Shown: in pieces, positions 1-44,477 of the stretch | How the letters are laid out: every line of letters starts with the position of its first letter | How positions within the stretch are numbered: the stretch's first letter is position 1 | Source: a phage | Length of the DNA: 44,477 nucleotides | Direction: 5' to 3' (one strand) | Assembly (NCBI GenBank): GCA_029889005.1 | Contig: GCA_029889005.1_4349.1 | Program-made: the position numbers and the translations under genes | Notes under the pieces: generated by a model | Told to the model about the DNA's origin: nothing | What the model saw: the letters and a program-made list of their open reading frames with translations, nothing else | Databases searched by the model: none

Positions 1-985
1 CATCGTTGATTATAGTATTACTTGCGGACTCAAACATCACGCACCCTGCTGTTTTATTTGTAGCATACCCGGAGTAGTCGCCCCGTATGCCGCTTACAAT
101 GTATCCAGACGGACCCCCATCGCCAGGGTATGCTATTAAACTAAATCCAGTTCCCTTTGCATTTTTAAAATCAATACCTTTAATAGTAACGTCCTGCCCA
201 CCGGCGAAGGAAACCTGCTGACCCTGTGTGGAGTCCGTTGCCTTATTTCCTACAATACTCAGGGTGCTAAGTAGCCCTCCTGCAGGTTTATCAAAGATTA
301 AGTGGTTTCCAGAATCGTTTGATTGTTTTAAAACCCCACCCCCTGTTCCGAATAGAGAGCATGTCGGGTGGGAGAGTAGCGACGTACTATACTCCCCTTG
401 CGGTACAAGCACCCCGTTACTAGCTGTAAGCGCTCGGTTAAGGGCGTTTGTGTAATCAGGGTCAGTACCTAAATAGAAGTCCAGAACGGAAACTACTTCT
501 CTATTTTTATCGTGTTGCGTCCTGCCGACAGCGTCGGTAAATGGTTGTCGGACGCCGACCATGGCATCACCTAATGTCGCATTGTCTGTGCTGGATAAAT
601 CATTCCGTAAATCAGGGTCAGTCTGCGGCTTCCAGTTAGCGTTACCAACCGGGTTAAACGATGCGGGGACAACAACCGGCAGAGTCCCGGTATATGAGTA
701 CCACGTCTTGCTTACAGGGTCATACACCACTTTGTCGCGGTCATTAACTGTTAACGTACCGCCGGTGGAAAAGTCCCACGATACGGGAGAAAAACCGGCA
801 TCACGCAACACAGCAGGAAGCGTCTTCTGGGTCTGCCCGGTAACAGGGTTGGTCGCGTAATCAATATCGGCGCCACCAGCAACCCCGCCGGATTTACCGG
901 TGATAACCTCGGCTTCAAAAATTTGGTGTTTCTTGGCGGTTTGTAAATCCGCCAGGCTTAAAACGTCACCGCATCCGCTTGACAT
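1..985 (-). CDS. Tailspike N-terminal protein (3' end runs off window start)
   Basis: ATG at 985..983 with AGAGGA 8 nt upstream, directly after fibre gene stop; frame open to position 1; N-terminal anchor-like region then beta-helix-like repeats. Not in ORF track because no in-window stop. Confidence 0.6.
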   Translation of the reverse strand, partial: MSSGCGDVLSLADLQTAKKHQIFEAEVITGKSGGVAGGADIDYATNPVTGQTQKTLPAVLRDAGFSPVSWDFSTGGTLTVNDRDKVVYDPVSKTWYSYTGTLPVVVPASFNPVGNANWKPQTDPDLRNDLSSTDNATLGDAMVGVRQPFTDAVGRTQHDKNREVVSVLDFYLGTDPDYTNALNRALTASNGVLVPQGEYSTSLLSHPTCSLFGTGGGVLKQSNDSGNHLIFDKPAGGLLSTLSIVGNKATDSTQGQQVSFAGGQDVTIKGIDFKNAKGTGFSLIAYPGDGGPSGYIVSGIRGDYSGYATNKTAGCVMFESASNTIIND

Positions 986-997
986 ATAGAGTCCTCT

Positions 998-3565
998 TTA
1001 ATTAAAACCATTGCTGAATCCGTCGGAGAAACCGCTGCCGTATGGCGCGACGCCGTCGTATTTATAGAATCCGTCGTCATAGTTGTAGCCAGTAATCTTA
1101 ACCGTGCGGTCGTCGCCGGGGTCGATTGAAGAAACAACTATCTTCTGAGCATTATGCCTTGCTTCGTTGCCGAATGAAAACTCAGTTTTCAGCGCACTAT
1201 TCCCTGTGTAGATTGCTTCCTCCGGCGCAGAGAGCATAATCACCTCGCGGTCGTGGTTTCCTTTGATAACAGAAATACTCTGCACGGAGCCATCGCGCTT
1301 CTTGAGGATGATGGAGTGGTCATCGCCGGGGGTAAACGTAACCGGCTGTGACAGTGTCAGCGTAAGCCCATTAACGGCAACAACATAGCCATCCTGCGGC
1401 GCGATACGCGAGCCTTTAACGACACTGATTACGCCGCCCGGTGTAGCGAGTGCCCCCTCTTCGGTAGCTTCGAACTCTACGACAACTTTACTTAACGCAT
1501 TGCGCTGATAGCGACGCCACGCCAGCCAGTACGCCTGCTGATAGTTGCGCACGCCTTTCGATTCGTATTCCTCAGTGTTTGCACCGAGTTCTTCCGGGAT
1601 ATAAATAGTTTCCTGTACGTTTGTATCCGGGTCGATGTACGAGAACGCCAGGCTATCGTAGGTAGTAGAATCGTTGAATGTGCGCGTCCATTTCTCTGTA
1701 CCGGTAGTTTTACTGCGGTGGGTGAACACCATTTCAGGCCCTGCAACCGGACGGTCGAAACGCAGCATAATGTCTGCGCCTTTACGGTACGCAGTACAAA
1801 ACACGGCTTCGGCTATAGTCTGAACGATGTCTTGCATGGTTGTGTCGTAGTCGTCGAATGTGTAGCAGAACTGCCCGGCTAATTCACTGTCAAAATACGA
1901 CTCAATTTCTTCCTGCACGGCAAGTAACTTGTCCATATTTGCCGTTGTCAGTTCCAGATTACCCACCACAGGGTCACGCGCCAGCCTGATTAGCGACTGC
2001 ACGGCCTGAGTGTTCGGTGTCATTACCGTATCGAATACGCCGTTACCTAAGTATTTGTAGCACATCTCGGTAGCAATCATGCGCAGTTCCGGTTCTGACA
2101 CCTCGGCTGCACGTGGGGTTTGTTTACGAGCACAGTGCACCGTAGTGCGGTTGCCGTAGTGCGGTGTTGTGTCCAGAGACTGTCCGTACAGGTTAGTGAA
2201 AGTAACCTCGTCGCTAACAGTACCCTCAAAATCTTTATCAGTATCGGAAACACGGCGCATACGGGCGCGGAATCTGGAAGCGGTAGGCAAGCTTCCGTAT
2301 AGGGTAATACCAGTGTAATCGGTGTTTCTCCCTGTAACAGTGCCTTGCACGGTGAATATGCCACCAACGGGCTGTTTCAATTCGTCCACCATCTGGTATT
2401 GCAGTTCCACCGTAACGGAGGCGCGGTTATAATCGCCGTTATATTTATACATGCCGTTGCTGGCGGCGACATTGGCTACAACACGGTTGACCGTACCGCG
2501 GGTGATGTACGCCCATTCAGAGAGGGAAGCCGCGTAAGTGTCCGCCGGACCTATGAGATGGTTACCCTCTTCACCTATAAACCATACAGATGTTCCTAGC
2601 TGGTTCCATATTGATTGATTTGTACTGACGTCCACAATAAGGGTCGTTTCACTAACAGAAAGAACCGTGTACCTCCCGTCCAGGTTAACCTCATTACCCA
2701 AAGACCCTGGGGTTGTATCTGCATATACGTTATCGAAGTATGCCAGGTCCCCGACCGCCAAAAACTCATCGAAACCAGCGTCATCGCCTACTACAACGCC
2801 GGTTGTTCCCTGCCGCTGGACAGTGTAGTCCTGCACGTCTATAGCGATATCATTAGGGGCGGGAAGAACAGCGCCATCGACATCGGCGTTTTTAAATGTA
2901 ACGTACAATTTCTGGTCTATAGGGTCGCCGATATGCAATTGTGGTGTGCTGGTGTTATTCGGCGAAGTGTAAGGAGAATACACCGTCACCGACGAGCCAG
3001 TTATCTCGCTGATTCGGGTATCTGCCTCAGTTACACCGTCTTCCTCAATATGCAGATACCCTCGACCGGCGTCATAGTACGCATATTCAATAAGCGCCCC
3101 CGTGGCGTTAAACACCTTATACGTCTGCATCAGGTCATTGGGTATAGTCTGCACTGTCCCGCAGATGTCATAAGAACGTTCATAAGGACGTGGCTTGTTC
3201 GAGCGGTCAGTAAGACTGTTGTTAGGCGACGTAGCCTGATTGTTGGTAGCGGAATAATTAGCGTTAGCTGCTGTGTTTAGCCCGAACAATTTGGCAATTG
3301 GCTTAAGGATGAAACTGAATACACTACCGATAGCGTCGCCGATACCACCGCCTGCACCCTCGATAATGTGGTACACGGCGTCCTCGTCTTTGAGCGCATT
3401 GAAGTCGTCTGTTACATCTGTATCATCGCCAATCTCACCGAGATAGACGCGCACAGGCACGCCGTAGGGAATACGGTTAACGACAAACTCCATCGGCATC
3501 CCGACGTGTTTTGTACGGTCGAAAGCGCCTTCAGCGTTTCGCGTGTAGTGCAGGATTATCGCCAA
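998..3565 (-). CDS. Large tail fibre / host-specificity (J-like) protein
   Basis: 855 aa ORF, TTG start with GGAG upstream, between distal tail genes and tailspike; call by size and position only. Confidence 0.5.
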   Translation of the reverse strand: MAIILHYTRNAEGAFDRTKHVGMPMEFVVNRIPYGVPVRVYLGEIGDDTDVTDDFNALKDEDAVYHIIEGAGGGIGDAIGSVFSFILKPIAKLFGLNTAANANYSATNNQATSPNNSLTDRSNKPRPYERSYDICGTVQTIPNDLMQTYKVFNATGALIEYAYYDAGRGYLHIEEDGVTEADTRISEITGSSVTVYSPYTSPNNTSTPQLHIGDPIDQKLYVTFKNADVDGAVLPAPNDIAIDVQDYTVQRQGTTGVVVGDDAGFDEFLAVGDLAYFDNVYADTTPGSLGNEVNLDGRYTVLSVSETTLIVDVSTNQSIWNQLGTSVWFIGEEGNHLIGPADTYAASLSEWAYITRGTVNRVVANVAASNGMYKYNGDYNRASVTVELQYQMVDELKQPVGGIFTVQGTVTGRNTDYTGITLYGSLPTASRFRARMRRVSDTDKDFEGTVSDEVTFTNLYGQSLDTTPHYGNRTTVHCARKQTPRAAEVSEPELRMIATEMCYKYLGNGVFDTVMTPNTQAVQSLIRLARDPVVGNLELTTANMDKLLAVQEEIESYFDSELAGQFCYTFDDYDTTMQDIVQTIAEAVFCTAYRKGADIMLRFDRPVAGPEMVFTHRSKTTGTEKWTRTFNDSTTYDSLAFSYIDPDTNVQETIYIPEELGANTEEYESKGVRNYQQAYWLAWRRYQRNALSKVVVEFEATEEGALATPGGVISVVKGSRIAPQDGYVVAVNGLTLTLSQPVTFTPGDDHSIILKKRDGSVQSISVIKGNHDREVIMLSAPEEAIYTGNSALKTEFSFGNEARHNAQKIVVSSIDPGDDRTVKITGYNYDDGFYKYDGVAPYGSGFSDGFSNGFN

Positions 3566-3921
3566 AATTCAATCTCCGTGTACGTGTCTCCGAGGTCCAC
3601 CAGCCTGTCAAGCCGTACCTGACGGGATGCAAGCTCGCAATGACTCACCATCCCGTCGAAGTAAACTCCAGCGTGCCACACGATACGACCCCCGCGGCGA
3701 TAACCCATAAGCACCGCGCAGAAGTTTTCAGGCTTATCAATTTTTGTAAGCCCCTTCGTGTCACGGTGGCCTTCGTCAAACGCTTCGTTAATTGCCGTTG
3801 GGCTTGTAACGTCGAACGCAGGGGTTTCTAACCCGGCATCCGCGCGGACAATGCGCACGTGATGCCAGCAATTGCGCTTGCGAAAGTCGTAAGGTATGCC
3901 CGTGTAGTCGTTAATATTCAT
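3556..3921 (-). CDS. Tail-associated NlpC/P60-like protein (K-like)
   Basis: 121 aa; candidate Cys/His catalytic residues (NCWHH ... WHAGVY ... SH); position between minor tail genes and fibre. Confidence 0.4.
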   Translation of the reverse strand: MNINDYTGIPYDFRKRNCWHHVRIVRADAGLETPAFDVTSPTAINEAFDEGHRDTKGLTKIDKPENFCAVLMGYRRGGRIVWHAGVYFDGMVSHCELASRQVRLDRLVDLGDTYTEIEFWR

Positions 3922-4448
3922 GTGGTCAACAGGCCGCGTAATAACGGTATCTCTTTAGGTGTCATCAGTATACCAGTGCTTCGCTGGTTCATCATAGGTG
4001 TACCGACATCCGCGGAGAACTCGCCCTTCTCCTGGTTGATGGCCTGTAACTCGTACACGACAGGACCGTCAGCCGGATAAGACAGGTCTGTGCTGACATA
4101 ACGACGGAAGACGAACTTAGGCAACTCAGTATTGCTCATCGGGATTTTATCCATCTCATCATCCAGTTGATTGAGGATATCCGGTAAAGTAAACGTCGTA
4201 GTCTGGTCCATATCACTGTTGTTAGCCGCTCCCGACGCCTCCATCGGGGTTGGCTCGAATGTTATTGTTTCGCCTGTCTCCAGTGTTGCCGTAAGTTCCT
4301 GTAGCCCGCGCACAAGATAGTACGTCTTCGACAGCAACGGGTGGCTGATTTGCAACGTGACGTAGTCCATCTCGCCGTCGGGATTTGAGGCCAGCTTACG
4401 GCGATAGGCGGCTTCTACTGATTCCTGACTCATTGCATAGGGTCCCAA
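3918..4448 (-). CDS. Minor tail protein
   Basis: 176 aa ORF coupled by overlapping stop/start within the tail module; position only. Confidence 0.4.
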   Translation of the reverse strand: MGPYAMSQESVEAAYRRKLASNPDGEMDYVTLQISHPLLSKTYYLVRGLQELTATLETGETITFEPTPMEASGAANNSDMDQTTTFTLPDILNQLDDEMDKIPMSNTELPKFVFRRYVSTDLSYPADGPVVYELQAINQEKGEFSADVGTPMMNQRSTGILMTPKEIPLLRGLLTT

Positions 4449-4930
4449 ATTCGTGGAAACGATGATTGTGCGGTCCCGTAGGCTTTAAGGAAACATCCCA
4501 GCCCGTCGCCATAACAACCATACAAATCAGGCAGATTGTTAATCAGACACTGGTTCTCGAGGTCCTGGAACGGTGATTTCTCAGCGGTTGCCGTGAAAGT
4601 AATTGTCCAGTTAATCCCGTCTTCGGTGGACTCCGCGATGGTTGACGTGATAGTTACCTGATAATCCTCGATACCCATGCCGAAGTCATGCGCCATCCAG
4701 AAACTTGACGCACCGCCGTCTACTTTTTCGAGGAACGACAGAAACGCCTGTCGCCCCATTGCGGATGTAATGAGGGTTACGCTCACCGGGAACACGTCGT
4801 AATACGTGTCACGGCCCTGACGCACCCCGCCACCGGCTAAATCAACACTCCAGACGTTGTTACGTCTGGTCATTGAGTAGCCTTTTGATACGATGGGCTT
4901 AAGGCTACGTGGGAAATATAAGTCAGTCAT
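4430..4930 (-). CDS. Minor tail protein
   Basis: 166 aa ORF starting at the tape-measure stop; position only. Confidence 0.4.
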   Translation of the reverse strand: MTDLYFPRSLKPIVSKGYSMTRRNNVWSVDLAGGGVRQGRDTYYDVFPVSVTLITSAMGRQAFLSFLEKVDGGASSFWMAHDFGMGIEDYQVTITSTIAESTEDGINWTITFTATAEKSPFQDLENQCLINNLPDLYGCYGDGLGCFLKAYGTAQSSFPRIWDPMQ

Positions 4931-6933
4931 TATTTGAACCCCGGCGCATTTCTTGTGGCCTTGCGGGCCTTGCTAATCTTACTGTTGCTGTTCCGCAAAG
5001 ATGCCGCAACTTGCTCTTCTATGATGATGCGTAGACGGCCTTCATCATCCTGTTCAGTGGATACGTTGCCGATTTGAGAACTCGTGTTGTTTACGATAGT
5101 AACATTAGATGGCCCACTATTTCCGCTATTATTGCTATTTAACTGTTGTCGTGTTTGACTTGCATTTACCGCCCTGCCAGAACCCACCATCTTGATAATC
5201 TCAGGGCCGCGTTCACCAACCAGATAGCTACCACCAGCGTTCATTTGTCCGCCCTGTTCACGCGCGCCGCTAATCTTGGCGATGTTCGCCACCCCTGCCG
5301 CGACAGCCAGACCCGCGGCAACTGGGGCGAGTGCCGGACCGACAATAGGAATAGCAGCAGTTGATTTATAGGCTTCGATAGCAGCCGTGTAAGTGGCAAT
5401 AGTCGCTTGCGTTATGGCGAACGCTTTGTACGCAGCGGACGTCTCCCCTAGTGCGGATTTAGCATCCGCTGCCATGCTGCCGAATGCGTCGGCGGTGGCG
5501 TTGGCCTGTGCAATATTGCTCTGTTCGTTCAGGTTACGCACCGCATTAGCGTATTCTTCTTCACTGATTAGTTTCTGTTTAAGGAAATCGTCCAGTTGCT
5601 TAAGTTTGGCGTCATTCTGCCGTTGGATTTCCTCAAACTCTGTGCCACCCAGCGCCTGTAGTTTCTCCAGATATGCATCAGCATTGTTATACAGTGCATC
5701 TCGTTGCGCCTGAAACTCAGCCATGATGTCACTTTTCGACTTCTCATAGTCGGCGTCGCTTACAAGTTGCTTGTCGTGGAACTCCTGTAACTTAGCCAGT
5801 TTCTGTTTCTCTTTAGCGTCTATCCGTTCTAACTCTGTTCCGGTGTTTGTGTCTATTTGAGCTATAAACTGGTCTGCTGCTTTCTGTGCGCTTTCCTGCG
5901 CGCGAGCGTCGGCACGGGCTTGGGCATCTGCGCGTTTCTTAGCTGCGGCAGCGATACGATTCTGCCTGTCGATTTCCTTCTGTGCCCTGTCTGCCTTATC
6001 CTTTTCGTATGTCTTCTCGGATTGCTCTACCCCTTTCCGCTCGGCTGCGCGGGTCTTTTCCTCCACACCAAGGTAGTTAAGTTCATTTCGCAGTTTATTT
6101 ATTTCCATCTGCGCTTCTGGCGTTTTGGCCTTTATGCCGTCTAGGTAGGCGACCAGCCCCTCTCGAGCGCCAGGAACCCCGGCTGCGATTGCTTTCTGAG
6201 CAACTTCAATATTGCGTAACTCTTTGGCGGTCAACCCCGCAGCTTCCGCAGCAGATTCGTACTGGAAAGCCACGGCCCCGGCAGCGTTCCCGCCTTGGGC
6301 TATCTGGGACGCGGCAAGGTTGGTAGTCAACTTCTGAAACAGAGACTGGGCTTTCGTTACCTTATCGATAGCTTCAACAATCTTATCCGCGGTGGAGTTA
6401 GCCTGTACGGCGGTTGCCTCTAGTGCCTTATTAAGAAATGCCATCTTCTCCGCTGTTGTCGCCCCGACAGCGTCCAGTTTTTCCAGTGCGTCATTCATAT
6501 CATACACACCGGGTGTGGCCTCATTAAGAGCGTCATCGAGGAACTTAGTAGCTTCCTCCAGTTGTTTAGCGGTATCCGTTGAGTTACTCAAAGACGCGTA
6601 CAGCGCGCCGCCGATTACGGTGGCGATAGTCAATACCGTACCCGCAATTGGATTGAATGCAGACACTAACTGACTACCTTGTTGCGTGAAAGCCGTGAGG
6701 GCGGACTGCCCCCCTTGGATTTGCACGATAAAGTCCTGTACCTGATACCCAGCGTTACCTATTGACGCCCGCATTGCGTTCATCTTCGGTGTTGCCGCGG
6801 TGGTGGTGTCCGTTAGTTTCTTCGTACTGGAATCAGCTTTCCCGGCAGAACTACTAAGGTTATCTAACTGCTTTGCTGCTTGCTCCGCTCCAGTTGCCTG
6901 GACTCGTACCATTAAACTCGCGGTATCAGCCAT
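4930..6933 (-). CDS. Tail tape measure protein
   Basis: 667 aa, Ala/Gln/Lys-rich coiled-coil composition with hydrophobic Gly/Ala-rich C-terminal segment; directly downstream of chaperone pair. Confidence 0.8.
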   Translation of the reverse strand: MADTASLMVRVQATGAEQAAKQLDNLSSSAGKADSSTKKLTDTTTAATPKMNAMRASIGNAGYQVQDFIVQIQGGQSALTAFTQQGSQLVSAFNPIAGTVLTIATVIGGALYASLSNSTDTAKQLEEATKFLDDALNEATPGVYDMNDALEKLDAVGATTAEKMAFLNKALEATAVQANSTADKIVEAIDKVTKAQSLFQKLTTNLAASQIAQGGNAAGAVAFQYESAAEAAGLTAKELRNIEVAQKAIAAGVPGAREGLVAYLDGIKAKTPEAQMEINKLRNELNYLGVEEKTRAAERKGVEQSEKTYEKDKADRAQKEIDRQNRIAAAAKKRADAQARADARAQESAQKAADQFIAQIDTNTGTELERIDAKEKQKLAKLQEFHDKQLVSDADYEKSKSDIMAEFQAQRDALYNNADAYLEKLQALGGTEFEEIQRQNDAKLKQLDDFLKQKLISEEEYANAVRNLNEQSNIAQANATADAFGSMAADAKSALGETSAAYKAFAITQATIATYTAAIEAYKSTAAIPIVGPALAPVAAGLAVAAGVANIAKISGAREQGGQMNAGGSYLVGERGPEIIKMVGSGRAVNASQTRQQLNSNNSGNSGPSNVTIVNNTSSQIGNVSTEQDDEGRLRIIIEEQVAASLRNSNSKISKARKATRNAPGFK

Positions 6934-6934
6934 T

Positions 6935-7312
6935 CTAATCGTCCTCGTTACGGCCTTCGAACAGTGCGTCGAGGCCCATTATTAAGTCTACCTCAAGCAA
7001 CGAGAACGGCTGTTTATGCAACTCTGCGTACGCTGTAAGGTGGTGATATTGGAGCATTTCCCTTGGTATTAGCACATTATTGCGACTTACAAACTTCAAT
7101 GCGTAGTATTTATCCATTATTTTCATCATATCACTCGGGCATTCCGGCGGGGTTTCCTCCGGCTCCTTCGGTACAGGCAACCCCATAGCCGCCATAGCAG
7201 CCTTGTGCCCGTCGGCGATGGAGTCGAACTCACGTCTCCTTTGCCGTATAACCCAGCGATACCTAGCATATTCGTAAAGCGCTTCTACTTTACAGATAAA
7301 GCTTTGCGGCTC
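6935..7312 (-). CDS. Tail assembly chaperone, frameshift-extension (T-like) frame
   Basis: Frame is -1 relative to 7285..7701 and stays open ~39 codons upstream of first ATG (7195) with no ATG/GTG/TTG, overlapping the G-like ORF end; ends at tape-measure start. Confidence 0.45.
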   Translation of the reverse strand, partial: EPQSFICKVEALYEYARYRWVIRQRRREFDSIADGHKAAMAAMGLPVPKEPEETPPECPSDMMKIMDKYYALKFVSRNNVLIPREMLQYHHLTAYAELHKQPFSLLEVDLIMGLDALFEGRNEDD

Positions 7313-7701
7313 TCAGCATGGTGTTGAGCGACAGCCCCTCCCAACCCTTTATACTCCTTCAACAGCTTGACCAACGCTTTCTTAGTGAACTTCTCCTCGA
7401 AGGACCACCCTACAACAACAACGGCAGCAAGTGCATCGTTAAGTTTAGCCAATTCACTGTTTAATTCTGTGTTATAGCGCGCCCAGTCCCCTTTCTCGCG
7501 GCACTCCGCGTCGAGGGGTTTCAGGTGGTCAAGGATGTCGCGGTAAGCGGAGATAAAATCCTTAGCTGCTGCGATTGAGTCGTCGCAGTCCGGCCCCATC
7601 ACCTGCAACCACTCCCCTGAGTCACTGCCGTCCGGTAGTAGGATAGGCATCTTAGTTCCCGCAGCGTGGCGGGACGCGAAATAAAAATCAGAAAGTTTCA
7701 T
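7285..7701 (-). CDS. Tail assembly chaperone (G-like)
   Basis: 138 aa acidic ORF immediately upstream of the T-frame ORF and tape measure. Confidence 0.65.
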   Translation of the reverse strand: MKLSDFYFASRHAAGTKMPILLPDGSDSGEWLQVMGPDCDDSIAAAKDFISAYRDILDHLKPLDAECREKGDWARYNTELNSELAKLNDALAAVVVVGWSFEEKFTKKALVKLLKEYKGLGGAVAQHHAESRKALSVK

Positions 7702-7809
7702 TCTTTAATCCTTTGGTTAAGAGGTTGTTGGTTAAAGAGAAATGCACCAGGCGGTAACCAACCGCTTTTCGTGCGCGACACTAGGTGCAAAATTATTCTA
7801 ACACACTAC

Positions 7810-7838
7810 TTGCACACCCCAATATAATAGGGTACTAT
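7810..7838 (+). promoter_or_regulatory. Sigma70-like promoter, class A (TTGCAC-N17-TACTAT) with AATAG-N4-CTATT palindrome
   Basis: Hexamers with 17 bp spacer; ~35 bp motif recurs at 17957, 28540(-), 29928(-); downstream ATG 7879. Confidence 0.5.
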
Positions 7839-7878
7839 TCACTTACACCAACGTTATTAACTTAAATAAGGAATTAAA

Positions 7879-8205
7879 ATGCGTAAATTAATCATAGCCC
7901 TTGGTCTTATTTCTTTTTGCGCGGTAGGGTCCCAGTGTGAGCAAGTATATAGTGAAACCCCTTTAGTAACTTCCGGGACGCTTGATTCAGCCCCTCCGGC
8001 TGCCGTTAGTGCGTTTAAAACCGCTGCTATTCGCGAATGTAATGCTGCCGTGCGGGCTGGCAGGTCTGGCCTGGGTCTTGAATTGATGACATCCCTTGTT
8101 GTTGAGTCTGTAGATGTTAACAGCCCTACTTTCAGCAGCCTACTGTTAGCCACCCGCCTGCAAATGGTAATGACTGGGTGGGCAATAGGCGCAGAAAGTA
8201 AATAG
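7879..8205 (+). CDS. Small secreted protein (signal peptide)
   Basis: AGGA RBS; N-terminal MRKLIIALGLISFCAVGS hydrophobic signal-like segment; preferred over overlapping antisense ORF 7857..8153. Confidence 0.5.
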   Translation: MRKLIIALGLISFCAVGSQCEQVYSETPLVTSGTLDSAPPAAVSAFKTAAIRECNAAVRAGRSGLGLELMTSLVVESVDVNSPTFSSLLLATRLQMVMTGWAIGAESK

Positions 8206-8269
8206 TCGCCTTTATTTAAAGGAATGCACTGTGGTTAAATAGGACAAATCCTAAACACGAGGAATAAAC

Positions 8270-9400
8270 ATGGCCCGGAAGAAAATAACCGACGAACAGT
8301 TGCAGGAAGAATTGAACGCCGGTATGAAGAATGTAGATATCGCCCGTAAATACGGCATCTCAGACCGCGTAATTCGTATCCGTAAAGCGAAGCTGGCTAA
8401 GAAAGGCGTGGGCCACGGGCGCGACGTTAGCCACCTTGTGCCAGACGGCTACAAGATTAAAGGAACGTCGTCCCTGGTGGACGAGTTCGGCAACACTAAG
8501 TTGCAATGGGTTAAGACCGACGCTGATGCCGAACGTCAGGTTGAATTGATGAAAGCCGTAATAGAGGGCATGAAGTCAGAGATTACGCCCGTTGCGCCTG
8601 TTAAACCGGCACGAGCCAAACGTGACGATAAACTACTCAATCTTTACACGGTATCTGATTTCCATCTCGGTATGCTGGCATGGGCCGATGAGAGCGGCGA
8701 CGACTGGGACATGAAGATTGCAGAAGACCTGTTCTCTCGGTGGTTCGACGCGGCGTTTCAGAAAGCACCGGATGCAGGAACAGGAGTTATTAACCTGCTT
8801 GGGGACTTCGCACACTTCGATAGTCTTGATGCCGTTACCCCCGAGTCGCGCCATGTATTAGATGCGGATACTCGCTATCAGAAACTGGTACGTTACATGA
8901 TTCGTATGGTCCGCCGTGTTGTTGATATGGCGCTGGTTAAGCATCACACAGTAAAACTTTTAATCGTTCAAGGTAACCACGACCCTGTTGGCTCCGTATG
9001 GCTTGCCGAAATGTTCACGGTTTTATACTCAAACGACAGCCGAGTGATTGTTGATACGTCGCCGGATGTTTACAAGATGGTGCAACACGGCAAAACGACG
9101 CTGTTCTTCCATCACGGGCATAAAGCACGATTCGACGCTATCGAACCGGTTATGATTGCCAAGTTCCGTAAAGCGTTCGGCGAGAGTGTTTACAGCTACG
9201 CCCACGTAGGCCATCTGCACCACCAGAAGATTGTAGAAAGCCGTAACATGATTGTTGAGCAACACCGCACCTTAGCGGCTAAAGACGCCTACGCCTCTCG
9301 CGGCGGATGGATGTCGGGCCGCAGTGCAAATGTAATTACTTATAGCGCCGAATATGGCGAGGTCGCACGTTTAACTATTTCACCGGAGATGCTGGGATGA
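8270..9400 (+). CDS. Calcineurin-like metallophosphoesterase with N-terminal HTH-like region
   Basis: Motifs DFHLG, GDFAHFD, GNHD, HHGH, GHLHH typical of metallophosphoesterases. Confidence 0.7.
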   Translation: MARKKITDEQLQEELNAGMKNVDIARKYGISDRVIRIRKAKLAKKGVGHGRDVSHLVPDGYKIKGTSSLVDEFGNTKLQWVKTDADAERQVELMKAVIEGMKSEITPVAPVKPARAKRDDKLLNLYTVSDFHLGMLAWADESGDDWDMKIAEDLFSRWFDAAFQKAPDAGTGVINLLGDFAHFDSLDAVTPESRHVLDADTRYQKLVRYMIRMVRRVVDMALVKHHTVKLLIVQGNHDPVGSVWLAEMFTVLYSNDSRVIVDTSPDVYKMVQHGKTTLFFHHGHKARFDAIEPVMIAKFRKAFGESVYSYAHVGHLHHQKIVESRNMIVEQHRTLAAKDAYASRGGWMSGRSANVITYSAEYGEVARLTISPEMLG

Positions 9401-9885
9401 AAGATATTGTAATTTTCGATTTAGACGGGACATTGGCTGACGGTACCCATCGCTTACACCTGTTACCAAAAGATAACTACGGAGAAACGTGGGCGTGGAA
9501 GCCATTTAACATGGCCTGCAAAGATGACGCTCCGATATACGACAATATCCATTTGTGTAGCGTACTGTGGCATTCCGGACTTACTATAATTATCCTTACC
9601 GGGCGAAGTGATGACGCTGAGGAGGAGACTCGCGAATGGTTACGAGAGAATAACGTTAGGTTTGACACGCTAATCATGCGCAGCAAACACGACAACAGAA
9701 AAGACATCGTAATTAAAGAAGAGGTGTTGCGTGCTTTCGGACTGGAAAGAATCTTGTGTGCGTTCGACGACTCTCCAGCGGTAATAAAGCATTTCCGTGA
9801 CCTCGGCATAACCGCACACGCAGTTACCGAATACGACTGTAACGGGAACTCTACACACTTAAAACCACACGGGAGCGATAAATAA
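9397..9885 (+). CDS. HAD-superfamily phosphatase
   Basis: N-terminal FDLDGTL motif I, downstream LTGR and FDDSP motifs; start overlaps upstream stop. Confidence 0.65.
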   Translation: MKDIVIFDLDGTLADGTHRLHLLPKDNYGETWAWKPFNMACKDDAPIYDNIHLCSVLWHSGLTIIILTGRSDDAEEETREWLRENNVRFDTLIMRSKHDNRKDIVIKEEVLRAFGLERILCAFDDSPAVIKHFRDLGITAHAVTEYDCNGNSTHLKPHGSDK

Positions 9886-10439
9886 TGGCTAAGGTAATTA
9901 TTCTTAATGGCCCTGCGGGTTGCGGGAAAGACACGCTTGCTATGGCGCTGGTAGAAATGGGCTTTGCGAAAGGAACTACCAGTTTCAAGAATCCGATGTT
10001 CAATATTGCTATGGCTGCGTTAGGCCAGGATGCTTACCGCGAGTTTCTCGATGGCTACGACGACCGGGCGCGGAAAGAAAAGCCAGAGGGTTTCCTTAAC
10101 GGGTTGTCTCGGCGTCAGTTCATGATTGCCATTTCCGAGCAATTCATTAAACCGGTGTTCGGTGATGATTATTTCGGTAAGTATCTTGCCGGAAACTTGC
10201 CCGACGGCGACGAAGTTTTTGTGGTGTCTGATGGCGGGTTCGCCAGCGAAGTAGCCCCTATCGTTGCCGTGGGGCATGACGTGCGAATCGTCCGCCTCCA
10301 TCGTGACGGCTATACGTTCATCTGCGATAGCCGTGGCTATCTGTACGATGTTAGTGGTGTAAAAGATTACGACACCTACATCATACCGGGTGACGTTAAA
10401 TCGAACGTTATAGACATTGCTTTAAAATTAGGTTTGTAA
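9885..10439 (+). CDS. P-loop nucleotide/nucleoside monophosphate kinase-like protein
   Basis: Walker A GPAGCGKDT near N-terminus; start overlaps HAD gene stop. Confidence 0.65.
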   Translation: MAKVIILNGPAGCGKDTLAMALVEMGFAKGTTSFKNPMFNIAMAALGQDAYREFLDGYDDRARKEKPEGFLNGLSRRQFMIAISEQFIKPVFGDDYFGKYLAGNLPDGDEVFVVSDGGFASEVAPIVAVGHDVRIVRLHRDGYTFICDSRGYLYDVSGVKDYDTYIIPGDVKSNVIDIALKLGL

Positions 10440-10440
10440 G

Positions 10441-10470
10441 AAAAAGGCCCCGAAAGGGGCCTTAGTTTTA
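10441..10470. terminator. Bidirectional intrinsic terminator
   Basis: AGGCCCC-GAAA-GGGGCCT hairpin flanked by A-run and T-run between convergent gene ends. Confidence 0.7.
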
Positions 10471-11640
10471 TGCGTAGGTGATACGTTGAATTACGATAGA
10501 CGACTGGTACTGATTGCCGGTAGCCTGGCCTTCAATGGACTGAGTGATTGACTCAGGCCCACCAATCTCAGGTGTAACCGCCGTAAGCTCTGCACGTTTC
10601 AAACTGAAAGACATAGCCCCGTTTACCCCTGCCAGAATAGAGTTAATCTCTACCTGCTGCTCGTTGATAAACTTCTGAATCATCGCCATGTCGTACAGCT
10701 TGCCAGAGATAGAGAATGTGTTAGCTGCGCGTCCACGTTCTACAAACGCTACGTTAGTGTTGCCGAGTTCGAACTGCGCGGACGCGCTGTTGTCGTTGGT
10801 GATGGTGAGAGTATCGCAACGCAACGGCGTGGAGCCATCGAACACCGACACATCTACCGACGAGAACGGCTCATCGGTGAACGTAACCCGAGAGAAATCA
10901 GAGCCAGACGGCGGCGTGGTAAGAATCTCCTGACTCAGGCCGATGAACGGGAAACTACCGGTTACCATCGCGTTTACGGCCTGTTCAATGGTGAAACCGG
11001 AGATTTCAACGCCTTTGGTCAGCATGTACGCGCCCGGGTTACCACACTGGCCCTTGAACCACGTCAGGATGGAGAACGTCTTACACGCGTTACCGGTTTC
11101 CAGCTTGTCGCCAGTTTTTGCGTCAGTGGTTACTGTCTCTGCTGTCAGCGTGTGCTGAATACCTGCGCCCGTAACTACCAGAGCGGAAACCGCGGTCACG
11201 ATAAACGGTTTTGCGTTGTCGCCGGTTAAGTCGGTGAACGCAATAAGGTCGCCAACTTTTACACCGTCAGTAATGAAGCTATCGGCAGCGCGGGTGAATG
11301 TTTTACCTGCTGGGGCGACCGTAATTTCGGCGCCAGTAATCTCTACCCCAGCTCGCCACGTAGAAGTCATCGCTCCCGCAAGGAAATCATCCTGGCTACG
11401 AGAGCTAAGTTCGATGGCGTACTCCCCGCTAACCTGTTTGTTACCGGTTCGGATGGATGTAGTTTCACGGCTGCCGTCCAGTTCGTTGGAAGTCAGTGCA
11501 TCGCGGGTTACAGCGGGAACGCCGCCCGTGTTACGCAACGGCGACCATACCGGGTTAGTCGGTGTTACGCCAGGGGTATTTTCCGCCACATAGAATTGCG
11601 CGGTATTCGCGCCCTTAAAAGGAGTTGTAGCCATATTCAC
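10468..11640 (-). CDS. Major tail (tube) protein, putative
   Basis: 390 aa ORF last in the neck/tail run before the chaperone genes; position and size only. Confidence 0.5.
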   Translation of the reverse strand: MNMATTPFKGANTAQFYVAENTPGVTPTNPVWSPLRNTGGVPAVTRDALTSNELDGSRETTSIRTGNKQVSGEYAIELSSRSQDDFLAGAMTSTWRAGVEITGAEITVAPAGKTFTRAADSFITDGVKVGDLIAFTDLTGDNAKPFIVTAVSALVVTGAGIQHTLTAETVTTDAKTGDKLETGNACKTFSILTWFKGQCGNPGAYMLTKGVEISGFTIEQAVNAMVTGSFPFIGLSQEILTTPPSGSDFSRVTFTDEPFSSVDVSVFDGSTPLRCDTLTITNDNSASAQFELGNTNVAFVERGRAANTFSISGKLYDMAMIQKFINEQQVEINSILAGVNGAMSFSLKRAELTAVTPEIGGPESITQSIEGQATGNQYQSSIVIQRITYA

Positions 11641-12053
11641 AGCCTCTTGGTGAATGCAATAAAGTTAATTGACAATGGTCGTTTGGCCCATCCGTTTTCT
11701 ACAATCAGCGGCCCCAGGCTAACCGATTGAACCTCGGCGCAGATGTCGTTACGCGAAAATGCCTTACCTGATTTAAACGCCGTGTTAAGTAAGTCTGCCA
11801 TTTTATTGATTGGCGCGCTACCTTTCACCGATGCGTAGTTAATGTCTATCTGATAGACACCGGCGCGTTGTTCCGTGAAGAATAAGTCAGCCTGCTCGGT
11901 ATCCGCCAGCAACATGTAACTTGCCAGATACGGCGTATCTGTTGACGTCGGCGCGTCGATGTTTTCAAGCGCTACCTTGATGCCGTTGGTGGTTCCGAAG
12001 GCTACCAGCGGCACATCAAACGCTTTTGTTAAGTCCTCAAAGTAGCCCATCAT
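11637..12053 (-). CDS. Tail completion / terminator protein, putative
   Basis: 138 aa, translationally coupled within neck/tail module. Confidence 0.4.
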   Translation of the reverse strand: MMGYFEDLTKAFDVPLVAFGTTNGIKVALENIDAPTSTDTPYLASYMLLADTEQADLFFTEQRAGVYQIDINYASVKGSAPINKMADLLNTAFKSGKAFSRNDICAEVQSVSLGPLIVENGWAKRPLSINFIAFTKRL

Positions 12054-12445
12054 CTCACCTTGCTAGCTTCTTCGTTAATGAGTTGCTGGAAGCGGGACAC
12101 GTTAGTCCTGACGAATCCTTGCGGGGCCTGTTGCGACCAGCCATACTCCAGCCGTTGTGCATACGGCAGGTTATTTGTCAGCGTGAACTCATGCCAGTCG
12201 GTGGCTTTCAGCACGAAACTTGTAGCGTTTCCGGTTGCTGTGTTTCCTGATTTATCCGTAGCATCCGTAATCCCGGAAGCAGGAGTACCGCCAGATGCCA
12301 TCCAGTTCATACGAAAGCGGCCTGTATCTACCGGACTCGCCTTTATGATAGCGGAAAACAGCTTAATAGACACCTGACGCATCACCTTCTCAGGATTCTT
12401 CTTCGCCTTTTCCACGAACTTAGAGACATCAAGCGCGAAACTCAT
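12050..12445 (-). CDS. HK97 gp10-like neck protein, putative
   Basis: 131 aa with PVDTGRFRMNW-type motif; position between connector and tail genes. Confidence 0.5.
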   Translation of the reverse strand: MSFALDVSKFVEKAKKNPEKVMRQVSIKLFSAIIKASPVDTGRFRMNWMASGGTPASGITDATDKSGNTATGNATSFVLKATDWHEFTLTNNLPYAQRLEYGWSQQAPQGFVRTNVSRFQQLINEEASKVR

Positions 12446-12855
12446 TTTCTCACCTGAATAAAATACGCCACGACATCATCGTTAACCATCTTCTTCTCGA
12501 TACCTACGACAGACCATTGCTCGCCGCCGAATTGTACCTTGTCTTCCATCTTCGGAACGACGCTGCAATCGGCTTTAACAATCATGTCGCCCGCCTGAAT
12601 CGCCGTACCGTTTACCAGGCTTGCGTTTACCGGAACCGGAACAGCTTTCAACGGCAGCACTTCATCCGCGGACCGGACATACTCACCGAGAACTTCATCC
12701 CACACTTTCGAGCCAGCGCGAATCAGAGATACCGTGCTACCGAATTTGGTTAACAGGCGTGTACCTACGCCTTGCATACGTTTACTGAAAGCTGTGCTCA
12801 TCAGGCGGCCTCCAGTCTCGAGATAACCAGTAGCGCGGATGGTGCTGTACCCCAT
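12442..12855 (-). CDS. Neck / head-tail joining protein, putative
   Basis: Track ORF overlaps upstream gene by 55 nt; internal ATG near 12801 overlapping the upstream stop is a likelier start. Confidence 0.4.
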   Translation of the reverse strand: MGYSTIRATGYLETGGRLMSTAFSKRMQGVGTRLLTKFGSTVSLIRAGSKVWDEVLGEYVRSADEVLPLKAVPVPVNASLVNGTAIQAGDMIVKADCSVVPKMEDKVQFGGEQWSVVGIEKKMVNDDVVAYFIQVRK

Positions 12856-13415
12856 GCGGTTACGGTAGCCGCTTGCGGGTATACGCCGCCGAAGTTGCTT
12901 CCGGCGCTATCCCGCATAATCTGAACGCCAAACGTCTGGCCTGCTGTTGGGTTAATAACAACGCGAGATTCAATCTGGATTGTGGTGTCCGCGCTTACCA
13001 GTTTCGTGGCGGCAGGTGAGCCGTACTGAGCACCGTTCAGAAGAATGCGTGATAACAGGATAGACGTTCCGCTGGCACCTGTGCGGCCTGCCTGTAACTT
13101 GATGCGAACGGCGTAGTTACCGGCGGTGTTGAATGTAACCAGCCCCGCAGCATTAATCATTACCGGGTCGGATGCACTACCCTGAGCTGCACCGAAAGTT
13201 AACTGCAATGCCGTATCTACCGCGGTAGGCGCTTGGGTTACCGTAGACGCGGCACGGAGAACTTCAACCTCTTTAACACCTGGAGTGGCGTAAATAGGTG
13301 AGTCAGCCATCTGTGTCATTACCTCGCGCAACGCTGCTGGGGTAATAAGCCCGGTAGTGTTATCGGGGAGGTTTGCGCCGATAAGAGTAAACATCTCTGA
13401 TTTAGTCTTCGCCAT
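12801..13415 (-). CDS. Structural protein of unknown function
   Basis: 204 aa ORF in head-tail module. Confidence 0.4.
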   Translation of the reverse strand: MAKTKSEMFTLIGANLPDNTTGLITPAALREVMTQMADSPIYATPGVKEVEVLRAASTVTQAPTAVDTALQLTFGAAQGSASDPVMINAAGLVTFNTAGNYAVRIKLQAGRTGASGTSILLSRILLNGAQYGSPAATKLVSADTTIQIESRVVINPTAGQTFGVQIMRDSAGSNFGGVYPQAATVTAWGTAPSALLVISRLEAA

Positions 13416-13417
13416 TT

Positions 13418-13930
13418 TTAACCCCGGTACACATTAAATGAGAAGCCGTTGTTAAGACCACCACACAGTAACGGGCGTAAGGCGTCGTCAGCGGCGGTAA
13501 TCGCGGTTGTGGCCCCGCTGTTGCCGTTGTTGAAGTAGGTAACTGTTACCGCACCCTCTACACGCTCGGTCTGCACGGAACGTCCATCGGAGTTAGCCCG
13601 AACATCAGTGCCCGCTCCATACGTAATCGCAGCGATTACCTGCGCCCGGATTAACTGCGGTGGGATAACATTATCCGCTACGGTGAAGCCGTTTAGTGTT
13701 GTTCCTGTACGTGGGTACGCCAGAGACTGTTCAGCGGATACGCGACGCCCGCACATCTGAGGTTCCGCAAGCCCAACATAAGTAGCGCCGTTGCGTAGAG
13801 CTACTTCAGCCGCAGTATCATCCGCAGGCAACTCCAGACCATAATTAGCCGCTAACGCGCGGGCGTCAGCCAGTGAGATGTACGAATCGGCCCCTTCTAT
13901 AATTTGACCTGTTTCTACGGTTAAGGACAC
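13418..13930 (-). CDS. Head-tail connector/adaptor protein, putative
   Basis: 170 aa, first ORF after capsid-proximal genes; resembles gp6-like adaptors by memory only. Confidence 0.45.
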   Translation of the reverse strand: MSLTVETGQIIEGADSYISLADARALAANYGLELPADDTAAEVALRNGATYVGLAEPQMCGRRVSAEQSLAYPRTGTTLNGFTVADNVIPPQLIRAQVIAAITYGAGTDVRANSDGRSVQTERVEGAVTVTYFNNGNSGATTAITAADDALRPLLCGGLNNGFSFNVYRG

Positions 13931-13933
13931 TTT

Positions 13934-14626
13934 TCACCCCTTCTTACAGTTATCAAAGTGCCACCTCTTTAGAAGAGATAGCGCCCCTTCGGTTCCGCAA
14001 TGTGGGCATACCCCGCGCGGGCGTTTCATTCCAGTAAGTTTATCTGAAATTTTCTTGACAGTCTCGCCCTTTAACGTATGGCCCTTCTTAAAACTTCCGG
14101 AGTTAGGTTTTCTATTAACCTTGCCAACGATTCTATTTGGGTCCGCGAACTGGCATTTCTTGCAGCAATATTTACGCGCTCGTGATTTAAAACGGTAGGG
14201 GATCGGCTGGTCGCATGTTACACATCGTTGTGGGTTTGCCATGTAATGCTCTATTCTGGCTTTTCTACTTGCAGTTTCCCCGGTAGCAATTCCTTTATTC
14301 CACGCCTTTTGCCCTAGATGTGCTTGTCTGAGATTTTCTATACGTTTATCAGAAAATTTAACACCAGTATTCAACCTGGACATCTCTATAGCCCAAGCCT
14401 CTTTCGCCAACTTAAAGGAATGTGAGTTAACTTTTGACCTTTGATTGTTTTTAGGGTTAATACACATAACCCTCCAGGCGAAAGCTAGTTCTTTAGTCCC
14501 GTGTATCTTATAGAGAAGCCAATGCGCAATAAAATGCTGTCTAGCGCTCAAAGATACAATATTGTCAAAAGTATCTCCACCACCCATGCATTTCGGGTCT
14601 ATGTGATGTTTTTTTGGTATACCCAC
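13934..14626 (-). CDS. Free-standing HNH homing endonuclease
   Basis: N-terminal HHIDPKCMGGGDTFDNIVSLSARQHFIAHW (HNH-like), several CxxC pairs and repeated K/G-rich DNA-binding-like motifs; GTG start; locally AT-rich versus flanks. Confidence 0.8.
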   Translation of the reverse strand: MGIPKKHHIDPKCMGGGDTFDNIVSLSARQHFIAHWLLYKIHGTKELAFAWRVMCINPKNNQRSKVNSHSFKLAKEAWAIEMSRLNTGVKFSDKRIENLRQAHLGQKAWNKGIATGETASRKARIEHYMANPQRCVTCDQPIPYRFKSRARKYCCKKCQFADPNRIVGKVNRKPNSGSFKKGHTLKGETVKKISDKLTGMKRPRGVCPHCGTEGALSLLKRWHFDNCKKG

Positions 14627-14739
14627 TAAACGGATTGATTTTTGCGTTCGATATTAACTGTTCATAGATTTTGGCGTAGTTCATGATTCACCCTTTTCAA
14701 TGGAGGATGGATTCATTATACCAACTACGCCAGATATTA

Positions 14740-14919
14740 CTATTCCTCAGACTTACGGCGACGACGCTTAGTGCCACCGCCGTTGTTGTGCGCTTCTTCG
14801 TTGTCCGGTTGGGTCGCAACCAGTTCATCCGCTTCTACAACACCGCGCACGGGTATCACCTGACCATCAACCATATCAACGTGGGTGTACTTTTCGCGGA
14901 TTACATAATTATCTGCCAT
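14740..14919 (-). CDS. Small acidic protein (59 aa), hypothetical
   Basis: ATG with AGGAAAGG 5 nt upstream; below ORF-track size cutoff; acidic with RRRRK tail. Confidence 0.35.
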   Translation of the reverse strand: MADNYVIREKYTHVDMVDGQVIPVRGVVEADELVATQPDNEEAHNNGGGTKRRRRKSEE

Positions 14920-14955
14920 GACCTTTCCTTATTACGGCCCCGAAGGGCCGCTGTA

Positions 14956-15177
14956 TTAAGACACAGTTGCTACAGTGCTGCTGGAGATAATATTACCATA
15001 CGCATCGTGAACAACCACTTTATACGTACCGGAGTCGGCGGCAGTGGTCGATGCTTTAGCATAGGTAGCTGCGGTAGCCCCGGCGATGGCGTTGTTATTC
15101 TTATACCACTGGTAAGAATATGGCTCCAGACCACCGGCTACCGTTACGGTCAGCGTCATAGTTTCACCTGTGGTCAC
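14956..15177 (-). CDS. Small Ig-like domain protein (possible capsid decoration)
   Basis: YQWYKNN ... SGTYKVVV pattern of bacterial Ig-like domains; internal ATG ~15159 has AGGTGA RBS and may be true start. Confidence 0.5.
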   Translation of the reverse strand: MTTGETMTLTVTVAGGLEPYSYQWYKNNNAIAGATAATYAKASTTAADSGTYKVVVHDAYGNIISSSTVATVS

Positions 15178-15261
15178 TGCGGTAGTAGCCGCCAGCGCGG
15201 AAGAGAAAGACGCCGGTGATACGTCGCTTCAATACGTCTACCATTTAGGAATCCTCTTAGT

Positions 15262-15291
15262 AAATGAAAAGAGGGGCCGAAGTCCCCCTCG
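15262..15291 (-). terminator. Intrinsic terminator after major capsid gene
   Basis: GAGGGG ... CCCCTC hairpin followed on minus strand by TTTTCATTT, ~15 nt after capsid stop. Confidence 0.5.
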
Positions 15292-15305
15292 ATTATAGCT
15301 TAACC

Positions 15306-16355
15306 TTAAGCACCGACACCAGTTACCAGGAAGGCAATCGGTACGTGCTTGCGGTCAACCACACGGTTCCAGTTGGAGGCGTTCGCCAGGTCCTGCCAGG
15401 AAGCAGAGCGCGGGGTAGTCTCGGTGCCGTTGCCAGTGATTACTGCACTGGTGAAGCTGTAACCAAACGGATGTAGCAACCAGGTCTTACGGGTCCACAG
15501 GGTTTCAACGCCGCCGCCGTTGCCGCGGGACGCTTCGCGCTCGTATTCCAGCGGGTTGGACGGAGAACCTTCACCGTAACCGATAGCGCCGTTGCCGAAG
15601 ATGATGGAGATGAACTTACGGGTCGAGCCAGTGCCGACTACGGTCATGCTGTCGTCAACAATCACGCGGTAGCCCTGGTAGGTGGCGAACATGGTGTTGT
15701 TGTCCGCGTCACGGATGAAGTCGATAAGCTGCTGCTTACGTGCCTGCGCATAAACGAAGCTATGCATCGCGATAGCCCCCAGCACTTCACCGCCGTTGCC
15801 CATCAGAGCATCGCCCATAGTCTGGGTAGCGTCGATGAACGCGCCCGCATCGAAGCCCAGAGTAGCAGACACGTCGATTACCATGTCATTCTGCTCGTGG
15901 TATGCGTCGGTAGCGGCTACGTTGTCGTTGTACAGCCCGAGCGCGGTAGCAATCAGACGGCGTTGTGCCTGACGCTGCCAGAAGTTATCCAGACGTGACG
16001 CTACGGATTGCAGCGGGTTCTGGCTGGTCAGTTCAACGGTCAAATCCGCCTGACCGAAACCTTCGTTCAGGTACGCAACGCGCACCATCATCTCGCCGGT
16101 CTGCACGTTACGCGGGGTGGCGATGTCATGGTATACGTCGTTCGAGTAGTTCGGCTCGATAGAGGTATCAATCGCTTTCCAGAAAGGAATATTAGCGACG
16201 TTGGACGGGCCGCGGGCAATCTCGGCGGCGTATGGGGTCGGGGTGAGAATACCAGACTGGAAGAACGCGGTTTTTTCTACCGGGTCCTCGGTCATATAAG
16301 ACGCCAGGACCGGGATGTTGCCAGTTACGATATCGCCGATAGTGGTAATTGCCAT
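15306..16355 (-). CDS. Major capsid protein
   Basis: 349 aa ORF directly downstream of scaffold-like gene and followed by terminator. Confidence 0.8.
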   Translation of the reverse strand: MAITTIGDIVTGNIPVLASYMTEDPVEKTAFFQSGILTPTPYAAEIARGPSNVANIPFWKAIDTSIEPNYSNDVYHDIATPRNVQTGEMMVRVAYLNEGFGQADLTVELTSQNPLQSVASRLDNFWQRQAQRRLIATALGLYNDNVAATDAYHEQNDMVIDVSATLGFDAGAFIDATQTMGDALMGNGGEVLGAIAMHSFVYAQARKQQLIDFIRDADNNTMFATYQGYRVIVDDSMTVVGTGSTRKFISIIFGNGAIGYGEGSPSNPLEYEREASRGNGGGVETLWTRKTWLLHPFGYSFTSAVITGNGTETTPRSASWQDLANASNWNRVVDRKHVPIAFLVTGVGA

Positions 16356-16357
16356 TA

Positions 16358-17113
16358 TTATTTCCTCAGGGCTTTAAGTTGCCGTTCAAATTCGGCAGGG
16401 TTCGATTTATACAGGGCTAAACGCTCTGCTTCACTCATGTCTTTAAACGCTGGTGCGGCCCCGCCGCCTTTGCTACCGGAAGCCCCGCCGCCGGAAGCTG
16501 CATTTGCTTTGATCAAATGCGAAAACGCCTTGTGTTCGCGCAGGTATTTGCGGAACTGTTCCGGGTCAGTCGTGATTACGTTACCGTCTGCACCAACAAA
16601 CTTAGTAACCACATCATCGCCTTCGAACTCAGTCTTAACGAACGGCGCAAGAATGTCCACTGCTTCTGGGGTAATAAAGTCACCCGCGAAAGAGCCTAGC
16701 ACCGCTTTACGTTCGCTGCCGAGGATACGCTCTGCCATTCTGGAGATGCGACCGTCTTTCTCGGCTAACACCGGGTCATACTGGCTACGAATCGTCTTTT
16801 CGAACTCATCCATCTTACCAGCGGCTTTTAACGCCTCCTGGTGCGCGCGCTGCCGTTCTTCTTCGGCCTCTTTTGCTTTGCGAGCGGCTTCTTTCTTCTC
16901 CGCCAACAATGCTTCCTGATTAGCCTTAAGCCCGGCAACTTCTTTCTCAATCAGCGCCTGAACTTCTTCAGCGGTGAACATTTTCGGCGCGTCACCGCCA
17001 CCAGCTTTATCTTCTGCCCCAGCTTCTTCCTGGAACGGATAACGTAAAAAACGATTCATAGTCAGTATGTCCCCTGGACGTTGGAACCCGGGCCACCCGG
17101 ATTTACATGTCAA
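16358..17113 (-). CDS. Scaffolding protein
   Basis: Charged coiled-coil-like (EEAGAEDK ... KEAEEERQRAHQEALKAAGK) ORF immediately upstream of capsid gene; start may be internal ATG ~17059. Confidence 0.65.
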   Translation of the reverse strand: MTCKSGWPGFQRPGDILTMNRFLRYPFQEEAGAEDKAGGGDAPKMFTAEEVQALIEKEVAGLKANQEALLAEKKEAARKAKEAEEERQRAHQEALKAAGKMDEFEKTIRSQYDPVLAEKDGRISRMAERILGSERKAVLGSFAGDFITPEAVDILAPFVKTEFEGDDVVTKFVGADGNVITTDPEQFRKYLREHKAFSHLIKANAASGGGASGSKGGGAAPAFKDMSEAERLALYKSNPAEFERQLKALRK

Positions 17114-17141
17114 GAATAAATTATTCCAACATGCAAGGCAA

Positions 17142-17405
17142 CTATTCCAGAATATTCCTCACGTAATCCTGCAACATGAACACTTTCAGTCTCAGTTGCC
17201 GTACACATTCTGCGTTCTGAACGTCGATAGCCAAATCCTCGTCGGCGTCGCTACTTGGCGCTGCCAGTTTGCACGGAGGCTGCATCATCGTCGTATCCGG
17301 TAATGGAATTAGCGTTTGCGACGGCGCGGGACTTGAGCAGGACGCGAGCATCGTCGAAAGTGCACACGCTGCGACCCGGCGTTTTAATGTATTTAACGAC
17401 TTCAC
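17142..17405 (-). CDS. Outer-membrane spanin (Rz1-like lipoprotein)
   Basis: GTG with AGGTGA RBS; signal peptide ending in lipobox LASC, Pro-rich mature part; starts inside the Rz-like gene in another frame and extends past its stop. Confidence 0.6.
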   Translation of the reverse strand: MKSLNTLKRRVAACALSTMLASCSSPAPSQTLIPLPDTTMMQPPCKLAAPSSDADEDLAIDVQNAECVRQLRLKVFMLQDYVRNILE

Positions 17406-17637
17406 GGGTAATCACCTCTGATTTCGTCTTGCCTTCGTTGTCGGCGGCGGCGGCCTTTGATTCGTCCTGCTGCTGCCGTTGTGTTTTCTTCGCTAACTCA
17501 GCCTGCGCTTTCTGCTGTTGCTGCGAAACGAGATTCGCCCGGCCTTCGTGCCAGCCGCTGCGGTACTGATAAATGCCGTGTGTGTAAGCCAGGATGATGA
17601 AACATGCTCCTGCTACGACGGTTGCTTTAAGATTCAT
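17251..17637 (-). CDS. Inner-membrane spanin (Rz-like)
   Basis: Strong AAGGAG RBS; N-terminal transmembrane segment then Gln/Lys/Ala-rich coiled-coil-like region; contains embedded Rz1-like ORF. Confidence 0.6.
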   Translation of the reverse strand: MNLKATVVAGACFIILAYTHGIYQYRSGWHEGRANLVSQQQQKAQAELAKKTQRQQQDESKAAAADNEGKTKSEVITREVVKYIKTPGRSVCTFDDARVLLKSRAVANANSITGYDDDAASVQTGSAK

Positions 17638-17650
17638 GTTTCTCCTTTCT

Positions 17651-17681
17651 CGATAAGTAAAGCCCCGCCTTAAAGCGGGGC
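17651..17681 (-). terminator. Hairpin terminator/attenuator upstream of spanin genes
   Basis: GCCCCGC-CTTAAA-GCGGGGC hairpin followed on minus strand by TTTACTTAT, then RBS of Rz-like gene. Confidence 0.45.
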
Positions 17682-17758
17682 GCTAGTCCTTATCATTTAA
17701 ACATAGAAACGGCGTAATCTAAGTAAACCTGTTACTTTTTACACAAGCAATAGAGTAT

Positions 17759-17890
17759 GGCCCTTCCGAACGCGTCAGCGTAACTACACTCAGGACTTAC
17801 GTCCCGCTCCGTTACCTGCCCGCGCCGCGGTCGCTTGTTCATACTTCACAAGCTCAGGTGGAGCTTAGCACATTTTCAGTGAAAAGTCAA
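17759..17890. repeat. Conserved ~130 bp non-coding element, copy 1
   Basis: Aligns base-for-base over long stretches with 30133..30265 (GGCCCTTCCGAA ... AACTACACTCA ... CCGCGGTCGCTTG ... TCACAAGCTCAG ... AGCTTAGCA ... AAAAGTCAA), with compensatory hairpin changes. Confidence 0.7.
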
Positions 17891-17956
17891 CTATTCGAAT
17901 AGTTTATTCCAATATTTACAATTTAGTGGAATAAATGGAATAGTCTGTATCTGTGC

Positions 17957-17985
17957 TTGCGCGCACCAATATAATAGGGTACTAT
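17957..17985 (+). promoter_or_regulatory. Sigma70-like promoter, class A (TTGCGC-N17-TACTAT)
   Basis: Same ~35 bp motif as 7810..7838; downstream ATG 18014; opposite strand also reads TTGATA-N17-TATATT (possible divergent promoter). Confidence 0.5.
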
Positions 17986-18013
17986 TCAGATATCAAAACG
18001 AGAGGAGAGTGAT

Positions 18014-18226
18014 ATGTGTGATATTAGAATGGCAAAAATGAAGAAAGCGAAAGATATCAAAGTTGGTGATAAATTGGTGAAGTTTGTTAACGGTAAAATG
18101 AAACGCGCAGAAGTTACATCCGTTGAGACTGTGGAAGGGGAGGTAGTAGGTGTAAACATCTGCATCCGCTACAGCGGTTCCGGTTTCGTTATAGTAAGAC
18201 CTTATAGAGAGCTAGAAGTATGTTAA
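18014..18226 (+). CDS. Small early protein, hypothetical
   Basis: 70 aa ORF with GAGAGGAGAG RBS after class A promoter, followed by terminator; weak similarity to 40883..41074 product. Confidence 0.5.
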   Translation: MCDIRMAKMKKAKDIKVGDKLVKFVNGKMKRAEVTSVETVEGEVVGVNICIRYSGSGFVIVRPYRELEVC

Positions 18227-18228
18227 AA

Positions 18229-18256
18229 CTAAGGCCCCATAATGGGGCCTTTTATC
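18229..18256 (+). terminator. Intrinsic terminator
   Basis: AAGGCCCC-ATAAT-GGGGCCTT hairpin then TTTATCATT. Confidence 0.7.
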
Positions 18257-18716
18257 ATTCTGGCTTAGTAACCTTCGCCGCTTTGCTTACCGCCTCTACT
18301 CCATCGGCATCAGTAACTTTAACGAAGTATTCGCCGACCGCATTAACCGTCAGAGACAGAGCCTCCTCAGGCGCATTCACCACTTCCTTACCGTCTTTGT
18401 ACCAGGTCAGAGAATACGGCGCTTTGCCTGCCTTAACCTCGACAGTGATGGTTGCGCTGCCATCTGTAAGTTCAGTGTCTTTCGGTTGCACAGAGAAATA
18501 CACGTCACCAGCGTCCGCCAGATACGGAATTTCATAAAGCATACCAGCGGCAGAGAGTGCGATACCTGTCTTGTCTGCGTACGGCATCTCGTCTACAGGT
18601 ATACCTAGTACACTTTCATCCTCAACGTAGGTTACGTTCTCACCGGAGCCAGACACCCGAGCGTACTGGACTACGCGACGTGACGGCACATCAGTTACTT
18701 TGAAAAAACCCATCAT
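18255..18716 (-). CDS. Structural protein with C-terminal Ig-like domain
   Basis: C-terminal APYSLTWYKDGKEV ... GEYFVKVTDADG similar to the Ig-like ORF at 14956..15177. Confidence 0.5.
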   Translation of the reverse strand: MMGFFKVTDVPSRRVVQYARVSGSGENVTYVEDESVLGIPVDEMPYADKTGIALSAAGMLYEIPYLADAGDVYFSVQPKDTELTDGSATITVEVKAGKAPYSLTWYKDGKEVVNAPEEALSLTVNAVGEYFVKVTDADGVEAVSKAAKVTKPE

Positions 18717-19759
18717 TAATCCCCTTTCAGATAATCAGCAACACGTTTATCGAGTTCCGCCATCTGCTTAAGCGTAAGCGGATTCCCGAAACCATCTACA
18801 GATTTTACGCGAAACTCTTCCGGCGATATACCGCTGTTACGGAAAATCTTACCTCGCACCGGGCCGAGCGCCTGGTCCTGAAACCACGCCGGTTGTTGTT
18901 TAAGGAACTCGTAGTAAGTGGTGTCTGCGCTTACCTGAGTGCCACCTTCCGCGCCTTTAGCCGCGCGTTTTGCGCCTTTATCGAGGAAGTCGAACTCGGA
19001 ACTGATTACCGGAGCCGTGCACGACCGGCAGTTCGGATGGGCTGGGGGCATCGGCCCCTTACCAATTTCCCACGTCATCCCGTCTCTGACCCTGCAAATC
19101 GTACTGGTGCGGCTGTCAAGCGTTGACACCCACTCGTACTTCTCGATGATGTCGTCGTTCTGGCGGTACGTCTCGTTACGGGCCTCGTTGGATACGTGGG
19201 ACAGCGCGGTGCGGATTACCGTAGTCGCGTTACGTTCTGAGATGTCGGCTAGTCCACCAGCGCCAACAACATTCTTAACAATCTGCCGTGTGGTTTGACC
19301 TTGCACAAAGCCCATCTTAACTCCAGTTACAAGACGTGCTACTTCCGTTTCGCCCCATCCAGACATCAGCTTGGTGAAATCAACGGGCTTGTCGCTCAAT
19401 GATAATGGTTGAAACTCGGCAGCGGCCCATACCTGCTCAGCGGTAGGCGTAACAAATTCCGCGTCTACGTTGGCGGTCAGTGTCTTTACGTTCCACTCAG
19501 CCTCGTACGCCGCCAGTTCCTTAAGGTCGTCTGTTAGCTTTGTTTGCCAGTCACCCGTAATACCGGTTAGTGCTTCTTCCAGGTCGCGTAACAGTTTATT
19601 CAGTCGCGCAGTGCTGCGACCGTCGTCACCGAATAACAGCACCTGCCGTTTGATTTCGTCCCGCATCTCCTGAATGAACGGTGCTAGGTCTTTCACTTCA
19701 CCAGATGCGGTGCGTTGCAGCCAAATCTGGTGGCTGATTATTGATGTCAGTAAGCTCAT
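18716..19759 (-). CDS. Head morphogenesis protein (SPP1 gp7-like)
   Basis: 347 aa with conserved HPNCRSC-type motif; position after portal. Confidence 0.7.
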   Translation of the reverse strand: MSLLTSIISHQIWLQRTASGEVKDLAPFIQEMRDEIKRQVLLFGDDGRSTARLNKLLRDLEEALTGITGDWQTKLTDDLKELAAYEAEWNVKTLTANVDAEFVTPTAEQVWAAAEFQPLSLSDKPVDFTKLMSGWGETEVARLVTGVKMGFVQGQTTRQIVKNVVGAGGLADISERNATTVIRTALSHVSNEARNETYRQNDDIIEKYEWVSTLDSRTSTICRVRDGMTWEIGKGPMPPAHPNCRSCTAPVISSEFDFLDKGAKRAAKGAEGGTQVSADTTYYEFLKQQPAWFQDQALGPVRGKIFRNSGISPEEFRVKSVDGFGNPLTLKQMAELDKRVADYLKGD

Positions 19760-19840
19760 ATACCCTCCTGTTTCGATATGACAATCATATCAGTCGGTAA
19801 CGTATTGGCATAATCATACGCATTTAAGGTTAAAAAGAGC

Positions 19841-19872
19841 TTGATTAAATTCTACATTCAAATGTAGAATTT
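19841..19872 (+). promoter_or_regulatory. Promoter (TTGATT-N18-TAGAAT) overlapping a perfect 26 bp palindrome
   Basis: AAATTCTACATT-CA-AATGTAGAATT perfect inverted repeat covering spacer and -10; 30 nt upstream of 19902 ATG. Confidence 0.5.
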
Positions 19873-19901
19873 AAACGTACACTTAAACAGGAGAAATACA
19901 C

Positions 19902-20555
19902 ATGAAACTGCAAACATTAGAGTTCCCTTATGGAGAAATCACTTTTGACCGTGAAAACTTTATTAACGTAAACGAGCTGGTTGACCAGATGAACCGTTGG
20001 CGTTTAGACAACGGCATGGGGGCCAGAGAGCTTCGCCAGGTCATGGCAACGGATGGCTTCAAGATTTTCAAGGAGGAATGCGAAAAACAACTCGGAATCG
20101 AGAATGCCATAAGGGCGACGAAAGGCCGAAACGGTCGCACCTTTGCATGTCTCCATCTGGCAGTATATATTGCTGAGCAATACAGCGCCTATTTCCATTT
20201 CCTCGTTATCGACCGCTTTATCACACAACGGCAGGTAGAACTACGAAACATTGGCGCGGTGAGCTTTGTCGAGCTTAACGCTGCCGTTAGTCGAATGATC
20301 GAGCGCACGGAGGGAAGAATTGGCCACAGTGGACACTTCATACAGGTGGCTAAAGCGGTAAAGGAATCCGTAGATATCCGCGACGTAACGGGTTTCGATA
20401 CATGGGACTCTCAGGATGCGAAGACCAATCAGTTGCGAAGTGACATCCAGAAAGCTCTGGTGACGCTTCTTGACATGGAGGCCGTTAATGCATGGGGTGA
20501 ACTGAAAGAGGCGATACCTCGGGTTGTGCGTAAATGTGCGGCTAATATACGTTAA
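19902..20555 (+). CDS. KilA-N domain DNA-binding protein
   Basis: KGRNGRTFACLHLAVYIAEQYSAYFHFLV matches KilA-N/APSES core pattern; antisense to flanking structural genes. Confidence 0.6.
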   Translation: MKLQTLEFPYGEITFDRENFINVNELVDQMNRWRLDNGMGARELRQVMATDGFKIFKEECEKQLGIENAIRATKGRNGRTFACLHLAVYIAEQYSAYFHFLVIDRFITQRQVELRNIGAVSFVELNAAVSRMIERTEGRIGHSGHFIQVAKAVKESVDIRDVTGFDTWDSQDAKTNQLRSDIQKALVTLLDMEAVNAWGELKEAIPRVVRKCAANIR

Positions 20556-20557
20556 AA

Positions 20558-20588
20558 CTAAGGCCCCTAGCGGGGCCTTTCTATTTAC
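20558..20588. terminator. Bidirectional intrinsic terminator
   Basis: AAGGCCCC-TAGC-GGGGCCTT hairpin then TCTATTT; between convergent gene ends. Confidence 0.7.
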
Positions 20589-22054
20589 TCCTGTTGTTGC
20601 GCGGACTGCGGAATTTCTCCTGCTACCTGAGCAACCGCACCCAACGGCAGCGGTGCGTCCCCAATAGCGTTCTGAATGTCCTCATCGGTCCAGTCGGTTA
20701 CGCCAGCCTTACGCAACGCGGCGTAGTAAGCAGTAGCTGGTAGCAGGCCTGCGTTAATGTCCGCCATCCACTGAGCGCGGTCCTGAGCTGTCATCGGTTG
20801 CAGGAAGAACTCCATGTTCAGCTTGAATTCAATCTCTGTGTCTTCGCGCAACCCTAGCATCGCCGCTACCCAGCGCAATGCCTCGGTATACGCCATACTT
20901 ACGTTACGTGCGATTGTCGCCATAACAGACGTATCCGCGCCACGTTGCAGGCGGGCGGATTCGGCGGTGATTTGCTGCGTCGGGGTGATAAGCTGCGCAC
21001 CAATCTGAATGGCCTGATTCTCTTTATCCAGCATATTCTGTTTGGCGAGGTTGTTCTCTCCTGCCTGAACAAGAAATGCATTGCCGCCGTAACCGATGTT
21101 ATGGCCCGAACGCGACCCCATGCGCACGCCGTGAGGGTTGGCTTCTTTCCACTGTTCCATGCTCATGTTCTCGCCAGGGGCGATGAACAGAGTAGGCTGG
21201 CCCACAACGAAGCTGGATTCCTCGTTGTCCGCGCTGTTGCGGAAATGCCCGATATTAAGCTCAGCTAACGGCAGCAAAGGTGCATCATCAATGGTCTCAT
21301 CGTTGTTGCTTGCCCCAATGAACGTGAACGGGATTTTGCCCCGTAACTGTTCGCCAAGTTCCGGGAATATTTCGATTACATCATCCTGAGCGCCACCTTC
21401 GGCATCGAAGCGATAGATTCGCTGGCGGTAGCGCCCGTCAATCAAATCGAGAACGCGGTATTGTTCACCGAACTTTGTTTCGAACTCAGCGCCTGGTTCC
21501 GAGTATTCCCACACCTCACGTAACACGACCATCGTCACACGGTTCACTGAGCCGATGCGGGTCAGTCGCCAGTTGATGATGTTCTCAGCAGTGTAGAATG
21601 CAATGACCGGGTTTAGTAACCCCGCGTTCTGTTCGGCTGCCGTTGCCGCGGCTGTCTCCGGGGCGTCCACCAGCAACCCGCCACGACCCACCGAATCAAT
21701 CTCCATTAGCGTATCCTGTGCGTGCTGCCACAGCCCGACACCAGAACCGTCCGCGTTACGTAACAGGTACTCCAGTTCAGGCGGTATAATCTGCTCGGGG
21801 TCTTTGCGCATGACACTGCCGACCATCCCCACCAGCGTGCGTTTGGTGAAATTGTAACAGATAGCGCCGTTCTCGTATTCTTCCTGGCGCTGTGCCGCGT
21901 AGGTCGGGTCCGGCTCATTCTTCCCAACGTTGCGCAGATAGCGGATAAGGTCGCCTTCCAGCGCGTGGCGCACCTTCTGCCATTTATCGAAGTGATGCAG
22001 CCATTCCCGGTGTTTTGTCTTAACACCCTGATTCTGACCGTTCATAGTTAACAT
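20585..22054 (-). CDS. Portal protein
   Basis: 489 aa ORF immediately downstream of large terminase; size and position. Confidence 0.7.
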   Translation of the reverse strand: MLTMNGQNQGVKTKHREWLHHFDKWQKVRHALEGDLIRYLRNVGKNEPDPTYAAQRQEEYENGAICYNFTKRTLVGMVGSVMRKDPEQIIPPELEYLLRNADGSGVGLWQHAQDTLMEIDSVGRGGLLVDAPETAAATAAEQNAGLLNPVIAFYTAENIINWRLTRIGSVNRVTMVVLREVWEYSEPGAEFETKFGEQYRVLDLIDGRYRQRIYRFDAEGGAQDDVIEIFPELGEQLRGKIPFTFIGASNNDETIDDAPLLPLAELNIGHFRNSADNEESSFVVGQPTLFIAPGENMSMEQWKEANPHGVRMGSRSGHNIGYGGNAFLVQAGENNLAKQNMLDKENQAIQIGAQLITPTQQITAESARLQRGADTSVMATIARNVSMAYTEALRWVAAMLGLREDTEIEFKLNMEFFLQPMTAQDRAQWMADINAGLLPATAYYAALRKAGVTDWTDEDIQNAIGDAPLPLGAVAQVAGEIPQSAQQQE

Positions 22055-22066
22055 TGAATAATCCTC

Positions 22067-23338
22067 TTAAAGTGCGAAAGTCACCGGGACATTAATAACT
22101 GGTTTGCGAATCGGCATTTCATACGCGATAGGATATGTGGTCCCGTCGTTCTGGTGGTCCACACCACCCGATTTATCCGGTTCGCCGTTCTTGTCGTAAG
22201 CCTGTTGCTCCAGGCATCGCGCGGTAACCGGGCAAGCCTGCTCATTAATCATGACCATACCAGATTCAAGCGCCTTATTCATCGCCGCTACGCGGTCTTT
22301 AACCGGTGGGTTTGTCGATTTAGCGCGCACTTCGAAGCCGGCCTGCTGTAACTGGGCAATATCAGATGTGCTGGCGTTGTTACTTTTACGGTTTTTACCG
22401 CTTGCGTCGGGGTACATAACGATATAGTGGCCCTTACTTTTCCAGCGCTCTGTTACGGCTCTCACCACATCGGGCGTATCGAACATATCCACCAACTCGG
22501 CGACTGCATGCCAGACTTTGCCACGTTGCACGTAAACTGTACTAGCCATGTGGCCTACGTTAAAGTCCTGCCCGATATACAGAGTCTCGCCTGGTTTTAT
22601 TGTTTCGCGGCTGCTGTTTTTCCTGCGGTCATAGGCGTAATAGACAGTCCCCGCCGTCAGGTTGACGAACTCGCCGTTGATGTAGGCGTCAATCAACTGA
22701 CCTGGGTATGTGTCGCGTAACGACTGCACATAATCTTCTGGCAGGAACGGGTTAGACAGGGTGGACGCCTGAATCATCTCGTAGCCTGGATTCTTTTTGA
22801 CTACCCAGCGGTCATGTACGAAACGGAATCCTTCCGGGGTAGTGAACACGGAAACGGTATTAGCAGGTTTCGGTGTAATAGGTTTATATGTCCGCGGCAA
22901 CTGGCGGTTACGGGCGATGACTTTGTTCCACGCGTGATCGGCGTGCTCCATGTTAAGGGTGTCCAACTCGTCGATTTTCGCACGAAACGATTCGTAGCCA
23001 ACGATTCGTGCTGGATTATCAAGTGTACGCAGAACAAAATCCCCAAATTGTCCGGAAGACGTATAGATTATGTTGTCAGACTTGTTGTATTTGTACCGGA
23101 TACCCCAGTCGGTGAGCTTTTCTTCCATACGCGGTGCAAGGATGAGGCGCACCAGGTCATAAGTCGGCTCATACATGGCGATGATAGAATCGCTACCACC
23201 TTCCATGCTGTCGAGTAGTGCAGAGTTGCACATAACTTCGGATTTACCCGTACCGAAGCCAGCTACGAATGCCGGATACTTGCAATGCATACCGAGAAAC
23301 GCGCCTTGCGGCTCCGTTGCCGTGATATTAACGTTCAC
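22067..23338 (-). CDS. Terminase large subunit
   Basis: Walker A-like GFGTGKS near N-terminus, C-terminal acidic nuclease-like motifs; 423 aa. Confidence 0.85.
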   Translation of the reverse strand: MNVNITATEPQGAFLGMHCKYPAFVAGFGTGKSEVMCNSALLDSMEGGSDSIIAMYEPTYDLVRLILAPRMEEKLTDWGIRYKYNKSDNIIYTSSGQFGDFVLRTLDNPARIVGYESFRAKIDELDTLNMEHADHAWNKVIARNRQLPRTYKPITPKPANTVSVFTTPEGFRFVHDRWVVKKNPGYEMIQASTLSNPFLPEDYVQSLRDTYPGQLIDAYINGEFVNLTAGTVYYAYDRRKNSSRETIKPGETLYIGQDFNVGHMASTVYVQRGKVWHAVAELVDMFDTPDVVRAVTERWKSKGHYIVMYPDASGKNRKSNNASTSDIAQLQQAGFEVRAKSTNPPVKDRVAAMNKALESGMVMINEQACPVTARCLEQQAYDKNGEPDKSGGVDHQNDGTTYPIAYEMPIRKPVINVPVTFAL

Positions 23339-23876
23339 CGGACACCACCTTAATTGTTACTTCGCTGATTGGCTCGTCGCGTACTTCTTCGGCGACAACT
23401 GTTTTATTCAGGCCCAGTTTCGCGGCAGCAAACGTAGCAGAGATGCCCGCGGCCCCCGTTTCAGTGAAGTATGCCTCTTCCAGCGCCTGTGCTGTCTCCC
23501 AGGCTTCTGCAAATGCGGGAATCTCACGCAGCCAAAGCTTAATAATCGGGATAGTGACTCCGATGTGTAAGGCGAAGCGGGCCAGTGACGGTGGTTTATC
23601 CTGAATCAGCGGGCGTTCGTCACCCTTAGACGTAGGCACAAGCTCCCACGACGTGCGGTCGAAGAACTCGATTAACGCGTCACAGTAGTCCGGGTCCCAC
23701 AATGCCGCAGAATTACGGGATGATTGATAAAGGCTCTGTTTACCGCGCGGTCGTTTACGGCGACGGTTTGCGCTAACAGCTTCTTCATGTGCAGCTTGTA
23801 CCACCTCTGGCGATGGCTGCTTAAGTTTCAGCTTCATAGAATCCCCTTGCATATGCGTCTGACCATCAGAGCGCAC
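23328..23876 (-). CDS. Terminase small subunit, putative
   Basis: 182 aa basic N-terminus, overlaps large terminase start by 11 nt. Confidence 0.55.
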   Translation of the reverse strand: MRSDGQTHMQGDSMKLKLKQPSPEVVQAAHEEAVSANRRRKRPRGKQSLYQSSRNSAALWDPDYCDALIEFFDRTSWELVPTSKGDERPLIQDKPPSLARFALHIGVTIPIIKLWLREIPAFAEAWETAQALEEAYFTETGAAGISATFAAAKLGLNKTVVAEEVRDEPISEVTIKVVSGER

Positions 23877-23930
23877 CAGACGCGCCCTACGCGTCTAAAG
23901 GGATTATATAAGGGGATTGGGCGGGATGTA

Positions 23931-23956
23931 CAGAAAAGCCCTCCGTAGAGGGCTTG
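23931..23956 (-). terminator. Intrinsic terminator at early/late boundary
   Basis: AAAGCCCTC-CGTA-GAGGGCTT hairpin followed on minus strand by TTTTC; just upstream of terminase small subunit region. Confidence 0.55.
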
Positions 23957-24013
23957 TATCAGTTATATAGGCCGTGGCGTGGCGCTCGTTTACCGTCGCC
24001 GCCGTAATGGTCG

Positions 24014-24286
24014 TTAGCTACCGCTATAACCCAGGCATTCGGAAAGACTAAAAGTTGCATTAAATTCCTCAAGGTCTATTTTACGAATACATGGTGAAAG
24101 GCAATCAGCGAAAACCAACTCACCAGAATCAATAACGACGAATCGCCAGCCTTTGAATATGTTCTCGGAAATACCCTCCGCAACTTCGCGTACATTAGGC
24201 ATGTGTTCTGGGAAATCGTGGAAGTTTCTGGACAAAAATTCAAGTGCCTCACACCGGTTTATGTGGTAGTTATCATATTCAATCAT
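24014..24286 (-). CDS. Hypothetical early protein
   Basis: 90 aa ORF in locally AT-rich stretch. Confidence 0.4.
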   Translation of the reverse strand: MIEYDNYHINRCEALEFLSRNFHDFPEHMPNVREVAEGISENIFKGWRFVVIDSGELVFADCLSPCIRKIDLEEFNATFSLSECLGYSGS

Positions 24287-24543
24287 TCCCCGCTCTCCTC
24301 TTTAGCGATGCGTTGCTCTGTTTTAGTGATACCGCGGCGCGTGAATAACACCGGGCTTGTCTTAACGTGCGTCATAAGGCGGTTATTATAAATTACATGG
24401 CGCTCGCATTTCACGTCTTTGCTGTACTTCGCAATCGTCATTTCGTTGAGGCCTGTTTGTCGGCACGTCTCCGCCATCGTGCCAAATTCTTTAATAAGGT
24501 TAGGAATGCTGGTAATCATCCTAAGAAATTCCTCGTCGTCCAC
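24283..24543 (-). CDS. Hypothetical early protein
   Basis: 86 aa ORF coupled to downstream gene. Confidence 0.4.
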   Translation of the reverse strand: MDDEEFLRMITSIPNLIKEFGTMAETCRQTGLNEMTIAKYSKDVKCERHVIYNNRLMTHVKTSPVLFTRRGITKTEQRIAKEESGE

Positions 24544-24710
24544 ATCGCATTCGGATATTTGTTATCGCGGTCCTGCACTACGGCGACCATGTTGCCGCGT
24601 TGCACCAGGCAGAAGTGCCGCTGCTGCTCTCCGTTGTAGCGGCGCCAGATTGCCTCTTCGATTGCTGCGTTGATGTCACTGAACACTGTCTCTACCCCAC
24701 ATAAACCCAA
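24516..24710 (-). CDS. Hypothetical early protein
   Basis: 64 aa ORF in same-strand array. Confidence 0.3.
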   Translation of the reverse strand: MGLCGVETVFSDINAAIEEAIWRRYNGEQQRHFCLVQRGNMVAVVQDRDNKYPNAMWTTRNFLG

Positions 24711-24772
24711 TCAATACGCCGATAAAATAACCTGCTGCTACAAGGCCAATAACCACCTCGAGACTCATACTC

Positions 24773-25006
24773 TTACCCCACTATCTCATCACCGAGCCAC
24801 GCCGTTTCTCGTATATCGTCTACCGCACAAGCGGCGTGCTCCCGGCTAATTGCAAAAATGTAGAAGCTGAACTTCTTCCCGTCGGCGTCGATGTGGTTAA
24901 CCGAGTAAGGTTTCCACAGGACGCCCTCAATAACTACCGGCTTAGGCGACTCCATACGCTTTACCGCATTTGATGCACGTGGCCCGATGTAATCCACCAA
25001 CCACAT
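24773..25006 (-). CDS. Hypothetical early protein
   Basis: 77 aa ORF in same-strand array. Confidence 0.35.
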   Translation of the reverse strand: MWLVDYIGPRASNAVKRMESPKPVVIEGVLWKPYSVNHIDADGKKFSFYIFAISREHAACAVDDIRETAWLGDEIVG

Positions 25007-25190
25007 GTAGGTAGTAATCGTGCTCGCAAGGCTTTTCGTCCGCTTTCAACTTATCAAGCAACATCTTAAACGCCTCCAGTTGAAATTCACCGTTAATCGA
25101 CAATTGCCCTCCTAACGTCTGTTTCTCTGACTCAAGCACCAGAATACGGCGCTCCAGCGATGCGATTGTGATTTTAGGCATTGGTGTCAC
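24942..25190 (-). CDS. Hypothetical protein with C-terminal zinc-ribbon-like CxxC
   Basis: 82 aa; C-terminal CEHDYY ... CIKCGK. Confidence 0.35.
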   Translation of the reverse strand: MTPMPKITIASLERRILVLESEKQTLGGQLSINGEFQLEAFKMLLDKLKADEKPCEHDYYLHVVGGLHRATCIKCGKAYGVA

Positions 25191-25647
25191 CTTTGTTCAG
25201 ATTGAAGCGGTTAATCAGTTCACGGCGGCGCTCCATAAGTTTATCTACCTGCCGTAAGTGGTGCTCTATGTGGGCGTCAATCCACACTATTTCAGATTCA
25301 CCAGTCGCGGATTCTACGCTGAGTTTCTCGTATTCGTTGTTAGTCATTATTTACGCTCTCCCCACATGCGATTGAGATACTTGTTCTTGTCCGGCCCCGG
25401 GAAACTGTTACGTTTCATCAGTTCCTCGCGTGTCGGGAACGGGGTGTGACTGACTTTATGGCCTACTCGTAATGGTTGGCTTACTTGACCTTGTTCGCTC
25501 ATTTCTTCTCTCCTGCATAAGCTGCTTTAAGTGTCTGCATCGCAGCGAACCAGAACGCGTCCGCTGGAATGCTGTTGCTCAGGTTACTAACTGCGATGCG
25601 CGCCATCAGTTGCGCGTCTTTGAATGCTTCGATATCTGTGATTTTCA

Positions 25648-25845
25648 TTAGTTATTCTCCAGTATTTCTAACGCTTTCACGATGTAACGTTTACGTAAAA
25701 CATCAGTCTGCGCGCTATTAGCCCTGCGTATGTAGCCCGCAGCGGCCCTCATCTGTAGTTTTTCCACCGAACCATTCCCTATAACTGATGCGATACATTT
25801 AACTTCGAGTTCTTCGGTTATTTCTATCGTCGATACGTTGCCCAT
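25648..25845 (-). CDS. Small protein with GYIRRANSA-TD-LR module
   Basis: 65 aa; shares AAAGYIRRANSAQTDVLRKRYIVKALE with the 28021..28509 product. Confidence 0.5.
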   Translation of the reverse strand: MGNVSTIEITEELEVKCIASVIGNGSVEKLQMRAAAGYIRRANSAQTDVLRKRYIVKALEILENN

Positions 25846-25879
25846 TTCTCTCTACTCCGTTCTCGTTGTCGATGAAGTA

Positions 25880-25908
25880 AATATAATAGGGTCGAGGATA
25901 ATAGTCAA
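25880..25908 (-). promoter_or_regulatory. Sigma70-like promoter (TTGACT-N17-TATATT)
   Basis: Minus-strand hexamers with 17 bp spacer ~35 nt upstream of 25845 start. Confidence 0.5.
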
Positions 25909-25929
25909 CTAGTCATCACAGAAAATAGA

Positions 25930-25963
25930 TAAAAAAAAATCCCGGCTGGGTCAGGGCCGGGAT
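25930..25963 (-). terminator. Strong intrinsic terminator
   Basis: Minus strand hairpin CCCGGCC-CTGACCCAG-CCGGG followed by nine T. Confidence 0.75.
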
Positions 25964-25996
25964 AAAACTGGAGAGCAGAGGGATGGAGCATGAGGT
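25931..25996 (-). ncRNA. Candidate small RNA (~65 nt)
   Basis: Minus-strand TTGACA-N17-GATACT (~26031..26003) then ~65 nt ending at the 25930..25963 terminator; 5' part C/U-rich (CCUC, CCCUCUGCUCUCC); no RBS-preceded ORF. Confidence 0.3.
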
Positions 25997-26160
25997 GATT
26001 TAAGTATCGTCGGATTAGTCTTATGTGTCAACAGAGATTCTCCGGCACGCGTTACCGCACTTTGGCTCGACCTTGTTACAGGTCCGCGAGGGTGATGATA
26101 CCCGGAATTCCCTCAATGTTGTTTAATCTTCTGTTGCCGTTAGTCTATCAAACTACTGGC

Positions 26161-26193
26161 AAAATAAAACCCGGATTCGCGGCCCGGGTTTAT
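26161..26193. terminator. Intrinsic terminator after endolysin gene
   Basis: AACCCGG-N9-CCGGGTT hairpin with T-rich runs on both strands; just downstream of endolysin stop. Confidence 0.65.
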
Positions 26194-26228
26194 GGAGATG
26201 CAAGCACAAGCGGCGTATGACGATTATA

Positions 26229-26768
26229 TCAGCCTTTCACCGCGCGTCCAATAGCAACCGCCTCTTGCCACGGCTTACCGTCGAACAATGCCAGCCGCCC
26301 GGCGGTACGGCGGCGCAGGCCGAGTAACGGTTTGCCGTTCTGGTTGATGAACAGCGCCAGCTTAGCCCGCAGAGTCGTGACGTCACCAGAACGCAGTGCC
26401 TTACCTGTGCCAGTAGTAGCCGCAATCACACCGGCACCAGCGTTATACACCAGGTCGCACACTGCGTCGAACTGAGCCTGTGTCAGTGAGTGATGCGCTG
26501 CAGCGTCAACGGCGGCTACGGCCTTAGCCATATCGCGATTGAGTAGCAGAAGACCCTGGCCGGGCGTGATGGTCTGCCCCGCCTTAACATGCGGGCCATA
26601 GCTTCCATACCCAATAGTCAGGTACTTCTCATTCGGTGTAGCGCGATACGCGGTTCCGCGGAATCCCTCGAACGCGGCAGTGAATTTGATGCCATTATCT
26701 GAAATATTTCGAGACACGCTTATGCCCTCCGTACGACAGCCCCGCCTGACGAATCTGACGCAGCGCAA
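26229..26768 (-). CDS. Endolysin (phage lysozyme-like)
   Basis: FEGFRGTAYRATPNEKYLTIGYG N-terminal catalytic-region pattern and QFDAVCDLVYNAG core; likely true start is GTG ~26717 preceded by GGAGGG. Confidence 0.8.
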   Translation of the reverse strand: MRCVRFVRRGCRTEGISVSRNISDNGIKFTAAFEGFRGTAYRATPNEKYLTIGYGSYGPHVKAGQTITPGQGLLLLNRDMAKAVAAVDAAAHHSLTQAQFDAVCDLVYNAGAGVIAATTGTGKALRSGDVTTLRAKLALFINQNGKPLLGLRRRTAGRLALFDGKPWQEAVAIGRAVKG

Positions 26769-26973
26769 CTAATGTGATTAATGTCTCAGGCAGCGTCGGT
26801 GACATGCTGCCCTGTAACAGGTGGATACATCCGGCGGCGCAGACAATAGCAGTTAGGATATACAGCACACGACCAAACAGGCCATCATCTACGCTGGGGT
26901 GGTATACGTTAAACAGCGATGTGCTCCCGATTGCGAGCATACCACCAAACCAGAATAACTCATTCATTACCAC
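26695..26973 (-). CDS. Holin-like membrane protein (2 predicted TMDs)
   Basis: Two hydrophobic segments then charged C-terminus; immediately upstream of and overlapping endolysin start. Confidence 0.5.
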   Translation of the reverse strand: MVMNELFWFGGMLAIGSTSLFNVYHPSVDDGLFGRVLYILTAIVCAAGCIHLLQGSMSPTLPETLITLVALRQIRQAGLSYGGHKRVSKYFR

Positions 26974-27268
26974 CTCCGCGACGTGCGATGTATTCTCCGG
27001 CGACGATACCGGAGAGACGGGAATAGATGGGCATCCAGAGAATTGCGATGATGAATCCGAGGCCAGCTATCTCGCGCTCGCCAGTAATACCGAACCATTG
27101 AGCGGCGAGAGGCGCACCGAATACGGCGCACGCAAAGCCAGTGGTGAGAAAACAGAGAGCATCGACAGGGCCGGTAATAGTGGCTTTGTGTTGCCGTAAG
27201 CCTATTACCCCACCAGCTAATGCGGCAGCGAGAAGCCACCCCGTCACTGTTTCAGTAAATTTATCCAA
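26960..27268 (-). CDS. Holin (3 predicted TMDs)
   Basis: 102 aa with three hydrophobic helices and charged C-terminus; first gene of lysis cassette. Confidence 0.6.
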   Translation of the reverse strand: MDKFTETVTGWLLAAALAGGVIGLRQHKATITGPVDALCFLTTGFACAVFGAPLAAQWFGITGEREIAGLGFIIAILWMPIYSRLSGIVAGEYIARRGGGNE

Positions 27269-27343
27269 GATGAATCCTCCAGGTGCGTATTAAGTATGCG
27301 GTAACTGGAGGATAGCACGGTTAGGAATTATCTTAATAACGGT

Positions 27344-27682
27344 TTATTTATGACGCCAGATGTATTGTCGTCTCTGCGGTTTAGTCGGAATATCATCGTA
27401 TCCGAGCGATTTCCAGTAATTAAATAACCGATTAGCGATTGCCGCGCGTTCCTGTGTTTTAAACTCTCCTAGATTCACGGCCTTTCCGTTCTGGAATCCA
27501 CAGGCGCGGACCGCTTTGCGCCGTTCTTGTATCTCTGGGTACAGCACGTTACGGCGACGCTTGTGTATACGTGTCTTCGCTCTCGGTGACAGCGGCGCAA
27601 GGCCGCTTCGTTTCAGGATGTCAGTTGCAAGAGACATCACTCCGCCCCCTCCACATGTGTAACTGACCCACAGTTCGCGCAC
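27344..27682 (-). CDS. AP2-like DNA-binding domain protein, putative
   Basis: ACGFQNGKAVNLGEFKTQERAAIANRLF resembles AP2/ERF core (G-K ... LG-F-T-E-AA-A); likely start at internal ATG. Confidence 0.45.
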   Translation of the reverse strand: MRELWVSYTCGGGGVMSLATDILKRSGLAPLSPRAKTRIHKRRRNVLYPEIQERRKAVRACGFQNGKAVNLGEFKTQERAAIANRLFNYWKSLGYDDIPTKPQRRQYIWRHK

Positions 27683-27891
27683 TCAACGTAATCAGGAAAC
27701 TGGTCCTTGTATTTCTGTAACTCGGCTTCGAGTTTCGCGTAATCTTCGTAAAGCACTAACACACCCTCAACATCAGGAGTAAACCCGAATATCTGGTCGT
27801 AGGTATATCTCTGTACCATGTTATTTCTCCTGTTTACCAAGTCGCTTAGGTGAGCAGATAGCGCGTACCTCTGAATCGTTGGGCTTGTCAC
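27637..27891 (-). CDS. Hypothetical protein
   Basis: Track ORF; probable start at internal ATG ~27819 abutting upstream stop; C-terminal CANCGS. Confidence 0.4.
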   Translation of the reverse strand: MTSPTIQRYALSAHLSDLVNRRNNMVQRYTYDQIFGFTPDVEGVLVLYEDYAKLEAELQKYKDQFPDYVECANCGSVTHVEGAE

Positions 27892-28024
27892 CCTGAAACA
27901 GAAAGTGCGCGTTCTCTGCAGCGCGGGCAGCCGACTGGCACGCCTCCATCGAATAAAACGTTTCTGATGCCGCCAGGTGCATCTGGCCTGCGGACAATAC
28001 CCATATAAAGAGGATGCTGGTCAT
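27821..28024 (-). CDS. Small protein with N-terminal hydrophobic signal-like segment
   Basis: MTSILFIWVLSAGQMHLAAS then soluble region. Confidence 0.4.
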   Translation of the reverse strand: MTSILFIWVLSAGQMHLAASETFYSMEACQSAARAAENAHFLFQGDKPNDSEVRAICSPKRLGKQEK

Positions 28025-28509
28025 TCGGTTATAGCTCCACCACAGTTATCACAGACTACAGTGTTGCCGTAGTAAGTTCCGCAGTGAGCCGGAATGCACG
28101 AGCATACAGGTAGTTGAGCGTCTTCTTTCCGGCAACCGGATTGTTCTGGCGCATCCTTACATCCGAGTTCCTCAAGTGCTTTGCTAAGGTATTGGCGGCG
28201 CAGGGTGTCAGTCATTGCACTATTTGCCCGCCGGATGTACCCAATCGCGCCTTTAGGGTCCAGGTCCCCGACTTGCGCTTGAAAGCGCAACGCATCATTG
28301 CGATACGCGGACAATTGCCCGGTCAGATGTGATATATGGTCGGATTTCTTAATGTTGTCTTCCTGCAACTCCGCCACCAGCGCCGACGCGTCACGTAACT
28401 GATTCTTTAGTGACTGCACTTCATGCACCAGGTCTTCGCACTGGTTGCTGTTTACCTGCTGCCGTAGTTGGTCAATCAGGTACTCGAATACTTCGTTTTT
28501 GTTACTCAT
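28021..28509 (-). CDS. Hypothetical protein, coiled-coil plus Cys-rich C-terminus
   Basis: Contains IGYIRRANSAMTDTLRRQYLSKALEEL module shared with 25648..25845; C-terminal CSCIPAHCG ... CDNCGG; AGGAGA RBS. Confidence 0.5.
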   Translation of the reverse strand: MSNKNEVFEYLIDQLRQQVNSNQCEDLVHEVQSLKNQLRDASALVAELQEDNIKKSDHISHLTGQLSAYRNDALRFQAQVGDLDPKGAIGYIRRANSAMTDTLRRQYLSKALEELGCKDAPEQSGCRKEDAQLPVCSCIPAHCGTYYGNTVVCDNCGGAITE

Positions 28510-28539
28510 CTTCTGTCTCTCCTCTCGTCTGTGTAAATG

Positions 28540-28568
28540 AATAGTAGCCTATTCTATCTTAGTGTGCA
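28540..28568 (-). promoter_or_regulatory. Sigma70-like promoter, class A (TTGCAC-N17-TACTAT)
   Basis: Same motif as 7810..7838 in minus orientation, ~30 nt upstream of 28509 start. Confidence 0.5.
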
Positions 28569-28727
28569 AGTAAATTTTATTGGTGTTTGTATTGTTGCAT
28601 TTCCTGCAATAGTCGCTTCGATTGTTGCGTTTGATGAAAGTGTCGCCTTTTGACGACACTAAGTTAAAGTTGTACGCTGCTGTGTAGCAGCGTAAGTCAC
28701 TCAGTAAAATCCCAAACTATTGACCTG

Positions 28728-28943
28728 TTACACCGGCGCCGGTGGCTCAGGTAAGGGCGTCCAGTGCGTTACAATTCCCGCATCATTTGCATACAGCTTA
28801 CTGTAACAATATATTTTCCAAACAGGAGTGTTGTCGGCATACACTAAGTAGTAACCCTCATGCACCTGACTGTCTTCCGTGCAAACAAGAATGTCGGCAA
28901 ATTCTTCCGGCATCCGCTCGCTACACTTAATCCACTTGCTCAT
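28728..28943 (-). CDS. DUF551-like protein
   Basis: C-terminal VTHWTPLPEPP signature. Confidence 0.55.
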   Translation of the reverse strand: MSKWIKCSERMPEEFADILVCTEDSQVHEGYYLVYADNTPVWKIYCYSKLYANDAGIVTHWTPLPEPPAPV

Positions 28944-29252
28944 AAATCGCCTCTCTTCTCAAATGCGCCAGCCATTACATTCGCACCAGCTTTCCACGCC
29001 CGCCACGCGAGACGCGTCTTAACGTTCAGGTACTCTTTCTTCGAACCCTTATTAACCGGCAGACCCTCGACGATGGCCCACCGTTCGAATGCTTCTCTCA
29101 TACCAGAACCTCGCATTCATCCCGATACACGAACAATAATGACCCTTTGTACTCAATCATAAAACCATAATGGTTGCTGCTGAACGCCAGAAAAACATCA
29201 CCTACCGAGATACCGAAATCTATAAGCCTGCGGTCAGTTATTCGAATTTTCA

Positions 29253-29489
29253 TTAACGGCAACCTCCCTCAGAGTCGTCGGCACGAGCATCATGATTAGA
29301 TGCCGTTGTGTATACCTTCGCTTCTGCCTTAGTTACCGGGATTGTGTATCTTCCTGTCTTAATCCACCAGCCATCCTCACAGGAATCCAGTACATTGAAA
29401 ACATCACCCACATTTACGTCTATTTTCTCGAGAGTATCACCATCTTCTTCGTAGATAACGGTGTTATCTGTAATTATGATTTGCATCAC
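29253..29489 (-). CDS. Hypothetical early protein
   Basis: 78 aa; part of a chain of short genes joined by ATGA overlaps (two further sub-60-aa ORFs at ~28940..29101 and ~29098..29253). Confidence 0.4.
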   Translation of the reverse strand: MMQIIITDNTVIYEEDGDTLEKIDVNVGDVFNVLDSCEDGWWIKTGRYTIPVTKAEAKVYTTASNHDARADDSEGGCR

Positions 29490-29680
29490 TTCGCCCCTTT
29501 GAATTTAAAATTGTTGCCGATGAGTTCTAAATCACATTTACGGAGTAACCCTTTACCAAACCCAACTACGCTATTAACCTCTACAAAACCGAACCACATT
29601 AACTCCGACTCTATTACCGTAAATAAATCGCCGGTGGATTTATTCCGAACCAACTGACCCTTCTTAAACATAACCATCAC
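29486..29680 (-). CDS. Hypothetical early protein
   Basis: 64 aa ORF, coupled. Confidence 0.4.
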   Translation of the reverse strand: MMVMFKKGQLVRNKSTGDLFTVIESELMWFGFVEVNSVVGFGKGLLRKCDLELIGNNFKFKGAK

Positions 29681-29689
29681 TCCTCTGTC

Positions 29690-29893
29690 TTATTTAAAGT
29701 AGATAGCAAATTTCTTGTAACCCGCTGGCTCGTTACGAAGTCCTTTACCGTTAGCGAAACGTTGTACGTTAACAAAATCATTTTCATCCATCCCGTCGGT
29801 GTCGAACGTAAAGAAGTTGCGCTTGTTCCCGATAATTACGCGCTCAGAGATATCGATGCCGTAAACTTCTTTGATTGCGGTCGCTTTGTTCAT
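29690..29893 (-). CDS. Hypothetical early protein
   Basis: 67 aa, first gene after class A promoter at 29928..29956. Confidence 0.4.
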   Translation of the reverse strand: MNKATAIKEVYGIDISERVIIGNKRNFFTFDTDGMDENDFVNVQRFANGKGLRNEPAGYKKFAIYFK

Positions 29894-29927
29894 TTCTAAA
29901 TTCCTTATGTCTCGTTCCGATAAGTGA

Positions 29928-29956
29928 ATAGTATCCTATTATGTTGGGGTGTGCAA
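29928..29956 (-). promoter_or_regulatory. Sigma70-like promoter, class A (TTGCAC-N17-TACTAT)
   Basis: Motif CTTGCACACCCCAACATAATAGGATACTATTCAC in minus orientation ~35 nt upstream of 29893 start. Confidence 0.5.
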
Positions 29957-30132
29957 GATAATAGTTACGTTGCCGTTGTGATTCTTTTGTTTCTTAAAAG
30001 AGTACGCAACGCAGTGGGTGGGCTAACGCCCACCCCAGCGGAGTGAAGTACTCTCTACCTTGCTTACGGCAACTATAGAAACTTTTAATTATCAGTGACT
30101 TGAGTATTTAGGCGGGATTAACAATAGACTTT

Positions 30133-30265
30133 GGCCCTTCCGAAAGCGCCAGCGGAACTACACTCAAGTGCCTAATGGCACGCGTTGCGTTCCCTGCCGC
30201 TCCGCGGTCGCTTGCGATATCTCACAAGCTCAGTGAAGCTTAGCATATTTTTAAGTAAAAGTCAA
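30133..30265. repeat. Conserved ~130 bp non-coding element, copy 2
   Basis: Homologous to 17759..17890; contains GTGCC-TAAT-GGCAC and AAGCT-CAGTG-AAGCTT hairpins. Confidence 0.7.
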
Positions 30266-30312
30266 TACCAGTAGCATCTTTTGTATTTTAGTAACTTTGC
30301 GTGGTGTTTTGG

Positions 30313-30341
30313 TTGCTTTTACATTCACGCTATCCTATACT
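30313..30341 (+). promoter_or_regulatory. Sigma70-like promoter (TTGCTT-N17-TATACT)
   Basis: Hexamers with 17 bp spacer ~30 nt upstream of 30373 ATG. Confidence 0.45.
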
Positions 30342-30372
30342 CGTTTTCACCAAACAAACAGGAGATATAAAA

Positions 30373-30555
30373 ATGCAGCATTACATGACACAGAATGAAG
30401 TGGCTGAACGTATCGGGGTGACACGTCAAACCATTAATAACTGGTTGCGCAGCGGTAAATTCCCTGATTGCTGTATTAAGGTTATGGGTCGCCGTTTACC
30501 AGGAACATTTGACCGTAATAAAGTTGAAGCGTGGATTAAGGAGAACGTGAAATGA
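30373..30555 (+). CDS. Small HTH DNA-binding protein (AlpA/Xis-like)
   Basis: AGGAGA RBS; TQNEVAERIGVTRQTINNWLRSGKFP helix-turn-helix; start at internal ATG of track ORF 30301..30555. Confidence 0.5.
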   Translation: MQHYMTQNEVAERIGVTRQTINNWLRSGKFPDCCIKVMGRRLPGTFDRNKVEAWIKENVK

Positions 30556-30764
30556 TTGGGCGTATGGGTTGTTACTTTGAAAACTGTAAAGTTAAATACC
30601 GGTTTAAGTTTGCGTCGGAAATTACTGACAGCGGATTCTATGCGGAAATATGTAAGCCTAATCATTTGTTGGAACCGACACGCATTATTAAGATGCCAAT
30701 CGAGGCTTTAAGTAAGTGTCGTTTCTACGCTTCGGAGCGTGCGTGGATTGCGGGCGTTAAGTAA
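30552..30764 (+). CDS. Hypothetical protein
   Basis: 70 aa coupled ORF. Confidence 0.4.
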   Translation: MIGRMGCYFENCKVKYRFKFASEITDSGFYAEICKPNHLLEPTRIIKMPIEALSKCRFYASERAWIAGVK

Positions 30765-30832
30765 AAGAAACCCCAACGCCAGAACGTCGGGGCTAAAGTA
30801 CAAATCATCAAAGTAAGCATAAGGATTATACA

Positions 30833-30961
30833 ATGACAAAGTTAATAGTTCCACAGCTACGCCGCCAGAAACACGGCGCTGACTTCTTCGCACCGGTAAA
30901 GATGAACCGCGCAATGCGCCGTATGCAGGAAGCCTTAGAACGTGCGGAGAAAAAGAAATGA
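30833..30961 (+). CDS. Small basic protein (42 aa), hypothetical
   Basis: ATG with AAGGA upstream; stop overlaps primase start (ATGA); below track cutoff. Confidence 0.35.
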   Translation: MTKLIVPQLRRQKHGADFFAPVKMNRAMRRMQEALERAEKKK

Positions 30962-33210
30962 ATATTGTTTTTGCAACGCTGCGCAACACATTCGATAAAA
31001 ACCCTGTAGCGCGTGAGATGCCTCTCGAGCAGTTTGTGGAGTATGTCTGCGATACATCGAAGCGTTTATCCGTGGATCCGTCGTGGTCTAAGGAAGAGTA
31101 CGACGCTGCCAAGATTAAGCAGAAAGCTATTGCGCCTGTTGGGGGTCGCCGTAAAAACGCTATCCTGGAAGACAGTGTGGTTAAGTTCGATTTTGACCAT
31201 CTCAACCGTACTCAGTACCGCGACCTTACCCGCAAATTCAAGAACGCACCGTTCTTCAATATTCTGCATACAACGGCATCGCATCAGCATGTGTGTAAAA
31301 ACGGTGATTACGCCTTCCGCGTTCTCGTACCGGCTCGCACGCCGTTTAACTCTAACGACGCGTGGATGGTCCAACGGGCTATTTGTGCAGAGTTAGAAAT
31401 AGATGAAGCCTTGCGTGACCACTGCACGGAAGACGGCAACCGCCTTATCTATCTGCCACATAGAGAGTCAAAGATAACGGTTACAGAAGGGCGTGTTATC
31501 CGTGCCGAGCGGTACATCAAGAAAGCCGAAGAGATGGGGTTGAGTAAACGTGAAGTTAAGACACTTGCCGCCGATGAGTATGGGCTTAATGCTGATATAG
31601 CGCATTTCTGCGAAGCCGAGCTTGGCCTTGACGCTTTATCTTCCGGGCGCGGGTACGAAGTCCCATGCCCTAACGAACATCTGCATACAGGCAAAGGCTC
31701 CACAAGCATCATGCTTGATGGTAAAGAAGTGCGCTTTGTGTGCCAGCATACAAACAACGGCGCTTGCACCGAGCTTAACCGCCGACAGCATTTGGCCCTG
31801 CGTATGTGCGGCCTGCCAGACGAGCTTAACGTAGACAAGCAACCTATCAGTATTAACAGCATTCGTGCGGCTCTGCCTGATTTACCGGATGAAGAGATTG
31901 AAGAACTGCACCGCACAGAGAACGAGGAGCCTGTAACTTGCACGCTGGAAGACCTTGAAGAAGAGGACGAGTTACCAGAACCGGTAAAGGCTGATTTCGT
32001 CGTTGAGGGGTACATGCCGTCTGATTGTATCTGGGATATTGTCGGGGAATCCGGCACGTACAAATCATTCTATACGCTGGGGATGATGTACCTGAGCGCC
32101 GCCGGGTACCGGTTTGCGGGGGCTGACACCCAACGTTGCCACCATTTCTATATTGACGGCGAGGGTGGTGCAGCTACACGAACACGTATTGATGCACTCG
32201 CGGCTAAATATGGCGAGGAAGGTAAAGATTATGTACATGTCATCGATATGGGCGAAATACTCGCTACGCATGGTGATAAAAAAATTCCAGCTCTAATCCG
32301 CAGGATGCGCGAAACCGCAGGGGATGAACCTATTGGCATGGTTGCCTTCGACACCCTTAACCAGACGCTGGCCCTGACGATTGATAAGTTCGACGAGAAC
32401 AGTTCATCAACGGCAATCGGTATGGGTAAAGTTATCGCCATCCTGAAAGAAGTGCGCGATGCAACTAAAGCCGCTGTCGGTGTCGTTCACCATACTCCGA
32501 AGGGCGGAAAGAAAGCCCGCGGCAGTGGAGCATTGTATGCGGGTGTCGACGTGGAACTGACAATCGAACGCGCTACCGACCGTCAGATAAACGTATACCA
32601 CTCTAAATTTAAGCACGGTCCGCAACAGAAGACGGTTGGCATGGTACTGGAGTCTGTACAGTTCCGTGAAGCACCGCCGCCGAAAGAGTACCGCGCGGTT
32701 GAGTTCCTCGGTAGCACAGAGGAATACGGCACAATAGTAAACCTCGACCTGCCTGAGCCGCACAAGGCGCTTGTATTGATGCCGTGGGGCTTCGAGCCAT
32801 TCAAGACCGACGAGGAGAAAGAGAGGGAAGAAGGGTTAACTAACGAAGGTAAACAAAATGTACGTAAAACCATAGAGAACGCCGTCAACAGTTCCGAGGC
32901 CACGATACTCGCGGCGTTTGAACTGGCGGAGGGGACCTACAACGGCAACGAGGGCATCACGGTATCCGCAGCGAATAAGCTCGCGCAGTCTGACCCCAAC
33001 GCAAAGGCGTTTAACTCCAAAGAAGCCATAGAACGCGGGAAGATTAAGAAAATGGTTGAGGCTGGGTATCTTGTTCCGGGTACTGACGAAAACAATCAGA
33101 TAATCCCAGGCCGTTACAGACTGAACACCATGATAACAGATAACAAGATTCCGAAGACAATATACGAGCCGAATGAAATGCTGACAGTGACCGAGGAGGA
33201 TTTGGAATGA
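30958..33210 (+). CDS. Primase-polymerase (AEP-like) / RecA-like helicase fusion
   Basis: N-terminal VKFDFDH and ASHQH motifs, central Cys/His cluster (CPNEHLH ... CQHTNNGAC), C-terminal Walker A GESGTYKS and RecA/DnaB-like ATPase region. Confidence 0.75.
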   Translation: MNIVFATLRNTFDKNPVAREMPLEQFVEYVCDTSKRLSVDPSWSKEEYDAAKIKQKAIAPVGGRRKNAILEDSVVKFDFDHLNRTQYRDLTRKFKNAPFFNILHTTASHQHVCKNGDYAFRVLVPARTPFNSNDAWMVQRAICAELEIDEALRDHCTEDGNRLIYLPHRESKITVTEGRVIRAERYIKKAEEMGLSKREVKTLAADEYGLNADIAHFCEAELGLDALSSGRGYEVPCPNEHLHTGKGSTSIMLDGKEVRFVCQHTNNGACTELNRRQHLALRMCGLPDELNVDKQPISINSIRAALPDLPDEEIEELHRTENEEPVTCTLEDLEEEDELPEPVKADFVVEGYMPSDCIWDIVGESGTYKSFYTLGMMYLSAAGYRFAGADTQRCHHFYIDGEGGAATRTRIDALAAKYGEEGKDYVHVIDMGEILATHGDKKIPALIRRMRETAGDEPIGMVAFDTLNQTLALTIDKFDENSSSTAIGMGKVIAILKEVRDATKAAVGVVHHTPKGGKKARGSGALYAGVDVELTIERATDRQINVYHSKFKHGPQQKTVGMVLESVQFREAPPPKEYRAVEFLGSTEEYGTIVNLDLPEPHKALVLMPWGFEPFKTDEEKEREEGLTNEGKQNVRKTIENAVNSSEATILAAFELAEGTYNGNEGITVSAANKLAQSDPNAKAFNSKEAIERGKIKKMVEAGYLVPGTDENNQIIPGRYRLNTMITDNKIPKTIYEPNEMLTVTEEDLE

Positions 33211-33521
33211 ATATTTACGATTTTATAGATAACCCGTTTAAAGCAGTGAAGGCAGGATACCGCCCGTCATACCTGACATGTGTTTCCGCTGTAAGCAACA
33301 ACTGGTGGACTTTTTGTGTGTATGCAGCGGGGATTTTTGCGGAGTTTAAAGACATTTTAGACATGACGCTGGCAGAGATTATAAAGTGCCTTTTCAAATT
33401 AATTATATCGATAACTATTGTTATAAGTTTTCCTGTAAGTGCGTGGTTTCTCGCCTGGATTCAGTACCTGAACGTGCAACACACTATTAAGAATTTGGAA
33501 GAACTCGATAAGTTGCTATAA
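33207..33521 (+). CDS. Small membrane protein, hypothetical
   Basis: 104 aa with hydrophobic helices, strongly AT-rich codon usage. Confidence 0.5.
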   Translation: MNIYDFIDNPFKAVKAGYRPSYLTCVSAVSNNWWTFCVYAAGIFAEFKDILDMTLAEIIKCLFKLIISITIVISFPVSAWFLAWIQYLNVQHTIKNLEELDKLL

Positions 33522-33547
33522 AAAGAAAGGGGCTTTAAGCCCCTTCA
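33521..33547. terminator. Hairpin terminator between convergent genes
   Basis: AGGGGC-TTTAA-GCCCCT hairpin with A/T-rich flank. Confidence 0.5.
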
Positions 33548-33750
33548 CCTAACGCCAGCCACTTGGCGTCTACTTCCAGAACTTCCGCCAGTTTGAACAG
33601 CGTTGCCGGGCGGACGTCCTGAGTTACTCCAAGTGCCAGTTGGTTAATCGCGCCCTGGGAAACGCCGGTCAGGGCCGCCAAACGGCGCTGGGAGATGCCG
33701 AGTTCTTTACGGCGTTGTTCTACACGGATACCTAGTTCAGATGGTTGCAT
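33535..33750 (-). CDS. XRE-family HTH transcriptional regulator (Cro/CI-like)
   Basis: LGISQRRLAALTGVSQGAINQLALG helix-turn-helix; AAGGAG RBS; divergent from the downstream plus-strand genes. Confidence 0.7.
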   Translation of the reverse strand: MQPSELGIRVEQRRKELGISQRRLAALTGVSQGAINQLALGVTQDVRPATLFKLAEVLEVDAKWLALGEGA

Positions 33751-33814
33751 GTCAATTACTCCTTAGTCAGTTGATATGTGAATAGTACCATATTAATTAT
33801 TTTAGAAAAGCCCA

Positions 33815-33843
33815 TTGACACGTGAATAGTTCGCTATTATAGT
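33815..33843 (+). promoter_or_regulatory. Sigma70-like promoter, class B (TTGACA-N17-TATAGT) with GAATAG-N4-CTAT palindrome in spacer
   Basis: Consensus -35, 17 bp spacer containing TGAATAGTTCGCTAT; second palindrome copy ~33777..33801. Confidence 0.55.
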
Positions 33844-33871
33844 TAACCCATACCAAACGAGAGGGGCAGAT

Positions 33872-34099
33872 ATGAACACAATCACTGGGGCCATAGCTAA
33901 AGGTTTTCGAGCAATTTTCGGAGAATCGCAGGAAGTGTGCACAAAACATAAATTTGTACTTTCTTGCGTAGTCGGGGACGAGTTTGATGGGTTCGATAAA
34001 CTTGTTGTCTGCGACCATTGCGGGCAAGAAGCTATTCAACACCCAAACGGTAAATTTGAATTAATAGACGATAGCCTTACAGAAGGCGACGGCGAGTAA
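33872..34099 (+). CDS. Hypothetical protein with Cys pairs
   Basis: 75 aa; C ... C and CDHC. Confidence 0.45.
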   Translation: MNTITGAIAKGFRAIFGESQEVCTKHKFVLSCVVGDEFDGFDKLVVCDHCGQEAIQHPNGKFELIDDSLTEGDGE

Positions 34100-34123
34100 C
34101 CCAAATAAACAGGAGAATAAATA

Positions 34124-34615
34124 ATGTTAGAGAAATTCTTAGTATTACTGGAACGTTTCGTAGTTGCGCACGAACTGATTGCCGCGAACAGTGCGAAACA
34201 AGTTGTTCAGGTTGCCACGCCGCTGGAAGTAGAGACGGTATCGTACACCAAAGAAGCGGTAGCTGAGTGCGCTGAAGAAGCAACAAAAGAAATCCCGGTT
34301 GAAGGTGAAGACGTAGTTGACACTAAACCGGCGGAGGAAGAGAAGCCAAAACGCAAGCCGCGTAAAGCTAAAGTAGAGGAACCTGCGCCAGAACCGGAAG
34401 AAGAGGTCGATTACAAGTCTCTGCGTGACCAGATTCAGGCCATCGACGATGCAATTAATGAAGGTCCTAGCGAGGCCGCGTGCGATGATTCTGATGAACT
34501 GCTGGAAGAGTTCACAGGTAAGAAGATGAAGATTGCCGCGATTAAAGACGAAGACCTGGTTGAGTACCTGGAACGCCTGACAGCAATCAAGAACAAGTAT
34601 TTCGAAGAAGAATAA
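34124..34615 (+). CDS. Highly acidic protein, hypothetical
   Basis: 163 aa with long Glu/Asp-rich region and KPKRKPRKAK basic patch. Confidence 0.45.
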   Translation: MLEKFLVLLERFVVAHELIAANSAKQVVQVATPLEVETVSYTKEAVAECAEEATKEIPVEGEDVVDTKPAEEEKPKRKPRKAKVEEPAPEPEEEVDYKSLRDQIQAIDDAINEGPSEAACDDSDELLEEFTGKKMKIAAIKDEDLVEYLERLTAIKNKYFEEE

Positions 34616-34658
34616 CTATCTCGCGGCCTTCGGGCCGCTTTAACGGAGGGGCGGAAAT

Positions 34659-34931
34659 ATGATTTACCAACTCTACCGCGCCGTAGACAGGCGGGATAAC
34701 ACAGAGGCGTTGTGGCTGTTGCGTGCGCCGTCCGGTGCGCACCAGATGGAAGAGATGGCGTACTTAGGCAAAGTACCGCGTCCTAAAGATATAGGTCGTC
34801 ACGTGTCGCGGATTAAACGCACGACATTCGCCAAGCCCGACTTTTATGTCTTCGAGTCGATGTATGGATGGGCCTTACATTGCGACCACAAGACACGGCA
34901 TTTAATTGACCAGTGGGAGAACAGAGCATGA
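34659..34931 (+). CDS. Hypothetical protein
   Basis: 90 aa ORF; stop overlaps next start. Confidence 0.45.
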   Translation: MIYQLYRAVDRRDNTEALWLLRAPSGAHQMEEMAYLGKVPRPKDIGRHVSRIKRTTFAKPDFYVFESMYGWALHCDHKTRHLIDQWENRA

Positions 34932-36169
34932 TTCTAAAAGAACGAGGCGGCAATAATGATGTACACGCCTTACTGTCACCGTCAGGCGCTAAAAAGTGGC
35001 TGTCATGCGCTGCGTCGCTGGCGTGTGAAAAAGATATCCCTAACACGTCGGGTAAAGCCGCGGTATTAGGAACCGCCATGCACACCATAGCTGAGGTCCA
35101 TCTCAACGCCTATATACGCGGCACTGCGTTGCCGTTGGAGCGTGAAGTCGGCGCTTACGTACTGGATGAAGGCAAAGGTCAGATTAAGGCGCTAATCAGC
35201 CCGATGAAAGGCGCGGTACTGATTACGGCGGACATGATTGAGCAGGTGCGCAAGTACACCGACTACTGCAAAGCGATTATAGACGTAGCGACTTACGCCA
35301 AGCTGGAAATGCGTGTCAATCTTACTGAGGTATTGCATCCGGGGTATGAAGGCGTTGAGACGTTCGGAACCGCTGACCTCGTTGCTGTCCAGGAACTGGC
35401 AAACACCGACGAGCACATGCTCATTATCGGCGACCTGAAAACCGGGCGGCATCGCGTCGAAGCGAAAGAAAACAAGCAGCTTATGCTTTACGCTCTCGGT
35501 GTTTATCGTCGACTCAAGAGACGTTATAACATAACAACCGTTCGTCTGGTCATCTTCCAGCCTTACGCTGGGGGTGCGACAGAGTGGGGCATCTCGGTTG
35601 AAGGACTGGAACTGTTCGCTAAGTTCGCACAGAAACGCGCGCTGTTAGCGCTTGATGCGTATTTCCGTGGCAAGAAGAACCTGAAAGCGTCGGACTTCAA
35701 GCCATCGGTAGATGGTTGTCAGTGGTGCCGGTTCTCTGAACAATGCGCTGCGCGTACAAAGACGGTTAATTCTGTACTGGCGGAAGAACTGGAAGACGAC
35801 TTTGTGCTGGAACTGACGCCGGAGCAACTCGTAGCTGAGTATGAGAAGTTGCCGCTGTTGCGCCAGCACATCGACAAGGTTGAGAAAGCTATGGCGGCCG
35901 CGTTGCATTCAGGTAAGAAAGTTCCTGGTTACAAGTTGGTTGAGGGCCGCCCGGGCAATCGTGCGTGGAAAGACGCAGAGAAAGTGGCTGGCAAGTATGG
36001 CATAGCGCTAATGAAGCAAGTGCTCATGACGCCAACCGAAGCGGCTAAAGTCATACCGGAAGATGAACTGAAAGACTTCATTACACGTAAGCCAGGCGCA
36101 CCATGTGTCGCAACGGCAGATGACAAACGTCCTGAGTGGAATCAGGTTACAGAGGAGGATTTAGAATGA
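34913..36169 (+). CDS. PD-(D/E)XK Cas4/RecB-like exonuclease
   Basis: GTADLVAVQE ... IIGDLKTG nuclease motifs, N-terminal Cys plus C-terminal CQWCRFSEQC; likely start ATG ~34928 with GGGAGA RBS. Confidence 0.75.
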   Translation: MGEQSMILKERGGNNDVHALLSPSGAKKWLSCAASLACEKDIPNTSGKAAVLGTAMHTIAEVHLNAYIRGTALPLEREVGAYVLDEGKGQIKALISPMKGAVLITADMIEQVRKYTDYCKAIIDVATYAKLEMRVNLTEVLHPGYEGVETFGTADLVAVQELANTDEHMLIIGDLKTGRHRVEAKENKQLMLYALGVYRRLKRRYNITTVRLVIFQPYAGGATEWGISVEGLELFAKFAQKRALLALDAYFRGKKNLKASDFKPSVDGCQWCRFSEQCAARTKTVNSVLAEELEDDFVLELTPEQLVAEYEKLPLLRQHIDKVEKAMAAALHSGKKVPGYKLVEGRPGNRAWKDAEKVAGKYGIALMKQVLMTPTEAAKVIPEDELKDFITRKPGAPCVATADDKRPEWNQVTEEDLE

Positions 36170-36369
36170 TTCAAGTAAATGAAATGCCGACTGATAAAGA
36201 TTTTTTGATGGTATGGCGCTGGGATGGGTATCTACACTCGGAATCGTTCACGTTCTTGAACGGTACCATGATGCGATACGACCATGTGGAGGATGAATTC
36301 GAACCCGTTGATATGAATGATTTCGAGATCATAATCCCTATTGCAAAATTTTATTTGACACATGAATAG
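36136..36369 (+). CDS. Hypothetical protein
   Basis: Likely start ATG ~36166 with AGAGGAGG RBS overlapping nuclease stop. Confidence 0.4.
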   Translation: MESGYRGGFRMIQVNEMPTDKDFLMVWRWDGYLHSESFTFLNGTMMRYDHVEDEFEPVDMNDFEIIIPIAKFYLTHE

Positions 36370-36383
36370 TTAGCTATTATAGT
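36355..36383 (+). promoter_or_regulatory. Sigma70-like promoter, class B (TTGACA-N17-TATAGT)
   Basis: Spacer CATGAATAGTTAGCTAT contains the GAATAG-N4-CTAT palindrome; ~70 nt upstream of 36452 ATG. Confidence 0.55.
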
Positions 36384-36451
36384 TCTAATCACTGGCCGGG
36401 CAGCTTCCCGGAGTAAACTTTGAAATATAAACTGAAAAGCGAGAAATCACG

Positions 36452-37078
36452 ATGGGTATTAAACTGAATCTGCGTAAAGTAAACACTGCATGGGTTAACG
36501 TATTTGAACGTGAAAAAGACCGTGAAAACGATGATGGCTCAATCACTAAAGGCCAGTACAGCGCGACTATCATCCTGCCGTCTGACCATGCTCAAATCGA
36601 TGCACTCTACGACACCGTTTACGCTGTAGTTGAAGAAGCGTTAGGCGCAGCCGCTGCCGAGAAATGGATGAAGTCCAACTACGGTGAAGGTAAGCACATG
36701 GATAAATGCGCGATTAAAGACATTGCCGAGCGCGACAATCCGTTTGAAGACTTCCCGGAAGGCTTCTACTTCAAAGCGAAGGCACAGAAACAGCCGCTGA
36801 TTGTAACCTCTAAAAAAGGTGAGACTCAGGTAGAGCAGGACTTCAACGTAGACGGCGAACAGATTGAAGGTGAACAGGTTTACAGCGGATGCTTAGCTAA
36901 CGTAAGCGTTGAAATCTGGTTCAGCCAGAAATACAAAGTCCTCGGCGTTAACCTGCTGGCGATTAAATACGTTGGCGAAGGCAAAGCGTTCGGCGGTTCT
37001 AAAGTCGCTGCGAGCGTCAATGACCTGGAAGACGACGAAGAAGAGGAAGCACCGCGCCGCGAACGTCGCCGCCGCTAA
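36452..37078 (+). CDS. ssDNA-binding-like protein, putative
   Basis: 208 aa with acidic C-terminal tail (DLEDDEEEEAPRRERRRR); sits between nuclease and polymerase. Confidence 0.5.
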   Translation: MGIKLNLRKVNTAWVNVFEREKDRENDDGSITKGQYSATIILPSDHAQIDALYDTVYAVVEEALGAAAAEKWMKSNYGEGKHMDKCAIKDIAERDNPFEDFPEGFYFKAKAQKQPLIVTSKKGETQVEQDFNVDGEQIEGEQVYSGCLANVSVEIWFSQKYKVLGVNLLAIKYVGEGKAFGGSKVAASVNDLEDDEEEEAPRRERRRR

Positions 37079-37095
37079 TATCTGAATCAATTTAA

Positions 37096-37122
37096 CTAAG
37101 GCCCTTCATTGGGCCTTTTTAC
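37096..37122 (+). terminator. Intrinsic terminator
   Basis: AAGGCCC-TTCATT-GGGCCTT hairpin followed by TTT. Confidence 0.6.
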
Positions 37123-37137
37123 TAGGGGTCAAAAATA

Positions 37138-40100
37138 ATGAGTTACCTGTTCTTAGACTTTGAAACATTCTCAGAAGCCGATTTGAAGAAAGTCGGTTCT
37201 TACGCTTACGCCGAACACCCGTCAACCGAAGTGCTTATCTGTACATATGCTTTTGACGACGAACCTGTGCGGGTATGGGATTGCACCGACGGCAGCGACA
37301 TGCCGGGGGATTTACACCGCGCACTGCGCCGCCTTGTTAAGCCCAACAGCCGCATCAAGATGGTGTGGCACAACGGTGGACTTTTCGATCGCCTAATCAT
37401 GAAACACTGCTGGGACTTTGATATTCCGGTAAGTAACACCATTGATACTATGATTTGGGCGTTCCGTCACGCGCTGCCGGGTTCTCTTGATGCGCTGTGC
37501 GAAGTGCTGGGCGTGTCTGCAGACAACGCGAAAGATAAACGCGGAAAGGCTCTGATTAAGCGTTTCTCTAAACCGACGCCGAAGAACTACAAAATCCGCC
37601 GCTACACCGCAGAAACTCACCCTGACGAGTGGGCGATGTTCATCAGGTACGCCGTGAGCGACATCACTGCGATGCGTGAAGTCTTCCATAAGCTGCCGCG
37701 TTGGGGTAACTCCGAGTTCGAAGACCGTGTACTGGAACTTGACCAGTTAATCAACGACCGCGGATTTAAGGTTGACGTCGCACTGGCGGAAGCCGCGATT
37801 GAAGCCGTAGAGAAGCACAAGGCACAGTTACAGGAAGAAGCTCAACGTAAATACGGCGGCTCGCTTACCGGTAAAGACTTCCTTCCGATTCTGCGTGAAC
37901 TTGCGCCCGCGCACCGCATACACAATGCACAGAAGTCGACGCTTAACGACCTGTTGGCAGATGATGATTTACCGGACGACGCCCGGATGATTATCGAAAT
38001 GCGCCTCGGGGCCGCGTCAACAGCGTCCACGAAATATAACCCGCTGCTGTTAGGCCGCTCGTCGGACGACCGACGCCGCGGTTGTATCCAGTACGGCGGA
38101 GCCAAGCGTACATTACGATTTGCCGGTAAAGGCTTTCAGCCGCAGAACCTCGCGCGGGGGTACTATCACGATGATGAACTGGATAAAGGTATTTCAGCGT
38201 TACTTAAGGGCCGCGCGCATCGCCGTTTCGATGTCGCTAAGCTAACGGCATCGACGGTGCGTAGCTGCATTATCCCGGAAGCCGGAAAAAAGTTTGTCGT
38301 CGCCGATTACTCTAACGTTGAAGGTCGGGGGCTTGCGTGGCTGGCAGGCGAAGAAACCGCGCTCGATACATTCCGTGCGGGATTGGATATTTACTGCGTA
38401 ACAGCAGGTAAGATGTTCGGCATGGACCCTGATTACATCAAGAAAGAACGTAAAGACTTACGCCAGATTGGTAAAGCCTGTCTTCACCGCCATACCCAAG
38501 TTTTGACCGATGGCGGATTTAAGGATATTATGGCGGTCGCATCAACAGATAAAGTATGGAGTGGTGAAAAATGGGTGAATACAAAAGGCGCGCACCTTAT
38601 GGGGTGGAAACCGGTGATAAATGTGGACGGAGTGCTAATGACCGAAGACCACAAAATATTGACGCATTCCTGGAAGCAGGCAAAGCAACTCGTTTCAAAC
38701 AAATATATGATGGACCGCGCCCTGGAGATAGGTATGGACGCCTGGTTATCCTGCGCGAGTTACCAAAACGACAAGGTCATAGACAACTACTTGCTCAATG
38801 TGATTGCGGAGAGATTCCGGGGCGCGTCGGGTACGACAATGTTAGAAGGGGTAAAACCACTCAATGCAACCGCTGCGCACTTGAAGCAACAAAAAAATAT
38901 CGTAAACAGTATTTCTGCTACGAAGACGCAATGCCGGACGACGGGCACAGAGCGCGATTGCTCAACCGGTTATCTGCGGCAATATCGCGAACAACAAAAC
39001 CTAACGACAAAGGCTATAAAAACTATGGTGCCAGAGGGATTACCGTATGCGAAAAGTGGAAGGCCGATAGAAGGGCGTTTCTTCTCTATGTTCAAACTCT
39101 GGAAGGCTGGGATGACCCAAAACTCGAAATGGACAGAATCGACACAGACGGTAACTACGAACCTGGAAACATTCGGTTTGTCAGCCGTTCTGAAAACTGC
39201 CGTAACAGACGGCAAATACCTGAGCTTCAACGAAAGTATGATGCAGCCGTTGCCCGCATTGCTGAGCTTGAACGGGAAATTAACCTACTGCGAGCCGGTT
39301 TACGACCTGATTGATGTGGAAGACGGAAACCGTTTTCTTATAGCCTCCGACTCTGGCTTTCTTGTGGCGCATAACTGCGAACTTGGACTCGGCTACGCCG
39401 GGGGTGTCGGTGCTTTCGTTCAGTTCGCCAAGAACCTCGGCCTTGACCTTGTAGATATGGCAAAAACAATGGATGGGACTTTCCCTGACCACATCTGGGC
39501 CGCTACCGCGCGCGGGTACGAGTGGGCGCGTATTCAGGAAGCCAAGCGACCACCGCGTCCGGGTGAAAAGGATGACCGACCATCATATATTCTTGATAAG
39601 AAAGTCTGGCGTACATGCGACGCAATTAAGCGTATGTGGCGGGAGTCCCACCCGGAAACAGTAGCTTTCTGGCGTGATATTGAAGACGCAGCTATGGCAG
39701 CAATCCGTAATCCGGGGAAAGAGTTCACCGCTGGCCCTCGCGGGGTTAAGTTTTCTCGCAACGTAGAAACAGACAACAACGGCAACAAAGTCGCTGGTTG
39801 GTGGTTGCGCATGACGTTGCCGTCAGGTCGCGTTATGTCATACCCGGGCGTCGGGTTGAGCGTGTCAAAAGAGACAGACGAAGACGGAAAAGTTTCTACT
39901 AACGTGCGCATCAAGTATCAGGGTGAAAATCAGTTAACCAGGCAGTGGGGCTTCCAGTACACCTACTCCGGTAAACTGGTGGAAAACTGCACTCAGGCAC
40001 TGTGCCGTGACTTGCTGGCTAATGCGCTACTTAACGTTGAAGCAAACGGCTACCCGATTGTACTTCACGTACACGATGAGATTATCTGCGAGACACCAGA

Positions 40101-40215
40101 TTTACCAGAATACAATGTTGCAGAGCTTGAGCGATTGATGTGCGAATTACCAGAATGGGCGGAGGGGTTCCCTCTTGTAGCGGAAGGTCAGGAGTTAAAA
40201 CGCTATGCTAAGTAA
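37138..40215 (+). CDS. Family A (Pol I-like) DNA polymerase with 3'-5' exonuclease domain, interrupted by an intein
   Basis: Exo motif FLDFETFSE; motif A VVADYSNVEGRGLAW; motif B split as RQIGKA | intein | CELGLGYAGG; motif C VLHVHDEIICE. Confidence 0.9.
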   Translation: MSYLFLDFETFSEADLKKVGSYAYAEHPSTEVLICTYAFDDEPVRVWDCTDGSDMPGDLHRALRRLVKPNSRIKMVWHNGGLFDRLIMKHCWDFDIPVSNTIDTMIWAFRHALPGSLDALCEVLGVSADNAKDKRGKALIKRFSKPTPKNYKIRRYTAETHPDEWAMFIRYAVSDITAMREVFHKLPRWGNSEFEDRVLELDQLINDRGFKVDVALAEAAIEAVEKHKAQLQEEAQRKYGGSLTGKDFLPILRELAPAHRIHNAQKSTLNDLLADDDLPDDARMIIEMRLGAASTASTKYNPLLLGRSSDDRRRGCIQYGGAKRTLRFAGKGFQPQNLARGYYHDDELDKGISALLKGRAHRRFDVAKLTASTVRSCIIPEAGKKFVVADYSNVEGRGLAWLAGEETALDTFRAGLDIYCVTAGKMFGMDPDYIKKERKDLRQIGKACLHRHTQVLTDGGFKDIMAVASTDKVWSGEKWVNTKGAHLMGWKPVINVDGVLMTEDHKILTHSWKQAKQLVSNKYMMDRALEIGMDAWLSCASYQNDKVIDNYLLNVIAERFRGASGTTMLEGVKPLNATAAHLKQQKNIVNSISATKTQCRTTGTERDCSTGYLRQYREQQNLTTKAIKTMVPEGLPYAKSGRPIEGRFFSMFKLWKAGMTQNSKWTESTQTVTTNLETFGLSAVLKTAVTDGKYLSFNESMMQPLPALLSLNGKLTYCEPVYDLIDVEDGNRFLIASDSGFLVAHNCELGLGYAGGVGAFVQFAKNLGLDLVDMAKTMDGTFPDHIWAATARGYEWARIQEAKRPPRPGEKDDRPSYILDKKVWRTCDAIKRMWRESHPETVAFWRDIEDAAMAAIRNPGKEFTAGPRGVKFSRNVETDNNGNKVAGWWLRMTLPSGRVMSYPGVGLSVSKETDEDGKVSTNVRIKYQGENQLTRQWGFQYTYSGKLVENCTQALCRDLLANALLNVEANGYPIVLHVHDEIICETPDLPEYNVAELERLMCELPEWAEGFPLVAEGQELKRYAK
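38479..39375 (+). mobile_element. Intein (299 aa) inserted in polymerase motif B
   Basis: N-terminal CLHRHTQVLTDGG (block A) and GVLMTEDHKILT (block B); C-terminal VYDLIDVEDGNRFLIASDSGFLVAHN then +1 Cys. Confidence 0.8.
38571..39314 (+). CDS. HNH homing endonuclease encoded inside the intein in a different reading frame
   Basis: 247 aa ORF out of frame with the polymerase; ATG directly follows an in-frame TGA with GGTGA 4 nt upstream; motifs RYGRLVILREL ... CDCG ... CNRC, YKNYGARGITVCEKW, LEMDRIDTDGNYEPGNIRFVSRSEN. Confidence 0.75.
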   Translation: MGEYKRRAPYGVETGDKCGRSANDRRPQNIDAFLEAGKATRFKQIYDGPRPGDRYGRLVILRELPKRQGHRQLLAQCDCGEIPGRVGYDNVRRGKTTQCNRCALEATKKYRKQYFCYEDAMPDDGHRARLLNRLSAAISRTTKPNDKGYKNYGARGITVCEKWKADRRAFLLYVQTLEGWDDPKLEMDRIDTDGNYEPGNIRFVSRSENCRNRRQIPELQRKYDAAVARIAELEREINLLRAGLRPD

Positions 40216-40567
40216 ACTGATTATCGCGGTACTGGCGGGATTTGCCGCAGGTGTCTACTGTCACGAGGGTCAATACGGCATGATGGTTGCCATATTGGGC
40301 ATGTTCATCGCAATTTATCTGTGGGTGCTGGAATGAAAATTTACCGGTTCTACGAAGAAGACTGCCGAATCTGTCCGCGCTGCGGGATTGAGCATACGAA
40401 ACGTGAGAGGTGTGTATTATGACAATGTTTGTATTTAGGACCATAGTAACCATGCTCGCACTGTTACTCGGCGCGGGAATAGCTGCGATGTTCTGTTACG
40501 GCCTGTTCTTTAAGTTTGTTGGCGTTGCCGTTCTCGGAGGAGCGTTTATAACCTGGGTTCTGCGCTC

Positions 40568-40852
40568 ATGACCCCGGAAGGCAAGATTCAGAAATACGCA
40601 AAAGAGCAATTCGAGGCCATTGGCGGCCTCGTTCGTAAACTTTCGTACGAGGGGCGCTCCGGCGCCCCTGACCTGCTGGTAATTCTCCCCGGCGGCATCG
40701 TCTGGTTCGTCGAGGTTAAGAAAGACGAAAACACGAAGCCAGACCCGCACCAGTTACGTGAGCATGAGCGGATGCGTAAACGCGGTGCAAATGTTTTTGT
40801 CGTTGGTTCGTTTAAACAGGTTGACGACCTAATAGCAAACTATTATAGTTAG
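40568..40852 (+). CDS. VRR-NUC domain nuclease
   Basis: GAPDLLVIL ... WFVEVK PD-(D/E)XK-type motif in a 94 aa protein. Confidence 0.7.
   Translation: MTPEGKIQKYAKEQFEAIGGLVRKLSYEGRSGAPDLLVILPGGIVWFVEVKKDENTKPDPHQLREHERMRKRGANVFVVGSFKQVDDLIANYYS
40821..40849 (+). promoter_or_regulatory. Sigma70-like promoter, class B (TTGACG-N17-TATAGT)
   Basis: Lies in 3' end of VRR-NUC gene; predicted leader ACACCAAC ... TAAGGAATT ... ATG matches leader of 7879 gene. Confidence 0.5.
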
Positions 40853-40882
40853 CCATACACCAACAATATAAGGAATTGAGAA

Positions 40883-41074
40883 ATGAAACACGAATATGAC
40901 CGCAAGCCAGCACGTGACATCGTACCTGGCGACATGATTTTCAACGTTAAGACCCGCCAGCCTGTTGCCGTTGATACGGTGTTCGTCGAGTCGAACGGTA
41001 AACTGGTTATCGAAGATGTAACTGGTAACGTTACGGCGTTCGGGCGTAAAGAGCTGGTGCTGGTGGCAAAATGA
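40883..41074 (+). CDS. Small protein, hypothetical
   Basis: 63 aa; AAGGAATT RBS; weak similarity to 18014..18226 product. Confidence 0.45.
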   Translation: MKHEYDRKPARDIVPGDMIFNVKTRQPVAVDTVFVESNGKLVIEDVTGNVTAFGRKELVLVAK

Positions 41075-42495
41075 GTAAGTTTCAAAGGCGCGAATACCAG
41101 AAGCTCATGACTTCGTTCATGCTGCAACACCCTCGCTGTAATATCTGGTGTGGCATGGGAGGGGGTAAAACCTCCTCTACTATGTGGGTGTTAAACCGCT
41201 TGTTCCGCAACGGGCAGCTTACAGAAGAGGACCGCGTGTTAATCCTCGCCCCGTTGCGTGTTGCGTCGGGTACGTGGCCTGCAGAACAAGAGAAATGGAA
41301 CTTCCCTTGTCTGCGTGTCGTCGATGCGACCGGTTCGGAGAAGCGCCGCATCGCGGCGCTGGAGTCAGACGCTAACGTGGTGTGCACTAACTACGAAGTT
41401 ATCGAGTGGCTAATTGACTACTACGGCAAAGACGACTGGCCTTTTACGGTTATCGTTGCCGATGAAAGCACGAAGCTTAAATCGTTCCGCAGCCGTTCGG
41501 GTGGTAGCAAGCGGGCAAAGGCGCTCAGCAAGGTTGCGTTCGGAAAGGTTAAGCGTTTCATCAACCTGACAGGCACACCGTCACCAAACGGCCTCAAAGA
41601 CTTGTGGGGTCAGAACTGGTTTATCGACGCTGGCGAGCGCCTCGGCTCTTCGTACACAGCATTCACCGACCGCTGGTTTAACTCGGTACAGAAAGGTAAA
41701 TCGGCCATGGCCCGCGAGTATCATGCACGACCGGGTGCGGATAATGAGATTCATCAGAAGATGAAAGACATCAGCCTGACCATAGACCCTGCCGAGTGGT
41801 TTGGTTGTGAAGCGCCTGTTATCGTACCGGTGGAAATAGACCTGCCGAAGAAAGCGCGTCAGGCGTACATAGATATGGAGGAGAAGTTATTCGCAGAACT
41901 GGAGAGCGGGGAAGTTGAAGCGGCTAACGCTGCGGCGAAGACCTCAAAGTGCTTGCAGATTGCATCTGGTGCTGTATATGTAACCGGGCCAGACGGCGAA
42001 GCAACCAAAGAATGGGAGAAAGTGCACGACACGAAACTGGATGCGCTCGAGTCGATTGTTGAGGAGTTGCAGGGTGCGCCGTTGCTGGTAGCCTATCAGT
42101 TTAAACACGAACTGGAGCGTATCCTTAAGCGATTCCCACAGGCACAGGCGTTCGCCAAAGGCGCTAGGGGGAACAAGCAGATGGAAGCGTGGAACCGTGG
42201 GGAAATCGAGATTTTATGCGTGCATCCTGCGTCAGCCGGGCATGGTTTGAATTTACAGGACGGGGGTCATCATCTGGCGTTCGTCTCGCAAGGCTGGAAC
42301 CTTGAGCACTATTTGCAGGTTGTTGAGCGCATAGGTCCAACACGCCAGAAACAGGCGGGTCACGAGCGCCCGGTGTTCCTTTATCACATCGTTGCTAAAG
42401 ACACTCTGGACGAGGTTGTCGCCGCGCGTACCGACGAGAAGAAATCGGTACAGGAAGAGTTGCTTAATTACATGAAGAGACGAGGTAAGAAATGA
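41071..42495 (+). CDS. SNF2-family helicase
   Basis: Walker A GMGGGKT, DExx box VIVADEST, LTGTPSPNGLKDLW motif, C-terminal helicase domain. Confidence 0.8.
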   Translation: MSKFQRREYQKLMTSFMLQHPRCNIWCGMGGGKTSSTMWVLNRLFRNGQLTEEDRVLILAPLRVASGTWPAEQEKWNFPCLRVVDATGSEKRRIAALESDANVVCTNYEVIEWLIDYYGKDDWPFTVIVADESTKLKSFRSRSGGSKRAKALSKVAFGKVKRFINLTGTPSPNGLKDLWGQNWFIDAGERLGSSYTAFTDRWFNSVQKGKSAMAREYHARPGADNEIHQKMKDISLTIDPAEWFGCEAPVIVPVEIDLPKKARQAYIDMEEKLFAELESGEVEAANAAAKTSKCLQIASGAVYVTGPDGEATKEWEKVHDTKLDALESIVEELQGAPLLVAYQFKHELERILKRFPQAQAFAKGARGNKQMEAWNRGEIEILCVHPASAGHGLNLQDGGHHLAFVSQGWNLEHYLQVVERIGPTRQKQAGHERPVFLYHIVAKDTLDEVVAARTDEKKSVQEELLNYMKRRGKK

Positions 42496-43007
42496 TGGAT
42501 TTCGAAGAGTTTCTACTTAAAGCTCATCTGCTGGCGCGTGGGTTTGACGCTGACCGTCTCCAGGTAGTCTTAGCCCCTGGAGTAGCTACGTTTTACCTGT
42601 GGGGGTTTGACGGTAGGCTTCGCGGATACCAGCATTACAAACCACATGCCGAAAAGAACTGTAAAAACCCTAAAGACGCGCGGTACTTTACCAGAACAAC
42701 AAGGCCGTGTTTATGGGGGCTTGAGTATTTGCCGGAAAGCGGGGTGGTATTTGTTACCGAAAGCATATTCAAAGCCGTAGCCTTGATGAATTGCGGGTTC
42801 AATGCTGTAAGCGCACTGGGGTCAAATATATCAACAGACCTACGGCAGCAAATGTCACTTTTGCCGTATGACTGGGTGTGCGCTGGCGACAATGATAAAG
42901 CTGGATTAAAGTTCAGCAAAACATTCACCAGAGGATTTGTATCTAACGACCTTGATGAACTTTGTGAAGAAGAAATAACGTATCTTGCGAGGAAATTTAC
43001 CAGATGA
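42492..43007 (+). CDS. Toprim-domain protein
   Basis: VFVTESIFKAVALMNCGFNAVSALG and CAGDNDKAG match Toprim E and DxD motifs. Confidence 0.6.
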   Translation: MMDFEEFLLKAHLLARGFDADRLQVVLAPGVATFYLWGFDGRLRGYQHYKPHAEKNCKNPKDARYFTRTTRPCLWGLEYLPESGVVFVTESIFKAVALMNCGFNAVSALGSNISTDLRQQMSLLPYDWVCAGDNDKAGLKFSKTFTRGFVSNDLDELCEEEITYLARKFTR

Positions 43008-43142
43008 ACATCATAGCCCCAATTCCGGCATTGCAAAAACGTATCAAGGAACTCGAAGAAGAGGTTCTGCGGCTACGTCAGCAAAGAGACGCCGCTAATG
43101 CGCAACTGGCGTTTGTACTGGAGAAGTTATCAGAAGAGTAGA

Positions 43143-43172
43143 GAAAAGGCCCCGTTTGGGGCCTTAGTTTAT
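43143..43172. terminator. Bidirectional intrinsic terminator
   Basis: AAGGCCCC-GTTT-GGGGCCTT hairpin with T-runs on both strands between convergent gene ends. Confidence 0.7.
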
Positions 43173-44477
43173 TTAACTGTTTGTCAGGGTAGCCACTAAT
43201 GTCTCAAGCGCTATAATCCTTTTCTCTAACTGAGCTGCTTTACGTCGCTGTAACGCAGCCTCTAATATCAATACCTCATCATAACGAATACCATACCGCT
43301 CCCCTGCCGCCGTAGCTTTTGTTAATACTTCCCCAGATTCCTCATCAATAATTTCCGGAGACGCTTCCCACTTATCGTAGCACAGGAAACCGTACTTAGT
43401 CGCATCCAACCCGTGCCGGGTAAACGCCTCAATTGCTCGTTGGGCTACTACTCCAAAGTGCCACCTAGCTGCATCCTCCCCCTTCTCTGCAACCCTATCC
43501 AGGTACTTATATTGAACTAAATTAACTTCAGCCCAAGCGTCTAACATAGCGTCAGTTAATTCCAGGGGTAGTGTCTTGGCTCTCTCGTCAGACGTAACCG
43601 TAAACGCTGTTTGAGTGAATCCGCCGGACAAAGCGCGACTTGCCGACCCGATAGCGACGGTGTTTGCACTGGATGGTGTAATAGCCGTCGGGGCTATTTG
43701 AATATACGCCGATGCGTCAGAGGCTAAGCGTAAATCACCATTAACCAGAGAAATAGTTCGAGAAGTACTATCAGATGTGAGTAATTTTATCTGAGAGGTC
43801 GTACCTCCACCAATAGCCAAAGATGTAGCCCCATCGGAAATTAGTCTGAATTTATCAGCTGTCACAAAAGGCAATGCAGAAGTATCTATATACTTAGTGA
43901 ACCACTCAAACCTACCGGACATGGACCCTATGTATTGTCCTATAGCGGGGGCGTGTACCACGTTACTGGTGGTAGTACCATCAATGCTAGAGACTCCGGT
44001 TATAGTAGATAGTGAACTAAGAAGACTGTTCTTGGGTCCAGGGTGCTTTACTTCCACAAAGTTACGGGTAGTCCCTGTCGCTAGTGTAACAACCCCGGAA
44101 GCACTATACATAGGGAAAACCGATGCGTAGTTATTACTAGCTCCGGCTAAAAACCTAACAGAAGTCGCGGTTTGCGTTTGCCCTAAACTATTAGTTCCGC
44201 TGCACCCAACCATTAGAATATTATCAGCGGCATTATAGTTGCCTTGTAATGTAACGCCGTGTGCTTGCGTGGCCTCGGAGGAGGAGTAATCAGCTACAAC
44301 ATTTGTCACCAGATTACCTGAACCCTTGCCGGTGACCACAGCGGCATACTTAGCGTTATCAGCAACAACATTACTGATAATATTACGGCTAGGGGCATTG
44401 GTCGTCTCGGTGCCATTATAAACAACGTGCTGACAGCTTTGCCCAATGACGCCACTAACAACATTACATTTAGCATC
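43173..44477 (-). CDS. Tailspike/fibre C-terminal protein with intramolecular chaperone (S74-like) domain; 5' end at window edge
   Basis: Frame of track ORF 43173..44339 stays open to 44477; beta-helix-like repeats then TVTSDERAKTLPLE ... ARWHFGVVAQRAIEAF, the autoproteolytic chaperone signature. Confidence 0.7.
   Translation of the reverse strand, partial: DAKCNVVSGVIGQSCQHVVYNGTETTNAPSRNIISNVVADNAKYAAVVTGKGSGNLVTNVVADYSSSEATQAHGVTLQGNYNAADNILMVGCSGTNSLGQTQTATSVRFLAGASNNYASVFPMYSASGVVTLATGTTRNFVEVKHPGPKNSLLSSLSTITGVSSIDGTTTSNVVHAPAIGQYIGSMSGRFEWFTKYIDTSALPFVTADKFRLISDGATSLAIGGGTTSQIKLLTSDSTSRTISLVNGDLRLASDASAYIQIAPTAITPSSANTVAIGSASRALSGGFTQTAFTVTSDERAKTLPLELTDAMLDAWAEVNLVQYKYLDRVAEKGEDAARWHFGVVAQRAIEAFTRHGLDATKYGFLCYDKWEASPEIIDEESGEVLTKATAAGERYGIRYDEVLILEAALQRRKAAQLEKRIIALETLVATLTNS

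What the first reader, a model, noticed from the sequence alone, without database searches (positions are those of the whole stretch)
6935..7701. Candidate -1 frameshift joining the tail assembly chaperone ORFs, without a canonical slippery heptamer
The ORF upstream of the tape measure is open for ~39 codons before its first ATG with no start codon, lies in the -1 frame of the preceding chaperone ORF, and overlaps its last ~9 codons. The overlap (GAG AGC CGC AAA GCU UUA UCU GUA AAG UAG) has no XXXYYYZ motif.
Basis: partly seen in the sequence, partly recalled or inferred. Interest (0 to 1): 0.4.

Follow-up and report, generated by a model that had tools for sequence, protein, structure and literature searches.

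The report
Tail chaperone frameshift at A_AAG-stop
This is the ordinary programmed -1 ribosomal frameshift that tailed phages use to make a short and a long tail-assembly chaperone, here using a minimal four-base slippery site (A_AAG) directly against the stop codon instead of the textbook seven-base site.

Summary
On the minus strand a 138-aa tail assembly chaperone ORF (7701-7285) is followed by an ORF in its -1 frame. That ORF is open from 7312, has no ATG/GTG/TTG until 7195, and ends 1 nt before the tape measure gene. The overlap holds no X_XXY_YYZ heptamer. One PHROG profile (15027, 259 positions) spans both ORFs with its junction at the last Lys. Protein homology in 488 phage records starts at the first residue after the junction. 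Codon-phase variability switches from frame 0 to frame -1 exactly there. No start codon is conserved in relatives (first possible start +8 to +323 nt).

The shift site is A_AAG (7291-7288) abutting UAG (7287-7285). NNA_AAG_UAR ends ORF1 in 76 of 77 distinct Guernseyvirinae-type relatives, and the preceding codon varies (GAA, GCA, GUA, UCA, GGA, AAA). Three relatives have canonical G_GGA_AAG or A_AAA_AAG at the same spot. The predicted product is a 255-aa fusion, ...ALSVK|VEALYEY...

The same junction is already annotated for phage K1H (YP_009168853.1) and a frameshift product for Shemara, so this is a new member of a known kind. No conserved stimulatory RNA structure or SD-like element was found. 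The adjacent stop is the likely stimulator, but that is inferred.

The parts
7285..7701 (-). ORF1, the G-like tail assembly chaperone: 138 aa, ATG at 7701, stop UAG at 7287-7285
   Evidence: phrog_15027 E=2.8e-50 (profile 1-138) and Pfam Phage_TAC_4 27.5 bits against a cut-off of 21.1. The exact protein is in public data as WP_419669794.1 'phage tail assembly chaperone'.
7288..7291 (-). Slippery tetramer A_AAG. tRNA-Lys reading AAG (7290-7288) re-pairs on AAA (7291-7289).
   Evidence: It is one of two in-phase Z_ZZN motifs in the overlap and the only one conserved in relatives. It is invariant in 76/77 distinct relatives while the two bases before it vary. The profile junction falls here.
7285..7287 (-). 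ORF1 stop codon UAG immediately 3' of the slippery tetramer; candidate 'shifty stop' stimulator
   Evidence: UAG (48) or UAA (21) directly follows A_AAG in 69/70 distinct relatives. A stimulatory role is inferred, not shown.
7285..7312 (-). Overlap between ORF1 and the open part of the -1 frame (28 nt)
   Evidence: In relatives the overlap can be as short as 19 nt and still contains A_AAG.
6935..7288 (-). -1 frame part (T-like domain) read after the shift: GUA (7288-7286) = Val, then EALYEY..., 117 aa, stop UAG at 6937-6935. The fusion product is 255 aa.
   Evidence: phrog_15027 profile 137-258 E=4.9e-35 and Pfam Phage_TAC_18 42.2 bits against a cut-off of 27. tblastn homology from residue 1 in 488 phage records. 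Third-position variability is phased in the -1 frame from the junction on.
7277..7282 (-). GCGCUU (GCGCUG in most relatives): Ala-Leu codons 3 nt after the stop, with frozen synonymous positions in relatives; role unknown
   Evidence: Ala is GCG in 69/69 and the Leu third base is G in 67/69. Other conserved Ala/Leu columns have third-position entropy of 1.5-1.8 bits.
4930..6933 (-). Tape measure protein gene (667 aa), starting 1 nt after the stop of the -1 ORF
   Evidence: phrog_1538 E=3.9e-106

Best explanation
This is a programmed -1 ribosomal frameshift of the lambda G/GT type. Most ribosomes translate the 138-aa chaperone and terminate at UAG 7287-7285. A minority shift back one base at the last sense codon. 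The single E. coli tRNA-Lys (anticodon mnm5s2UUU), paired with AAG (7290-7288), re-pairs with the overlapping AAA (7291-7289). The next codon read is then GUA (Val), and translation continues in the -1 frame to 6935. The product is a 255-aa fusion (...ALSVK-VEALYEYARY...) whose C-terminal T-like domain is made in no other way. The preceding tRNA-Val on GUA cannot re-pair on UGU, so this is single-tRNA (tetramer) slippage rather than tandem slippage. The stop codon waiting in the A site probably supplies the pause that a pseudoknot or SD-like element supplies elsewhere (P-site slippage with a slow-to-decode A site). Shown here: the ORF geometry, the homology across the junction, and the conservation of A_AAG_UAR. 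Inferred: the exact mechanism (P-site or A-site slip), the role of the stop codon, and the efficiency.
For: (1) One 259-position PHROG profile covers ORF1 (positions 1-138) and the -1 ORF (137-258) with the junction at the last Lys.
(2) ORF1 ends NNA_AAG_UAR in 76/77 distinct relatives found without reference to the motif. The codon before AAG encodes five or more different amino acids (GAA, GCA, GUA, AAA, UCA, GGA), yet its third base is always A.
(3) Three relatives carry canonical heptamers at exactly this position: A_AAA_AAG in L039/L040 and G_GGA_AAG in L022.
(4) K138, V139, A141 and L142 are invariant across the junction, and the 35 residues before the first ATG include the conserved FDSIA.GH motif.
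(5) Column entropy peaks at frame-0 third positions upstream (1.46 against 1.08 and 0.94). It peaks at -1-frame third positions downstream from the junction (1.40 against 0.64 and 0.60).
(6) No start is conserved. The first ATG/GTG/TTG lies +8 to +323 nt after the stop in relatives, and the window's ATG 7195 is a Leu codon elsewhere. The internal ATGs have background-level anti-SD pairing, -3.8 and -3.0 kcal/mol against -5.4 and -5.9 for the two real starts.
(7) The K1H fusion built with this junction is identical to the deposited YP_009168853.1/ADA82316.1. Shemara's record carries a 'tail assembly chaperone frameshift product'.
(8) A_AAG is the most shift-prone -1 tetramer in E. coli (PMC4066793). 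NNA_AAG sites are used at cdd and IS1222 (PMC5009743).
Against: There is no direct protein evidence for this phage or, as far as I found, for any member of the subfamily. In reporter constructs tetramers without a stimulator were barely above background (0.147% against 0.112%), and A_AAG reached 5.6% only with the IS3 pseudoknot (PMC4066793). Some stimulator is therefore needed. I found no conserved one other than the adjacent stop. RNAalifold predicts 0 pairs. The mean folding z-score of the downstream 75 nt is -0.29. The median anti-SD pairing upstream is -2.2 kcal/mol. Rfam gives no hit. I found no citation showing that a stop codon stimulates a -1 slip at A_AAG; that step is an analogy with prfB and with 'shifty stops'. 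The conserved position of the stop could also simply reflect the required length of the short chaperone.
Confidence: 0.85

Rival explanations
1. The downstream ORF is an independent gene, translated from its own start (ATG 7195 or 7186, giving an 86- or 83-aa protein). The open stretch upstream of that start would then be fortuitous.
For: An ATG exists at 7195, preceded by AAGG. Many GenBank records (Bas75, SETP7, Esher4) annotate a separate second CDS. A 39-codon open stretch alone has a chance probability of about 0.15.
Against: The annotated starts differ between relatives (+8 TTG, +35 GTG, +92, +101 ... +323) and fall on ordinary Leu/Val/Met codons. The window's ATG 7195 is Leu in relatives, and the Met at 7186 is Ile in L041/L046/L054. 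The 35 codons upstream are under protein-level constraint in the -1 frame. Anti-SD pairing is at background level. In L046/L052 the first possible start would leave about 13 codons.
Confidence: 0.06
2. The -1 shift occurs at the other in-phase tetramer in the overlap, U_UUA (7300-7297). The junction would then be ...KAL|ICKVEAL...
For: U_UUA is a Z_ZZN motif lying within the open overlap.
Against: U_UUA was only 1.8- to 3.6-fold above background even with a strong pseudoknot (PMC4066793). It is absent from relatives, including the closest one, Esher4, which has CUG UCG there. In relatives whose overlap is only 19 nt this position is closed by a -1-frame stop.
Confidence: 0.03
3. Termination at UAG is followed by re-initiation (translational coupling) at a nearby near-cognate codon. 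This would yield a separate T-like protein rather than a fusion.
For: Coupled restarts close to stop codons are common in phage operons. The Jersey-type relatives have a TTG 8 nt after the stop.
Against: The window has no ATG/GTG/TTG within 92 nt of the stop. The +8 TTG occurs in one clade only, where it is the invariant Leu142 codon. Coupling does not explain the invariant A before AAG or the invariant AAG. Conserved K-V across the junction fits a fusion.
Confidence: 0.03
4. Transcriptional slippage: RNA polymerase adds one A in the A-run, so a fraction of mRNAs encode the fusion in frame.
For: Inserting one A into GUAAAG would give the same protein sequence as the ribosomal -1 shift.
Against: The run is only 3 A in the window and 3-6 in relatives. 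From general knowledge, productive slippage by bacterial RNA polymerase needs runs of roughly 7-9 or more. Slippage does not explain the invariant G after the run or the abutting stop.
Confidence: 0.02

Closest known systems
Phage lambda G / G-T tail assembly chaperones (-1 frameshift at G_GGA_AAG; Levin, Hendrix & Casjens 1993; Xu, Hendrix & Duda 2004, as summarised in PMC5009743)
   Same: Two overlapping ORFs lie immediately upstream of the tape measure gene. The second is in the -1 frame and has no start of its own. The slipping A-site codon is AAG, read by tRNA-Lys. The outcome is a short product plus a rare long fusion.
   Different: Lambda has a full tandem heptamer, whereas the window has U_GUA_AAG, where only the Lys tRNA can re-pair. 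Here the site is the very last sense codon, abutting the stop. The tail tube gene is not directly upstream: a divergent 2.7-kb module intervenes. Homology to lambda G/T themselves was not tested; the matches are to Pfam Phage_TAC_4 and Phage_TAC_18.
Escherichia phage K1H ORF19A/ORF19B (YP_009168854.1 / YP_009168853.1, Kagunavirus) and Salmonella phage Shemara 'tail assembly chaperone frameshift product'
   Same: These are homologous proteins (about 51% identity for the fusion) with the same 138-aa ORF1, the same -1 arrangement and the same junction after the terminal Lys.
   Different: K1H has G_GAA_AAG_UAA and the window has U_GUA_AAG_UAG. The window phage is only 80% identical in nucleotides to its nearest GenBank relative, Esher4, where the two ORFs are annotated as separate hypothetical proteins.
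Single-tRNA -1 frameshifting on A_AAG tetramers / NNA_AAG hexamers (IS3, IS1222 G_CGA_AAG, Bacillus subtilis cdd A_CGA_AAG; PMC4066793, PMC5009743)
   Same: The minimal motif is A_AAG, with poor or no re-pairing of the preceding tRNA. It depends on the AAG-to-AAA preference of tRNA-Lys(UUU).
   Different: The IS examples rely on a downstream pseudoknot or an upstream SD-like element. Neither is conserved here. The constant neighbour here is a stop codon.
prfB (RF2) +1 frameshift at CUU_UGA: the 'shifty stop' principle
   Same: The shift-prone codon sits directly 5' of a stop codon, so slow termination would give the P-site tRNA time to slip.
   Different: The direction is +1 rather than -1. 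prfB has a conserved SD-like stimulator 3 nt upstream and is autoregulatory. No functional test of the stop has been done here.

Membership tests
G/GT-type tail assembly chaperone frameshift (Xu, Hendrix & Duda 2004) | Two overlapping ORFs located immediately upstream of the tape measure protein gene | tested here: met
   ORF1 is 7701-7285, the -1 ORF runs to 6935 and the TMP gene is 6933-4930 (phrog_1538 E=3.9e-106)
G/GT-type tail assembly chaperone frameshift (Xu, Hendrix & Duda 2004) | The second ORF is in a shifted frame relative to the first and lacks a conserved start codon of its own | tested here: met
   It is in the -1 frame and has 39 start-less codons. The first possible start in relatives varies from +8 to +323 nt.
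G/GT-type tail assembly chaperone frameshift (Xu, Hendrix & Duda 2004) | A shift-prone sequence in the overlap that allows tRNA re-pairing in the new frame | tested here: met
   A_AAG (7291-7288) is in phase and is conserved in 76/77 relatives. The stricter canonical heptamer X_XXY_YYZ is absent from the window but present at the same position in L022 and L039/L040. I treat the heptamer as usual rather than defining, because tetramers are accepted -1 motifs (PMC4066793).
G/GT-type tail assembly chaperone frameshift (Xu, Hendrix & Duda 2004) | Sequence membership of both parts in tail assembly chaperone protein families | tested here: met
   Pfam PF08748 scores 27.5 bits (cut-off 21.1) and PF23812 scores 42.2 bits (cut-off 27). 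phrog_15027 and phrog_313 are also matched.
G/GT-type tail assembly chaperone frameshift (Xu, Hendrix & Duda 2004) | Two proteins (short, and long fusion) are actually produced in a fixed ratio, and both are needed for tail assembly | not testable with these tools
   This needs proteomics, western blots and genetics.
Guernseyvirinae chaperone pair (phrog_15027; K1H ORF19A/B) | Full-length match of the conceptual fusion to the family profile, with the junction after the C-terminal Lys of a 138-aa ORF1 | tested here: met
   Profile positions 1-138 plus 137-258 are matched. The alignment has K138, V139, A141 and L142 invariant. The K1H fusion is identical to YP_009168853.1.
Z_ZZN tetramer single-tRNA -1 frameshift sites (IS3/IS1222/cdd type) | An in-phase A_AAG where the preceding codon cannot re-pair in the -1 frame | tested here: met
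   U_GUA_AAG: GUA to UGU gives no cognate re-pairing, read directly from the sequence.
Z_ZZN tetramer single-tRNA -1 frameshift sites (IS3/IS1222/cdd type) | A flanking stimulator: a downstream hairpin or pseudoknot 5-9 nt away, or an SD-like element 9-14 nt upstream | tested here: inconclusive
   There is no consensus structure, no excess folding energy and no conserved SD-like element. One long-range helix (7280-7270 / 7229-7220) is 84-85% paired across relatives and is the best of 36,005 helices of that shape. However, it shows no covariation beyond shuffles, and in the window only its inner 5 bp form.
'Shifty stop' sites (stop-codon-stimulated slippage of the P-site tRNA) | [quoted passage not shown] | tested here: met
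   A_AAG_UAG in the window; UAR follows in 69/70 distinct relatives.
'Shifty stop' sites (stop-codon-stimulated slippage of the P-site tRNA) | Frameshift efficiency responds to release-factor activity or to replacement of the stop by a sense codon | not testable with these tools
   This needs reporter assays with UAG changed to UGG (which keeps Val in the -1 frame) and modulation of RF1 levels.

The most novel reading that the evidence does not exclude
Across the whole Guernseyvirinae subfamily, the G/GT ratio is set by a bare A_AAG tetramer whose only constant partner is the abutting UAR stop codon, together with a frozen GCGCUG 3 nt further on. There is no tandem re-pairing, pseudoknot or SD-like stimulator. 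That would be a natural, evolutionarily maintained case of stop-codon-stimulated -1 P-site slippage. The ratio of short to long chaperone would then be coupled to RF1 activity in the host.
Probability: 0.35. Interest if true: 0.45.

Novelty: new member of a known kind. Interest (0 to 1): 0.25.

Why it matters
The main value is for annotation. The second ORF should be annotated as the -1 frameshift extension of the chaperone (join at 7288, 255-aa product), not as a separate hypothetical protein. The comparative pattern gives a simple rule for the whole subfamily: ORF1 ends in A_AAG_UAR. For recoding research it offers a compact natural site for testing whether an adjacent stop codon can replace an RNA structure as the stimulator of a -1 shift.

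Tried and rejected
- RNAalifold on 18 diverse junction regions predicted 0 pairs.
- Per-sequence folding of the 75 nt after the site gave a mean z-score of -0.29, so there is no excess structure.
- The window's own best fold has a hairpin (7294-7287 / 7280-7273) that contains the slip site in its 5' arm. It is window-specific, and the ribosome would have melted it, so I rejected it as a stimulator.
- I found a candidate long-range helix (7280-7270 / 7229-7220), but covariation does not exceed the shuffles, and I fitted its shape after seeing the data. It is left as inconclusive.
- An upstream SD-like element is present in only a few relatives (L019 AAGGAG, L005), not in the window (-2.1 kcal/mol).
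- Rfam gave no match at E<=1 in 6900-7760.
- The promoter/terminator scan found nothing above the shuffle expectation.
- A large protein search with the fusion returned only 2 ORF1-length hits and no natural in-frame fusions, so it was uninformative.
- A literature search for Kagunavirus plus frameshift returned 0 papers.
- Licznar et al. 2003 (NNA_AAG efficiencies) was not held, so I could not obtain measured values for GUA_AAG or GAA_AAG.

Full report
**Observation**

The genes lie on the minus strand.
- ORF1 starts at ATG 7701 and ends with UAG at 7287-7285. It encodes 138 aa ending ...ESRKALSVK.
- The frame of the next ORF has a UGA at 7315-7313 and is then open from 7312 to UAG 6937-6935. 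The ORF listing places its first ATG/GTG/TTG at 7195, so 39 codons are open with no start.
- (7701-7312) mod 3 = 2, which makes it the -1 frame. The overlap with ORF1 is 28 nt.
- A phase-aware scan finds no X_XXY_YYZ heptamer in the overlap. It finds two in-phase tetramers, U_UUA (7300-7297) and A_AAG (7291-7288).
- The tape measure gene (6933-4930, 667 aa) starts one base after the -1 ORF's stop.

The open stretch alone is not improbable ((61/64)^39 is about 0.15), so the case rests on comparison with relatives.

**Identity of the proteins and the phage**
- ORF1 matches phrog_15027 'tail assembly chaperone' over profile positions 1-138 (E=2.8e-50). The -1 ORF matches the same 259-position profile over positions 137-258 (E=4.9e-35), so the family profile was built from fused products.
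- Pfam gives Phage_TAC_4 for ORF1 and Phage_TAC_18 for the -1 ORF, both above their gathering scores.
- The region resembles Kagunavirus and other Guernseyvirinae phages of E. coli. The nearest record, Esher4 (PQ579973), is 80% identical over the 1.5-kb query.
- The flanks fit a siphovirus tail module. Minor tail and tail-tip proteins lie downstream of the tape measure gene. Tail terminator and tube-position genes lie further upstream. They are separated from the chaperone gene by an oppositely oriented exonuclease / polynucleotide kinase / dNMP kinase module.

**Comparative evidence for a fusion**
- I collected 116 related loci from IMG/VR and GenBank.
- Locating ORF1 only by its N-terminal motif gave 77 distinct sequences. 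In all of them the downstream ORF is in the -1 frame, and in 76 of them ORF1 ends ...NNA_AAG_UAR (69 of 70 distinct 151-nt junction segments).
- The codon before AAG is GAA (52), GCA (9), GUA (4), AAA (2), UCA (1) or GGA (1). The amino acid varies while the third base is always A, which is the reverse of normal coding constraint.
- L022 reads G_GGA_AAG and L039/L040 read A_AAA_AAG. These are canonical heptamers at exactly the same position.
- The one exception, L116, is a distant GC-rich 81-kb contig. It has a canonical U_UUU_UUC inside its own overlap.
- An alignment of nine conceptual fusions (46-95% identity to the window) has L135, K138, V139, A141 and L142 invariant across the junction. 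It also has a strongly conserved FDSIA.GH.AAL.AMG block that lies upstream of the window's first ATG.
- tblastn with the -1 part, starting at the junction Val, finds 494 phage records. In 488 the match covers at least 80% of the query, and it typically begins at residue 1.
- Column entropy in an ungapped 18-sequence alignment peaks at frame-0 third positions upstream of the site (1.46 against 1.08 and 0.94). It peaks at -1-frame third positions from the site onward (1.40 against 0.64 and 0.60).

**No independent start**
- In relatives the first ATG/GTG/TTG in the -1 frame lies at +8, +11, +29, +35, +92, +95, +101, +140, +149, +170, +281 or +323 nt from the stop.
- The window's ATG 7195 corresponds to a Leu codon in the other sequences. 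The next Met (7186) is Ile in L041, L046 and L054.
- Anti-SD pairing upstream of ATG 7195 and 7186 is -3.8 and -3.0 kcal/mol. That is within the background of this region (46% of 17-mers reach -2.9). The starts of ORF1 and the tape measure gene score -5.4 and -5.9.
- The separate CDS annotated in Bas75, SETP7 and Esher4 begin at such non-conserved codons.

**Already known in relatives**
- K1H's RefSeq record has a two-piece CDS (ORF19B) next to ORF19A.
- The K1H fusion I built with the junction ...SEK|VKALY... is letter-for-letter the deposited ADA82316.1/YP_009168853.1.
- Shemara's record carries a 'tail assembly chaperone frameshift product'.

So the frameshift is known for the family, but it is annotated inconsistently. 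I found no paper describing the site itself.

**Mechanism**
- A_AAG is the most efficient Z_ZZN tetramer for -1 shifting in E. coli. In E. coli, which has a single lysine tRNA, that tRNA re-pairs cognately on AAA (PMC4066793; PMC5009743).
- NNA_AAG sites without P-site re-pairing are used at B. subtilis cdd and IS1222.
- In the window the preceding GUA cannot re-pair on UGU, so only tRNA-Lys slips.
- The expected product is ...ALSVK (AAG, re-paired on AAA) followed by V (GUA) E A L Y..., 255 aa in total.
- Tetramers alone were near background in reporters (0.147% against 0.112%) and needed a pseudoknot to reach 5.6%. Some stimulator is therefore expected.
- I found no conserved RNA structure, no conserved SD-like element and no Rfam match.
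- The only constant neighbours are the abutting UAR stop and a GCG-CUG pair of codons 3 nt later with frozen wobble bases. GCG occurs in 69/69 and the Leu third base is G in 67/69, whereas other Ala/Leu columns show 1.5-1.8 bits.
- I therefore propose that slow termination at the stop gives the P-site tRNA-Lys time to slip. This is an inference by analogy with 'shifty stops' and prfB (PMC5009743), not a demonstrated property.
- One long-range helix starts 7 nt after the tetramer (alignment columns 53-63 with 104-113; window 7280-7270 with 7229-7220). It is paired in 84-85% of cells and ranks first among 36,005 helices of that shape. It shows no covariation beyond the shuffles, I fitted its shape post hoc, and in the window only the inner 5 bp form. 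I leave it open.

**Rivals**

I considered four alternatives and consider each unlikely:
- independent initiation;
- a slip at U_UUA;
- termination followed by re-initiation;
- transcriptional slippage in a 3-A run.

The reasons are given under each rival. Together I give them roughly 0.14.

**Verdict**

This is a real programmed -1 frameshift of the well-known tail-chaperone kind, in a phage not identical to any deposited record. It uses a minimal A_AAG site at the last sense codon. It is a new member of a known kind. Its interest is modest: chiefly a clean annotation rule for the subfamily, and a compact natural candidate for stop-stimulated -1 slippage.

Noticed in passing
window 7277-7282 (-); alignment A2 columns 51-56: The Ala and Leu codons 3 nt after the ORF1 stop have frozen synonymous positions in relatives: GCG in 69/69, and the Leu third base is G in 67/69. 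Other conserved Ala/Leu codons nearby vary freely (1.5-1.8 bits). This points to a nucleotide-level constraint just 3' of the shift site whose nature is unknown. The window itself has CUU rather than CUG.
   Followed up: partly
window 7270-7280 with 7220-7229 (-): A candidate long-range helix (5 bp, a bulge, 5 bp, with a 40-nt loop) starts 7 nt after A_AAG. It is 84-85% paired across relatives and is the best of 36,005 helices of that shape. It shows no covariation beyond column composition, and only its inner 5 bp form in the window.
   Followed up: partly
window 7287-7294 with 7273-7280 (-): The window (and, with one mismatch, Esher4) can form an 8-bp hairpin whose 5' arm is the slip site itself (UGUAAAGU / GCUUUACG). 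It is not conserved in other relatives.
   Followed up: partly
window 7879-10439 (+), between 10471-11640 (-) and 7701 (-): The tail gene order is interrupted. A module of about 2.7 kb on the opposite strand (hypothetical protein, DNA repair exonuclease, polynucleotide kinase, dNMP kinase) sits between the tail terminator and tube-position genes and the chaperone gene. The chaperone therefore heads its own leftward gene block. K1H has the same layout.
   Followed up: partly
L022 1900-1917; L039/L040 1600-1617; L116 1545-1560: Some relatives carry canonical heptamers. G_GGA_AAG (L022) and A_AAA_AAG (L039/L040) sit at exactly the window's slip position. The distant L116 has U_UUU_UUC about 12 codons before its stop.
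   Followed up: yes
L059 (IMGVR_UViG_638275545_000001) 1050-1826: The ORF1 homologue is split between two reading-frame segments and lacks the usual MKLSDFY start. This may be a sequencing error or a genuine disruption in that genome.
   Followed up: no
GenBank records PQ850596 (Bas75), NC_022754 (SETP7), PQ579973 (Esher4) versus NC_027994 (K1H), NC_069152 (Shemara): Annotation of this gene pair is inconsistent across the subfamily. Some records join the ORFs as a frameshift product. Others call a separate second CDS from whichever TTG, GTG or ATG comes first.
   Followed up: yes
window 7285-7701 (-) protein: The exact 138-aa ORF1 protein is deposited under E. coli accessions (WP_419669794.1, HBM2117721.1 and others) and occurs on 17 contigs, the longest 44,839 bp. 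Near-identical phage genomes are therefore present in bacterial assemblies.
   Followed up: no

Follow-up and report, generated by a model that had tools for sequence, protein, structure and literature searches.

A palindrome recurring in σ70-type promoters of a Kagunavirus-type phage is a probable operator for a phage repressor

Introduction

Why does one short sequence recur ahead of genes scattered over both strands of a phage genome? In the DNA analysed here (the window, a single stretch of 44.5 kb), the initial annotation described a promoter-operator family of two classes, both of which embed an AATAG/CTATT inverted repeat, and suggested that one regulator controls many early promoters through it. 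This raises the question of which polymerase uses these promoters, what the palindrome does within them and which protein, if any, reads it.

The motif itself has already been listed in close relatives. The paper on VB_EcoS-Golestan gives seven 'conserved promoters' found by PHIRE, with their motif sequences (Table S4; PMC7203180), and the paper on fBC-Eco01 gives the PHIRE consensus tgAATAGTa-ccTATTat-T and attributes it to a phage RNA polymerase whose gene it does not name (PMC9825357). These lists contain the same motif at orthologous positions, with seven sites per genome including a degenerate one before a cro-like gene, but they consist of 20-mers only; the σ70 hexamers, the dyad, an operator reading and a candidate regulator are not described. 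Our literature search found no transcript mapping, expression-timing, binding or regulator study of the Guernseyvirinae. What we add to these lists is the reading of the motif as a σ70 promoter with an operator, together with candidate regulators.

We propose that the palindrome is probably the operator of a phage repressor that excludes RNA polymerase, placed within promoters of the host σ70 type.

Identity of the phage

By megablast, the genus is Kagunavirus (Guernseyvirinae), with 86-98% identity to Escherichia coli siphophages including vB_EcoS-22664BS2, SHAK7858, K1H and Golestan. Annotated relatives have the same gene order, divided into modules for structure, lysis, small genes and replication. 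An ORF of 1025 aa is a family A DNA polymerase (DNA_pol_A), and the remaining ORFs above 400 aa correspond to structural or replication genes annotated in the relatives. A CI partner, an integrase and a lysogeny module are absent from the phage. The best explanation, and a probable one, is a virulent Kagunavirus-type siphophage that depends on the host σ70 RNA polymerase.

Guernseyvirinae (Kagunavirus, Jerseyvirus) are very often isolated phages of E. coli and Salmonella that have been proposed for therapy and biocontrol. The promoters described below could supply compact, probably repressible modules for modified phages.

A palindrome embedded in σ70-like promoters

The 14-bp sequence AATAG-N4-CTATT is present in seven exact copies in the window, compared to 0.05 expected from shuffled sequences; when one mismatch is tolerated, 10 sites are found compared to 1.2 expected. 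All seven exact copies are embedded in σ70-like promoters, as are two of the three additional one-mismatch sites. A longer 21-mer, AATATAATAGGGTACTATTCA, has five matches with at most three mismatches and none expected by chance: it is exact at 7821 and 17968, has three mismatches at 28538(-) and two at 29925(-), and is matched on the opposite strand at 33823. A scan of viral contigs with TATAATAGNNNNCTATTMA matched at least 120 stretches, mostly by single chance matches.

The promoters fall into class 1 (TTGCAC/TTGCGC-N17-TACTAT; 7810(+), 17957(+), 28569(-) and 29956(-)), class 2 (TTGACA/TTGACG-N17-TATAGT; 33815, 36355 and 40821, each on the plus strand) and two degenerate members, as follows.

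P1, 7810..7845, plus strand: class 1; -35 TTGCAC (7810-7815), palindrome 7826-7839, -10 TACTAT (7833-7838), predicted +1 A at 7845. Predicted operon 7879-10439 (plus strand): a 108-aa protein, a metallophosphoesterase/exonuclease, a PNK phosphatase and a kinase-like protein.
P2, 17957..17992, plus strand: class 1; -35 TTGCGC (17957-17962), palindrome 17973-17986, -10 TACTAT (17980-17985). Predicted target 18014-18537 (plus strand): a pair of small genes within the head region.
P3, 28534..28569, minus strand: class 1; -35 TTGCAC (28569-28564), palindrome 28540-28553, -10 TACTAT (28546-28541). Apparently drives genes from 28509 onward, from small genes through holin and endolysin to a terminator at 26191-26167.
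P4, 29921..29956, minus strand: class 1; -35 TTGCAC (29956-29951), palindrome 29927-29940, -10 TACTAT (29933-29928). Predicted target 29893 to about 28728 (minus strand): small early genes including a DUF551 protein.
P5, 33815..33850, plus strand: class 2; -35 TTGACA (33815-33820), palindrome 33825-33838 in the spacer, -10 TATAGT (33838-33843). Predicted operon 33872-36169 (plus strand): small proteins and a PD-(D/E)XK exonuclease.
P6, 36355..36390, plus strand: class 2; -35 TTGACA (36355-36360), palindrome 36365-36378, -10 TATAGT (36378-36383). The leader, 62 nt long and with a conserved hairpin, is followed by the DUF2815 and DNA polymerase genes.
P7, 40821..40856, plus strand: class 2; -35 TTGACG (40821-40826), palindrome 40831-40844, -10 TATAGT (40844-40849). 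Predicted targets downstream of 40856 (plus strand): a 63-aa protein, a DNA helicase and a Toprim primase.
P8, 33775..33810, minus strand: degenerate, class-1-type with a weak -35; palindrome 33781-33794 (AATAT-GGTA-CTATT, one mismatch); precedes the XRE gene described below.
P9, 25880..25913, minus strand: degenerate; TTGACT-N17-TATATT, whose -35 is overlapped by ACTAG-TTGA-CTATT (25900-25913, one mismatch); small genes and then terminase (packaging genes) follow downstream.

The spacer is 17 bp in all nine promoters. The hexamers match the σ70 consensus at 10-11 of 12 positions in class 2, 10 of 12 in P9 and 7 of 12 in class 1. A generic σ70 scan accordingly ranks the three class 2 promoters as the top three in their region and overlooks class 1. 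We considered TATAAT within class 1 as the true -10 and rejected it because no usable -35 is found at 16-18 bp. An A lies 7 nt past each -10 and was taken as the predicted +1, at 7845, 17992, 28534, 29921, 33850, 36390 and 40856 for P1-P7; this gives predicted leaders of 22-34 nt, with P6 as the exception. On the minus strand of the P2 region, TTGATA-N17-TATATT is found at 17996-17968, so that this promoter may be bidirectional.

All seven places at which class 1 and class 2 had been reported carry a promoter of the expected layout with the AATAG/CTATT repeat inside it, although in detail the -35 at 17957 reads TTGCGC and the site at 40821 reads TTGACG and TAATAG. The distance of 30-40 bp to the following gene, given for class 1, does not extend to 36355, where the promoter stands 69 bp ahead of the ATG. 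The common leader described for the genes at 7879 and 40883 is also present: a short, CA-rich ACACCAAC...TAAGGAATT occupies 7845-7875, beginning at the predicted +1, and 40857-40877, and is found at these two places only. Another leader, AACGAGAGGRG, precedes three other genes (17997, 28519(-) and 33856). The sites at 33781-33794 and 25900-25913, both on the minus strand, had been absent from the earlier description.

The palindrome promoters appear to serve nearly all non-structural operons, with P5-P7 corresponding to the three predicted replication operons. A single common regulator, as suggested in the initial annotation, is the simplest reading of this arrangement, but 'early' is too narrow a label, because P3 apparently reaches holin and endolysin, P1 and P2 serve islands in the structural region, and weak copies are found at P8 and P9. 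A regulon that includes an operon apparently reaching the lysis genes fits poorly with simple early shut-off.

These promoters also bear on the statement made for fBC-Eco01 from PHIRE output, namely that the motif marks promoters of a phage-encoded RNA polymerase; PHIRE lists it as 'phage-specific promoters' in both fBC-Eco01 and Golestan. We consider that there is next to no chance of this being correct. Each site lies within canonical -35 and -10 hexamers separated by 17 bp, no RNA polymerase gene is annotated in Golestan, Jersey or other relatives, none is encoded in the window, and the 1025-aa ORF is a DNA polymerase. The recurring 'phage promoters' of the literature would be better described as host σ70 promoters with a common operator than as phage-polymerase promoters.

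Geometry and orientation of the palindrome

The two inverted arms are 5 bp each and their centres are 9 bp apart, about one helical turn, a separation that suits two helix-turn-helix (HTH) reading heads on one face of the DNA. The asymmetric core of class 1 (TAT-AATAG-N4-CTATT-CA) recurs in class 2 on the opposite strand, and the orientation of the element relative to transcription is therefore inverted between the classes. At all sites in the window the palindrome lies upstream of the predicted +1, which makes a role at the RNA level unlikely. A search of the whole window against Rfam gave no match at the gathering threshold.

The arms are conserved while their position varies

We compared 13 Guernseyvirinae genomes for exact palindrome sites. 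The motif search found 4-8 copies each in seven genomes and 0-1 in the other six:

Kagunavirus-type: window 7, Golestan 8, LF7074P3 6, BUCT823 8, LM02P1 8
Jerseyvirus: Jersey 4, Kenya-K14 5
Motif-poor: SE1 0, GRNsp27 0, SaI_NFG_5579 0, FSL SP-031 0
Motif-poor: Otaku 1; phiEap-2 1, with three AATAG-N4-GTATT hybrids in addition

In phiEap-2 and Otaku, 1-4 motif-like sites are retained in orthologous promoters. An unbiased search for spaced palindromes in the SE1-like phages, which could have revealed an alternative element, gave terminator stems only.

Orthologous promoter regions from seven genomes were then aligned; they had been located by the homology of their flanks, irrespective of the state of the palindrome. 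The arms are under purifying selection: in these alignments, variable columns amount to 5/90 (6%) in the arms, compared to 13/36 (36%) in the centre and 140/630 (22%) in the flanks (Fisher p = 6.5e-5 and 4e-5 for the arms against centre and flanks). At P7 both arms are kept in 7/7 genomes, with five versions of the centre. Next to the right arm stands a C at 24/32 Kagunavirus sites and an A at 9/9 Jersey-type sites.

The position of the palindrome, in turn, is not fixed. In class 1 its centre is over the -10, at -12.5, and in class 2 it lies within the spacer, at -18.5. Jersey P1 has been remodelled to TTGCAT-N17-TATTAT; its palindrome is still perfect but displaced by 3 bp, at -15.5, and in the weak P9 variant the centre lies at about -33.5, over the -35. 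In the Jersey equivalent of P9 it is the opposite arm that is mismatched (AATAG-TTGA-CTAGT). The palindrome thus takes three or four positions with respect to the -10, all of them inside the polymerase footprint on the core promoter. SE1, GRNsp27 and SP-031 keep the hexamers of orthologous P5 and P6 with the arms broken, which indicates that the palindrome is an add-on that the promoter does not require.

Conserved arms, a sliding position and dispensability are together characteristic of an operator whose protein occludes polymerase. The earlier term promoter-operator family is in this sense well chosen: the promoters are of σ70 type and the palindrome is operator-like, with conserved arms, a variable position and counterparts in relatives that lack it. 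We hypothesize that a small phage-encoded HTH protein would bind as a pair on the 14-bp operator and sterically block RNA polymerase. Almost all non-structural operons would thereby come under coordinate negative control, whether as shut-off or as feedback: those for replication, for repair and nucleotide metabolism, for small early genes, and the operon running into the lysis genes.

The same comparison allows us to weigh a reading without any dedicated binder, in which promoter cassettes have spread by duplication or recombination and the AT-rich palindrome, with its overlapping -10-like hexamers, is incidental or is retained as an aid to σ70 promoter function or DNA melting. P1, P2 and P4 are indeed near-identical across about 35 bp and are paralogues, and the similarity of their flanks is therefore partly shared ancestry. 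The leaders are modular and shared between promoters, and the right arm overlaps the class 1 -10. Furthermore, three class-1-type promoters in Otaku have in common the non-palindromic spacer AGTAGAATAC[GT]ATT, which shows that conserved spacers are possible without dyad symmetry. However, the left arm, for which no σ70 role is known, is just as invariant as its partner, the centre varies freely, and the palindrome stays intact while its distance to the hexamers shifts by 3 and 6 bp. The SE1-like promoters retain their hexamers without it, and Golestan, BUCT823 and LM02P1 contain copies of the palindrome with no promoter. We regard the absence of a binder as unlikely, and the repressor operator remains our preferred reading.

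Candidate regulators

If a phage protein binds the palindrome, two small HTH proteins encoded in the window are candidates:

30373..30555, plus strand: HTH_17 protein of 60 aa, first gene of the helicase-primase operon
33535..33750, minus strand: XRE/HTH_3 (Cro-like) protein of 71 aa

With about nine promoters and these two candidates, the system would form a testable regulon.

The HTH_17 gene has its real start at the ATG at 30373. Its product matches Pfam HTH_17 (PF12728) with 33.6 bits (gathering cut-off 27), and an AF2 model (pLDDT 82) shows a MerR/BldC/Xis-like winged-helix fold, with BldC, HiNmlR, RacA and Xis as the best, though weak, fold matches (E-values of 0.01 or more). A sequence search of the PDB gave weak generic HTH matches only. 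The gene is present in 7/7 palindrome-bearing genomes (4-8 sites each) and was not found by profile search in the six genomes with 0-1 exact sites. Because the replication module co-segregates with HTH_17, this association amounts to about one evolutionary split, and a protein search returned close relatives only, with no independent lineage in which the association could be tested. Kagunavirus and Jersey have almost the same recognition helix. In LM02P1 it differs (VSPMTLNRW vs VTRQTINNW) despite eight exact palindromes, and the motif-like sites of phiEap-2 and Otaku, which lack HTH_17, likewise count against it. Known minimal MerR-like proteins, moreover, mostly bind direct repeats (PMC5859096, PMC12266134). 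We tentatively place the 60-aa protein slightly ahead of the XRE protein as operator binder, at somewhat less than an even chance.

The HTH_17 operon has a promoter of its own:

30313..30341, plus strand: palindrome-free σ70-like promoter of the HTH_17 operon, TTGCTT-N17-TATACT (Jersey equivalent TTGATT-N17-TATACT)

This promoter is conserved, and its lack of the palindrome speaks for HTH_17 as the binder. Under repression through the palindrome, the HTH_17/helicase-primase operon would escape control. The arrangement can also be read in the opposite sense, with HTH_17 made first from the palindrome-free promoter and then switching on the other operons as delayed-early genes through an activator site, perhaps with the spacer remodelled in the manner of MerR. 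MerR regulators bind dyads located between -35 and -10, the HTH_17 fold is MerR-like, and the class 1 hexamers (TTGCAC/TACTAT) are weak enough for activator dependence to be possible. Close homologues of HTH_17 are also named automatically as 'pyocin activator PrtN' in some databases. Yet the spacers have the optimal 17 bp, compared to the 19-20 bp required for MerR-type activation, the near-consensus class 2 promoters should need no help, and a site at -12.5 covers the -10 contacted by σ70. Finally, the three positions place the palindrome on different helical faces, as would not be expected of an activator that depends on a fixed, stereospecific contact with polymerase. Activation thus appears improbable, a little more so than the absence of a binder, and we return to repression by occlusion in what follows.

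With the same operator and the same occlusion, the binder could instead be the XRE protein, which would autoregulate through P8 and control the divergent P5 as well as the other promoters. Its Pfam match is strong (HTH_3, PF01381, 49.7 bits; cut-off 23). P8 and P5 stand back-to-back in a common control region, with the XRE gene divergent from P5 and 44 bp between the centres of the two operators. In its length of 14 bp, its conserved outer arms and its freely varying centre, the operator resembles those of the 434 Cro type, and 434 Cro has 71 aa, the same length as the XRE protein. The gene is present in 13/13 genomes, including phiEap-2 and Otaku with their motif-like sites and no HTH_17. In LM02P1 the XRE helix is kept where the HTH_17 helix has diverged, and the base flanking the right arm (C vs A) changes together with the XRE allele. 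Between Kagunavirus and Jersey, however, the XRE proteins are only 48% identical and have different recognition helices (SQGAINQ vs SQSLITH), yet the arms are identical; the Jersey helix is closest to that of the SE1-like phages (TQSAISH), which have no palindromes. We consider the XRE protein a possible but rather doubtful binder, with something else, or nothing, taking the remainder.

Neither candidate has an invariant reading head across the palindrome-bearing genomes, and two further readings start from this point. In one, both unrelated proteins, the Cro-like XRE and the MerR/Xis-like HTH_17, read one 14-bp operator. This would explain how the arms stay invariant despite helix divergence of XRE in Jersey and of HTH_17 in LM02P1, and would amount to a Cro/CI-style two-regulator switch in a strictly virulent phage without a lysogeny module; we give it a small chance only. 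In the other, the phage exploits a host DNA-binding protein of the Enterobacteriaceae that recognises the palindrome, with which the persistence of motif-like sites in phages without HTH_17 would agree. SE1-like phages, however, have the same Salmonella hosts as Jersey and lack the sites. To our knowledge, no E. coli regulator has an AATAG-N4-CTATT consensus, and the OxyR motif ATAG-N7-CTAT differs in spacing from the palindrome. A host protein seems to us very improbable, and a phage-encoded repressor remains the reading that we favour.

Other proteins were considered and set aside. The 63-aa protein encoded at 40883-41074 has the cleanest phyletic fit, with 94-97% identity in all palindrome-bearing genomes and absence elsewhere. 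It is confidently modelled (pLDDT 90) as a small barrel of the SH3-like type, similar to domain I of eIF5A/EF-P, and we set it aside because this model shows no sign of sequence-specific DNA binding. Two regulator candidates from the initial annotation were not retained: the scanned ORFs gave no AP2 domain, and KilA-N (PF04383) scored 20.4 bits in the ORF at 19902-20555(+), below the cut-off of 23.8, an ORF that PHROGs assigns to phrog_6095, 'amidase'.

Comparison with known systems

Dispersed operators of phage repressors are a familiar arrangement, so the proposed system is not conceptually surprising. Lambdoid and 434 operators are 14-17 bp dyads that overlap PR/PL and are bound by dimers of an HTH protein of about 70 aa. 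The palindrome shares with them a short dyad over the core promoter, conserved outer arms and a variable centre, and the window encodes a 71-aa XRE protein beside a divergent promoter pair with two sites. In contrast to the clustered tripartite OL/OR, the sites here are single and scattered over 7-9 promoters. The CI partner, integrase and lysogeny module of the lambdoid phages have no counterpart, and the XRE protein is a candidate binder only, with a helix that is not kept in Jersey.

A second comparison is with Gp36 of the lytic mycobacteriophage D29, a small MerR-like repressor that tunes early and late genes (PMC12266134). The HTH_17 model is closest to Streptomyces BldC and to MerR N-terminal domains, but there is hardly any similarity in sequence (Foldseek E about 0.01, 22% identity). 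The sites of Gp36 and BldC are direct repeats, GC-rich in the case of Gp36, on which the proteins assemble head to tail as oligomers (PMC12266134, PMC5859096), whereas the element described here is an AT-rich inverted repeat within promoters.

Finally, the stoperators of Cluster A mycobacteriophages (L5 gp71-type) also consist of many dispersed copies of a short site for one phage repressor. They are asymmetric and orientation-dependent, are bound by a monomer, mostly block elongation in transcribed regions and belong to temperate phages (PMC9283540). Unlike these, the sites in the window have a symmetric core, are embedded in promoters upstream of the predicted +1 and occur in a virulent phage.

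Palindromes and promoters in related genomes

An exact copy of the operator palindrome (AATAG-N4-CTATT) lies approximately 160 bp upstream of the operator of P3, the minus-strand class 1 promoter at 28534..28569, in the related phages Golestan (38971), BUCT823 (778) and LM02P1 (36765). No recognisable promoter surrounds this palindrome in the three genomes, and the window does not have it at P3. The promoter-less palindrome ahead of the P3 operator could be an auxiliary operator.

Serratia phage Otaku, a motif-poor relative, contains three class-1-type promoters (TTGC..-N17-TAC[TG]AT at 26019, 22310 and 38488) that have a common, non-palindromic spacer, AGTAGAATAC[GT]ATT. Given these promoters, the promoter families look ancestral to the subfamily.

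A non-coding repeat next to class 1 promoters

Two copies of a non-coding element are found in the window, each adjoining a class 1 promoter:

17745-17900 and 30118-30270, same orientation: non-coding element of ~150 nt, two copies, ~80% identity

The palindrome-bearing genomes contain nine copies in all, and the six motif-poor genomes contain none; a search of Rfam returned no match for the element. Differences between copies fall mostly at hairpins, where the changes look compensatory, with weak net covariation support.

The class 1 promoter P2 (17957..17992, plus strand) also contains a good promoter match on the opposite strand (TTGATA-N17-TATATT, 10/12, minus strand 17968-17996), and in this minus-strand reading the palindrome falls at the class 2 position, that is, in the spacer. 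Because of this opposite-strand match, P2 may be bidirectional and also fire towards the 150-nt repeat.

Repeat copy A carries CTATTCGAATAG at its 3' end (17882-17902), in which the two operator half-sites are swapped and separated by 2 bp. Further copies of GAATAG are located close by, at 17897 and 17938.

A putative small RNA gene and a conserved leader hairpin

Between the endolysin and P9, a minus-strand promoter with a degenerate site (25880..25913), lies the following pair:

26031-25935, minus strand: strong σ70-like promoter TTGACA-N17-GATACT followed by an intrinsic terminator

The terminator is strong (CCCGGC...GCCGGG plus a T run) and follows the promoter by ~40-60 nt, an arrangement that could represent a small RNA gene.

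Ahead of the DUF2815 gene, the 62-nt leader contains a conserved hairpin, CACTGGCCGGGCAGcttCCCGGAG (36390-36420). SE1 and GRNsp27 also keep this hairpin, even though the protein encoded after it shares only 46% identity in these phages.

Coding features

The DNA polymerase ORF (37138-40215) encodes 1025 aa versus 750 aa in Golestan; alignments of relatives cover only ~46% of it, and Pfam has no match within 38488-39897. Together these observations suggest an in-frame insertion, for example an intein or homing element.

Two smaller coding features are:

40883-41074: 63-aa protein, function unassigned (phrog_4879), first gene of the helicase operon
19902-20555, plus strand: 217-aa ORF in antisense orientation, flanked by the head-morphogenesis and portal genes

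Every palindrome-bearing genome encodes the 63-aa protein, at 94-97% identity, and the other genomes compared lack it; its confident structural model shows a small SH3-like barrel similar to domain I of eIF5A/EF-P. The 217-aa ORF has a below-threshold KilA-N match and the PHROGs label amidase; it shares 89% identity with Jersey_05, and Golestan lacks it.

Follow-up and report, generated by a model that had tools for sequence, protein, structure and literature searches.

Three overlapping genes, ORF1, ORF2 and ORF3, lie on the plus strand inside the minus-strand tail gene cluster of a coliphage of the genus Kagunavirus (Guernseyvirinae), and we give an even chance to the reading that they form a DNA-breakdown and deoxynucleotide-pool module. 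This reading starts from what the locus and its relatives demonstrate, namely the gene structure and coupling, the fold and family membership of the products, their intact catalytic motifs, the synteny that recurs and the behaviour of ORF2 and ORF3 as a cassette. The window, i.e. the whole 44,477-nucleotide stretch of DNA that was analysed, carries the following features around these genes:

7285-7701, minus strand, tail assembly chaperone (PF08748)
7809-7841, plus strand, promoter-like element (conserved motif)
7879-8205, plus strand, ORF0, 108 aa (open reading frame, phrog_14165)
8270-9400, plus strand, ORF1, 376 aa, HTH and binuclear metallophosphoesterase, predicted DNA nuclease
9397-9885, plus strand, ORF2, 162 aa, HAD (DxDxT) phosphatase of the T4 Pnkp-phosphatase/T5 Dmp family
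9885-10439, plus strand, ORF3, 184 aa, P-loop kinase (GPAGCGKDT) with the predicted T4 gp1/T5 Dnk dNMP-kinase fold
10444-10463, both strands, bidirectional intrinsic-terminator-like hairpin (stem-loop scoring)
10468-11640, minus strand, tail tube protein (PF18906, 6.5e-38)

An earlier note on this DNA had described three coupled plus-strand genes interrupting the tail cluster, and their coordinates, overlapping junctions and tail gene flanks were confirmed. The stop codon of ORF1 overlaps the start codon of ORF2 (ATGA, in GGGATGAAA) and that of ORF2 overlaps the start codon of ORF3 (TAATG, in AAATAATGG); the tail chaperone on one side and the tail tube gene on the other are encoded on the opposite strand. 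All three products match PHROG families (ORF1, 4.7e-163; ORF2, phrog_415, 3e-64; ORF3, phrog_139, 6.6e-44) and have hundreds to thousands of homologues. Judged from these sequence comparisons, they are genuine genes and not chance open reading frames, and the enzyme classes that had been assigned to them, metallophosphoesterase, HAD phosphatase and P-loop kinase, are borne out by profile, motif and fold matches. Annotations of these families in the databases conflict, with “polynucleotide kinase”, “acid phosphatase”, “ATPase” and “DNA repair exonuclease” all in use.

ORF1 consists of an HTH (~residues 8-44), a beta-hairpin/helix linker and a metallophosphoesterase domain (~residues 119-376) in which all five metal-binding motifs (DxH, GD, GNH(D/E), H and GHxH) are present. 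Across 39 diverse homologues, residues D130, H132, G178, D179, N236, H237, H282, G314 and H317 never vary and G235 and H315 hardly do; D238 is invariant in one alignment of ORF1 homologues. Since PDB sequence searches, with single sequences and with profiles, returned only HTH matches for ORF1 and only P-loop matches for ORF3, structure prediction was needed. The nearest folds to the predicted structure of ORF1 are Mre11 (13.1), SbcD (12.4) and PolD DP1 (12.2), with the MJ0936 phosphodiesterase (12.6) and LpxH (11.7) close behind in the list. ORF1 did not classify with the lambda-phosphatase or PPP-clade phosphoesterases (bacterial Pnkp, Clostridium thermocellum type), and the many viral structures matched by Foldseek were phage metallophosphoesterases without a name or carried the label “DNA polymerase II small subunit”, none of them being a named protein of established function. 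Next to ORF1, neither the open reading frames of the window nor the annotation of phage K-02, a close relative ~93.5% identical over the region, include a Rad50/SbcC-like gene. The other “exonuclease” of the window (34913-36169) was considered as a second metallophosphoesterase and rejected, this gene encoding a PD-(D/E)XK DUF2800 protein.

Could ORF1 act mainly as a DNA-binding regulator, or as a replication or recombination nuclease on phage DNA, with ORF2 and ORF3 as unrelated passengers on its transcript? Its N-terminal HTH, the labels “transcriptional regulator” or wHTH protein that some records give to its homologues, the very large size of its family (~4,600 clusters at 50% identity, precisely 4586) and its constancy above a varying downstream cargo would all suit such a role. 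We nevertheless consider it very unlikely, as the metallophosphoesterase motifs are invariant or nearly so, which argues for an enzyme and not for a regulator alone, and as the same trio is found in distant lineages.

A functional parallel that we propose for ORF1 is T5 A1, a predicted metallophosphatase which is encoded in the same operon as dmp and has been reported to be both required and sufficient for breaking down host DNA (bioRxiv 10.64898/2026.04.02.716235). Both are phage metallophosphoesterases, and for both the structural neighbours are nucleases of double-strand-break repair and proofreading subunits of polymerases (for A1, bioRxiv 10.64898/2026.04.02.716235). They differ in that A1 has 556 aa and acts with a separate DNA-binding protein, A2, whereas ORF1 has 376 aa with the HTH fused, and in that they belong to different PHROGs (phrog_1745 against phrog_704). 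No significant sequence homology was detected between ORF1 and A1 (hhalign probability 17%, on a GNHD-like motif only) or between ORF1 and A2, so that the analogy with A1 is one of fold class.

ORF2 matches the Pfam family HAD_PNKP (PF25109, 3.3e-20) and, in the PDB, Pnkp1 (4xrp, 4e-6) and T4 Pnk (1ltq, 2e-3). It spans the whole C-terminal DxDxT phosphatase domain of T4 Pnkp (pseT) with 26-31% identity, and its residues D8, D10, R19, R70, D99, K102 and D124/D125 correspond to Asp165, Asp167, Arg176, Arg213, Asp254, Lys258 and Asp277/278 of the T4 enzyme; T12 is aligned with the T4 Pnkp catalytic residues as well. The residues essential in T4 Pnkp are reportedly those defined by mutagenesis in the Shuman laboratory. 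The same PHROG, phrog_415, holds T5 Dmp (3.6e-57) and also the T4 Pnkp phosphatase domain (1.9e-24), so membership does not fix the substrate of ORF2. Dmp keeps D8, D10, T12, R19, R70, D99, D124 and D125 of ORF2, its KD pair being one column off K102-D103 in the alignment, and ORF2, Dmp and T4 Pnkp all have D8, D10, T12, R19, R70, R95, D99, D103, K107 and D124/D125. Because the Pnkp-like residues are equally present in Dmp, they provide no argument for action on nucleic-acid ends. Moreover, ORF2 and Dmp share a ~15-20-residue loop after motif I (R19) that is missing from T4 Pnkp. Dmp differs from ORF2 by its length (244 aa), its long insertions, the absence of a Pfam match and its weak pairwise similarity (25 bits in BLASTP, against 42 bits for T4 Pnkp). 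With hhalign, ORF2 aligns to T4 Pnkp over 128 columns (E 2.6e-14) and to Dmp over 82 columns (1.2e-6). These alignment scores put ORF2 overall nearer to the phosphatase of T4 Pnkp than to Dmp.

The earlier note had likened the kinase and the phosphatase to a split polynucleotide kinase-phosphatase. In such an end-healing system, ORF2 would clear 3′-phosphates (or 2′,3′-cyclic phosphates), ORF3 would phosphorylate the 5′-OH of broken DNA or, less likely, of RNA, and the ends that ORF1 trims or makes would be resealed by LigA of the host or, in other lineages, by a ligase of the phage; ORF3 would then be a dNMP-kinase-fold enzyme recruited to polynucleotides. We regard this as possible but rather unlikely. 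For ORF2, the likeness stood in the full T4 Pnkp catalytic set and in the best Pfam, PDB and hhalign matches, all to Pnkp phosphatases, but it is offset by the mononucleotidase Dmp, which has the same Pnkp-type residues and whose loop ORF2 carries. The organization differs as well, T4 Pnkp being a single polypeptide with the kinase first, while here two overlapping genes encode the phosphatase and then the kinase. No ligase is annotated in K-02, neither an RNA ligase partner as for T4 Pnkp nor any other, which would leave RNA repair in particular incomplete.

For ORF3, the likeness to Pnkp did not hold. The predicted fold of ORF3 is that of the T4 dNMP kinase (gp1), and its PHROG is common to T4 gp1 (7e-66) and T5 Dnk (1.4e-51), both of which are on record as dNMP kinases. 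The Pfam family DNMK (PF21448) is reached by two of 33 ORF3-family members (best 1.8e-7), not by ORF3 itself. We compared the ORF3 family with single T4 gp1, T5 Dnk and T4 Pnkp sequences using hhalign; the P-loop dominates these alignments and their informative part is their extents (26, 45 and 60 columns). With Dnk, the alignment continues beyond the P-loop and takes in the SFxKPxF and (D/E)RxxKE motifs. The T5 record places dmp within the first-step-transfer (pre-early) region and dnk at ~22 kb of the genome, whereas the two genes overlap here. ORF3 and the T4 Pnkp kinase, by contrast, align at the P-loop only, and the nearest fold is a different one. ORF3 was not recognized as having the P-loop 5′-kinase domain of Pnkp, which is AAA_33-like and has an Asp as general base behind strand 2. 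The ORF3-family alignment shows no conserved acidic residue at that place, where the general base of T4 Pnkp (Asp35) and of other hydroxyl-directed P-loop kinases lies. To our knowledge, no polynucleotide kinase with a dNMP-kinase fold has been described. Fusion of a HAD domain to the kinase was not seen in 93 ORF3 homologues, which at 156-249 aa are too short for it and have no HAD Pfam annotation. The record PV402688, in which “polynucleotide kinase” was the sole annotation under the match, was examined as a possible fusion and is really an unannotated kinase open reading frame beside a HAD gene. Overall, the nucleotide role that had been named as the mundane alternative to a split Pnkp is the better supported of the two.

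One feature sets the ORF3 family apart from T5 Dnk and T4 gp1. GKDT, D116 and E122 are conserved in the family, and D116, F119 and E122 of the ORF3 motif SDGGFxxE are common to TDVRFPNE of T5 Dnk, but G118 is invariant where Dnk has the Arg of its D-x-R motif (TDVRF). T4 gp1 also has an Arg there (PDTRQ; this position was set by eye, MAFFT having misaligned gp1), as does human phosphomevalonate kinase. The invariant Gly suggests that the acceptor site may differ, although the invariant R150 of the ORF3 motif GDSR might stand in for the missing Arg. This substitution is among the points in favour of end healing, and it allows a tentative proposal that we hold doubtful: ORF2 and ORF3 would be an unrecognised end-healing pair, in which a kinase lacking the acceptor-phosphate Arg (Gly118) acts on 5′-OH DNA and the phosphatase on 3′-phosphates, the two forming a mobile cassette that phages take up against damage by host nucleases, ligase-adjacent in some lineages. 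A role in DNA hypermodification, as for 5-hmdU DNA kinase, was set aside, K-02 having no annotated dUMP hydroxymethylase or thymidylate-synthase homologue.

We then consider how the genes are distributed. The ORF2 and ORF3 pair is present in 13 of the 38 related loci that could be assessed and is gained or lost as a pair. ORF1 is the constant gene: most related loci have it without the pair, and the slot downstream carries varying cargo. From the gene content of these loci, the “three-enzyme module” is thus composed of one constant gene and a replaceable two-gene cassette, and since ORF1 is mostly found without the cassette, the three genes need not form one pathway. More widely, ORF3-like kinases occur in ~1,500 GenBank phage records, and homologues are found in DNA-metabolism clusters beside FEN exonuclease, dUTPase and endonuclease VII. 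Of 34 kinase groups, eight have a phosphatase immediately next to the kinase and ~7 an ATP-dependent DNA ligase; one lineage has overlapping genes in the row Endo VII, metallophosphoesterase, HAD_PNKP, kinase, DNA ligase. Metallophosphoesterase genes next to a phosphatase and a kinase recur in Drexlerviridae, in the Autographiviridae genus Ahphunavirus and in other lineages. In T1-like phages, the row “DNA repair exonuclease - PNK - dNMP kinase” has been noted and a function in nucleotide supply suggested (PMC13164509). The T1-like (Drexlerviridae) row and that of Ahphunavirus LAh2 hold the same three families in the same order as here (PMC13164509; LAh2 annotation and PHROGs). They lie within or beside replication and lysis genes, whereas the row is inverted inside the tail cluster here, and ORF2 and ORF3 are optional in the subfamily of the window. 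Putative nuclease, phosphatase and kinase, at times with a DNA ligase, thus recur jointly in unrelated phages.

Several of these patterns would suit end healing: the overlapping ORF2 and ORF3 act as a single unit of gain and loss, the phosphatase and the ligase abut the kinase in the groups counted above, with one row ending in DNA ligase, and occurrence is patchy among near-identical phages, as is typical of counter-defence genes. Note that a ligase also lies beside a nucleotide kinase in T7 (genes 1.3 and 1.7), so that this adjacency is weak evidence.

Pool remodelling or counter-defence, instead of salvage, would be another role for a mobile pair. T5 Dmp is a 5′-dNMP phosphatase that tunes nucleotide pools; it reportedly raises virulence through pool optimisation, and Dmp mutations escape the dTTP-sensing Clover defence (bioRxiv 10.64898/2026.04.02.716235; PMC12265719). 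Likewise, ORF2 would destroy certain host deoxynucleotides while ORF3 advances others, so as to shape dNTP ratios or to evade nucleotide-sensing or nucleotide-depleting defences, and ORF1 would serve independently in replication, recombination or regulation. The accessory nature of the cassette and the usual occurrence of ORF1 without it are consistent with this, but the recurrence of the trio in Drexlerviridae, Ahphunavirus and others argues for a functional link to ORF1, and we hold this role unlikely.

In the DNA-breakdown and deoxynucleotide-pool module that we prefer, the host RNA polymerase would transcribe an early unit running from the promoter-like element through ORF0, ORF1, ORF2 and ORF3 to the terminator, in a phage without other annotated nucleotide-metabolism genes. 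In K-02, no ribonucleotide reductase, thymidylate synthase or ligase is annotated. ORF1 would bind DNA through its HTH and cut it with a two-metal, Mre11/SbcD-like centre, the most plausible target being host DNA, as for T5 A1. ORF3 would use ATP to convert dNMPs to dNDPs, like T4 gp1 and T5 Dnk, and the host nucleoside-diphosphate kinase would complete the conversion to dNTPs. ORF2, with Asp8 as nucleophile and through an acyl-phosphate intermediate, would strip phosphate from deoxynucleotides, possibly 5′-dNMPs (as T5 Dmp), 3′-dNMPs or the 3′-phosphate ends of degradation products (as T4 Pnkp), and the pool would thereby be trimmed or rebalanced. In this scheme we infer what the enzymes act on, that expression is early, that host DNA is the target and which way the nucleotides flow.

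Some observations run against the pool reading. If overlapping genes give rise to both a dNMP phosphatase and a dNMP kinase, each enzyme would undo the work of the other, barring a difference in specificity. The greater closeness of ORF2 to the T4 Pnkp phosphatase than to Dmp and the Gly for Arg in the ORF3 family also count on this side. The paired gain and loss of ORF2 and ORF3 and the ligase-adjacent lineage suit end healing at least equally.

The gene set as such is ordinary, widespread and already annotated; what is new here is the conserved promoter-like element, the swappable ORF2 and ORF3 beside a constant ORF1 and the recurrent trio in unrelated phages. In the searchable literature on Kagunavirus, Jerseyvirus and T1, we found genome descriptions and no experimental test of the module. 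Deciding between nucleotide supply and end healing for the phosphatase and kinase pair would correct thousands of annotations, and would tell whether small siphophages, otherwise devoid of nucleotide-metabolism genes, reuse the DNA of their host in much the way of T5 and T7. The natural occurrence of near-isogenic phages with and without the cassette makes the role of the pair directly testable.

The transcription unit probably starts to the left of ORF1, at 7809-7841, and takes in ORF0 as a fourth gene. The element at this position reads CTTGCAC-N8-TATAATAGGGTACTATTCA and has near-identical copies at 17956-17988 (plus strand), 28538-28570 and 29925-29957 (both minus strand), each copy being followed 30-45 nt downstream by a ribosome-binding site and an ATG; the copies at ~28.5 and ~29.9 kb precede leftward small genes. 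Its 16-nt core has eight matches at three mismatches or fewer, versus 0.25 expected; in 13 related Kagunavirus loci the core precedes ORF1 by ~200-400 bp on the same strand. A simple sigma-70 promoter scan did not report 7809-7841, which is probably a promoter, and probably an early one. ORF0, the first gene after it, has a hydrophobic, signal-peptide-like N-terminus and matches phrog_14165 (unknown function, 9.4e-36) and no Pfam family. For most related phages the alignment to the window does not extend to the left of ~8240, and K-02 has a 63-aa “superinfection immunity protein” at this position; the ORF0 slot therefore appears variable in content.

At the other end, the bidirectional terminator described in the earlier note corresponds to the hairpin at 10444-10463, AAGGCCCC-GAAA-GGGGCCTT, which was scored as a terminator on both strands. 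Six of the eight base pairs of its stem are G-C, its loop is GAAA, and it is flanked by a run of A upstream and a run of T downstream. Located 4 nt past the ORF3 stop and 4 nt ahead of the tail tube stop, it is common to the plus-strand unit and to the minus-strand tail tube gene, and it is unchanged in a relative without ORF2 and ORF3.

Three genes on the plus strand, for an HTH-metallophosphoesterase (ORF1), a HAD phosphatase (ORF2) and a P-loop kinase (ORF3), lie within the minus-strand tail cluster. The features of this locus, with the strong copies of a repeated promoter-like element found ahead of it, are:

7285-7701, minus strand: tail assembly chaperone (PF08748), left flank of the module
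7809-7841, plus strand: 33-nt element CTTGCAC-N8-TATAATAGGGTACTATTCA, ahead of ORF0
7879-8205, plus strand: ORF0, 108 aa, first gene past the element
8270-9400, plus strand: ORF1, 376 aa
9397-9885, plus strand: ORF2, 162 aa
9885-10439, plus strand: ORF3, 184 aa
10444-10463, both strands: hairpin AAGGCCCC-GAAA-GGGGCCTT, scored as a terminator
10468-11640, minus strand: tail tube protein (PF18906, 6.5e-38), right flank of the module
17956-17988, plus strand: near-identical copy of the element
28538-28570, minus strand: near-identical copy of the element
29925-29957, minus strand: near-identical copy of the element

The coupled trio inside the tail cluster described in the earlier note is borne out by these coordinates, by overlapping junctions between ORF1 and ORF2 (GGGATGAAA) and between ORF2 and ORF3 (AAATAATGG), and by the minus-strand flanks, with the tape measure gene and the chaperone's downstream partner also on the left. 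The bidirectional terminator that it placed at the module end corresponds to the hairpin, 4 nt away from each of two converging stop codons. The minus-strand genes that follow the tail tube gene, among them those for the chaperone and the tape measure, lie past this terminator and 2.2 kb of antisense DNA (10439-8270). Late minus-strand transcription thus has to cross the module in antisense or begin anew around 7702-7880, where no clear minus-strand promoter was found. A further antisense insertion within the late cluster is the gene of an amidase-type lysis protein (19902-20555, plus strand; phrog_6095, 1.2e-120), between minus-strand head-morphogenesis and portal genes.

In a GenBank search, the 2.7 kb surrounding ORF1-ORF3 matched 318 phage records, the top one being Escherichia phage vB_EcoS-22664BS2 (98% identity), with further best matches to K1H, K1ind1, Golestan and Kagunavirus-named records; on the basis of these matches we assign the window to a Kagunavirus-type siphophage of the Guernseyvirinae. 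The gene map was taken from the fully annotated vB_Eco_K-02 (~93.5% identity over the ORF1-ORF3 region), and this close relative's record lists no ligase and, beyond the module, no nucleotide-metabolism gene.

The best-supported reading of ORF1-ORF3, to which we give an even chance of being right, is that they form a module that breaks down DNA and supplies deoxynucleotides. ORF1 belongs to phrog_704, "DNA repair exonuclease" (4.7e-163, PHROG search), a family of 4586 clusters at 50% identity; Pfam Metallophos matches were sub-threshold, and a GerE-type HTH matched weakly at residues 14-45. Over 39 homologues with 32-50% identity, the motifs for metal binding, D130-x-H132, G178-D179, G235-N236-H237-D238, H282 and G314-H315-x-H317, are invariant or nearly so, and ORF1 is thus a predicted active binuclear metallophosphoesterase. 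Its AF2 model (pLDDT 80.7) runs from a three-helix N-terminal HTH through a beta-hairpin and helix to a catalytic domain that looks nuclease-like, unlike the healing domain of bacterial Pnkp, which PMC2190708 places in a lambda-phosphatase-like clade. We group ORF1 with the class of nucleases that has been invoked for the T5 predicted metallophosphatase A1, which is reported to be both required and sufficient for degrading host DNA and shares an operon with dmp (bioRxiv 10.64898/2026.04.02.716235).

In profile and structure comparison, the resemblance to a split polynucleotide kinase-phosphatase (Pnkp) raised in the earlier note was seen for the phosphatase only. ORF2 is PF25109 HAD_PNKP (3.3e-20, Pfam), matches Pnkp1 phosphatase (4e-6) and T4 Pnkp (2e-3) in the PDB, and keeps all catalytic residues when aligned with the T4 phosphatase domain (D8, D10, T12, R19, R70, D99, K102, D124/D125), the whole of which its family profile covers (E 2.6e-14). 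For ORF3 (P-loop GPAGCGKDT; AF2 model of pLDDT 94 built from a 33-sequence alignment), PDB sequence searches returned P-loop matches only and hhalign against T4 Pnkp covered just the P-loop, whereas the alignment with the dNMP kinase T5 Dnk runs through the SFxKPxF and (D/E)RxxKE motifs. Family and fold evidence groups ORF3, which shares phrog_139 with T4 gp1 and T5 Dnk, with proven dNMP kinases.

As a control we used T5 Dmp, a 5'-dNMP phosphatase according to the T5 record and recent papers (bioRxiv 10.64898/2026.04.02.716235; PMC12265719). Dmp (3.6e-57) and ORF2 (3e-64) share phrog_415 and essentially the same catalytic residues, so Pnkp-type residues are no guide to whether an enzyme is a polynucleotide 3'-phosphatase or a mononucleotidase; this family contains a proven dNMP phosphatase as well as the phosphatase of Pnkp. 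Past R19, ORF2 and Dmp carry a loop of ~15-20 residues absent from T4 Pnkp; it occupies the HAD cap position and would lean towards small substrates. The nucleotide role that had been called mundane is the better supported one.

DNA end healing by the phosphatase and kinase is a distinctly weaker candidate, possible but doubtful. Consistent with it, the two genes are gained or lost jointly, the pair adjoins a DNA ligase in some lineages, and ORF3 is without the Arg of the dNMP-kinase motif: its family has SDGGFxxE, with Gly118 invariant, in place of TDVRFPNE in T5 Dnk and PDTRQDHE in T4 gp1 (the latter positioned by eye, MAFFT having misaligned T4 gp1), so the acceptor site may be altered. Without an RNA ligase, T4-style repair of RNA is unlikely. 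T5-like pool remodelling or counter-defence, or an ORF1 acting independently of the cassette, jointly take up the remaining probability.

We compared the neighbourhoods of ORF3 relatives, 80 viral loci forming 34 kinase groups at 60% identity, with neighbours called by Pfam:

Pnkp-type HAD phosphatase, abutting upstream of the kinase: 8/34 groups
HTH-metallophosphoesterase, upstream: 11/34 groups
ATP-dependent DNA ligase, abutting upstream: ~7/34 groups
dUTPase, abutting downstream: ~6/34 groups
FEN exonuclease, near the kinase: many of the 34 groups

The trio also occurs in Autographiviridae phage LAh2, adjoining its own exonuclease, endonuclease and RNA polymerase genes, and T1-like phages have an equivalent row, "DNA repair exonuclease - PNK - dNMP kinase" (PMC13164509, 2026). 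One lineage (L144, L147, L149) has overlapping genes for Endo VII, metallophosphoesterase, HAD_PNKP, kinase and DNA ligase. L147 (IMGVR_UViG_2974653390_000001) is an unrelated 44.6-kb phage with a mostly abutting or overlapping six-gene row at 2479-7252, in the order unknown protein (371 aa), endonuclease VII, metallophosphoesterase resembling ORF1, HAD_PNKP phosphatase, kinase resembling ORF3 and ATP-dependent DNA ligase.

Among 80 loci with ORF1 relatives, 38 Guernseyvirinae loci were assessable, and only 13 carry ORF2 and ORF3. In L089 (ORF1 98% identical), a 76-aa ORF (5128-5358, plus strand) without a Pfam match sits at the slot equivalent to window 9397-10439, with the same ATGA junction and terminator despite the replaced pair, a clean cassette swap. 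From these counts and this swap, ORF1 is the constant gene and ORF2-ORF3 a two-gene cassette.

The 16-nt core of the promoter-like element has 8 matches against 0.25 expected, and 13 related loci have it upstream of ORF1. Every strong copy has a ribosome-binding site and ATG 30-45 nt downstream; weaker copies lie near 33782, 33826, 36366 and 40832 (-). Both minus-strand copies precede leftward genes without known function, the one at 29925-29957 immediately before the genome's turn to rightward replication genes. A simple sigma-70 scan did not pick up the element, which probably represents this phage's principal type of promoter for host polymerase, its conserved spacer possibly holding a regulator site. 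We infer a unit ordered promoter, ORF0, ORF1, ORF2, ORF3, terminator, probably transcribed early by host polymerase and independently of the neighbouring tail genes. ORF0 (phrog_14165, unknown function; no Pfam match) has a signal-peptide-like N-terminus (MRKLIIALGLISFCAVG...), and its slot varies between relatives, being filled in K-02 by a "superinfection immunity protein" of 63 aa. ORF0 is possibly a moron or an exclusion gene.

Overall, all genes come from known families, annotated inconsistently across hundreds of records; what is new is modest, namely the promoter-like element, the exchange of ORF2-ORF3 as a cassette, the comparison with Dmp and the recurrent synteny with or without ligase.

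Elsewhere in the window, a 178-aa plus-strand ORF (14683-15219) that matched neither a PHROG nor a Pfam family is flanked by head and neck genes of the minus strand, lies in the left half's lowest-GC stretch (0.44 over 14001-15000) and looks like a horizontally acquired gene. The family-A DNA polymerase ORF (37138-40215, plus strand, 1025 aa) carries an in-frame interruption: its residues 1-448 and 821-1025 fall to DNA polymerase PHROGs, and 465-837 to the endonuclease phrog_93 (2.7e-176). An intein, or a homing endonuclease inserted in frame, could account for this.

Follow-up and report, generated by a model that had tools for sequence, protein, structure and literature searches.

The closest described counterparts of the element reported here are the free-standing mobile endonucleases of T-even phages. 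MobE is a nicking HNH enzyme whose break and recombination point map within the 5' part of nrdB, the gene next to it, and flanking markers co-convert (Wilson & Edgell 2009, PMC2790892). [quoted passage not shown] Nearer at hand are gp13 of Escherichia phage K1G (YP_009168793), annotated as "homing endonuclease; similar to T6 mobE", and its counterpart in phage MirsaeidiM_Esher4 (hereafter Esher4; XLM28264), which are the same gene at the same site as the one studied here and are likewise accompanied by a recoded 5' end of the adjacent head-tail adaptor gene, Ad1. Our search of the literature on homing endonucleases in Kagunavirus or K1G found only generic mentions in genome reports.

We analysed a phage contig of 44,477 nucleotides (GenBank assembly GCA_029889005.1, contig GCA_029889005.1_4349.1; this whole stretch is referred to as the window). 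The window derives from a K1G-like siphovirus of E. coli, a Kagunavirus (Guernseyvirinae). We consider it likely that the locus is a free-standing, MobE-like HNH homing cassette that was recently acquired by a DUEC01-like Kagunavirus and has since been inactivated.

Results

Genomic context of the locus

A sequence-only reading of the window had drawn attention to a 230-aa ORF, taken to be an HNH endonuclease gene with Cys pairs, lying in an AT-rich island between structural genes and being the second HNH gene of the genome. Much of this description was borne out. The ORF exists on the minus strand with a GTG start, head genes lie on one side of it and Ad1 on the other, and a second HNH-like ORF is present elsewhere in the genome (Table 1). 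GC content is 0.39-0.45 across ~13900-14800 versus 0.51-0.59 in the flanks (300-nt windows), and the 802-nt cassette, with a GC content of 0.424 against a genome mean of about 0.504 (SD 0.032), ranks in the lowest 1.3% of equal-sized windows. The flanks had been called GC-rich, which overstates the matter, as their 52-58% GC is ordinary for this genome. The Hoc-like gene of the window is itself frameshifted by a deletion of 53 nt, which is bounded by 6-nt direct repeats and looks biological.

Table 1 Features of the homing endonuclease locus and its surroundings (window coordinates)
Feature	Position	Strand	Remarks
Head-tail adaptor gene Ad1	13418-13930		PHROG 477; just downstream of the endonuclease locus
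Apparent downstream (Ad1-side) co-conversion tract	13713..13870	-	Patchy; follows insert-bearing phages or an unsampled donor, not DUEC01
Recoded first 60 nt of Ad1	13871..13930	-	Candidate target region, now putatively immune
Inserted cassette	13931..14739	-	Fills the interval between the stop codon of the 59-aa ORF and the start codon of Ad1
230-codon ORF	13934..14626	-	GTG start; downstream part of the homing endonuclease gene
Full homing endonuclease coding region	13934..14684	-	751 nt with a +1 frameshift; from alignment to K1G gp13 and the Esher4 gene
N-terminal fragment ORF	14565..14684	-	MNYAKIYEQLISNAKINPFSGYTKKTSHRPEMHGWWRYF, then stop; native ATG at 14684; out of frame past A7; TGA at 14567-14565
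Codon 29, GTC to GAC (Val29Asp)	14597..14599	-	T to A at 14598; in the HHIVP strand of the HNH motif
A7 homopolymer, frameshift lesion	14609..14615	-	GAAAAA to AAAAAAA: G to A at 14615, extra A at 14614
Shine-Dalgarno-like AAGGGTG	14689..14695	-	Ends 4 nt before the native ATG (AATC; spacer of 5 nt counted to the A)
Extended -10-like element TGGTATAAT	14715..14723	-	Inside the inserted cassette; candidate promoter
Apparent upstream co-conversion tract	14740..14872	-	3' three-quarters of the 59-aa ORF; K1G-like, not DUEC01-like
59-aa ORF	14740-14919		PHROG 4451; just upstream of the endonuclease locus
Hoc-like decoration gene			Between the major head protein gene and the 59-aa ORF
Major head protein gene	15306-16355		PHROG 247; first in transcription order
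Second HNH-like ORF	38571..39314		PHROG 374 (E=3e-47); inside the DNA-polymerase intein

Signatures of homing at a fixed site

Searches with the flanks of the locus recovered 475 phage records, mostly from Salmonella and Escherichia Guernseyvirinae. Scoring the insert as present where a record covered at least 80% of the query, it was found in three of these records (two of K1G and that of Esher4) and was absent from the other 472. The DNA of the cassette is 99.2-99.5% identical to K1G and Esher4 over 787 nt. Alignment with insert-free relatives, which had been proposed as a check, gave exact junctions: in those genomes the stop of the 59-aa ORF (GAGGAATAAT) abuts the start of Ad1 (TTATGCC), and the cassette sits exactly at that point. 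Across eight genomes the cassette differs by no more than five substitutions in ~810 nt while their backbones differ by 7-10%, such that cassettes 99-100% identical are carried by phages with ~90% identical backbones. At more distant relationships, homologues of 66%, 53% and 54% identity hold the same site in other phages of 43-45 kb. As judged by sequence comparison, the element behaves like a homing gene, being present or absent at one fixed site, bounded by precise junctions and more conserved than the backbones that carry it.

The sequences on either side of the insert point in the same direction. Left of about 13712 and right of about 14905-15001, the backbone of the window matches that of DUEC01, an insert-free phage, at 97-100% identity, and the stretch in between resembles K1G, Esher4 or a donor that is not among the sampled phages. 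On the upstream side of the cassette, the DUEC01-type backbone resumes somewhere between 14873 and 15001, and the flanking tracts that depart from DUEC01 amount to roughly 130-260 bp per side. These tracts look to have been co-converted with the cassette. Tract length varies among the insert-bearing genomes, for example in L005, which has a 590B-type 59-aa ORF, and because the tract lengths differ in this way several independent invasions are implied. Taken together with the rarity of the insert, the exact junctions and a cassette identity exceeding that of the backbone, these tracts uphold the proposal that the homing gene was recently acquired.

At the very start of Ad1, insert-bearing phages and DUEC01 disagree at 29 of the first 60 nt, as compared with 1 of the next 30 nt, and the differences include switches of Ser codon family and a GTG start. 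Recoding of this kind is the expected signature of an immune target, for which reason we place the putative target site of the endonuclease in these first 60 nt. Phage ST20 has an immune-type 5' end of Ad1, with the endonuclease gene replaced by a different, Cys-rich ORF of 49 aa.

Upstream of the gene, within the cassette, is an extended -10-like element (Table 1). Related elements (TGnTACCAT, TACTAT and TGGTACAAT), all with CCATCTTC after them, have been kept in cassettes whose proteins share only 53-66% identity, the three diverged homologues mentioned above carrying a related TGnTAnnAT...CCATCTTC leader. A sigma-70 scan of 13700-15400 returned no -35/-10 promoter pair, and it is from conservation across diverged cassettes that we infer promoter function for the TGnTATAAT-like element.

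Relationship to Mob-like HNH endonucleases

The 230-aa product matches the homing endonuclease family PHROG 655 (E=2.5e-42). Pfam HNH was sub-threshold for the window protein (E=0.24; 12 bits versus a cut-off of 21.4) and reached E=0.0019 for the K1G protein; zinc ribbons, too, were found by Pfam at sub-threshold values only (E=0.06-0.8), and an NCBIfam search of the window protein gave no meaningful match. A wider search collected 425 homologues. NUMOD3 (PF07460) is a precomputed assignment on many of them, including P0002 (85% identity), and is unreported for the window protein at E<=1, in which NUMOD3-like strings (KFSDKRIENLRQAHLG and ETVKKISDKLTG) can be seen by eye. A profile built from 43 homologues matched the HNH motif of EcoKMcrA at E=2e-4, that of a group II intron maturase at E=3e-4, and that of Cas8-HNH as well.

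Residues E24, H26, P30, N41, H50 and H54 of the HNH motif are invariant among homologues; H26, H27, N41, H50 and H54 are invariant or near-invariant across 88 homologues, and the window ORF encodes all five. The Cys pairs of the sequence-only reading are present as well, forming a CxxC...CxxC ribbon and a C-terminal CPHCG...RWHFDNC (CCHC) motif. The latter is intact in the window ORF, and its residues C226, C229, H242 and C246 are invariant in homologues. An AlphaFold model of the intact protein (pLDDT 86.6 overall, ~97 for residues 1-70) predicts a helix at 3-16, strands at 23-27 and 42-46 and a helix at 47-61, followed by helical repeats and two small zinc modules. Fold searches gave only weak local HNH matches: a catalytic core of ~50 residues is held in common with the solved HNH nucleases EcoKMcrA (6ghc), the endonuclease domain of a group II intron maturase (6me0), Cas8-HNH (8w1p) and GVE2 HNH (5h0o), and outside this core there was no significant structural match.

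In tblastn searches against phages, T-even Mob-like endonucleases aligned at 28-33% identity over 99% of the query, among them genes annotated as mobE, mobD and Mob-like. The matches included the T4 locus at 137.6-138.3 kb (E=2e-23), a "Mob-like HNH homing endonuclease" of RB16 and "mobile endonuclease E" of KM3. On the evidence of its His-(His)...Asn...His motif and of the model, the gene family is a member of the HNH (beta-beta-alpha-metal) superfamily, and full-length collinear similarity together with the C-terminal zinc finger identifies the gene, at the level of sequence, as a Mob-like free-standing HNH homing endonuclease. The intact 249-codon protein is predicted to consist of an N-terminal helix and beta-beta-alpha-metal HNH domain, NUMOD3-like repeats, a C4 zinc ribbon and a C-terminal CCHC zinc finger; the 230-codon ORF holds the HH..N..H residues and all of the modules that follow.

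Lesions in the window copy

The 230-aa ORF had been taken for a complete gene, and in this respect the earlier description has to be revised. In K1G and Esher4 the gene is 750 nt long, comprises 249 codons and starts at the ATG matching window position 14684. In the window this ATG opens MNYAKIYEQLISNAKINPFSGYT, the canonical N-terminus of the family, in a different frame from the 230-codon ORF. The alignment locates the break in an A-run, where ACC-GAAAAA-CAT of K1G and Esher4 reads ACC-AAAAAAA-CAT in the window. No Shine-Dalgarno sequence could be read ahead of the internal GTG (14626) or an internal ATG (14587). On this alignment, the 230-aa ORF is an ORF-calling artefact, namely the 5'-truncated reading of a frameshifted 249-codon gene.

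Restoring the frame in silico yields Lys rather than Glu at residue 24 (E24K), a Glu that is kept in 88 of 88 homologues. The second substitution, V29D, is unique to the window genome and affects a position that is V, I or L in 80 of the 88 homologues and Asp in none. As the two substitutions are separate from the extra A, both would be encoded even with the frame restored. All three private changes of the window copy sit within 18 nt at the catalytic motif; in the remaining ~730 nt there is no change private to this copy, and three polymorphisms are common to other copies. This clustering is not accounted for by simple neutral decay.

Assignment to the HNH endonucleases holds for the family, by way of PHROG 655 and the McrA and maturase profile matches; the window copy does not have a catalytic domain in one intact frame running from the native start with the invariant residues (A7 shift, E24K, V29D). 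The window copy is probably dead. Given the frameshift, E24K and V29D, it is unlikely to have endonuclease activity, and residual activity may arise via internal initiation or frame slippage, H26, H27, N41, H50 and H54 still being held by the 230-codon ORF. The A7 allele recurs in just one other sequence, L007 (a Logan assembly of DRR388490), which matches the window at 100% identity over 5362 nt. L007 probably represents the same phage or dataset, and the extra A is therefore without independent confirmation.

Recurrent disruption of the gene

The exact 230-aa product had no match in the protein collection, because gene callers took the internal ATG and produced a 217-aa call instead. This call (MGGGD...), from the same cluster, occurs on 17 contigs, and intact 249-aa forms occur on ~100 contigs. 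Alignment of the loci with the 217-aa call revealed three distinct +1 alleles at 5' A-runs: the A7 + V29D allele of the window and L007; an A5 to A6 allele at codon 15 (ERZ13382839, ERZ13382822, ERZ13382879 and SRR26419668), which occurs on two backbones and in two cassette haplotypes; and a GA5 to GA6 allele (SRR22520414). Other disruptions comprise a split into 65 aa and 177 aa in the same cluster as the window gene, a split into 50 aa and 180 aa in a sister lineage and, in another such lineage, a frameshift within the C-terminal zinc finger. In IMG/VR and the JGI metagenomes, a 41-mer of the gene's 5' end hit one locus each, both wild type and, as single loci, uninformative on allele frequency.

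Four of the disruptions in the 99%-identity cluster lie in the first 20% of the gene, which has two of its three A5 runs near the 5' end. As a cause of this 5' bias, selection for a truncated protein was considered and is unsupported, given where the A5 runs lie and given that the sister disruptions are at codon 50 and at the C-terminus. In a programmed frameshift, the shift site would be conserved and needed for the main product; here most copies are in frame, and the shifts are a minority at differing runs. A prfB-like stimulator, AGUGGGUAU, upstream of the A-run was also rejected, since its spacing of 6-9 nt and weak complementarity are unfit for +1 shifting, and it is further disfavoured by the presence of the same string in wild-type copies. 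The simplest reading of the recurrent disruption, as far as the alleles themselves indicate, is ordinary degeneration of a homing endonuclease gene after invasion, with defunct alleles that may now and then be carried along by recombination or trans-homing.

Discussion

The window cassette resembles MobE of phage T4 in being free-standing between two conserved genes, with ~30% identity to the T4 locus over 99% of its length. The MobE nick in the 5' region of nrdB and the co-converted flanks find a match in the recoded 5' end of Ad1 and the tracts beside the window cassette. There are differences as well. MobE is promoterless and co-transcribed with nrdA, whereas the window cassette carries its own extended -10-like element; its candidate target is the structural adaptor gene Ad1 in place of nrdB; and the lineage of the window gene has an extra internal C4 zinc ribbon. 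K1G gp13 and Esher4 XLM28264 are intact genes of 750 nt (249 aa); the window copy differs from them by the A7 shift, E24K and V29D, and its backbone is DUEC01-like and not K1G-like. I-TevIII of the T4 nrdB intron offers a conceptual analogue, since it too is an inactivated homing endonuclease gene that persists in a phage genome, although it is intron-encoded and truncated, unlike the window copy. The A6 allele on two backbones raises the possibility that defunct Kagunavirus copies are likewise mobilised in trans.

How the lesions of the window copy are to be read depends on whether they are real and on whether a product is still made. A change in the length of an A-run is a classic type of sequencing or assembly error, the sole matching sequence is probably from the same dataset, and the frameshifting deletion in the Hoc-like gene could hint at the quality of the assembly. 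The phage might then hold an intact and active 249-codon gene, which we regard as unlikely: the extra A is accompanied by G to A (E24K) and T to A (V29D) changes that are not homopolymer errors and would be damaging even in frame, and independent +1 alleles occur in contigs from other samples (ENA, Logan). If the lesions are genuine, the GTG-initiated 230-aa protein could itself be a functional homing endonuclease of this phage, given an open ORF in which the His-His, Asn and His of the motif are present together with all DNA-binding modules. We find this very hard to credit. Such a protein would be without helix 1 (residues 3-16) of a confidently modelled N-terminal domain, would begin with GIPKK in place of the conserved GYTEK (Y22 in 83 of 88 and E24 in 88 of 88 homologues) and would still have V29D; its GTG has no Shine-Dalgarno sequence while the native ATG 58 nt upstream has one, and intact relatives all start at that ATG. 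Highly improbable, too, is the idea that the product lacking its N-terminus (217-230 aa) serves as a site-specific DNA-binding protein without nuclease function, shielding the target or regulating Ad1. The four 5' disruptions in the cluster do leave the whole zinc-finger and NUMOD3 region open, but mutational bias explains this pattern where two of three A5 runs are 5', no ribosome-binding site lies ahead of the internal starts, and one sister-lineage allele breaks the C-terminal zinc finger itself. Substitutions are too few for a selection test on the remnant.

Low-level expression of the frameshifted alleles, through a +1 slip of tRNA-Lys or slippage of RNA polymerase, would make the A-run insertions a throttle on a costly nuclease. 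All three 5' alleles are +1 in A-runs, and re-pairing of tRNA-Lys at +1 on AAA would restore the frame exactly; moreover, the occurrence of the A6 allele on two backbones and in two haplotypes is unexpected for a dead element unless it is helped in trans. That help is available in principle, as I-TevIII is mobilised by MobE (PMC2790892), and the spread of defunct copies is thus explicable by trans-homing. Most copies (~100 contigs and the single loci from IMG/VR and JGI) are in frame, which argues that the shift is neither ancestral nor conserved. In addition, the restored frame of the window would retain E24K and V29D, the sequence has no stimulatory stop, rare codon or correctly spaced Shine-Dalgarno sequence that we could see, and sister lineages are disrupted elsewhere, including at the C-terminus, which fits random decay. 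We therefore hold the slippage explanation to be quite improbable. The broader idea that recurrent 5' A-run +1 insertions act as an off-switch or throttle of a reversible, contingency-like kind (through slippage of tRNA-Lys or RNA polymerase), or else leave a nuclease-free DNA-binding remnant, is a long shot as well; if it were true, a costly homing endonuclease could persist and be re-mobilised in Kagunavirus populations.

The reading that we prefer, a homing cassette acquired and then inactivated, would proceed as follows. The cassette would bring its own putative extended -10-like element and Shine-Dalgarno sequence. In a mixed infection, the intact enzyme would nick or cut the insert-free allele at or near the junction of the 59-aa ORF with the 5' end of Ad1, and repair off the insert-bearing genome would copy in the cassette and about 60 to 250 bp on its flanks. 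Genomes with the insert would be shielded by their recoded Ad1 5' end. A DUEC01-like Kagunavirus would have gained the cassette recently by homing, and the window copy would have been inactivated later, both by the +1 shift in the A-run, which splits the native start and helix 1 from the remainder, and by the loss of Glu24 and the Val29Asp change beside the catalytic pair His26-His27. The window copy would then represent a defunct gene at the onset of the degeneration phase of the homing cycle.

Conclusions

At 99% identity, the element is an allele of a gene that has been annotated before and belongs to a familiar type, and no new kind of element is described here. For annotation, the locus should be recorded as a frameshifted (pseudo)gene at 13934-14684 and not as a 230-aa HNH endonuclease, and the same artefact accounts for similar 217-aa calls in assemblies of metagenomes. 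The Kagunavirus locus could be a tractable system, as the genus is now used for synthetic-biology work. As an example from nature of the homing cycle in a small siphovirus it is a clean one, with a precise site, variable co-conversion tracts, a recoded and putatively "immune" adjacent target and several independent inactivating alleles on show.

An HNH-like reading frame nested in the DNA polymerase intein

The DNA polymerase ORF of the window consists of a polymerase 97% identical to that of phage K1G (726 aa), a relative bearing the endonuclease insert, and an additional in-frame intein. In SETP3-like phages the same insert is annotated as an "intein-containing DNA polymerase precursor". When the insert, extended by about 85 nt at either end, was used as a 1051-nt query, at least 80% coverage was found in 163 records. 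Located entirely within the intein, in a reading frame different from that of the polymerase, is an HNH-like ORF; neither frame is interrupted in the window or in Salmonella phages S55 and VT223. Between 38801 and 39100, in the central intein, the third codon position that takes up the substitutions is that of the alternative frame (21/36 and 16/27); in the exteins it is that of the polymerase frame. This pattern indicates that the intein contains an overlapping, out-of-frame endonuclease gene under purifying selection.

Features of the window discussed in this section
Feature	Position	Strand	Evidence
Endonuclease leader	14697-14723	-	Conserved in L011, L014 and L015
Hoc-like remnant (C-terminal Ig-like ORF, 67-73 aa)	14956-15177	-	
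Hoc-like gene deletion	about 15178-15250, deletion point 15213/15214	-	Versus DUEC01, K1G and Esher4
217-aa gene	19902-20555	+ (opposite strand)	PHROG 6095 "amidase", E=1e-120
DNA polymerase ORF, 1025 aa	37138-40215	+	K1G polymerase comparison
Intein, 294 aa (CLHRHTQ...FLVAHN/C)	about 38482-39363	+	In-frame insert relative to K1G polymerase
HNH-like ORF, 247 aa	38571-39314	+	PHROG 374, E=3e-47

Accessory genes of the head region

Relative to the insert-free phage DUEC01 and the insert-bearing K1G and Esher4, the Hoc-like head decoration gene of the window has lost 53 nt bounded by 6-nt direct repeats (GCGTCT). The deletion shifts the frame past codon 12 and leads to a stop after 26 codons, leaving only the C-terminal Ig-like part open. 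It is common to the window and L007, an assembly of DRR388490 that probably represents the same data. The window phage thus has two disrupted accessory genes, the endonuclease gene and the Hoc-like gene. In K1G, Esher4, 590B, ST20 and SRR26419668, the major capsid and Hoc-like genes are separated by an additional ORF of ~99 aa ("virion structural protein"), which is absent from the window (compared at 15178-15305) and from DUEC01; it is a further presence/absence polymorphism of the head module.

The 217-aa gene, whose product also has a weak KilA-N match in Pfam, is flanked by the portal gene (20585-22054) and a head-morphogenesis gene (18716-19759), which are separated by just 37 nt in K1G. 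It is therefore probably a further accessory gene acquired by insertion (moron).

The endonuclease site and its leader

The lowest GC content of the window, down to 0.41 and below that of the endonuclease island, occurs at 28921-30300, a region of small ORFs.

Escherichia phage ST20 (MF153391) has no endonuclease gene at the site of the cassette (locus L021, 929-1077). Its 149-nt spacer encodes a 49-aa Cys-rich ORF (MNIMRRLLCIHKYL...CQECTKCG...) that overlaps the start of the head-tail adaptor gene Ad1, the 5' end of which is of the insert ("immune") type. Loss or replacement of the endonuclease gene in this phage is a possible explanation.

In the window and at three other-phage loci, the endonuclease start codon is preceded by a conserved leader, in which a TGnTAnnAT-like -10 element is followed by CCATC(C/T)TC. 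The endonuclease proteins of these cassettes share just 53-66% identity. Conservation of the leader suggests that the endonuclease gene moves together with a promoter or regulatory element common to the cassettes.

Follow-up and report, generated by a model that had tools for sequence, protein, structure and literature searches.

A probable Jersey-family overlapped spanin pair in the head module of a Kagunavirus-like coliphage, preceded by a conserved structured leader

In the 44,477 bp phage sequence analyzed here (NCBI GenBank assembly GCA_029889005.1, contig GCA_029889005.1_4349.1; hereafter the window), an initial annotation had described an Rz/Rz1-type spanin pair set between head-morphogenesis and scaffold genes, unlinked from a holin and an endolysin some 9 kb away at 26.2–27.3 kb, and preceded by a hairpin. 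This arrangement raises the question of whether the two genes do encode a spanin, how they are organized, and what the noncoding sequence ahead of them might do. The window belongs to a Kagunavirus-like coliphage, with ~96% identity to Bas73 across the 2.5 kb surrounding the pair. Both genes lie on the minus strand, and the features of the locus were found where they had been annotated (Table 1). Taken as a whole, the evidence is best explained by overlapping genes for the two components of a 'Jersey'-family spanin, with overlapped architecture, an identification that we consider very probable.

The longer gene encodes the putative inner-membrane component (i-spanin) and matches PHROG 2536, labelled 'Rz-like spanin', at 7e-55. 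Its highest-scoring 19-residue hydrophobic window, at residues 5–23 (ATVVAGACFIILAYTHGIY; Kyte-Doolittle 1.59), is the sole strongly hydrophobic stretch of the protein, in agreement with the annotated N-terminal anchor and pointing to a single membrane anchor with a periplasmic remainder. The AF2 model, generated from a single sequence and of low confidence (mean pLDDT 62, pTM 0.29), places helices at residues 3–84 and 94–107, the first unbroken from residue 3; the coiled coil described initially is thus only a possible reading. Sequence identity of the i-spanin across 47 viral contigs ranges from 59 to 98%, reaching 90–98% with most of the Kagunavirus-like contigs retrieved, and Cys92, predicted to be periplasmic, is kept in 48 of 49 distinct homologues. 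Across 38 distinct leaders, its Shine-Dalgarno sequence has an invariant AAAGG core, after which the base is either A or G (AAGGAG/AAGGGG).

The second gene, for the putative outer-membrane lipoprotein (o-spanin), is read in the +1 frame relative to the i-spanin. It opens at a GTG that is the first possible start downstream of an in-frame stop, with the GAGGTGAT Shine-Dalgarno sequence ending 5 nt upstream; in relatives the start falls at the same site, as GTG or ATG, and the Shine-Dalgarno sequence is kept as GAGGTGAT, GAGGTAAT or GGAGGC. The product begins with a predicted lipoprotein signal (MKSLNTLKRR-VAACALSTM-LAS-C; lipobox LASC, Cys23) with Ser rather than Asp at position +2, and the predicted mature protein of 65 aa contains seven prolines and has a Pro-rich N-terminus. 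Two PHROG profiles labelled 'Rz-like spanin' match it, 1267 at 3e-17 (residues 8–86) and 5672 at 3e-30, and tblastn with the o-spanin as the sole query gave matches in 665 phage records. The lipobox cysteine is present in every relative even where the lipobox itself has changed (LASC, LSAC, LSGC, LNGC, ITGC, LCSC), and Cys45 and Cys67 are invariant.

Table 1. Features of the spanin locus and related elements in the window.
Feature	Coordinates	Strand	Basis or remark
o-spanin, 87 aa, GTG start	17405..17142	-	ORF, PHROG 1267/5672 matches
o-spanin Shine-Dalgarno GAGGTGAT	17411..17418	-	inside i-spanin coding sequence
i-spanin, 128 aa, ATG start	17637..17251	-	ORF, PHROG 2536 match
i-spanin Shine-Dalgarno AAGGAG	17642..17647	-	sequence
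GC-rich hairpin GCCCCGC-TTTAAG-GCGGGGC	17662..17681	-	scan and sequence
76-nt irregular hairpin, three stacked helices, GUAA loop	17758..17833	-	folds and covariation
Short 5' stem-loop GCUUG...CAAGC, adjoining the long hairpin	17833..17853	-	read by eye from alignment
Predicted sigma-70-type promoter TTGACT-17 nt-(TGc)TAAGCT	17862..17890	-	predicted to start the leader
Second promoter and structured leader copy	30132..30265	-	head of minus-strand early operon
Mu-F-like head morphogenesis gene	19759..18716	-	
Hoc-like gene	18716..18255	-	
Terminator-like hairpin	18231..18251	read as bidirectional	scan scored + strand only; minus reading from sequence
Scaffold gene	17059..16358	-	
Major capsid gene	16355..15306	-	
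Terminator-like hairpin after capsid gene, inside structural operon	15290-15271		called strong
Holins	27268..26960 and 26973..26695	-	PHROG 2359, PHROG 2508
Endolysin, Phage_lysozyme PF00959	ends 26229	-	profile match

A relaxed lipoprotein-signal filter was applied to ORFs of at least 40 aa in all six frames of the window. Four ORFs passed, the o-spanin alone with a Shine-Dalgarno sequence. The other three (5857..6144 and 1263..1388 on the plus strand, 3645..3779 on the minus strand) were rejected, having TTG starts and no Shine-Dalgarno sequence and lying out of frame or antisense within larger genes; the window yielded no further credible lipoprotein ORF or candidate spanin. A unimolecular spanin of the T1 gp11 type was also set aside, given the charged rather than hydrophobic C-terminus of the o-spanin (RQLRLKVFMLQDYVRNILE) and the lack of another credible lipoprotein ORF. 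The sequence, the filter and the conservation bear out the annotated Pro-rich lipoprotein ORF that runs past the i-spanin stop in another frame. The 'classic embedded' layout ascribed to it does not hold: the two frames overlap by 155 nt, and the o-spanin stop (17142) lies 109 nt past that of the i-spanin (17251). By the definition of Kongari et al. (2018; PMC6139136), the architecture is overlapped, not embedded. Among relatives the length of the overlap ranges from 8 to 173 nt.

Several public records depict a shorter o-spanin. Bas73, fBC-Eco01 and Ent3 annotate a 144–147-nt gene starting MQPPC, and the PHROG 5672 profile is 47 aa long, as might be expected if the 128-aa protein were the sole real gene product and the 87-codon frame were open by chance or translated only in its last 47 codons. 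Variation within the overlap also falls on position 2 of the o frame, so that the o-spanin N-terminus is weakly constrained. We nevertheless find this reading barely tenable. The full o frame is free of stops in all 40 distinct homologous sequences, the GTG/ATG start and its Shine-Dalgarno sequence are kept in place, and every lineage retains the lipobox cysteine and the hydrophobic stretch preceding it despite sequence turnover. PHROG 1267 covers residues 8–86, and the numbering of Cys45 and Cys67 by Kongari et al. (2018; PMC6139136) is that of the full-length protein; a 47-aa version, lacking a signal peptide, could not exit the cytoplasm. In the part read only in the o frame, diversity by codon position (0.084/0.033/0.243) bears the signature of a translated frame. 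These patterns indicate that the o-spanin frame exceeds chance expectation and that both frames are under selection. The 47-aa o-spanin of many GenBank records and of PHROG 5672 is a truncated form without its signal peptide, and the 87-aa call of the initial annotation, with its open frame and its conserved start and lipobox, is the better one. The practical value of the spanin analysis lies in this correction: the o-spanin should be annotated as an 87-aa protein with a GTG/ATG start and a lipoprotein signal, not as a signal-less 47-aa fragment.

Assignment of the full-length pair to a family is straightforward. The Jersey overlapped family, which includes K1G, K1H, K1ind1-3 and HK578, is characterized by a 155-bp overlap and by a full-length o-spanin in which Cys45 and Cys67 do not vary (Kongari et al., 2018; PMC6139136). 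The window pair reproduces the overlap and both cysteines exactly, and PHROG matches, tblastn against phages and the published family list together settle its Jersey membership. Close relatives carry annotations of Rz-like spanin, o-spanin or putative spanin for the pair, and both frames are kept across the related phage loci examined. With E values up to 0.01 allowed, no Pfam family was matched by either protein, not even those of lambda Rz and Rz1, and searches of NCBIfam and PDB sequences with both proteins gave no meaningful match. The resemblance to lambda Rz/Rz1 is thus one of architecture, not of detectable sequence homology.

The genomic surroundings of the pair also agree with the initial description. 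Gene coordinates and profile matches place it between the head-morphogenesis and scaffold genes, and the holin-holin-endolysin cassette (26229..27268), on the same minus strand, is 8.6–9.6 kb away, with no spanin-like ORF following the endolysin and no spanin attached to the cassette. The terminator-like hairpin at 18231..18251 is read as closing the upstream portal/head-morphogenesis/Hoc-like block together with a small plus-strand gene; a tRNA/tmRNA scan returned none. Within the Guernseyvirinae, Kagunavirus, Jerseyvirus and Cornellvirus carry the pair at this place in the head module too, as do Serratia phage Smarc3 and Dhillonvirus. The rule in this phage group is for the pair to lie apart from holin and endolysin, as genome papers have already pointed out, which makes the separation less surprising than the initial annotation implied.

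This distance could be taken to suggest that the pair encodes a membrane protein and an outer-membrane lipoprotein that travel with the head module and serve a role other than lysis, such as superinfection exclusion, receptor masking (cf. T5 Llp and Cor-type lipoproteins) or assembly. Such a role would accord with the position in the head block and with the failure to detect homology with lambda Rz or Rz1. Our literature search found no experiment on the Jersey spanin family, so the case for its function is built on anatomy, homology and context. We judge a non-lysis role very unlikely. An anchored helical protein overlapped in the +1 frame by a Pro-rich lipoprotein, with conserved periplasmic cysteines, is the defining anatomy of a spanin (PMC6139136). 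In Klebsiella phage 2 LV-2017, a homologous pair with ~40% identity lies directly after the lysozyme gene, downstream of Q, and both homologues thereby take the place of Rz in a lambdoid Q-lysozyme cassette. The window encodes holins and an endolysin and presents no other spanin candidate, and phages that infect Gram-negative bacteria normally require one. PHROG matches, conservation of both frames and the published family uphold the annotation of an Rz/Rz1-type spanin pair unlinked from its holin and endolysin. The pair itself offers little that is new, as it confirms an already catalogued family in the position customary for its phage group; that position, common to Dhillonvirus too, does show that linkage to holin and endolysin is dispensable for spanin genes.

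The mode of action of spanins is established for lambda Rz/Rz1, and by analogy the window pair may work as follows. The 128-aa i-spanin would be held in the inner membrane by its N-terminal helix, with a largely helical domain in the periplasm. The o-spanin would be translated in the +1 frame from the internal GTG, using its own Shine-Dalgarno sequence, then exported, lipidated at Cys23, cut by signal peptidase II and directed to the outer membrane, its +2 residue being Ser and not Asp. The two proteins would join through their C-terminal parts to bridge the envelope, possibly with homotypic disulfides through the conserved Cys92 of the i-spanin and Cys45/Cys67 of the o-spanin, and the complex would remain inactive for as long as the peptidoglycan holds. 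After the endolysin has been let out by the holins and has broken down the wall, the complex would fuse or disrupt the outer membrane. Since such a complex is harmless until the wall is degraded, its genes need not adjoin those for holin and endolysin.

In this phage group, the spanin genes come first after a conserved promoter and leader in the head module and shortly precede the genes for scaffold and capsid. The hairpin noted initially in front of the Rz ribosome-binding site is real and conserved through compensatory changes, and it is the last element of a noncoding structured leader of ~200 nt. The leader is predicted to start at a sigma-70-type promoter, TTGACT...TAAGCT, that is conserved in Kagunavirus and Jerseyvirus loci and occurs twice in the window against zero expected copies. 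Two stem-loops begin ~10 nt past the predicted transcription start. The shorter one, read by eye, takes the form ACGCU-UUC-AGCGU in Jerseyvirus; RNAalifold paired its columns differently. The 76-nt hairpin shows the same architecture in independent MFE folds of the Kagunavirus and Jerseyvirus types, with covariation at 12 of its 23 pairs. The GC-rich hairpin (17681–17662) has 7–8 bp and a loop of 4–6 nt, depending on the terminal pair, and ends ~15 nt before the i-spanin Shine-Dalgarno sequence. Its stem is maintained by compensatory changes, from CG to GC in eight sequences or UA in one, and from GC to AU in one. The hairpin passes a terminator scan (8 pairs, 7 of them GC) with a moderately U-rich tail, TTTACTTATC; in Jerseyvirus the tail, TTAGCGTAT, is U-poor even though the stem is kept, which makes efficient intrinsic termination doubtful.

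Two further candidate elements near the pair were discarded. A 36-aa ORF (17842..17732), annotated as 'hypothetical protein' in Bas73, was rejected as a leader peptide or small gene because a deletion in Jerseyvirus removes its ATG and contig L026 carries 1-nt indels in it. A second sigma-70 promoter between o-spanin and scaffold, with TTGACA at 17111–17106, was not accepted because no -10 hexamer lies 16–18 nt away and the TTGACA is absent in Jerseyvirus.

A second copy of the promoter and structured leader was identified in the window, with a promoter match and a covariance-model score of 66.7 bits (E 3e-13). This copy is absent from Bas73 and Jerseyvirus Ent3, so the two-copy layout is not general. 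The two covariance models built on the leader hairpin, R1 and R2, gave no significant match in Cornellvirus PhiSTP1, Serratia phage Smarc3, Dhillonvirus Pubbukkers, Klebsiella phage 2 LV-2017 or the HK022 immunity region, and a search of HK022 positions 24000–34000 with R2 and filters off yielded nothing below E = 1. By eye, and without statistical support, the Cornellvirus leader has in common a GUAA-capped hairpin, UGAGU and ATAGTCTATT. Rfam searches of the whole window at gathering thresholds, and of positions 17000–18400 at E up to 5, returned nothing credible, so that the leader belongs to no Rfam family, and neither a description of it nor any relevant transcription study of the Guernseyvirinae was found in the literature searched.

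With its conserved promoter, covarying RNA and conserved hairpin upstream of spanin, scaffold and capsid genes, this leader is a more useful lead than the spanin pair itself. It could act in attenuation, antitermination or RNA stability. The hairpin ahead of the spanin genes may set the amount of transcription, or of stable mRNA, that reaches the spanin, scaffold and capsid genes, possibly by partial termination modulated by the leader RNA or by protection of the mRNA end. Control of read-through or mRNA stability by the leader would explain late gene dosage in these virulent siphophages, which depend on the host polymerase.

A more specific proposal, which we advance only tentatively, is that the leader is a cis-acting processive antiterminator similar to HK022 put. 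Polymerase starting at TTGACT...TAAGCT would, on this somewhat improbable account, read through the hairpin at 17681–17662, the post-capsid terminator and later ones, at which polymerases initiated at other promoters would halt. In Kagunavirus and Jerseyvirus, the genes for spanin, scaffold and capsid might then, conceivably, be gated by a cis-acting two-stem-loop RNA of ~100 nt following a sigma-70 promoter, which would alter polymerase or recruit a factor so that transcription could proceed past the pre-spanin hairpin and the terminators of the structural operon. It would be an unlikely but possible functional analogue of HK022 put or lambda pR'/tR', without detectable homology to either, with a second copy heading the early/lysis/terminase operon in some Kagunaviruses, the window included. 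The layout invites the comparison: two adjacent stem-loops sit just past a sigma-70 promoter with a GC hairpin ~85–105 nt later, the structure is maintained by covariation, terminator-like hairpins (e.g., 15290–15271) lie within the structural operon, and two copies each head a long co-directional operon. The put RNAs are likewise ~70 nt, promoter-proximal, formed by two stem-loops and present in two copies (PMC9378689). Against it stand the failure of the covariance model to match the HK022 immunity region, Cornellvirus, Smarc3 or Dhillonvirus, and the missing second copy in Bas73 and Ent3; moreover, the same anatomy would serve equally well for cleavage by RNase III, stabilisation of the 5' end, binding of a protein or a small RNA of ~200 nt.

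Compared with known systems, the leader resembles HK022 putL/putR and the lambda pR'-6S RNA-tR' module in placing a promoter-proximal structured RNA or short leader and a terminator-like hairpin ahead of lysis and structural genes, and resembles put in being present in two copies in the window (PMC9378689). It differs from put in that neither its sequence nor its structure matches the HK022 immunity region and in a second copy that is not conserved across relatives; the annotation of the close relative Bas73 includes no Q-like antiterminator.

The spanin pair shares with lambda Rz/Rz1 a predicted type II inner-membrane protein, a Pro-rich lipoprotein of the outer membrane encoded by the same DNA in the +1 frame, periplasmic cysteines, and a presumed disruption of the outer membrane after endolysin action. 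It differs in that the lambda genes are embedded whereas the window o-spanin passes the i-spanin stop by 109 nt, in lying outside the lysis cassette, and in having no detectable sequence homology. The mature lambda o-spanin is also shorter, at ~40 aa as opposed to 65 aa. LysB/LysC of P2, reportedly the prototype of the overlapped class, have the same overlapped geometry but lie inside the lysis cassette and are of another sequence family than the window pair. Kongari et al. (2018; PMC6139136) count P2 among the overlapped spanin families and place the PseT.3/PseT.2 spanin genes of T4 at a distance from its holin and endolysin, as in the window. The T4 genes differ in their separated architecture, sequence family and genomic neighbourhood. 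With the Jersey family, in contrast, the relation is one of direct membership: the profile matches are strong, the overlap and Cys45/Cys67 are the same, and so are the phage group (K1G/K1H/K1ind Kagunaviruses) and the head-module position. The window pair shows no difference of substance from this family and is best described as another of its alleles.

A 2.5-kb query around the pair matched 482 phage records, mostly Kagunavirus and Jerseyvirus (Guernseyvirinae) with Escherichia and Salmonella hosts, the closest being Escherichia phage Bas73 (96% identity). At 44.5 kb, the window is as long as a complete genome in this group. The minus strand carries almost every structural, lysis and small early gene of the window, and the spanin pair is therefore to be read on that strand. 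The pair lies 3' of a Mu-F-like head morphogenesis gene and a Hoc-like gene, with the scaffold and major capsid genes directly after it, and is separated from the endolysin stop by 8.6 kb and from the first holin start by 9.6 kb, all on the same strand. Gene order thus bears out the initial annotation in placing the pair between head morphogenesis and scaffold genes, far from holin and endolysin.

The same head-module position is occupied by the pair in Kagunavirus Bas73 and fBC-Eco01, Jerseyvirus Ent3, Serratia phage Smarc3 and Dhillonvirus Pubbukkers, and also in Cornellvirus PhiSTP1, but there its two genes are "separated", overlapping by 8 nt. The FSL_SP-031 pair has likewise been described as separated, and the T4 spanins have been noted as unlinked (Kongari et al., 2018; PMC6139136). 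The fBC-Eco01 paper reports spanin genes at the genome start and holins and endolysin near the end, and describes RP180 as organized similarly. The separation of the pair from holin and endolysin is real, and neither new nor surprising. As established for lambda, the spanin complex remains inactive as long as the wall is intact, and linkage to holin and endolysin is therefore not required.

Homology searches matched the i-spanin end to end with PHROG 2536 "Rz-like spanin" (7e-55), and the o-spanin with PHROG 1267 (residues 8-86, 3e-17) and PHROG 5672 (residues 41-87 only, 3e-30). Kongari et al. (2018; PMC6139136) file a 27-member "Jersey" family, including Kagunaviruses K1G, K1H and K1ind1-3 and Dhillonvirus HK578, under the overlapped architecture, with a 155-bp overlap and constant o-spanin cysteines 45 and 67. 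The window pair matches these figures exactly, which together with the PHROG matches supports its reading as an Rz/Rz1-like spanin pair. The layout, initially described as embedded, is instead overlapped, with the o-spanin gene running 109 nt past the i-spanin stop. Neither spanin matches the Pfam families built on lambda Rz/Rz1, any NCBIfam model or any PDB chain; what is shared with lambda Rz/Rz1 is architecture and presumed mechanism, with no detectable homology. The pair belongs to a published family and sits where such genes usually lie in the genome; it is therefore already known. A Kagunavirus-like mosaic locus, L038 (IMGVR_UViG_3300045988_013393), combines a Kaguna-type leader and i-spanin N-terminus with a Cornellvirus-type o-spanin N-terminus and an overlap of only 14 nt, turning the overlapped pair into a separated one.

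Homologues of the o-spanin were found by tblastn in 665 phage records. In the lambdoid Klebsiella phage 2 LV-2017 both subunits have homologues, about 40% identical, that follow immediately on the lysozyme, with a Q-like antiterminator upstream; this is the Rz slot of the canonical cassette and lends independent support to a lysis role. No spanin-like gene was found after the endolysin in the window. Holins and endolysin are present, no other spanin-like gene or credible lipoprotein ORF is, and the pair at 17.1-17.6 kb is the only candidate in the window for the outer-membrane step.

The i-spanin frame (128 aa) opens with an ATG preceded by an AAGGAG ribosome-binding site. Its sole strongly hydrophobic stretch, ATVVAGACFIILAYTHGIY, falls within the first 25 residues, in line with the N-terminal anchor initially proposed; beyond them Gln, Ala, Lys and Glu abound, and Cys92, one periplasmic cysteine, is kept in 48 of 49 distinct sequences. 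A single-sequence AlphaFold model predicts a long helix (3-84) and a second one (94-107) at low confidence (pLDDT 62), so the coiled coil initially proposed stays putative.

Inside the i-spanin gene, the Shine-Dalgarno sequence GAGGTGAT ends 5 bases upstream of the o-spanin GTG, the earliest possible start after an in-frame stop, in frame +1 relative to the i-spanin. The 87-codon frame begins with a textbook lipoprotein signal made up of MKSLNTLKRR, VAACALSTM and a lipobox, LAS-C23, the +2 residue being Ser. The lipobox and the Pro-rich stretch after it agree with the initial description of this ORF, and two more cysteines (45 and 67) follow. A relaxed lipoprotein-signal filter, applied across the six frames of the window to every ORF of 40 aa or more, passed four ORFs, of which the o-spanin alone is preceded by a Shine-Dalgarno sequence. 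The remaining three start at TTG within larger genes and were rejected, leaving no other credible lipoprotein ORF. Among 47 related viral contigs, together with annotated phages, 42 loci (window included) presented the exact pair geometry, yielding 40 distinct sequences, none with a stop codon in the o frame. In the o-only part, past the i-spanin stop, codon positions 1, 2 and 3 differ in nucleotide diversity (0.084/0.033/0.243) as expected of a translated frame. Filter uniqueness, the open frame and codon-position diversity all argue, at the sequence level, that the second frame is real. In the overlap, variation falls on i-frame position 3, which is o-frame position 2, so the i-spanin C-terminus is the more constrained partner. 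The o-spanin signal peptide tolerates change, yet every lineage keeps the basic N-terminus, hydrophobic stretch and lipobox cysteine, with LASC, LSAC, LSGC, LNGC, ITGC and LCSC lipoboxes and a GTG or ATG start at the same site.

Bas73, fBC-Eco01, Ent3 and many others carry the o-spanin annotated as a 144-147-nt gene starting at MQPPC (47-48 aa), without signal peptide and lipobox, and PHROG 5672 is built from this fragment. It is the 87-aa product that fits the conserved start, Shine-Dalgarno sequence and lipobox. The intergenic region from the o-spanin stop to the scaffold start is almost invariant in Kagunavirus and Jerseyvirus. It contains a GAATAA-T-TTATTC palindrome, a CCGGG-TGG-CCCGG hairpin also seen in Smarc3, and a small GTCC-AGG-GGAC hairpin carrying the scaffold ribosome-binding site, and may control the expression of scaffold and capsid through translation or processing.

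Coordinates of the spanin, lysis and leader features and of other elements in the window
Feature	Position	Strand	Remarks
i-spanin	17637..17251	-	
o-spanin, full	17405..17142	-	
o-spanin, short annotation	17142-17285	-	Bas73_0009, fBCEco01_11, SEP3_gp08, PHROG 5672
Holin 1	27268..26960	-	
Holin 2	26973..26695	-	
Endolysin, glycoside-hydrolase-24	ends at 26229	-	
Sigma-70-type promoter, TTGACT-17 nt-TGcTAAGCT	17890-17862	-	predicted
76-nt irregular hairpin, GUAA loop	17833-17758	-	folds and covariation
GC hairpin	17681-17662	-	
Promoter, leader and GC hairpin module	17638-17950	-	
Module, second copy	30010-30270	-	
76-nt hairpin, second copy	30210-30132	-	
o-spanin to scaffold intergenic region	17060-17141	-	
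22-nt motif GAATAGTACCCTATTATATTGG	7819-7840	-	
22-nt motif GAATAGTACCCTATTATATTGG	17966-17987	-	
22-nt motif GAATAGTACCCTATTATATTGG	29926-29947	+	
Cargo hot spot	17990-18255		
Terminator-like hairpin in cargo	18231-18251		

The hairpin initially noted upstream of the Rz ribosome-binding site holds up: GCCCCGC-TTTAAG-GCGGGGC, followed by TTTACTTATC, passes a terminator-like scan, and the 91 nt surrounding it (17630-17720) have a more stable fold than shuffled versions (z = -3.5). Compensatory changes have preserved the hairpin in Kagunavirus and Jerseyvirus (GCCCTGC/GCAGGGC, GCCCGGC/GCCGGGC, GCCCGAC/GTCGGGC), and another GC hairpin takes its place in Cornellvirus. The tail in Jerseyvirus, TTAGCGTAT, contains few U residues, which makes efficient intrinsic termination doubtful there.

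Alignment of the 700 nt upstream of the i-spanin start among relatives revealed stronger conservation in the final 270 nt or so than in the flanking genes, with a variable cargo region farther upstream. The conserved stretch opens with TATTCC repeats and a CTATTCGAATAG palindrome (minus strand), after which comes the sigma-70-type promoter. Downstream of the promoter follow a short stem-loop, the 76-nt hairpin, about 85 nt of partly conserved sequence, the GC hairpin and the i-spanin ribosome-binding site. A 36-codon ORF annotated there in Bas73 was rejected as a gene, its frame not being conserved, and the leader is thus most likely noncoding. Separate minimum-energy folds of the Kaguna and Jersey types give the same three-helix architecture, with helices 2 and 3 differing in sequence. 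In a model-fitted alignment of the 76-nt hairpin, which is biased towards the structure in a way that the separate folds are not, pairing holds in 95.8% of cells and both sides have changed in 12 of 23 pairs; none of 500 shuffles reached those values, and slid controls paired only 27-43%.

A covariance model detected a second hairpin copy in the window (66.7 bits, E 3e-13) with compensatory differences, preceded by a nearly identical promoter and followed about 105 nt downstream by a GC hairpin (about 85-105 nt on across the two modules). This copy heads the minus-strand early operon running into holins, endolysin and terminase. About 41 phage records contain it, encompassing only some Kagunaviruses, and Bas73 and Jerseyvirus Ent3 lack it; the spanin-gene copy is therefore the general one, across Kagunavirus and Jerseyvirus.

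Unrelated content fills the cargo hot spot, between the Hoc-like gene and the leader promoter, in related loci L016, L026, L033, L036 and L053, and an HNH endonuclease and a transcriptional regulator do so in PhiSTP1. The window carries there a 70-aa plus-strand ORF with no PHROG match, ending at a terminator-like hairpin. The 22-nt motif occurs three times in the window against 0.01 expected, its complement presenting a TATAAT or CATAAT hexamer that faces genes at strand-switch points: a plus-strand cluster from 7879, the small plus-strand ORF 18014..18226 and the first minus-strand early gene (29893). It probably represents early or "moron" promoters that form one class and share an operator. 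The small plus-strand ORF at 7879-8205, within an opposite-strand insert among tail genes near Ent3's annotated Imm-like superinfection-immunity protein, opens with MRKLIIALGLISFCAVGSQC, which resembles a secretion signal.

The conserved structured leader ending in the initially noted hairpin is the part of the finding worth follow-up. This hairpin would be the closing element of a leader setting transcript supply to the spanin, scaffold and capsid genes. The leader may work by attenuation or antitermination; it may also be an RNase III processing site, stabilize the mRNA or constitute a small RNA of roughly 200 nt. No Rfam family matches it, and its covariance model has no match in the HK022 immunity region, Cornellvirus, Smarc3 or Dhillonvirus. 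In layout, the leader recalls HK022 put, of about 70 nt, with two stem-loops, promoter-proximal and in two copies (PMC9378689), as well as the pR'-6S-tR' arrangement of lambda.

Follow-up and report, generated by a model that had tools for sequence, protein, structure and literature searches.

An undescribed folded RNA family at predicted promoters of Guernseyvirinae phages, with a possible role in the control of transcription elongation

Described leader RNAs and the element reported here

To our knowledge, the put RNA of phage HK022 is essentially the only described case in which a nascent RNA controls RNA polymerase without a protein factor. It needs no phage protein and acts in cis to suppress pausing and termination, and mutations in the zinc-binding domain of the β′ subunit block it (PMC9378689). 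The lambda late leader (PR′, qut, 6S RNA, tR′, and Q) and its counterparts (Q21, Q82, and AlpA/PalpB-tB of P. aeruginosa) rely on a DNA-bound protein that builds a nozzle within the RNA exit channel (PMC9371919), and they are not known to need a conserved RNA fold. Lambda N/nut (boxA-boxB) and the rrn boxB-boxA-boxC leaders combine a promoter-proximal hairpin with a conserved linear motif.

Here, we describe an element of ~115 nt that occurs twice, both times on the minus strand (17747-17861 and 30121-30237), in a window of 44,477 nucleotides (the whole stretch of DNA analyzed) from a Kagunavirus-like phage of the Guernseyvirinae with E. coli as the host. The Guernseyvirinae comprise the Jersey-like Salmonella phages and the K1-type coliphages, which find wide use in biocontrol and therapy. 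The element comprises a short hairpin (P1), an irregular rod of ~65 nt (P2), and, after these, a conserved tail (AAGGGCC ... UCUAUUG), and it is an undescribed, unannotated folded RNA family. No family of Rfam 15 reaches its gathering score anywhere in the window, and at E values up to 10 the two regions give chance-level matches only, none of which meaningfully overlaps the fold. An Rfam search had been suggested as a check in the initial annotation of this DNA; it yields no known family, and the fold itself is upheld by covariation. What the element shares with phage and bacterial RNAs of Rfam (such as C4 antisense RNA, IsrK, EAR, 6S, YrlA, and riboswitches) is that it is structured, non-coding, 100-200 nt long, and placed between phage genes.

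Like HK022 put, the element is a structured RNA encoded by a phage and placed where long operons begin or close by, at a predicted σ70 promoter; the window phage likewise has two diverged copies, one per operon, with hairpins that meet at a conserved junction, terminators downstream, an early transcribed −10-like element, and no dedicated antiterminator protein that can be recognized (PMC9378689). It differs from put in size (P1 of 13-21 nt, P2 of ~65 nt, and a tail, against two stems in ~70 nt), in carrier (a virulent Guernseyvirinae phage against a temperate lambdoid one), and in that most members of the family are single-copy, unlike the put pair. Put has two stem-loops arranged in a V round the junction, whereas type E, the sequence type of the Salmonella phages, has almost lost P1. 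With P1 of type E shortened to GCU-UUC-AGC (3-5 bp) and abutting or overlapping the predicted start site, a put-like two-hairpin architecture does not seem to be conserved across all types. When ~11 kb of the early region of HK022, a stretch that contains putL, was scored with our covariance model with the filters off, putL was not matched and the best score (6.0 bits, E = 7.6) lay elsewhere; the putL sequence was recovered from NC_002166 via the published primer, and putR was not located separately. A likeness of the 5′ strands that can be found by eye (CGCGGCG..GG..CAGG..AACGG) was rejected as homology; it is a coincidence in GC-rich sequence, and the 3′ strands do not correspond.

The lambda late leader (PMC9371919) resembles copy 1 in its constitutive-looking σ70 promoter with a −10-like repeat at about +1, in its short non-coding leader ending in an intrinsic terminator (~175-195 nt in copy 1, 194 nt in lambda), and in the position of this terminator directly before lysis and then morphogenesis genes. 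Unlike in those systems, the fold here covaries, and no counterpart of their Q/AlpA-type protein was found among 17 candidate proteins or in the annotation of the relative Schulenburg. Lambda boxB is a 15-nt hairpin, whereas P2 has ~65 nt. Lambda N is an arginine-rich protein; no N-like protein was seen here, and the apical loops differ between the copies of one genome. The tail, (A/G)(C/G/U)UCUAUUG, loosely recalls the boxA sequence, GCUCUUUA, at 6-7 of 9 positions, a likeness without statistical support.

The repeat pair, its fold, and its conservation

The two diverged copies noted in the initial annotation are real. On the minus strand, 17748-17890 and 30122-30265 align over ~145 nt with 78.9% identity (BLAST, E = 9e-26), and a repeat scan of the window recovers the same pair (family D7). 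With every window position scored, the covariance model gives exactly two copies, copy 1 at 17747-17861(-) with 137.7 bits and copy 2 at 30121-30237(-) with 105.1 bits; the next-best match in the window reaches 9.2 bits, and the tail operon (7701 to 998) is not preceded by a copy. Both copies sit in non-coding DNA between divergent genes; the 375-400 bp once given for these regions fits copy 1 (17638-18013, 376 bp), whereas the region around copy 2 is larger (29894-30373, 480 bp).

By folding, P1 of copy 1 (17833..17853, minus strand as for all features below) consists of GCUUGU, the loop GAAGUAUGA, and ACAAGC. P2 of copy 1 (17766..17830) is a 65-nt irregular rod with a base CCG-C-GGCGCG / CGCGUU-CGG, a middle part CAG.GUAAC / GUUAC.CUG, an asymmetric internal loop GGAG / AGUGUA, and an apical stem CGGGAC-GUAA-GUCCUG; the tail (17748..17765) is single-stranded and reads AAGGGCC (17765..17759), AUA, and CUCUAUUG (17755..17748). 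In copy 2, P1 (30210..30229) is formed by GCUUGUGA, the loop GAUA, and UCGCAAGC; P2 (30140..30207) is the same rod with a different interior (GGAAC/GUUCC, and an apical stem GUGCC-AUUA-GGCAC); and the tail (30122..30139) is AAGGGCC (30139..30133), AAA, and GUCUAUUG (30129..30122). We refer to copy 1 and copy 2 of the window as types A and B, respectively. In types A-D, a P1 of 20-21 nt and a P2 of 65-68 nt are joined by GA, and the tail is nearly invariant in all types.

A covariance alignment with related genomes, also suggested at the outset, was run on 31 distinct variants from related phages, with pairs counted on the model-based alignment, and the paired substitutions are kept. Standard pairs make up 94.2% of the pair cells, versus 27-40% when the partners are slid by 1-3 columns. 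Double compensatory changes occur in 10 of the 28 pairs, all ten within P2; none of 500 shuffles reaches the observed covariation score, and an earlier set of 22 sequences agrees. P1 keeps 6/6 pairs in every sequence, its sole variation being U-A to U-G. The RNA fold is under selection. Since G-U accounts for 103 cells and the same helices are only 82.4% paired if read on the plus strand, the RNA strand is settled as minus, and the early suggestion of a structured RNA or leader from this strand is supported by the related genomes. The basal helix, the junction, the asymmetric internal loop (G-N-A-R-C opposite R-G-Y-G-U-A-R), and the tail are conserved in sequence; the apical stem keeps pairing only.

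Two hairpins had been proposed to be preserved by paired changes, and only one of them is. GGAC-TTAC-GTCC versus GTGCC-TAAT-GGCAC, in the apical stem of P2, is a true compensatory case, to which the relatives add at least four further stem sequences. AAGCTC-N5-GAGCTT is a real inverted repeat without covariation; its 5′ arm coincides with the −10 hexamer and the predicted start site opens its 3′ arm, so that it is probably not an RNA helix. A coding explanation was rejected as well. The 36-codon ORF of copy 1 (17842..17732) is broken by 1-nt indels in four relatives (L004, L006, L010, and L016), which means that the conservation does not reflect a coding constraint; this ORF has no counterpart in copy 2, and several database records annotate a bogus ORF of 36-38 codons over the element.

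Every sequenced relative checked has at least one copy. Copy 1 is universal among ~450 phage records, in two sequence types (181 type-A and 269 type-E), and a second copy is present in ~43 of the 181 type-A records and in none of the 269 type-E records; absent from most relatives, copy 2 is dispensable. The base of P1, the junction, basal P2, and the tail are nearly invariant across phages of E. coli, Salmonella, and Raoultella and are shared by the two copies of one genome, which differ in apical P2. This pattern points to a highly conserved partner, such as host RNA polymerase or Nus factors. P2 interiors have also been swapped between the loci (type D occupies the position of copy 1 in L043 and that of copy 2 in L046, L049, and L054), which argues that the copies are functionally equivalent modules. 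The conserved fold extends over ~95-115 nt and is followed by 80-100 nt of less conserved sequence up to a hairpin. Between the window and a Jerseyvirus, the copy 1 leader is 90-98% identical and the adjacent genes are 61-94% identical; the segment 17651-17850 ranks second among 886 segments of 200 nt by this identity (96.5%). A search for host copies of the element core gave no match in 5,426 E. coli genomes, and a pattern search of 185,579 species genomes gave 90 matches, of which the single real one is a Kagunavirus contig mis-binned in a "Bacillota" MAG.

Predicted promoters, leader ends, and downstream genes

The arrangement TTGACT-N17-TAAGCT, noted earlier on the minus strand, is present in both copies, and each −10 is preceded by TGn. 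The copy 1 promoter (17862..17890) has its −35 TTGACT at 17890..17885, a 17-nt spacer ending in TGC (extended −10), and its −10 TAAGCT at 17867..17862; in copy 2 (30237..30265), the same hexamers are at 30265..30260 and 30242..30237, again with a 17-nt spacer ending in TGC. These promoters are predicted to fire at G ~17855 and A ~30230, and the conserved RNA begins within a few nucleotides of the predicted start. The −35, TGn, and −10 are kept in 69/69 tabulated instances, among which the 3-5 nt separating the −10 from the start region vary; the 17-nt spacer is kept in all but one record, which is marked unverified. A generic promoter scan misses the copy 1 promoter because its −10 agrees with TATAAT at only three of six positions.

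The −10 hexamer recurs close to the predicted start site. In copy 1, the near-repeat TGAGCT (17851..17856, about −1 to +5) is a candidate σ70-dependent pause element, a function suggested by its sequence and position. Types A-D have TAAGCT, 4-5 nt, and then TGAGCT (TGAGCT/GAGCTT at about −1 to +6), and type E has an exact repeat, TACGCT, 3 nt, TACGCT, with the second hexamer at about −3 to +3; the repeat tracks the −10, TACGCT going with TACGCT and TAAGCT with TGAGCT. TGAGCT is without the A at position 2 that σ70 needs, and only the overlapping frame GAGCTT has both A2 and T6. The Q and AlpA loading sites use a −10-like element at this position, and that of PalpB, at −1 to +5, is comparable to the repeat here (PMC9371919); putL has a weaker −10-like element farther downstream, at +23 to +28 (PMC9378689).

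A GC-rich hairpin had been claimed to end both units ~200 nt on. It is found in both (~175-215 nt downstream), and it is a canonical terminator in copy 1 only. The 3′ half of the copy 1 leader (17652..17747) ends in an intrinsic terminator with the stem GCCCCGC-UUUAAG-GCGGGGC at 17681..17662 (8 pairs, 7 of them G-C) and the tail UUUACUUAUC; 25 nt separate the end of the stem from the start codon of Rz (i-spanin) at 17637. The CCCCGC/GCGGGG of this stem is identical to the stem of the type I-E CRISPR repeat of E. coli; mimicry was considered and rejected, and we take the resemblance as chance because the loop and flanks differ and the hairpin of type E is without a match. The 3′ half of the copy 2 leader (30016..30121) ends in the hairpin GGGGUGGGC-GUUA-GCCCACCC (~30036..30016) without a U tract, and the terminator scan reports no site in this region. 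Among the relatives, the hairpins of types B and E have no U tract, and that of type C, flagged by the terminator scan, has a weak T-rich tail interrupted by C/G; with a canonical terminator in type A only, read-through of a leader terminator cannot be the universal task of the element. The downstream hairpins are unrelated between the types, and the core is constant. Phages without copy 2 have other non-coding units of ~300 nt at that site, with the canonical terminator GGGCAGG..CCUGCCC-UUUAGUU.

The gene upstream of copy 1 is divergent, and downstream follow the genes for Rz/Rz1 (spanin), scaffold, major capsid, neck, and tail tube proteins, the identities of Rz/Rz1, scaffold, and capsid being taken from annotated relatives. 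No consensus promoter was seen on the minus strand in the 6 kb after copy 1, and a further terminator (15290..15271) follows the capsid gene. Given the divergent neighbor, the two terminators, and no other promoter, transcripts of the capsid operon probably start at the copy 1 promoter and read through both terminators. Downstream of copy 2 lie small early genes, lysis genes, and the terminase, portal, and head genes, with a terminator at 26191..26167; both copies begin at predicted promoters and precede terminators. Copy 2 also has context that is not part of the RNA, namely a second promoter (29928..29956; TTGCAC-N17-TACTAT with an embedded AATAG-N4-CTATT palindrome; repeat families D10 and I1-I3), which lies upstream of the first of the small early genes (ATG at 29893). 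In the Kagunavirus and Jerseyvirus literature searched for transcript maps, we found only one CDS-level time course, which holds no intergenic information.

A possible role in elongation control and its alternatives

We tentatively propose that the element works in cis as a 5′ leader RNA to control transcription elongation by put- or Q-like anti-pausing or antitermination, a reading that is possible and, in our estimate, somewhat short of probable. It builds on the findings above, namely the repeat, the covarying fold and its strand, the layout of the promoter, the position in the genome, and the extreme conservation. The element would be the head of a transcription unit, in which an extended −10 host σ70 promoter is fused to a structured 5′ leader (P1, P2, and the single-stranded tail), and the leader would be the first RNA made on the two long leftward transcripts. 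The nascent leader may act in cis on the RNA polymerase that transcribed it, with the elongation complex as its likely target, possibly helped by a promoter-proximal σ70 pause at the repeated −10 hexamer. The modified polymerase would resist pausing and termination and would thus pass the leader hairpin or terminator and the terminators inside the operon, by a logic like that of HK022 put RNA and of the lambda PR′-tR′ late leader. No Q, N, or other antiterminator protein is recognizable among the 17 proteins near the elements (Pfam and PHROGs) or in the carefully annotated Schulenburg, which weakly fits a factor-independent RNA. Counting against elongation control, the separate promoter at 29956..29928 serves the genes after copy 2, the tail operon is without a copy, and most relatives are without copy 2. 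The restriction of canonical terminators to type A, the reduced P1 of type E, the absence of a match at putL, and the missing A2 of TGAGCT point the same way. The stronger claim, that this is a second, sequence-unrelated class of nascent RNA able to bind and reprogram E. coli/Salmonella RNA polymerase without a phage protein as put does, or else an RNA that serves host takeover in an entirely new way, seems to us somewhat unlikely.

The leader may instead be a docking site for a phage protein or an RNA-binding host factor (e.g., a processing enzyme of the RNase III type), which would control mRNA processing, stability, or translation; this includes an N/nut-like variant in which the bound phage protein modifies the polymerase. 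A sequence-conserved basal helix, internal loop, and tail together with an apical stem that keeps pairing only are typical of protein-recognized RNAs, and the long irregular hairpin resembles phage RNase III sites, which are known from T7 and lambda. In addition, a hairpin starting at +3 could shield the 5′ end, the end hairpins of types B-E are not canonical terminators, and the phage encodes many small proteins of uncharacterized function besides the 17 scanned. We nevertheless consider a docking site unlikely: no RNA-binding or N-like protein was identified among the proteins scanned or in the annotated relative, the apical parts differ between copies of one genome, unlike boxB of nutL and nutR, and a pure stability element would need neither a near-invariant ~200 nt nor a promoter with a repeated −10 hexamer. 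A stand-alone small RNA gene, producing ~195-215 nt of RNA that would act in trans (e.g., by sequestering a host protein or countering host defense) and lying ahead of the operons incidentally, would explain why each unit has its own promoter and a terminal GC hairpin ~200 nt downstream, and why in copy 1 the whole 200 nt, beyond the fold, is conserved at 90-98%. It also agrees with the independent promoter of the genes after copy 2 and with the other ~300-nt terminator-bearing units in phages without copy 2. However, with the terminator stem 25 nt before the Rz start codon and no promoter between, the copy 1 RNA is the physical 5′ end of the capsid operon mRNA whenever the operon is expressed, and in 269 type-E phages the hairpin is without a U tract. 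Complements to the single-stranded tail (GGCCCTTCC) are not in excess in the phage genome as trans targets (10 versus 8.0 ± 3.2 expected), CTCTATTG shows no enrichment, and the core has no match in the 5,426 E. coli genomes; we regard such a gene as a doubtful explanation.

It is also conceivable, and in our view improbable, that the functional unit is the DNA, i.e., a Q/AlpA-type late promoter at which a phage protein binds between or beside the hexamers and is loaded onto a polymerase that has paused at the repeated −10, the RNA fold being secondary. The hexamer repeat at about −3 to +5 is placed as at lambda PR′ and PalpB, the spacers of copies 1 and 2 keep a T4-N5-A4 dyad, a perfect 16-bp palindrome, AACTATTCGAATAGTT, adjoins the −35 of copy 1, and, as in the late operon of lambda, lysis and structural genes come after a terminator ~175 nt downstream. 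Such a unit leaves the 10 covarying RNA pairs, the conserved G-U pairs, and the strand asymmetry unexplained, and no Q-family protein was found among the 17 proteins near the elements or in the Schulenburg annotation. An early 60-aa protein encoded beside copy 2 was considered for an AlpA-like role and rejected; it matches HTH_17/phrog_66 only, without a match to AlpA or Q (PDB), and it is too short for the N-terminal ring-forming segment that AlpA carries (PMC9371919). A riboswitch or attenuator, in which the fold senses a ligand or a translating ribosome and switches between P2 and a small terminator hairpin (UUCGG-AAGGG-CCNAN with a U-rich stretch), is very unlikely. Such a hairpin, of 5-6 bp and ahead of a U-rich stretch, can arise from the 3′ strand of the P2 base in types C and E and is flagged by the scan in Schulenburg, and the conserved AAGGG-N10-UUG could start a mini-ORF. 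The alternative hairpin, however, is paired in 71% of cells, is equaled by 388 of 500 shuffles, and is far weaker than P2; the mini-ORFs have 1 to 10 codons and no conserved peptide, with the UUG lost in L053 and L066. The downstream hairpins moreover differ between types around a constant core, and the element is in no bacterial genome of the two sets searched, the mis-binned phage contig being the single match.

Whatever the mechanism, few segments of Guernseyvirinae genomes are as conserved as this RNA family, and its position at the probable start of capsid gene expression makes it relevant to phage engineering and annotation and to how these phages time their late genes without their own polymerase or a known antiterminator. 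If the put-like reading of elongation control is true, this would be the first such RNA in virulent phages, present in ~450 sequenced phages of the therapeutic type. It would then be a second, unrelated polymerase-modifying RNA, showing which features of such RNAs are general, and would offer a new handle on the surface of polymerase formed by the RNA exit channel and the zinc-binding domain.

The repeated element in a Kagunavirus-like genome

In BLAST searches against phage records, both regions matched 181 records of the Guernseyvirinae (Kagunavirus, Jerseyvirus) with E. coli, Salmonella and Raoultella as hosts, and the window, ~44.5 kb, appears to represent an entire Kagunavirus-like genome, for which the gene map was taken from the annotated relatives fBC-Eco01, Schulenburg and Ent1. 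On the minus strand, copy 1 of the element (17747-17861) is followed by Rz (i-spanin, 17637..17251, with embedded Rz1, the o-spanin), scaffold (17113..16358), major capsid (16355..15306) and, beyond the capsid, neck and tail tube genes. Copy 2 (30121-30237) is followed by small early genes, holin and endolysin, further small genes, and then terminase, portal, head morphogenesis and decoration genes. A short divergent region, 7702-7878, heads the minus-strand tail operon (7701 to 998); neither an element copy nor a consensus minus-strand promoter was found in it.

The minus strands of the two copies align over ~145 nt with 78.9% identity (E = 9e-26; repeat family D7). A covariance model, with all positions of the window scored, found exactly two copies, at 137.7 bits (copy 1) and 105.1 bits (copy 2), the third-ranking match reaching 9.2 bits. 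The initial annotation had described two diverged non-coding copies with compensatory hairpins, and on direct reading of both regions all of its sequence features were present where it had placed them.

Both copies start, on the minus strand, with a promoter made of TTGACT, a 17-nt spacer with TGn at its end, and TAAGCT; transcription is predicted to begin 7 nt 3' of the -10, at G ~17855 in copy 1 and A ~30230 in copy 2. P1, a 5' hairpin (GCUUGU...ACAAGC in copy 1; in copy 2 it is extended, reaches 8 bp and has a GAUA loop), is joined by a GA linker to P2, an irregular rod of 65-68 nt. At its base P2 has CCG/CGG and then a bulged C. GGNGCG/CGCNUU, two of whose pairs are G-U, comes next, then CAG/CUG and either GUAAC/GUUAC or GGAAC/GUUCC; an internal loop, asymmetric and rich in purines, separates these from the apical stem, which varies. 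The tail (AAGGGCC, 3 nt, (C/G)UCUAUUG) follows, and then a 3' half of ~80-100 nt with weaker similarity and a GC hairpin at its end. Single-sequence folding gave the same fold from each copy alone, with energies that are only mildly unusual (minus-strand z = -2.2 and -3.3; plus-strand z = -1.7 and -2.0).

A 36-codon ORF over copy 1 (17732-17842, minus) was rejected as a gene: it is absent from copy 2 and frameshifted in four relatives. In several GenBank records the element is overlaid by an annotated 'hypothetical protein' of 36-39 codons (L037 1593-1709, L038 6328-6438, L066 268-387).

Covariation and distribution

Relatives were gathered by two IMG/VR pattern scans and from GenBank genomes. 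In a model-based alignment of 31 distinct sequences (28 pairs, 826 pair cells), 94.2% of the cells hold standard pairs, against 27-40% with the partners slid, and 10 of the 28 pairs show double-sided changes with pairing kept, with up to five pair types per position; these slid controls and multiple pair types are independent of lineage structure. None of 500 shuffles reached the observed covariation score, a control that overstates significance since the sequences represent roughly six lineages. An earlier set of 22 sequences agrees. The strand is indicated by 103 G-U cells, pairing on the opposite strand being only 82.4%. Pairing, double changes and strand asymmetry together support the structured-RNA reading well. 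The second hairpin proposed initially, AAGCTC-N5-GAGCTT, does exist in the sequence, but it pairs the -10 hexamer with the start region, is invariant and is probably not wholly transcribed. P1 is unbroken in all sequences and hardly varies; in type E it is GCU-UUC-AGC or ACGCU-UUC-AGCGU and adjoins the predicted start. Because P1 shrinks in type E, the universal core consists of P2 and the tail.

Several sequence types were distinguished. In Kagunavirus and some Jerseyvirus the copy 1 site holds type A (181 records), from which the variant A2 differs in its apical stem; type B is copy 2 of the window; types C, C2 and D occupy copy 2 sites in other Kagunaviruses, D also the copy 1 site of L043; and type E occupies the copy 1 site in 269 Jerseyvirus records, which BLAST with a type A query missed and which the model scores at 38-49 bits. 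Since the 181 and 269 records cover essentially all 457 records with a capsid protein at least 90% identical, the element upstream of Rz appears, from these counts, to be universal in the subfamily.

The element was not found in 5,426 E. coli genomes. In 185,579 species genomes a degenerate pattern picked out 90 loci, only one of which the model accepted (98 bits): a type C2 element in L108 (JAEWLW010000073.1, 6,220 bp), filed under a 'Bacillota bacterium' MAG. Next in L108 come the early promoter and the opening part of the first early gene (MNKA...) that also follow copy 2 of the window. L108 is almost certainly a Kagunavirus contig mis-binned into the MAG. A 20-bit match falls within coding sequence, in a genome of 72% GC.

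Promoters, alternative leaders and neighbouring repeats

All 69 tabulated instances have T(T/A)GA(C/T)T as -35, TA(A/C)GCT as -10 and TGn ahead of it, with a 17-nt spacer except in one record marked unverified; the 3-5 nt directly 3' of the -10 are variable. The -10 hexamer recurs at about -3 to +5 (TAAGCT as TGAGCT in types A-D, TACGCT as TACGCT in type E). Both hexamers change together, which argues that sigma70 region 2 would read the -10 as well as its repeat. Lambda PR' has a sigma70 pause element in a similar area. That of PalpB, the AlpA-controlled promoter, lies at -1..+5 (PMC9371919), comparable in position to the repeated hexamer, whereas the weaker such element of putL, at +23..+28 (PMC9378689), lies further downstream.

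Directly upstream of the copy 1 -35 is a perfect 16-bp palindrome, AACTATTCGAATAGTT (17891-17906), followed by several GGAATA/TATTCC repeats within 17891-17945; the palindrome is partial in type E phages and absent from copy 2. The location of 17891-17945 is like that of an activator site serving the capsid operon promoter.

Guernseyvirinae without copy 2 (L055, L056, L057, L068) carry other non-coding leaders of 260-350 nt at that site (L055 36256-36560; L056 35880-36190; L057 34430-34700). The promoters of L055 and L056 (TTGACA-N17-TAAGTT or TAAGGT) are similar to that of the element, and L057 appears to use a different one; in L055 the -10 hexamer TAAGTT is repeated ~34 nt beyond the -10. 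All these leaders end at a canonical terminator, GGGCAGG..CCTGCCC-TTTAGTT; those of L055, L056 and L057 share the 3' motifs GCCGUAGAUUCGC and AAGUWWCUGA with the studied leaders and may be analogous RNAs. In type C copy 2 leaders, the 3' half holds a (CTCA)n microsatellite of 3-7 units (L039 ~4290-4330; L108 2300-2320; also L044, L050, L053), directly preceding a GGUGCC-UUCG-GCACC hairpin.

Two further repeat groups were observed. Sigma70-like promoters, TTGCAC-N17-TACTAT or TTGACA-N17-TATAGT with an AATAG-N4-CTATT palindrome between the hexamers (families D1, D10, I1-I3, I12), lie 20-40 nt upstream of early and replication genes, at 7809-7845 (+), 17956-17988 (+), 28526-28572 (-), 29921-29957 (-), and also 33771-33800, 33815-33844, 36355-36384 and 40821-40850 (+); the group looks like a set of operators for a repressor or Cro-like regulator of the phage. 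The other group, AAAAGGCCCC-N4-GGGGCCTTAGTTT (families D3, D4, I5-I10), consists of terminators that are nearly identical and often bidirectional; they mark where convergent transcription units end, at 10442-10468, 18227-18254, 20556-20584, 37094-37121 and 43144-43170.

Transcription context and possible function

In a comparison with Jerseyvirus Kenya-K1, 100-nt steps of the copy 1 leader show 90-98% identity, and the genes for Rz, scaffold and capsid show 61-94%; among 886 genome windows, 17651-17850 comes second, at 96.5%. The stem of the leader terminator (8 bp, 7 of them G-C, tail UUUACUU) stops 25 nt short of the Rz start codon, and a second terminator follows the capsid gene (15290..15271). 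Because the gene upstream of copy 1 is divergent, the terminators lie where they do and no consensus minus-strand promoter was seen in the 6 kb beyond copy 1, capsid operon transcripts probably begin at the copy 1 promoter and pass both terminators. At copy 2 the leader hairpin lacks a U tract and is followed by another promoter, TTGCAC-N17-TACTAT, which contains an AATAG-N4-CTATT palindrome; the unit continues past a terminator 3' of endolysin (26191..26167) to terminase and portal.

Apical P2 differs between copies 1 and 2, and in different phages the two loci have exchanged P2 interiors, whereas the P1 base, junction, basal P2, internal loop and tail are near-invariant over phages of three host genera. 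From this we infer a conserved partner that reads the conserved base. The best fit is host RNA polymerase or its factors, but the partner may also be a conserved protein of the phage. Among the proteins tested and in the annotations, no Q, N or AlpA-like antiterminator was found, and a neighbouring 60-aa early HTH_17 protein was rejected as an AlpA-type nozzle, being too short.

The most likely reading, which we hold tentatively, is that the element would act in cis as a 5' leader modifying the transcribing polymerase, by a logic like that of Q or of put, the cis-acting antiterminator RNA of HK022. Its main weaknesses are that canonical terminators occur in type A only, that an extra promoter follows copy 2, that P1 is lost in type E and that the model finds no similarity to put in the ~11 kb of the HK022 early region scanned, which includes putL. 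A site for protein docking, processing or stability seems unlikely, and we give just as little weight to an independent, trans-acting small RNA. It is more doubtful still that the DNA works as a Q/AlpA-type promoter with the fold incidental. A riboswitch or attenuator is very improbable; its single candidate alternative helix failed when tested.

The proposed Rfam search, run against Rfam 15, matched no family, so this is not a known RNA. The element family is restricted to Guernseyvirinae; it would resemble a known kind of element in its working, yet is a member of no described family.
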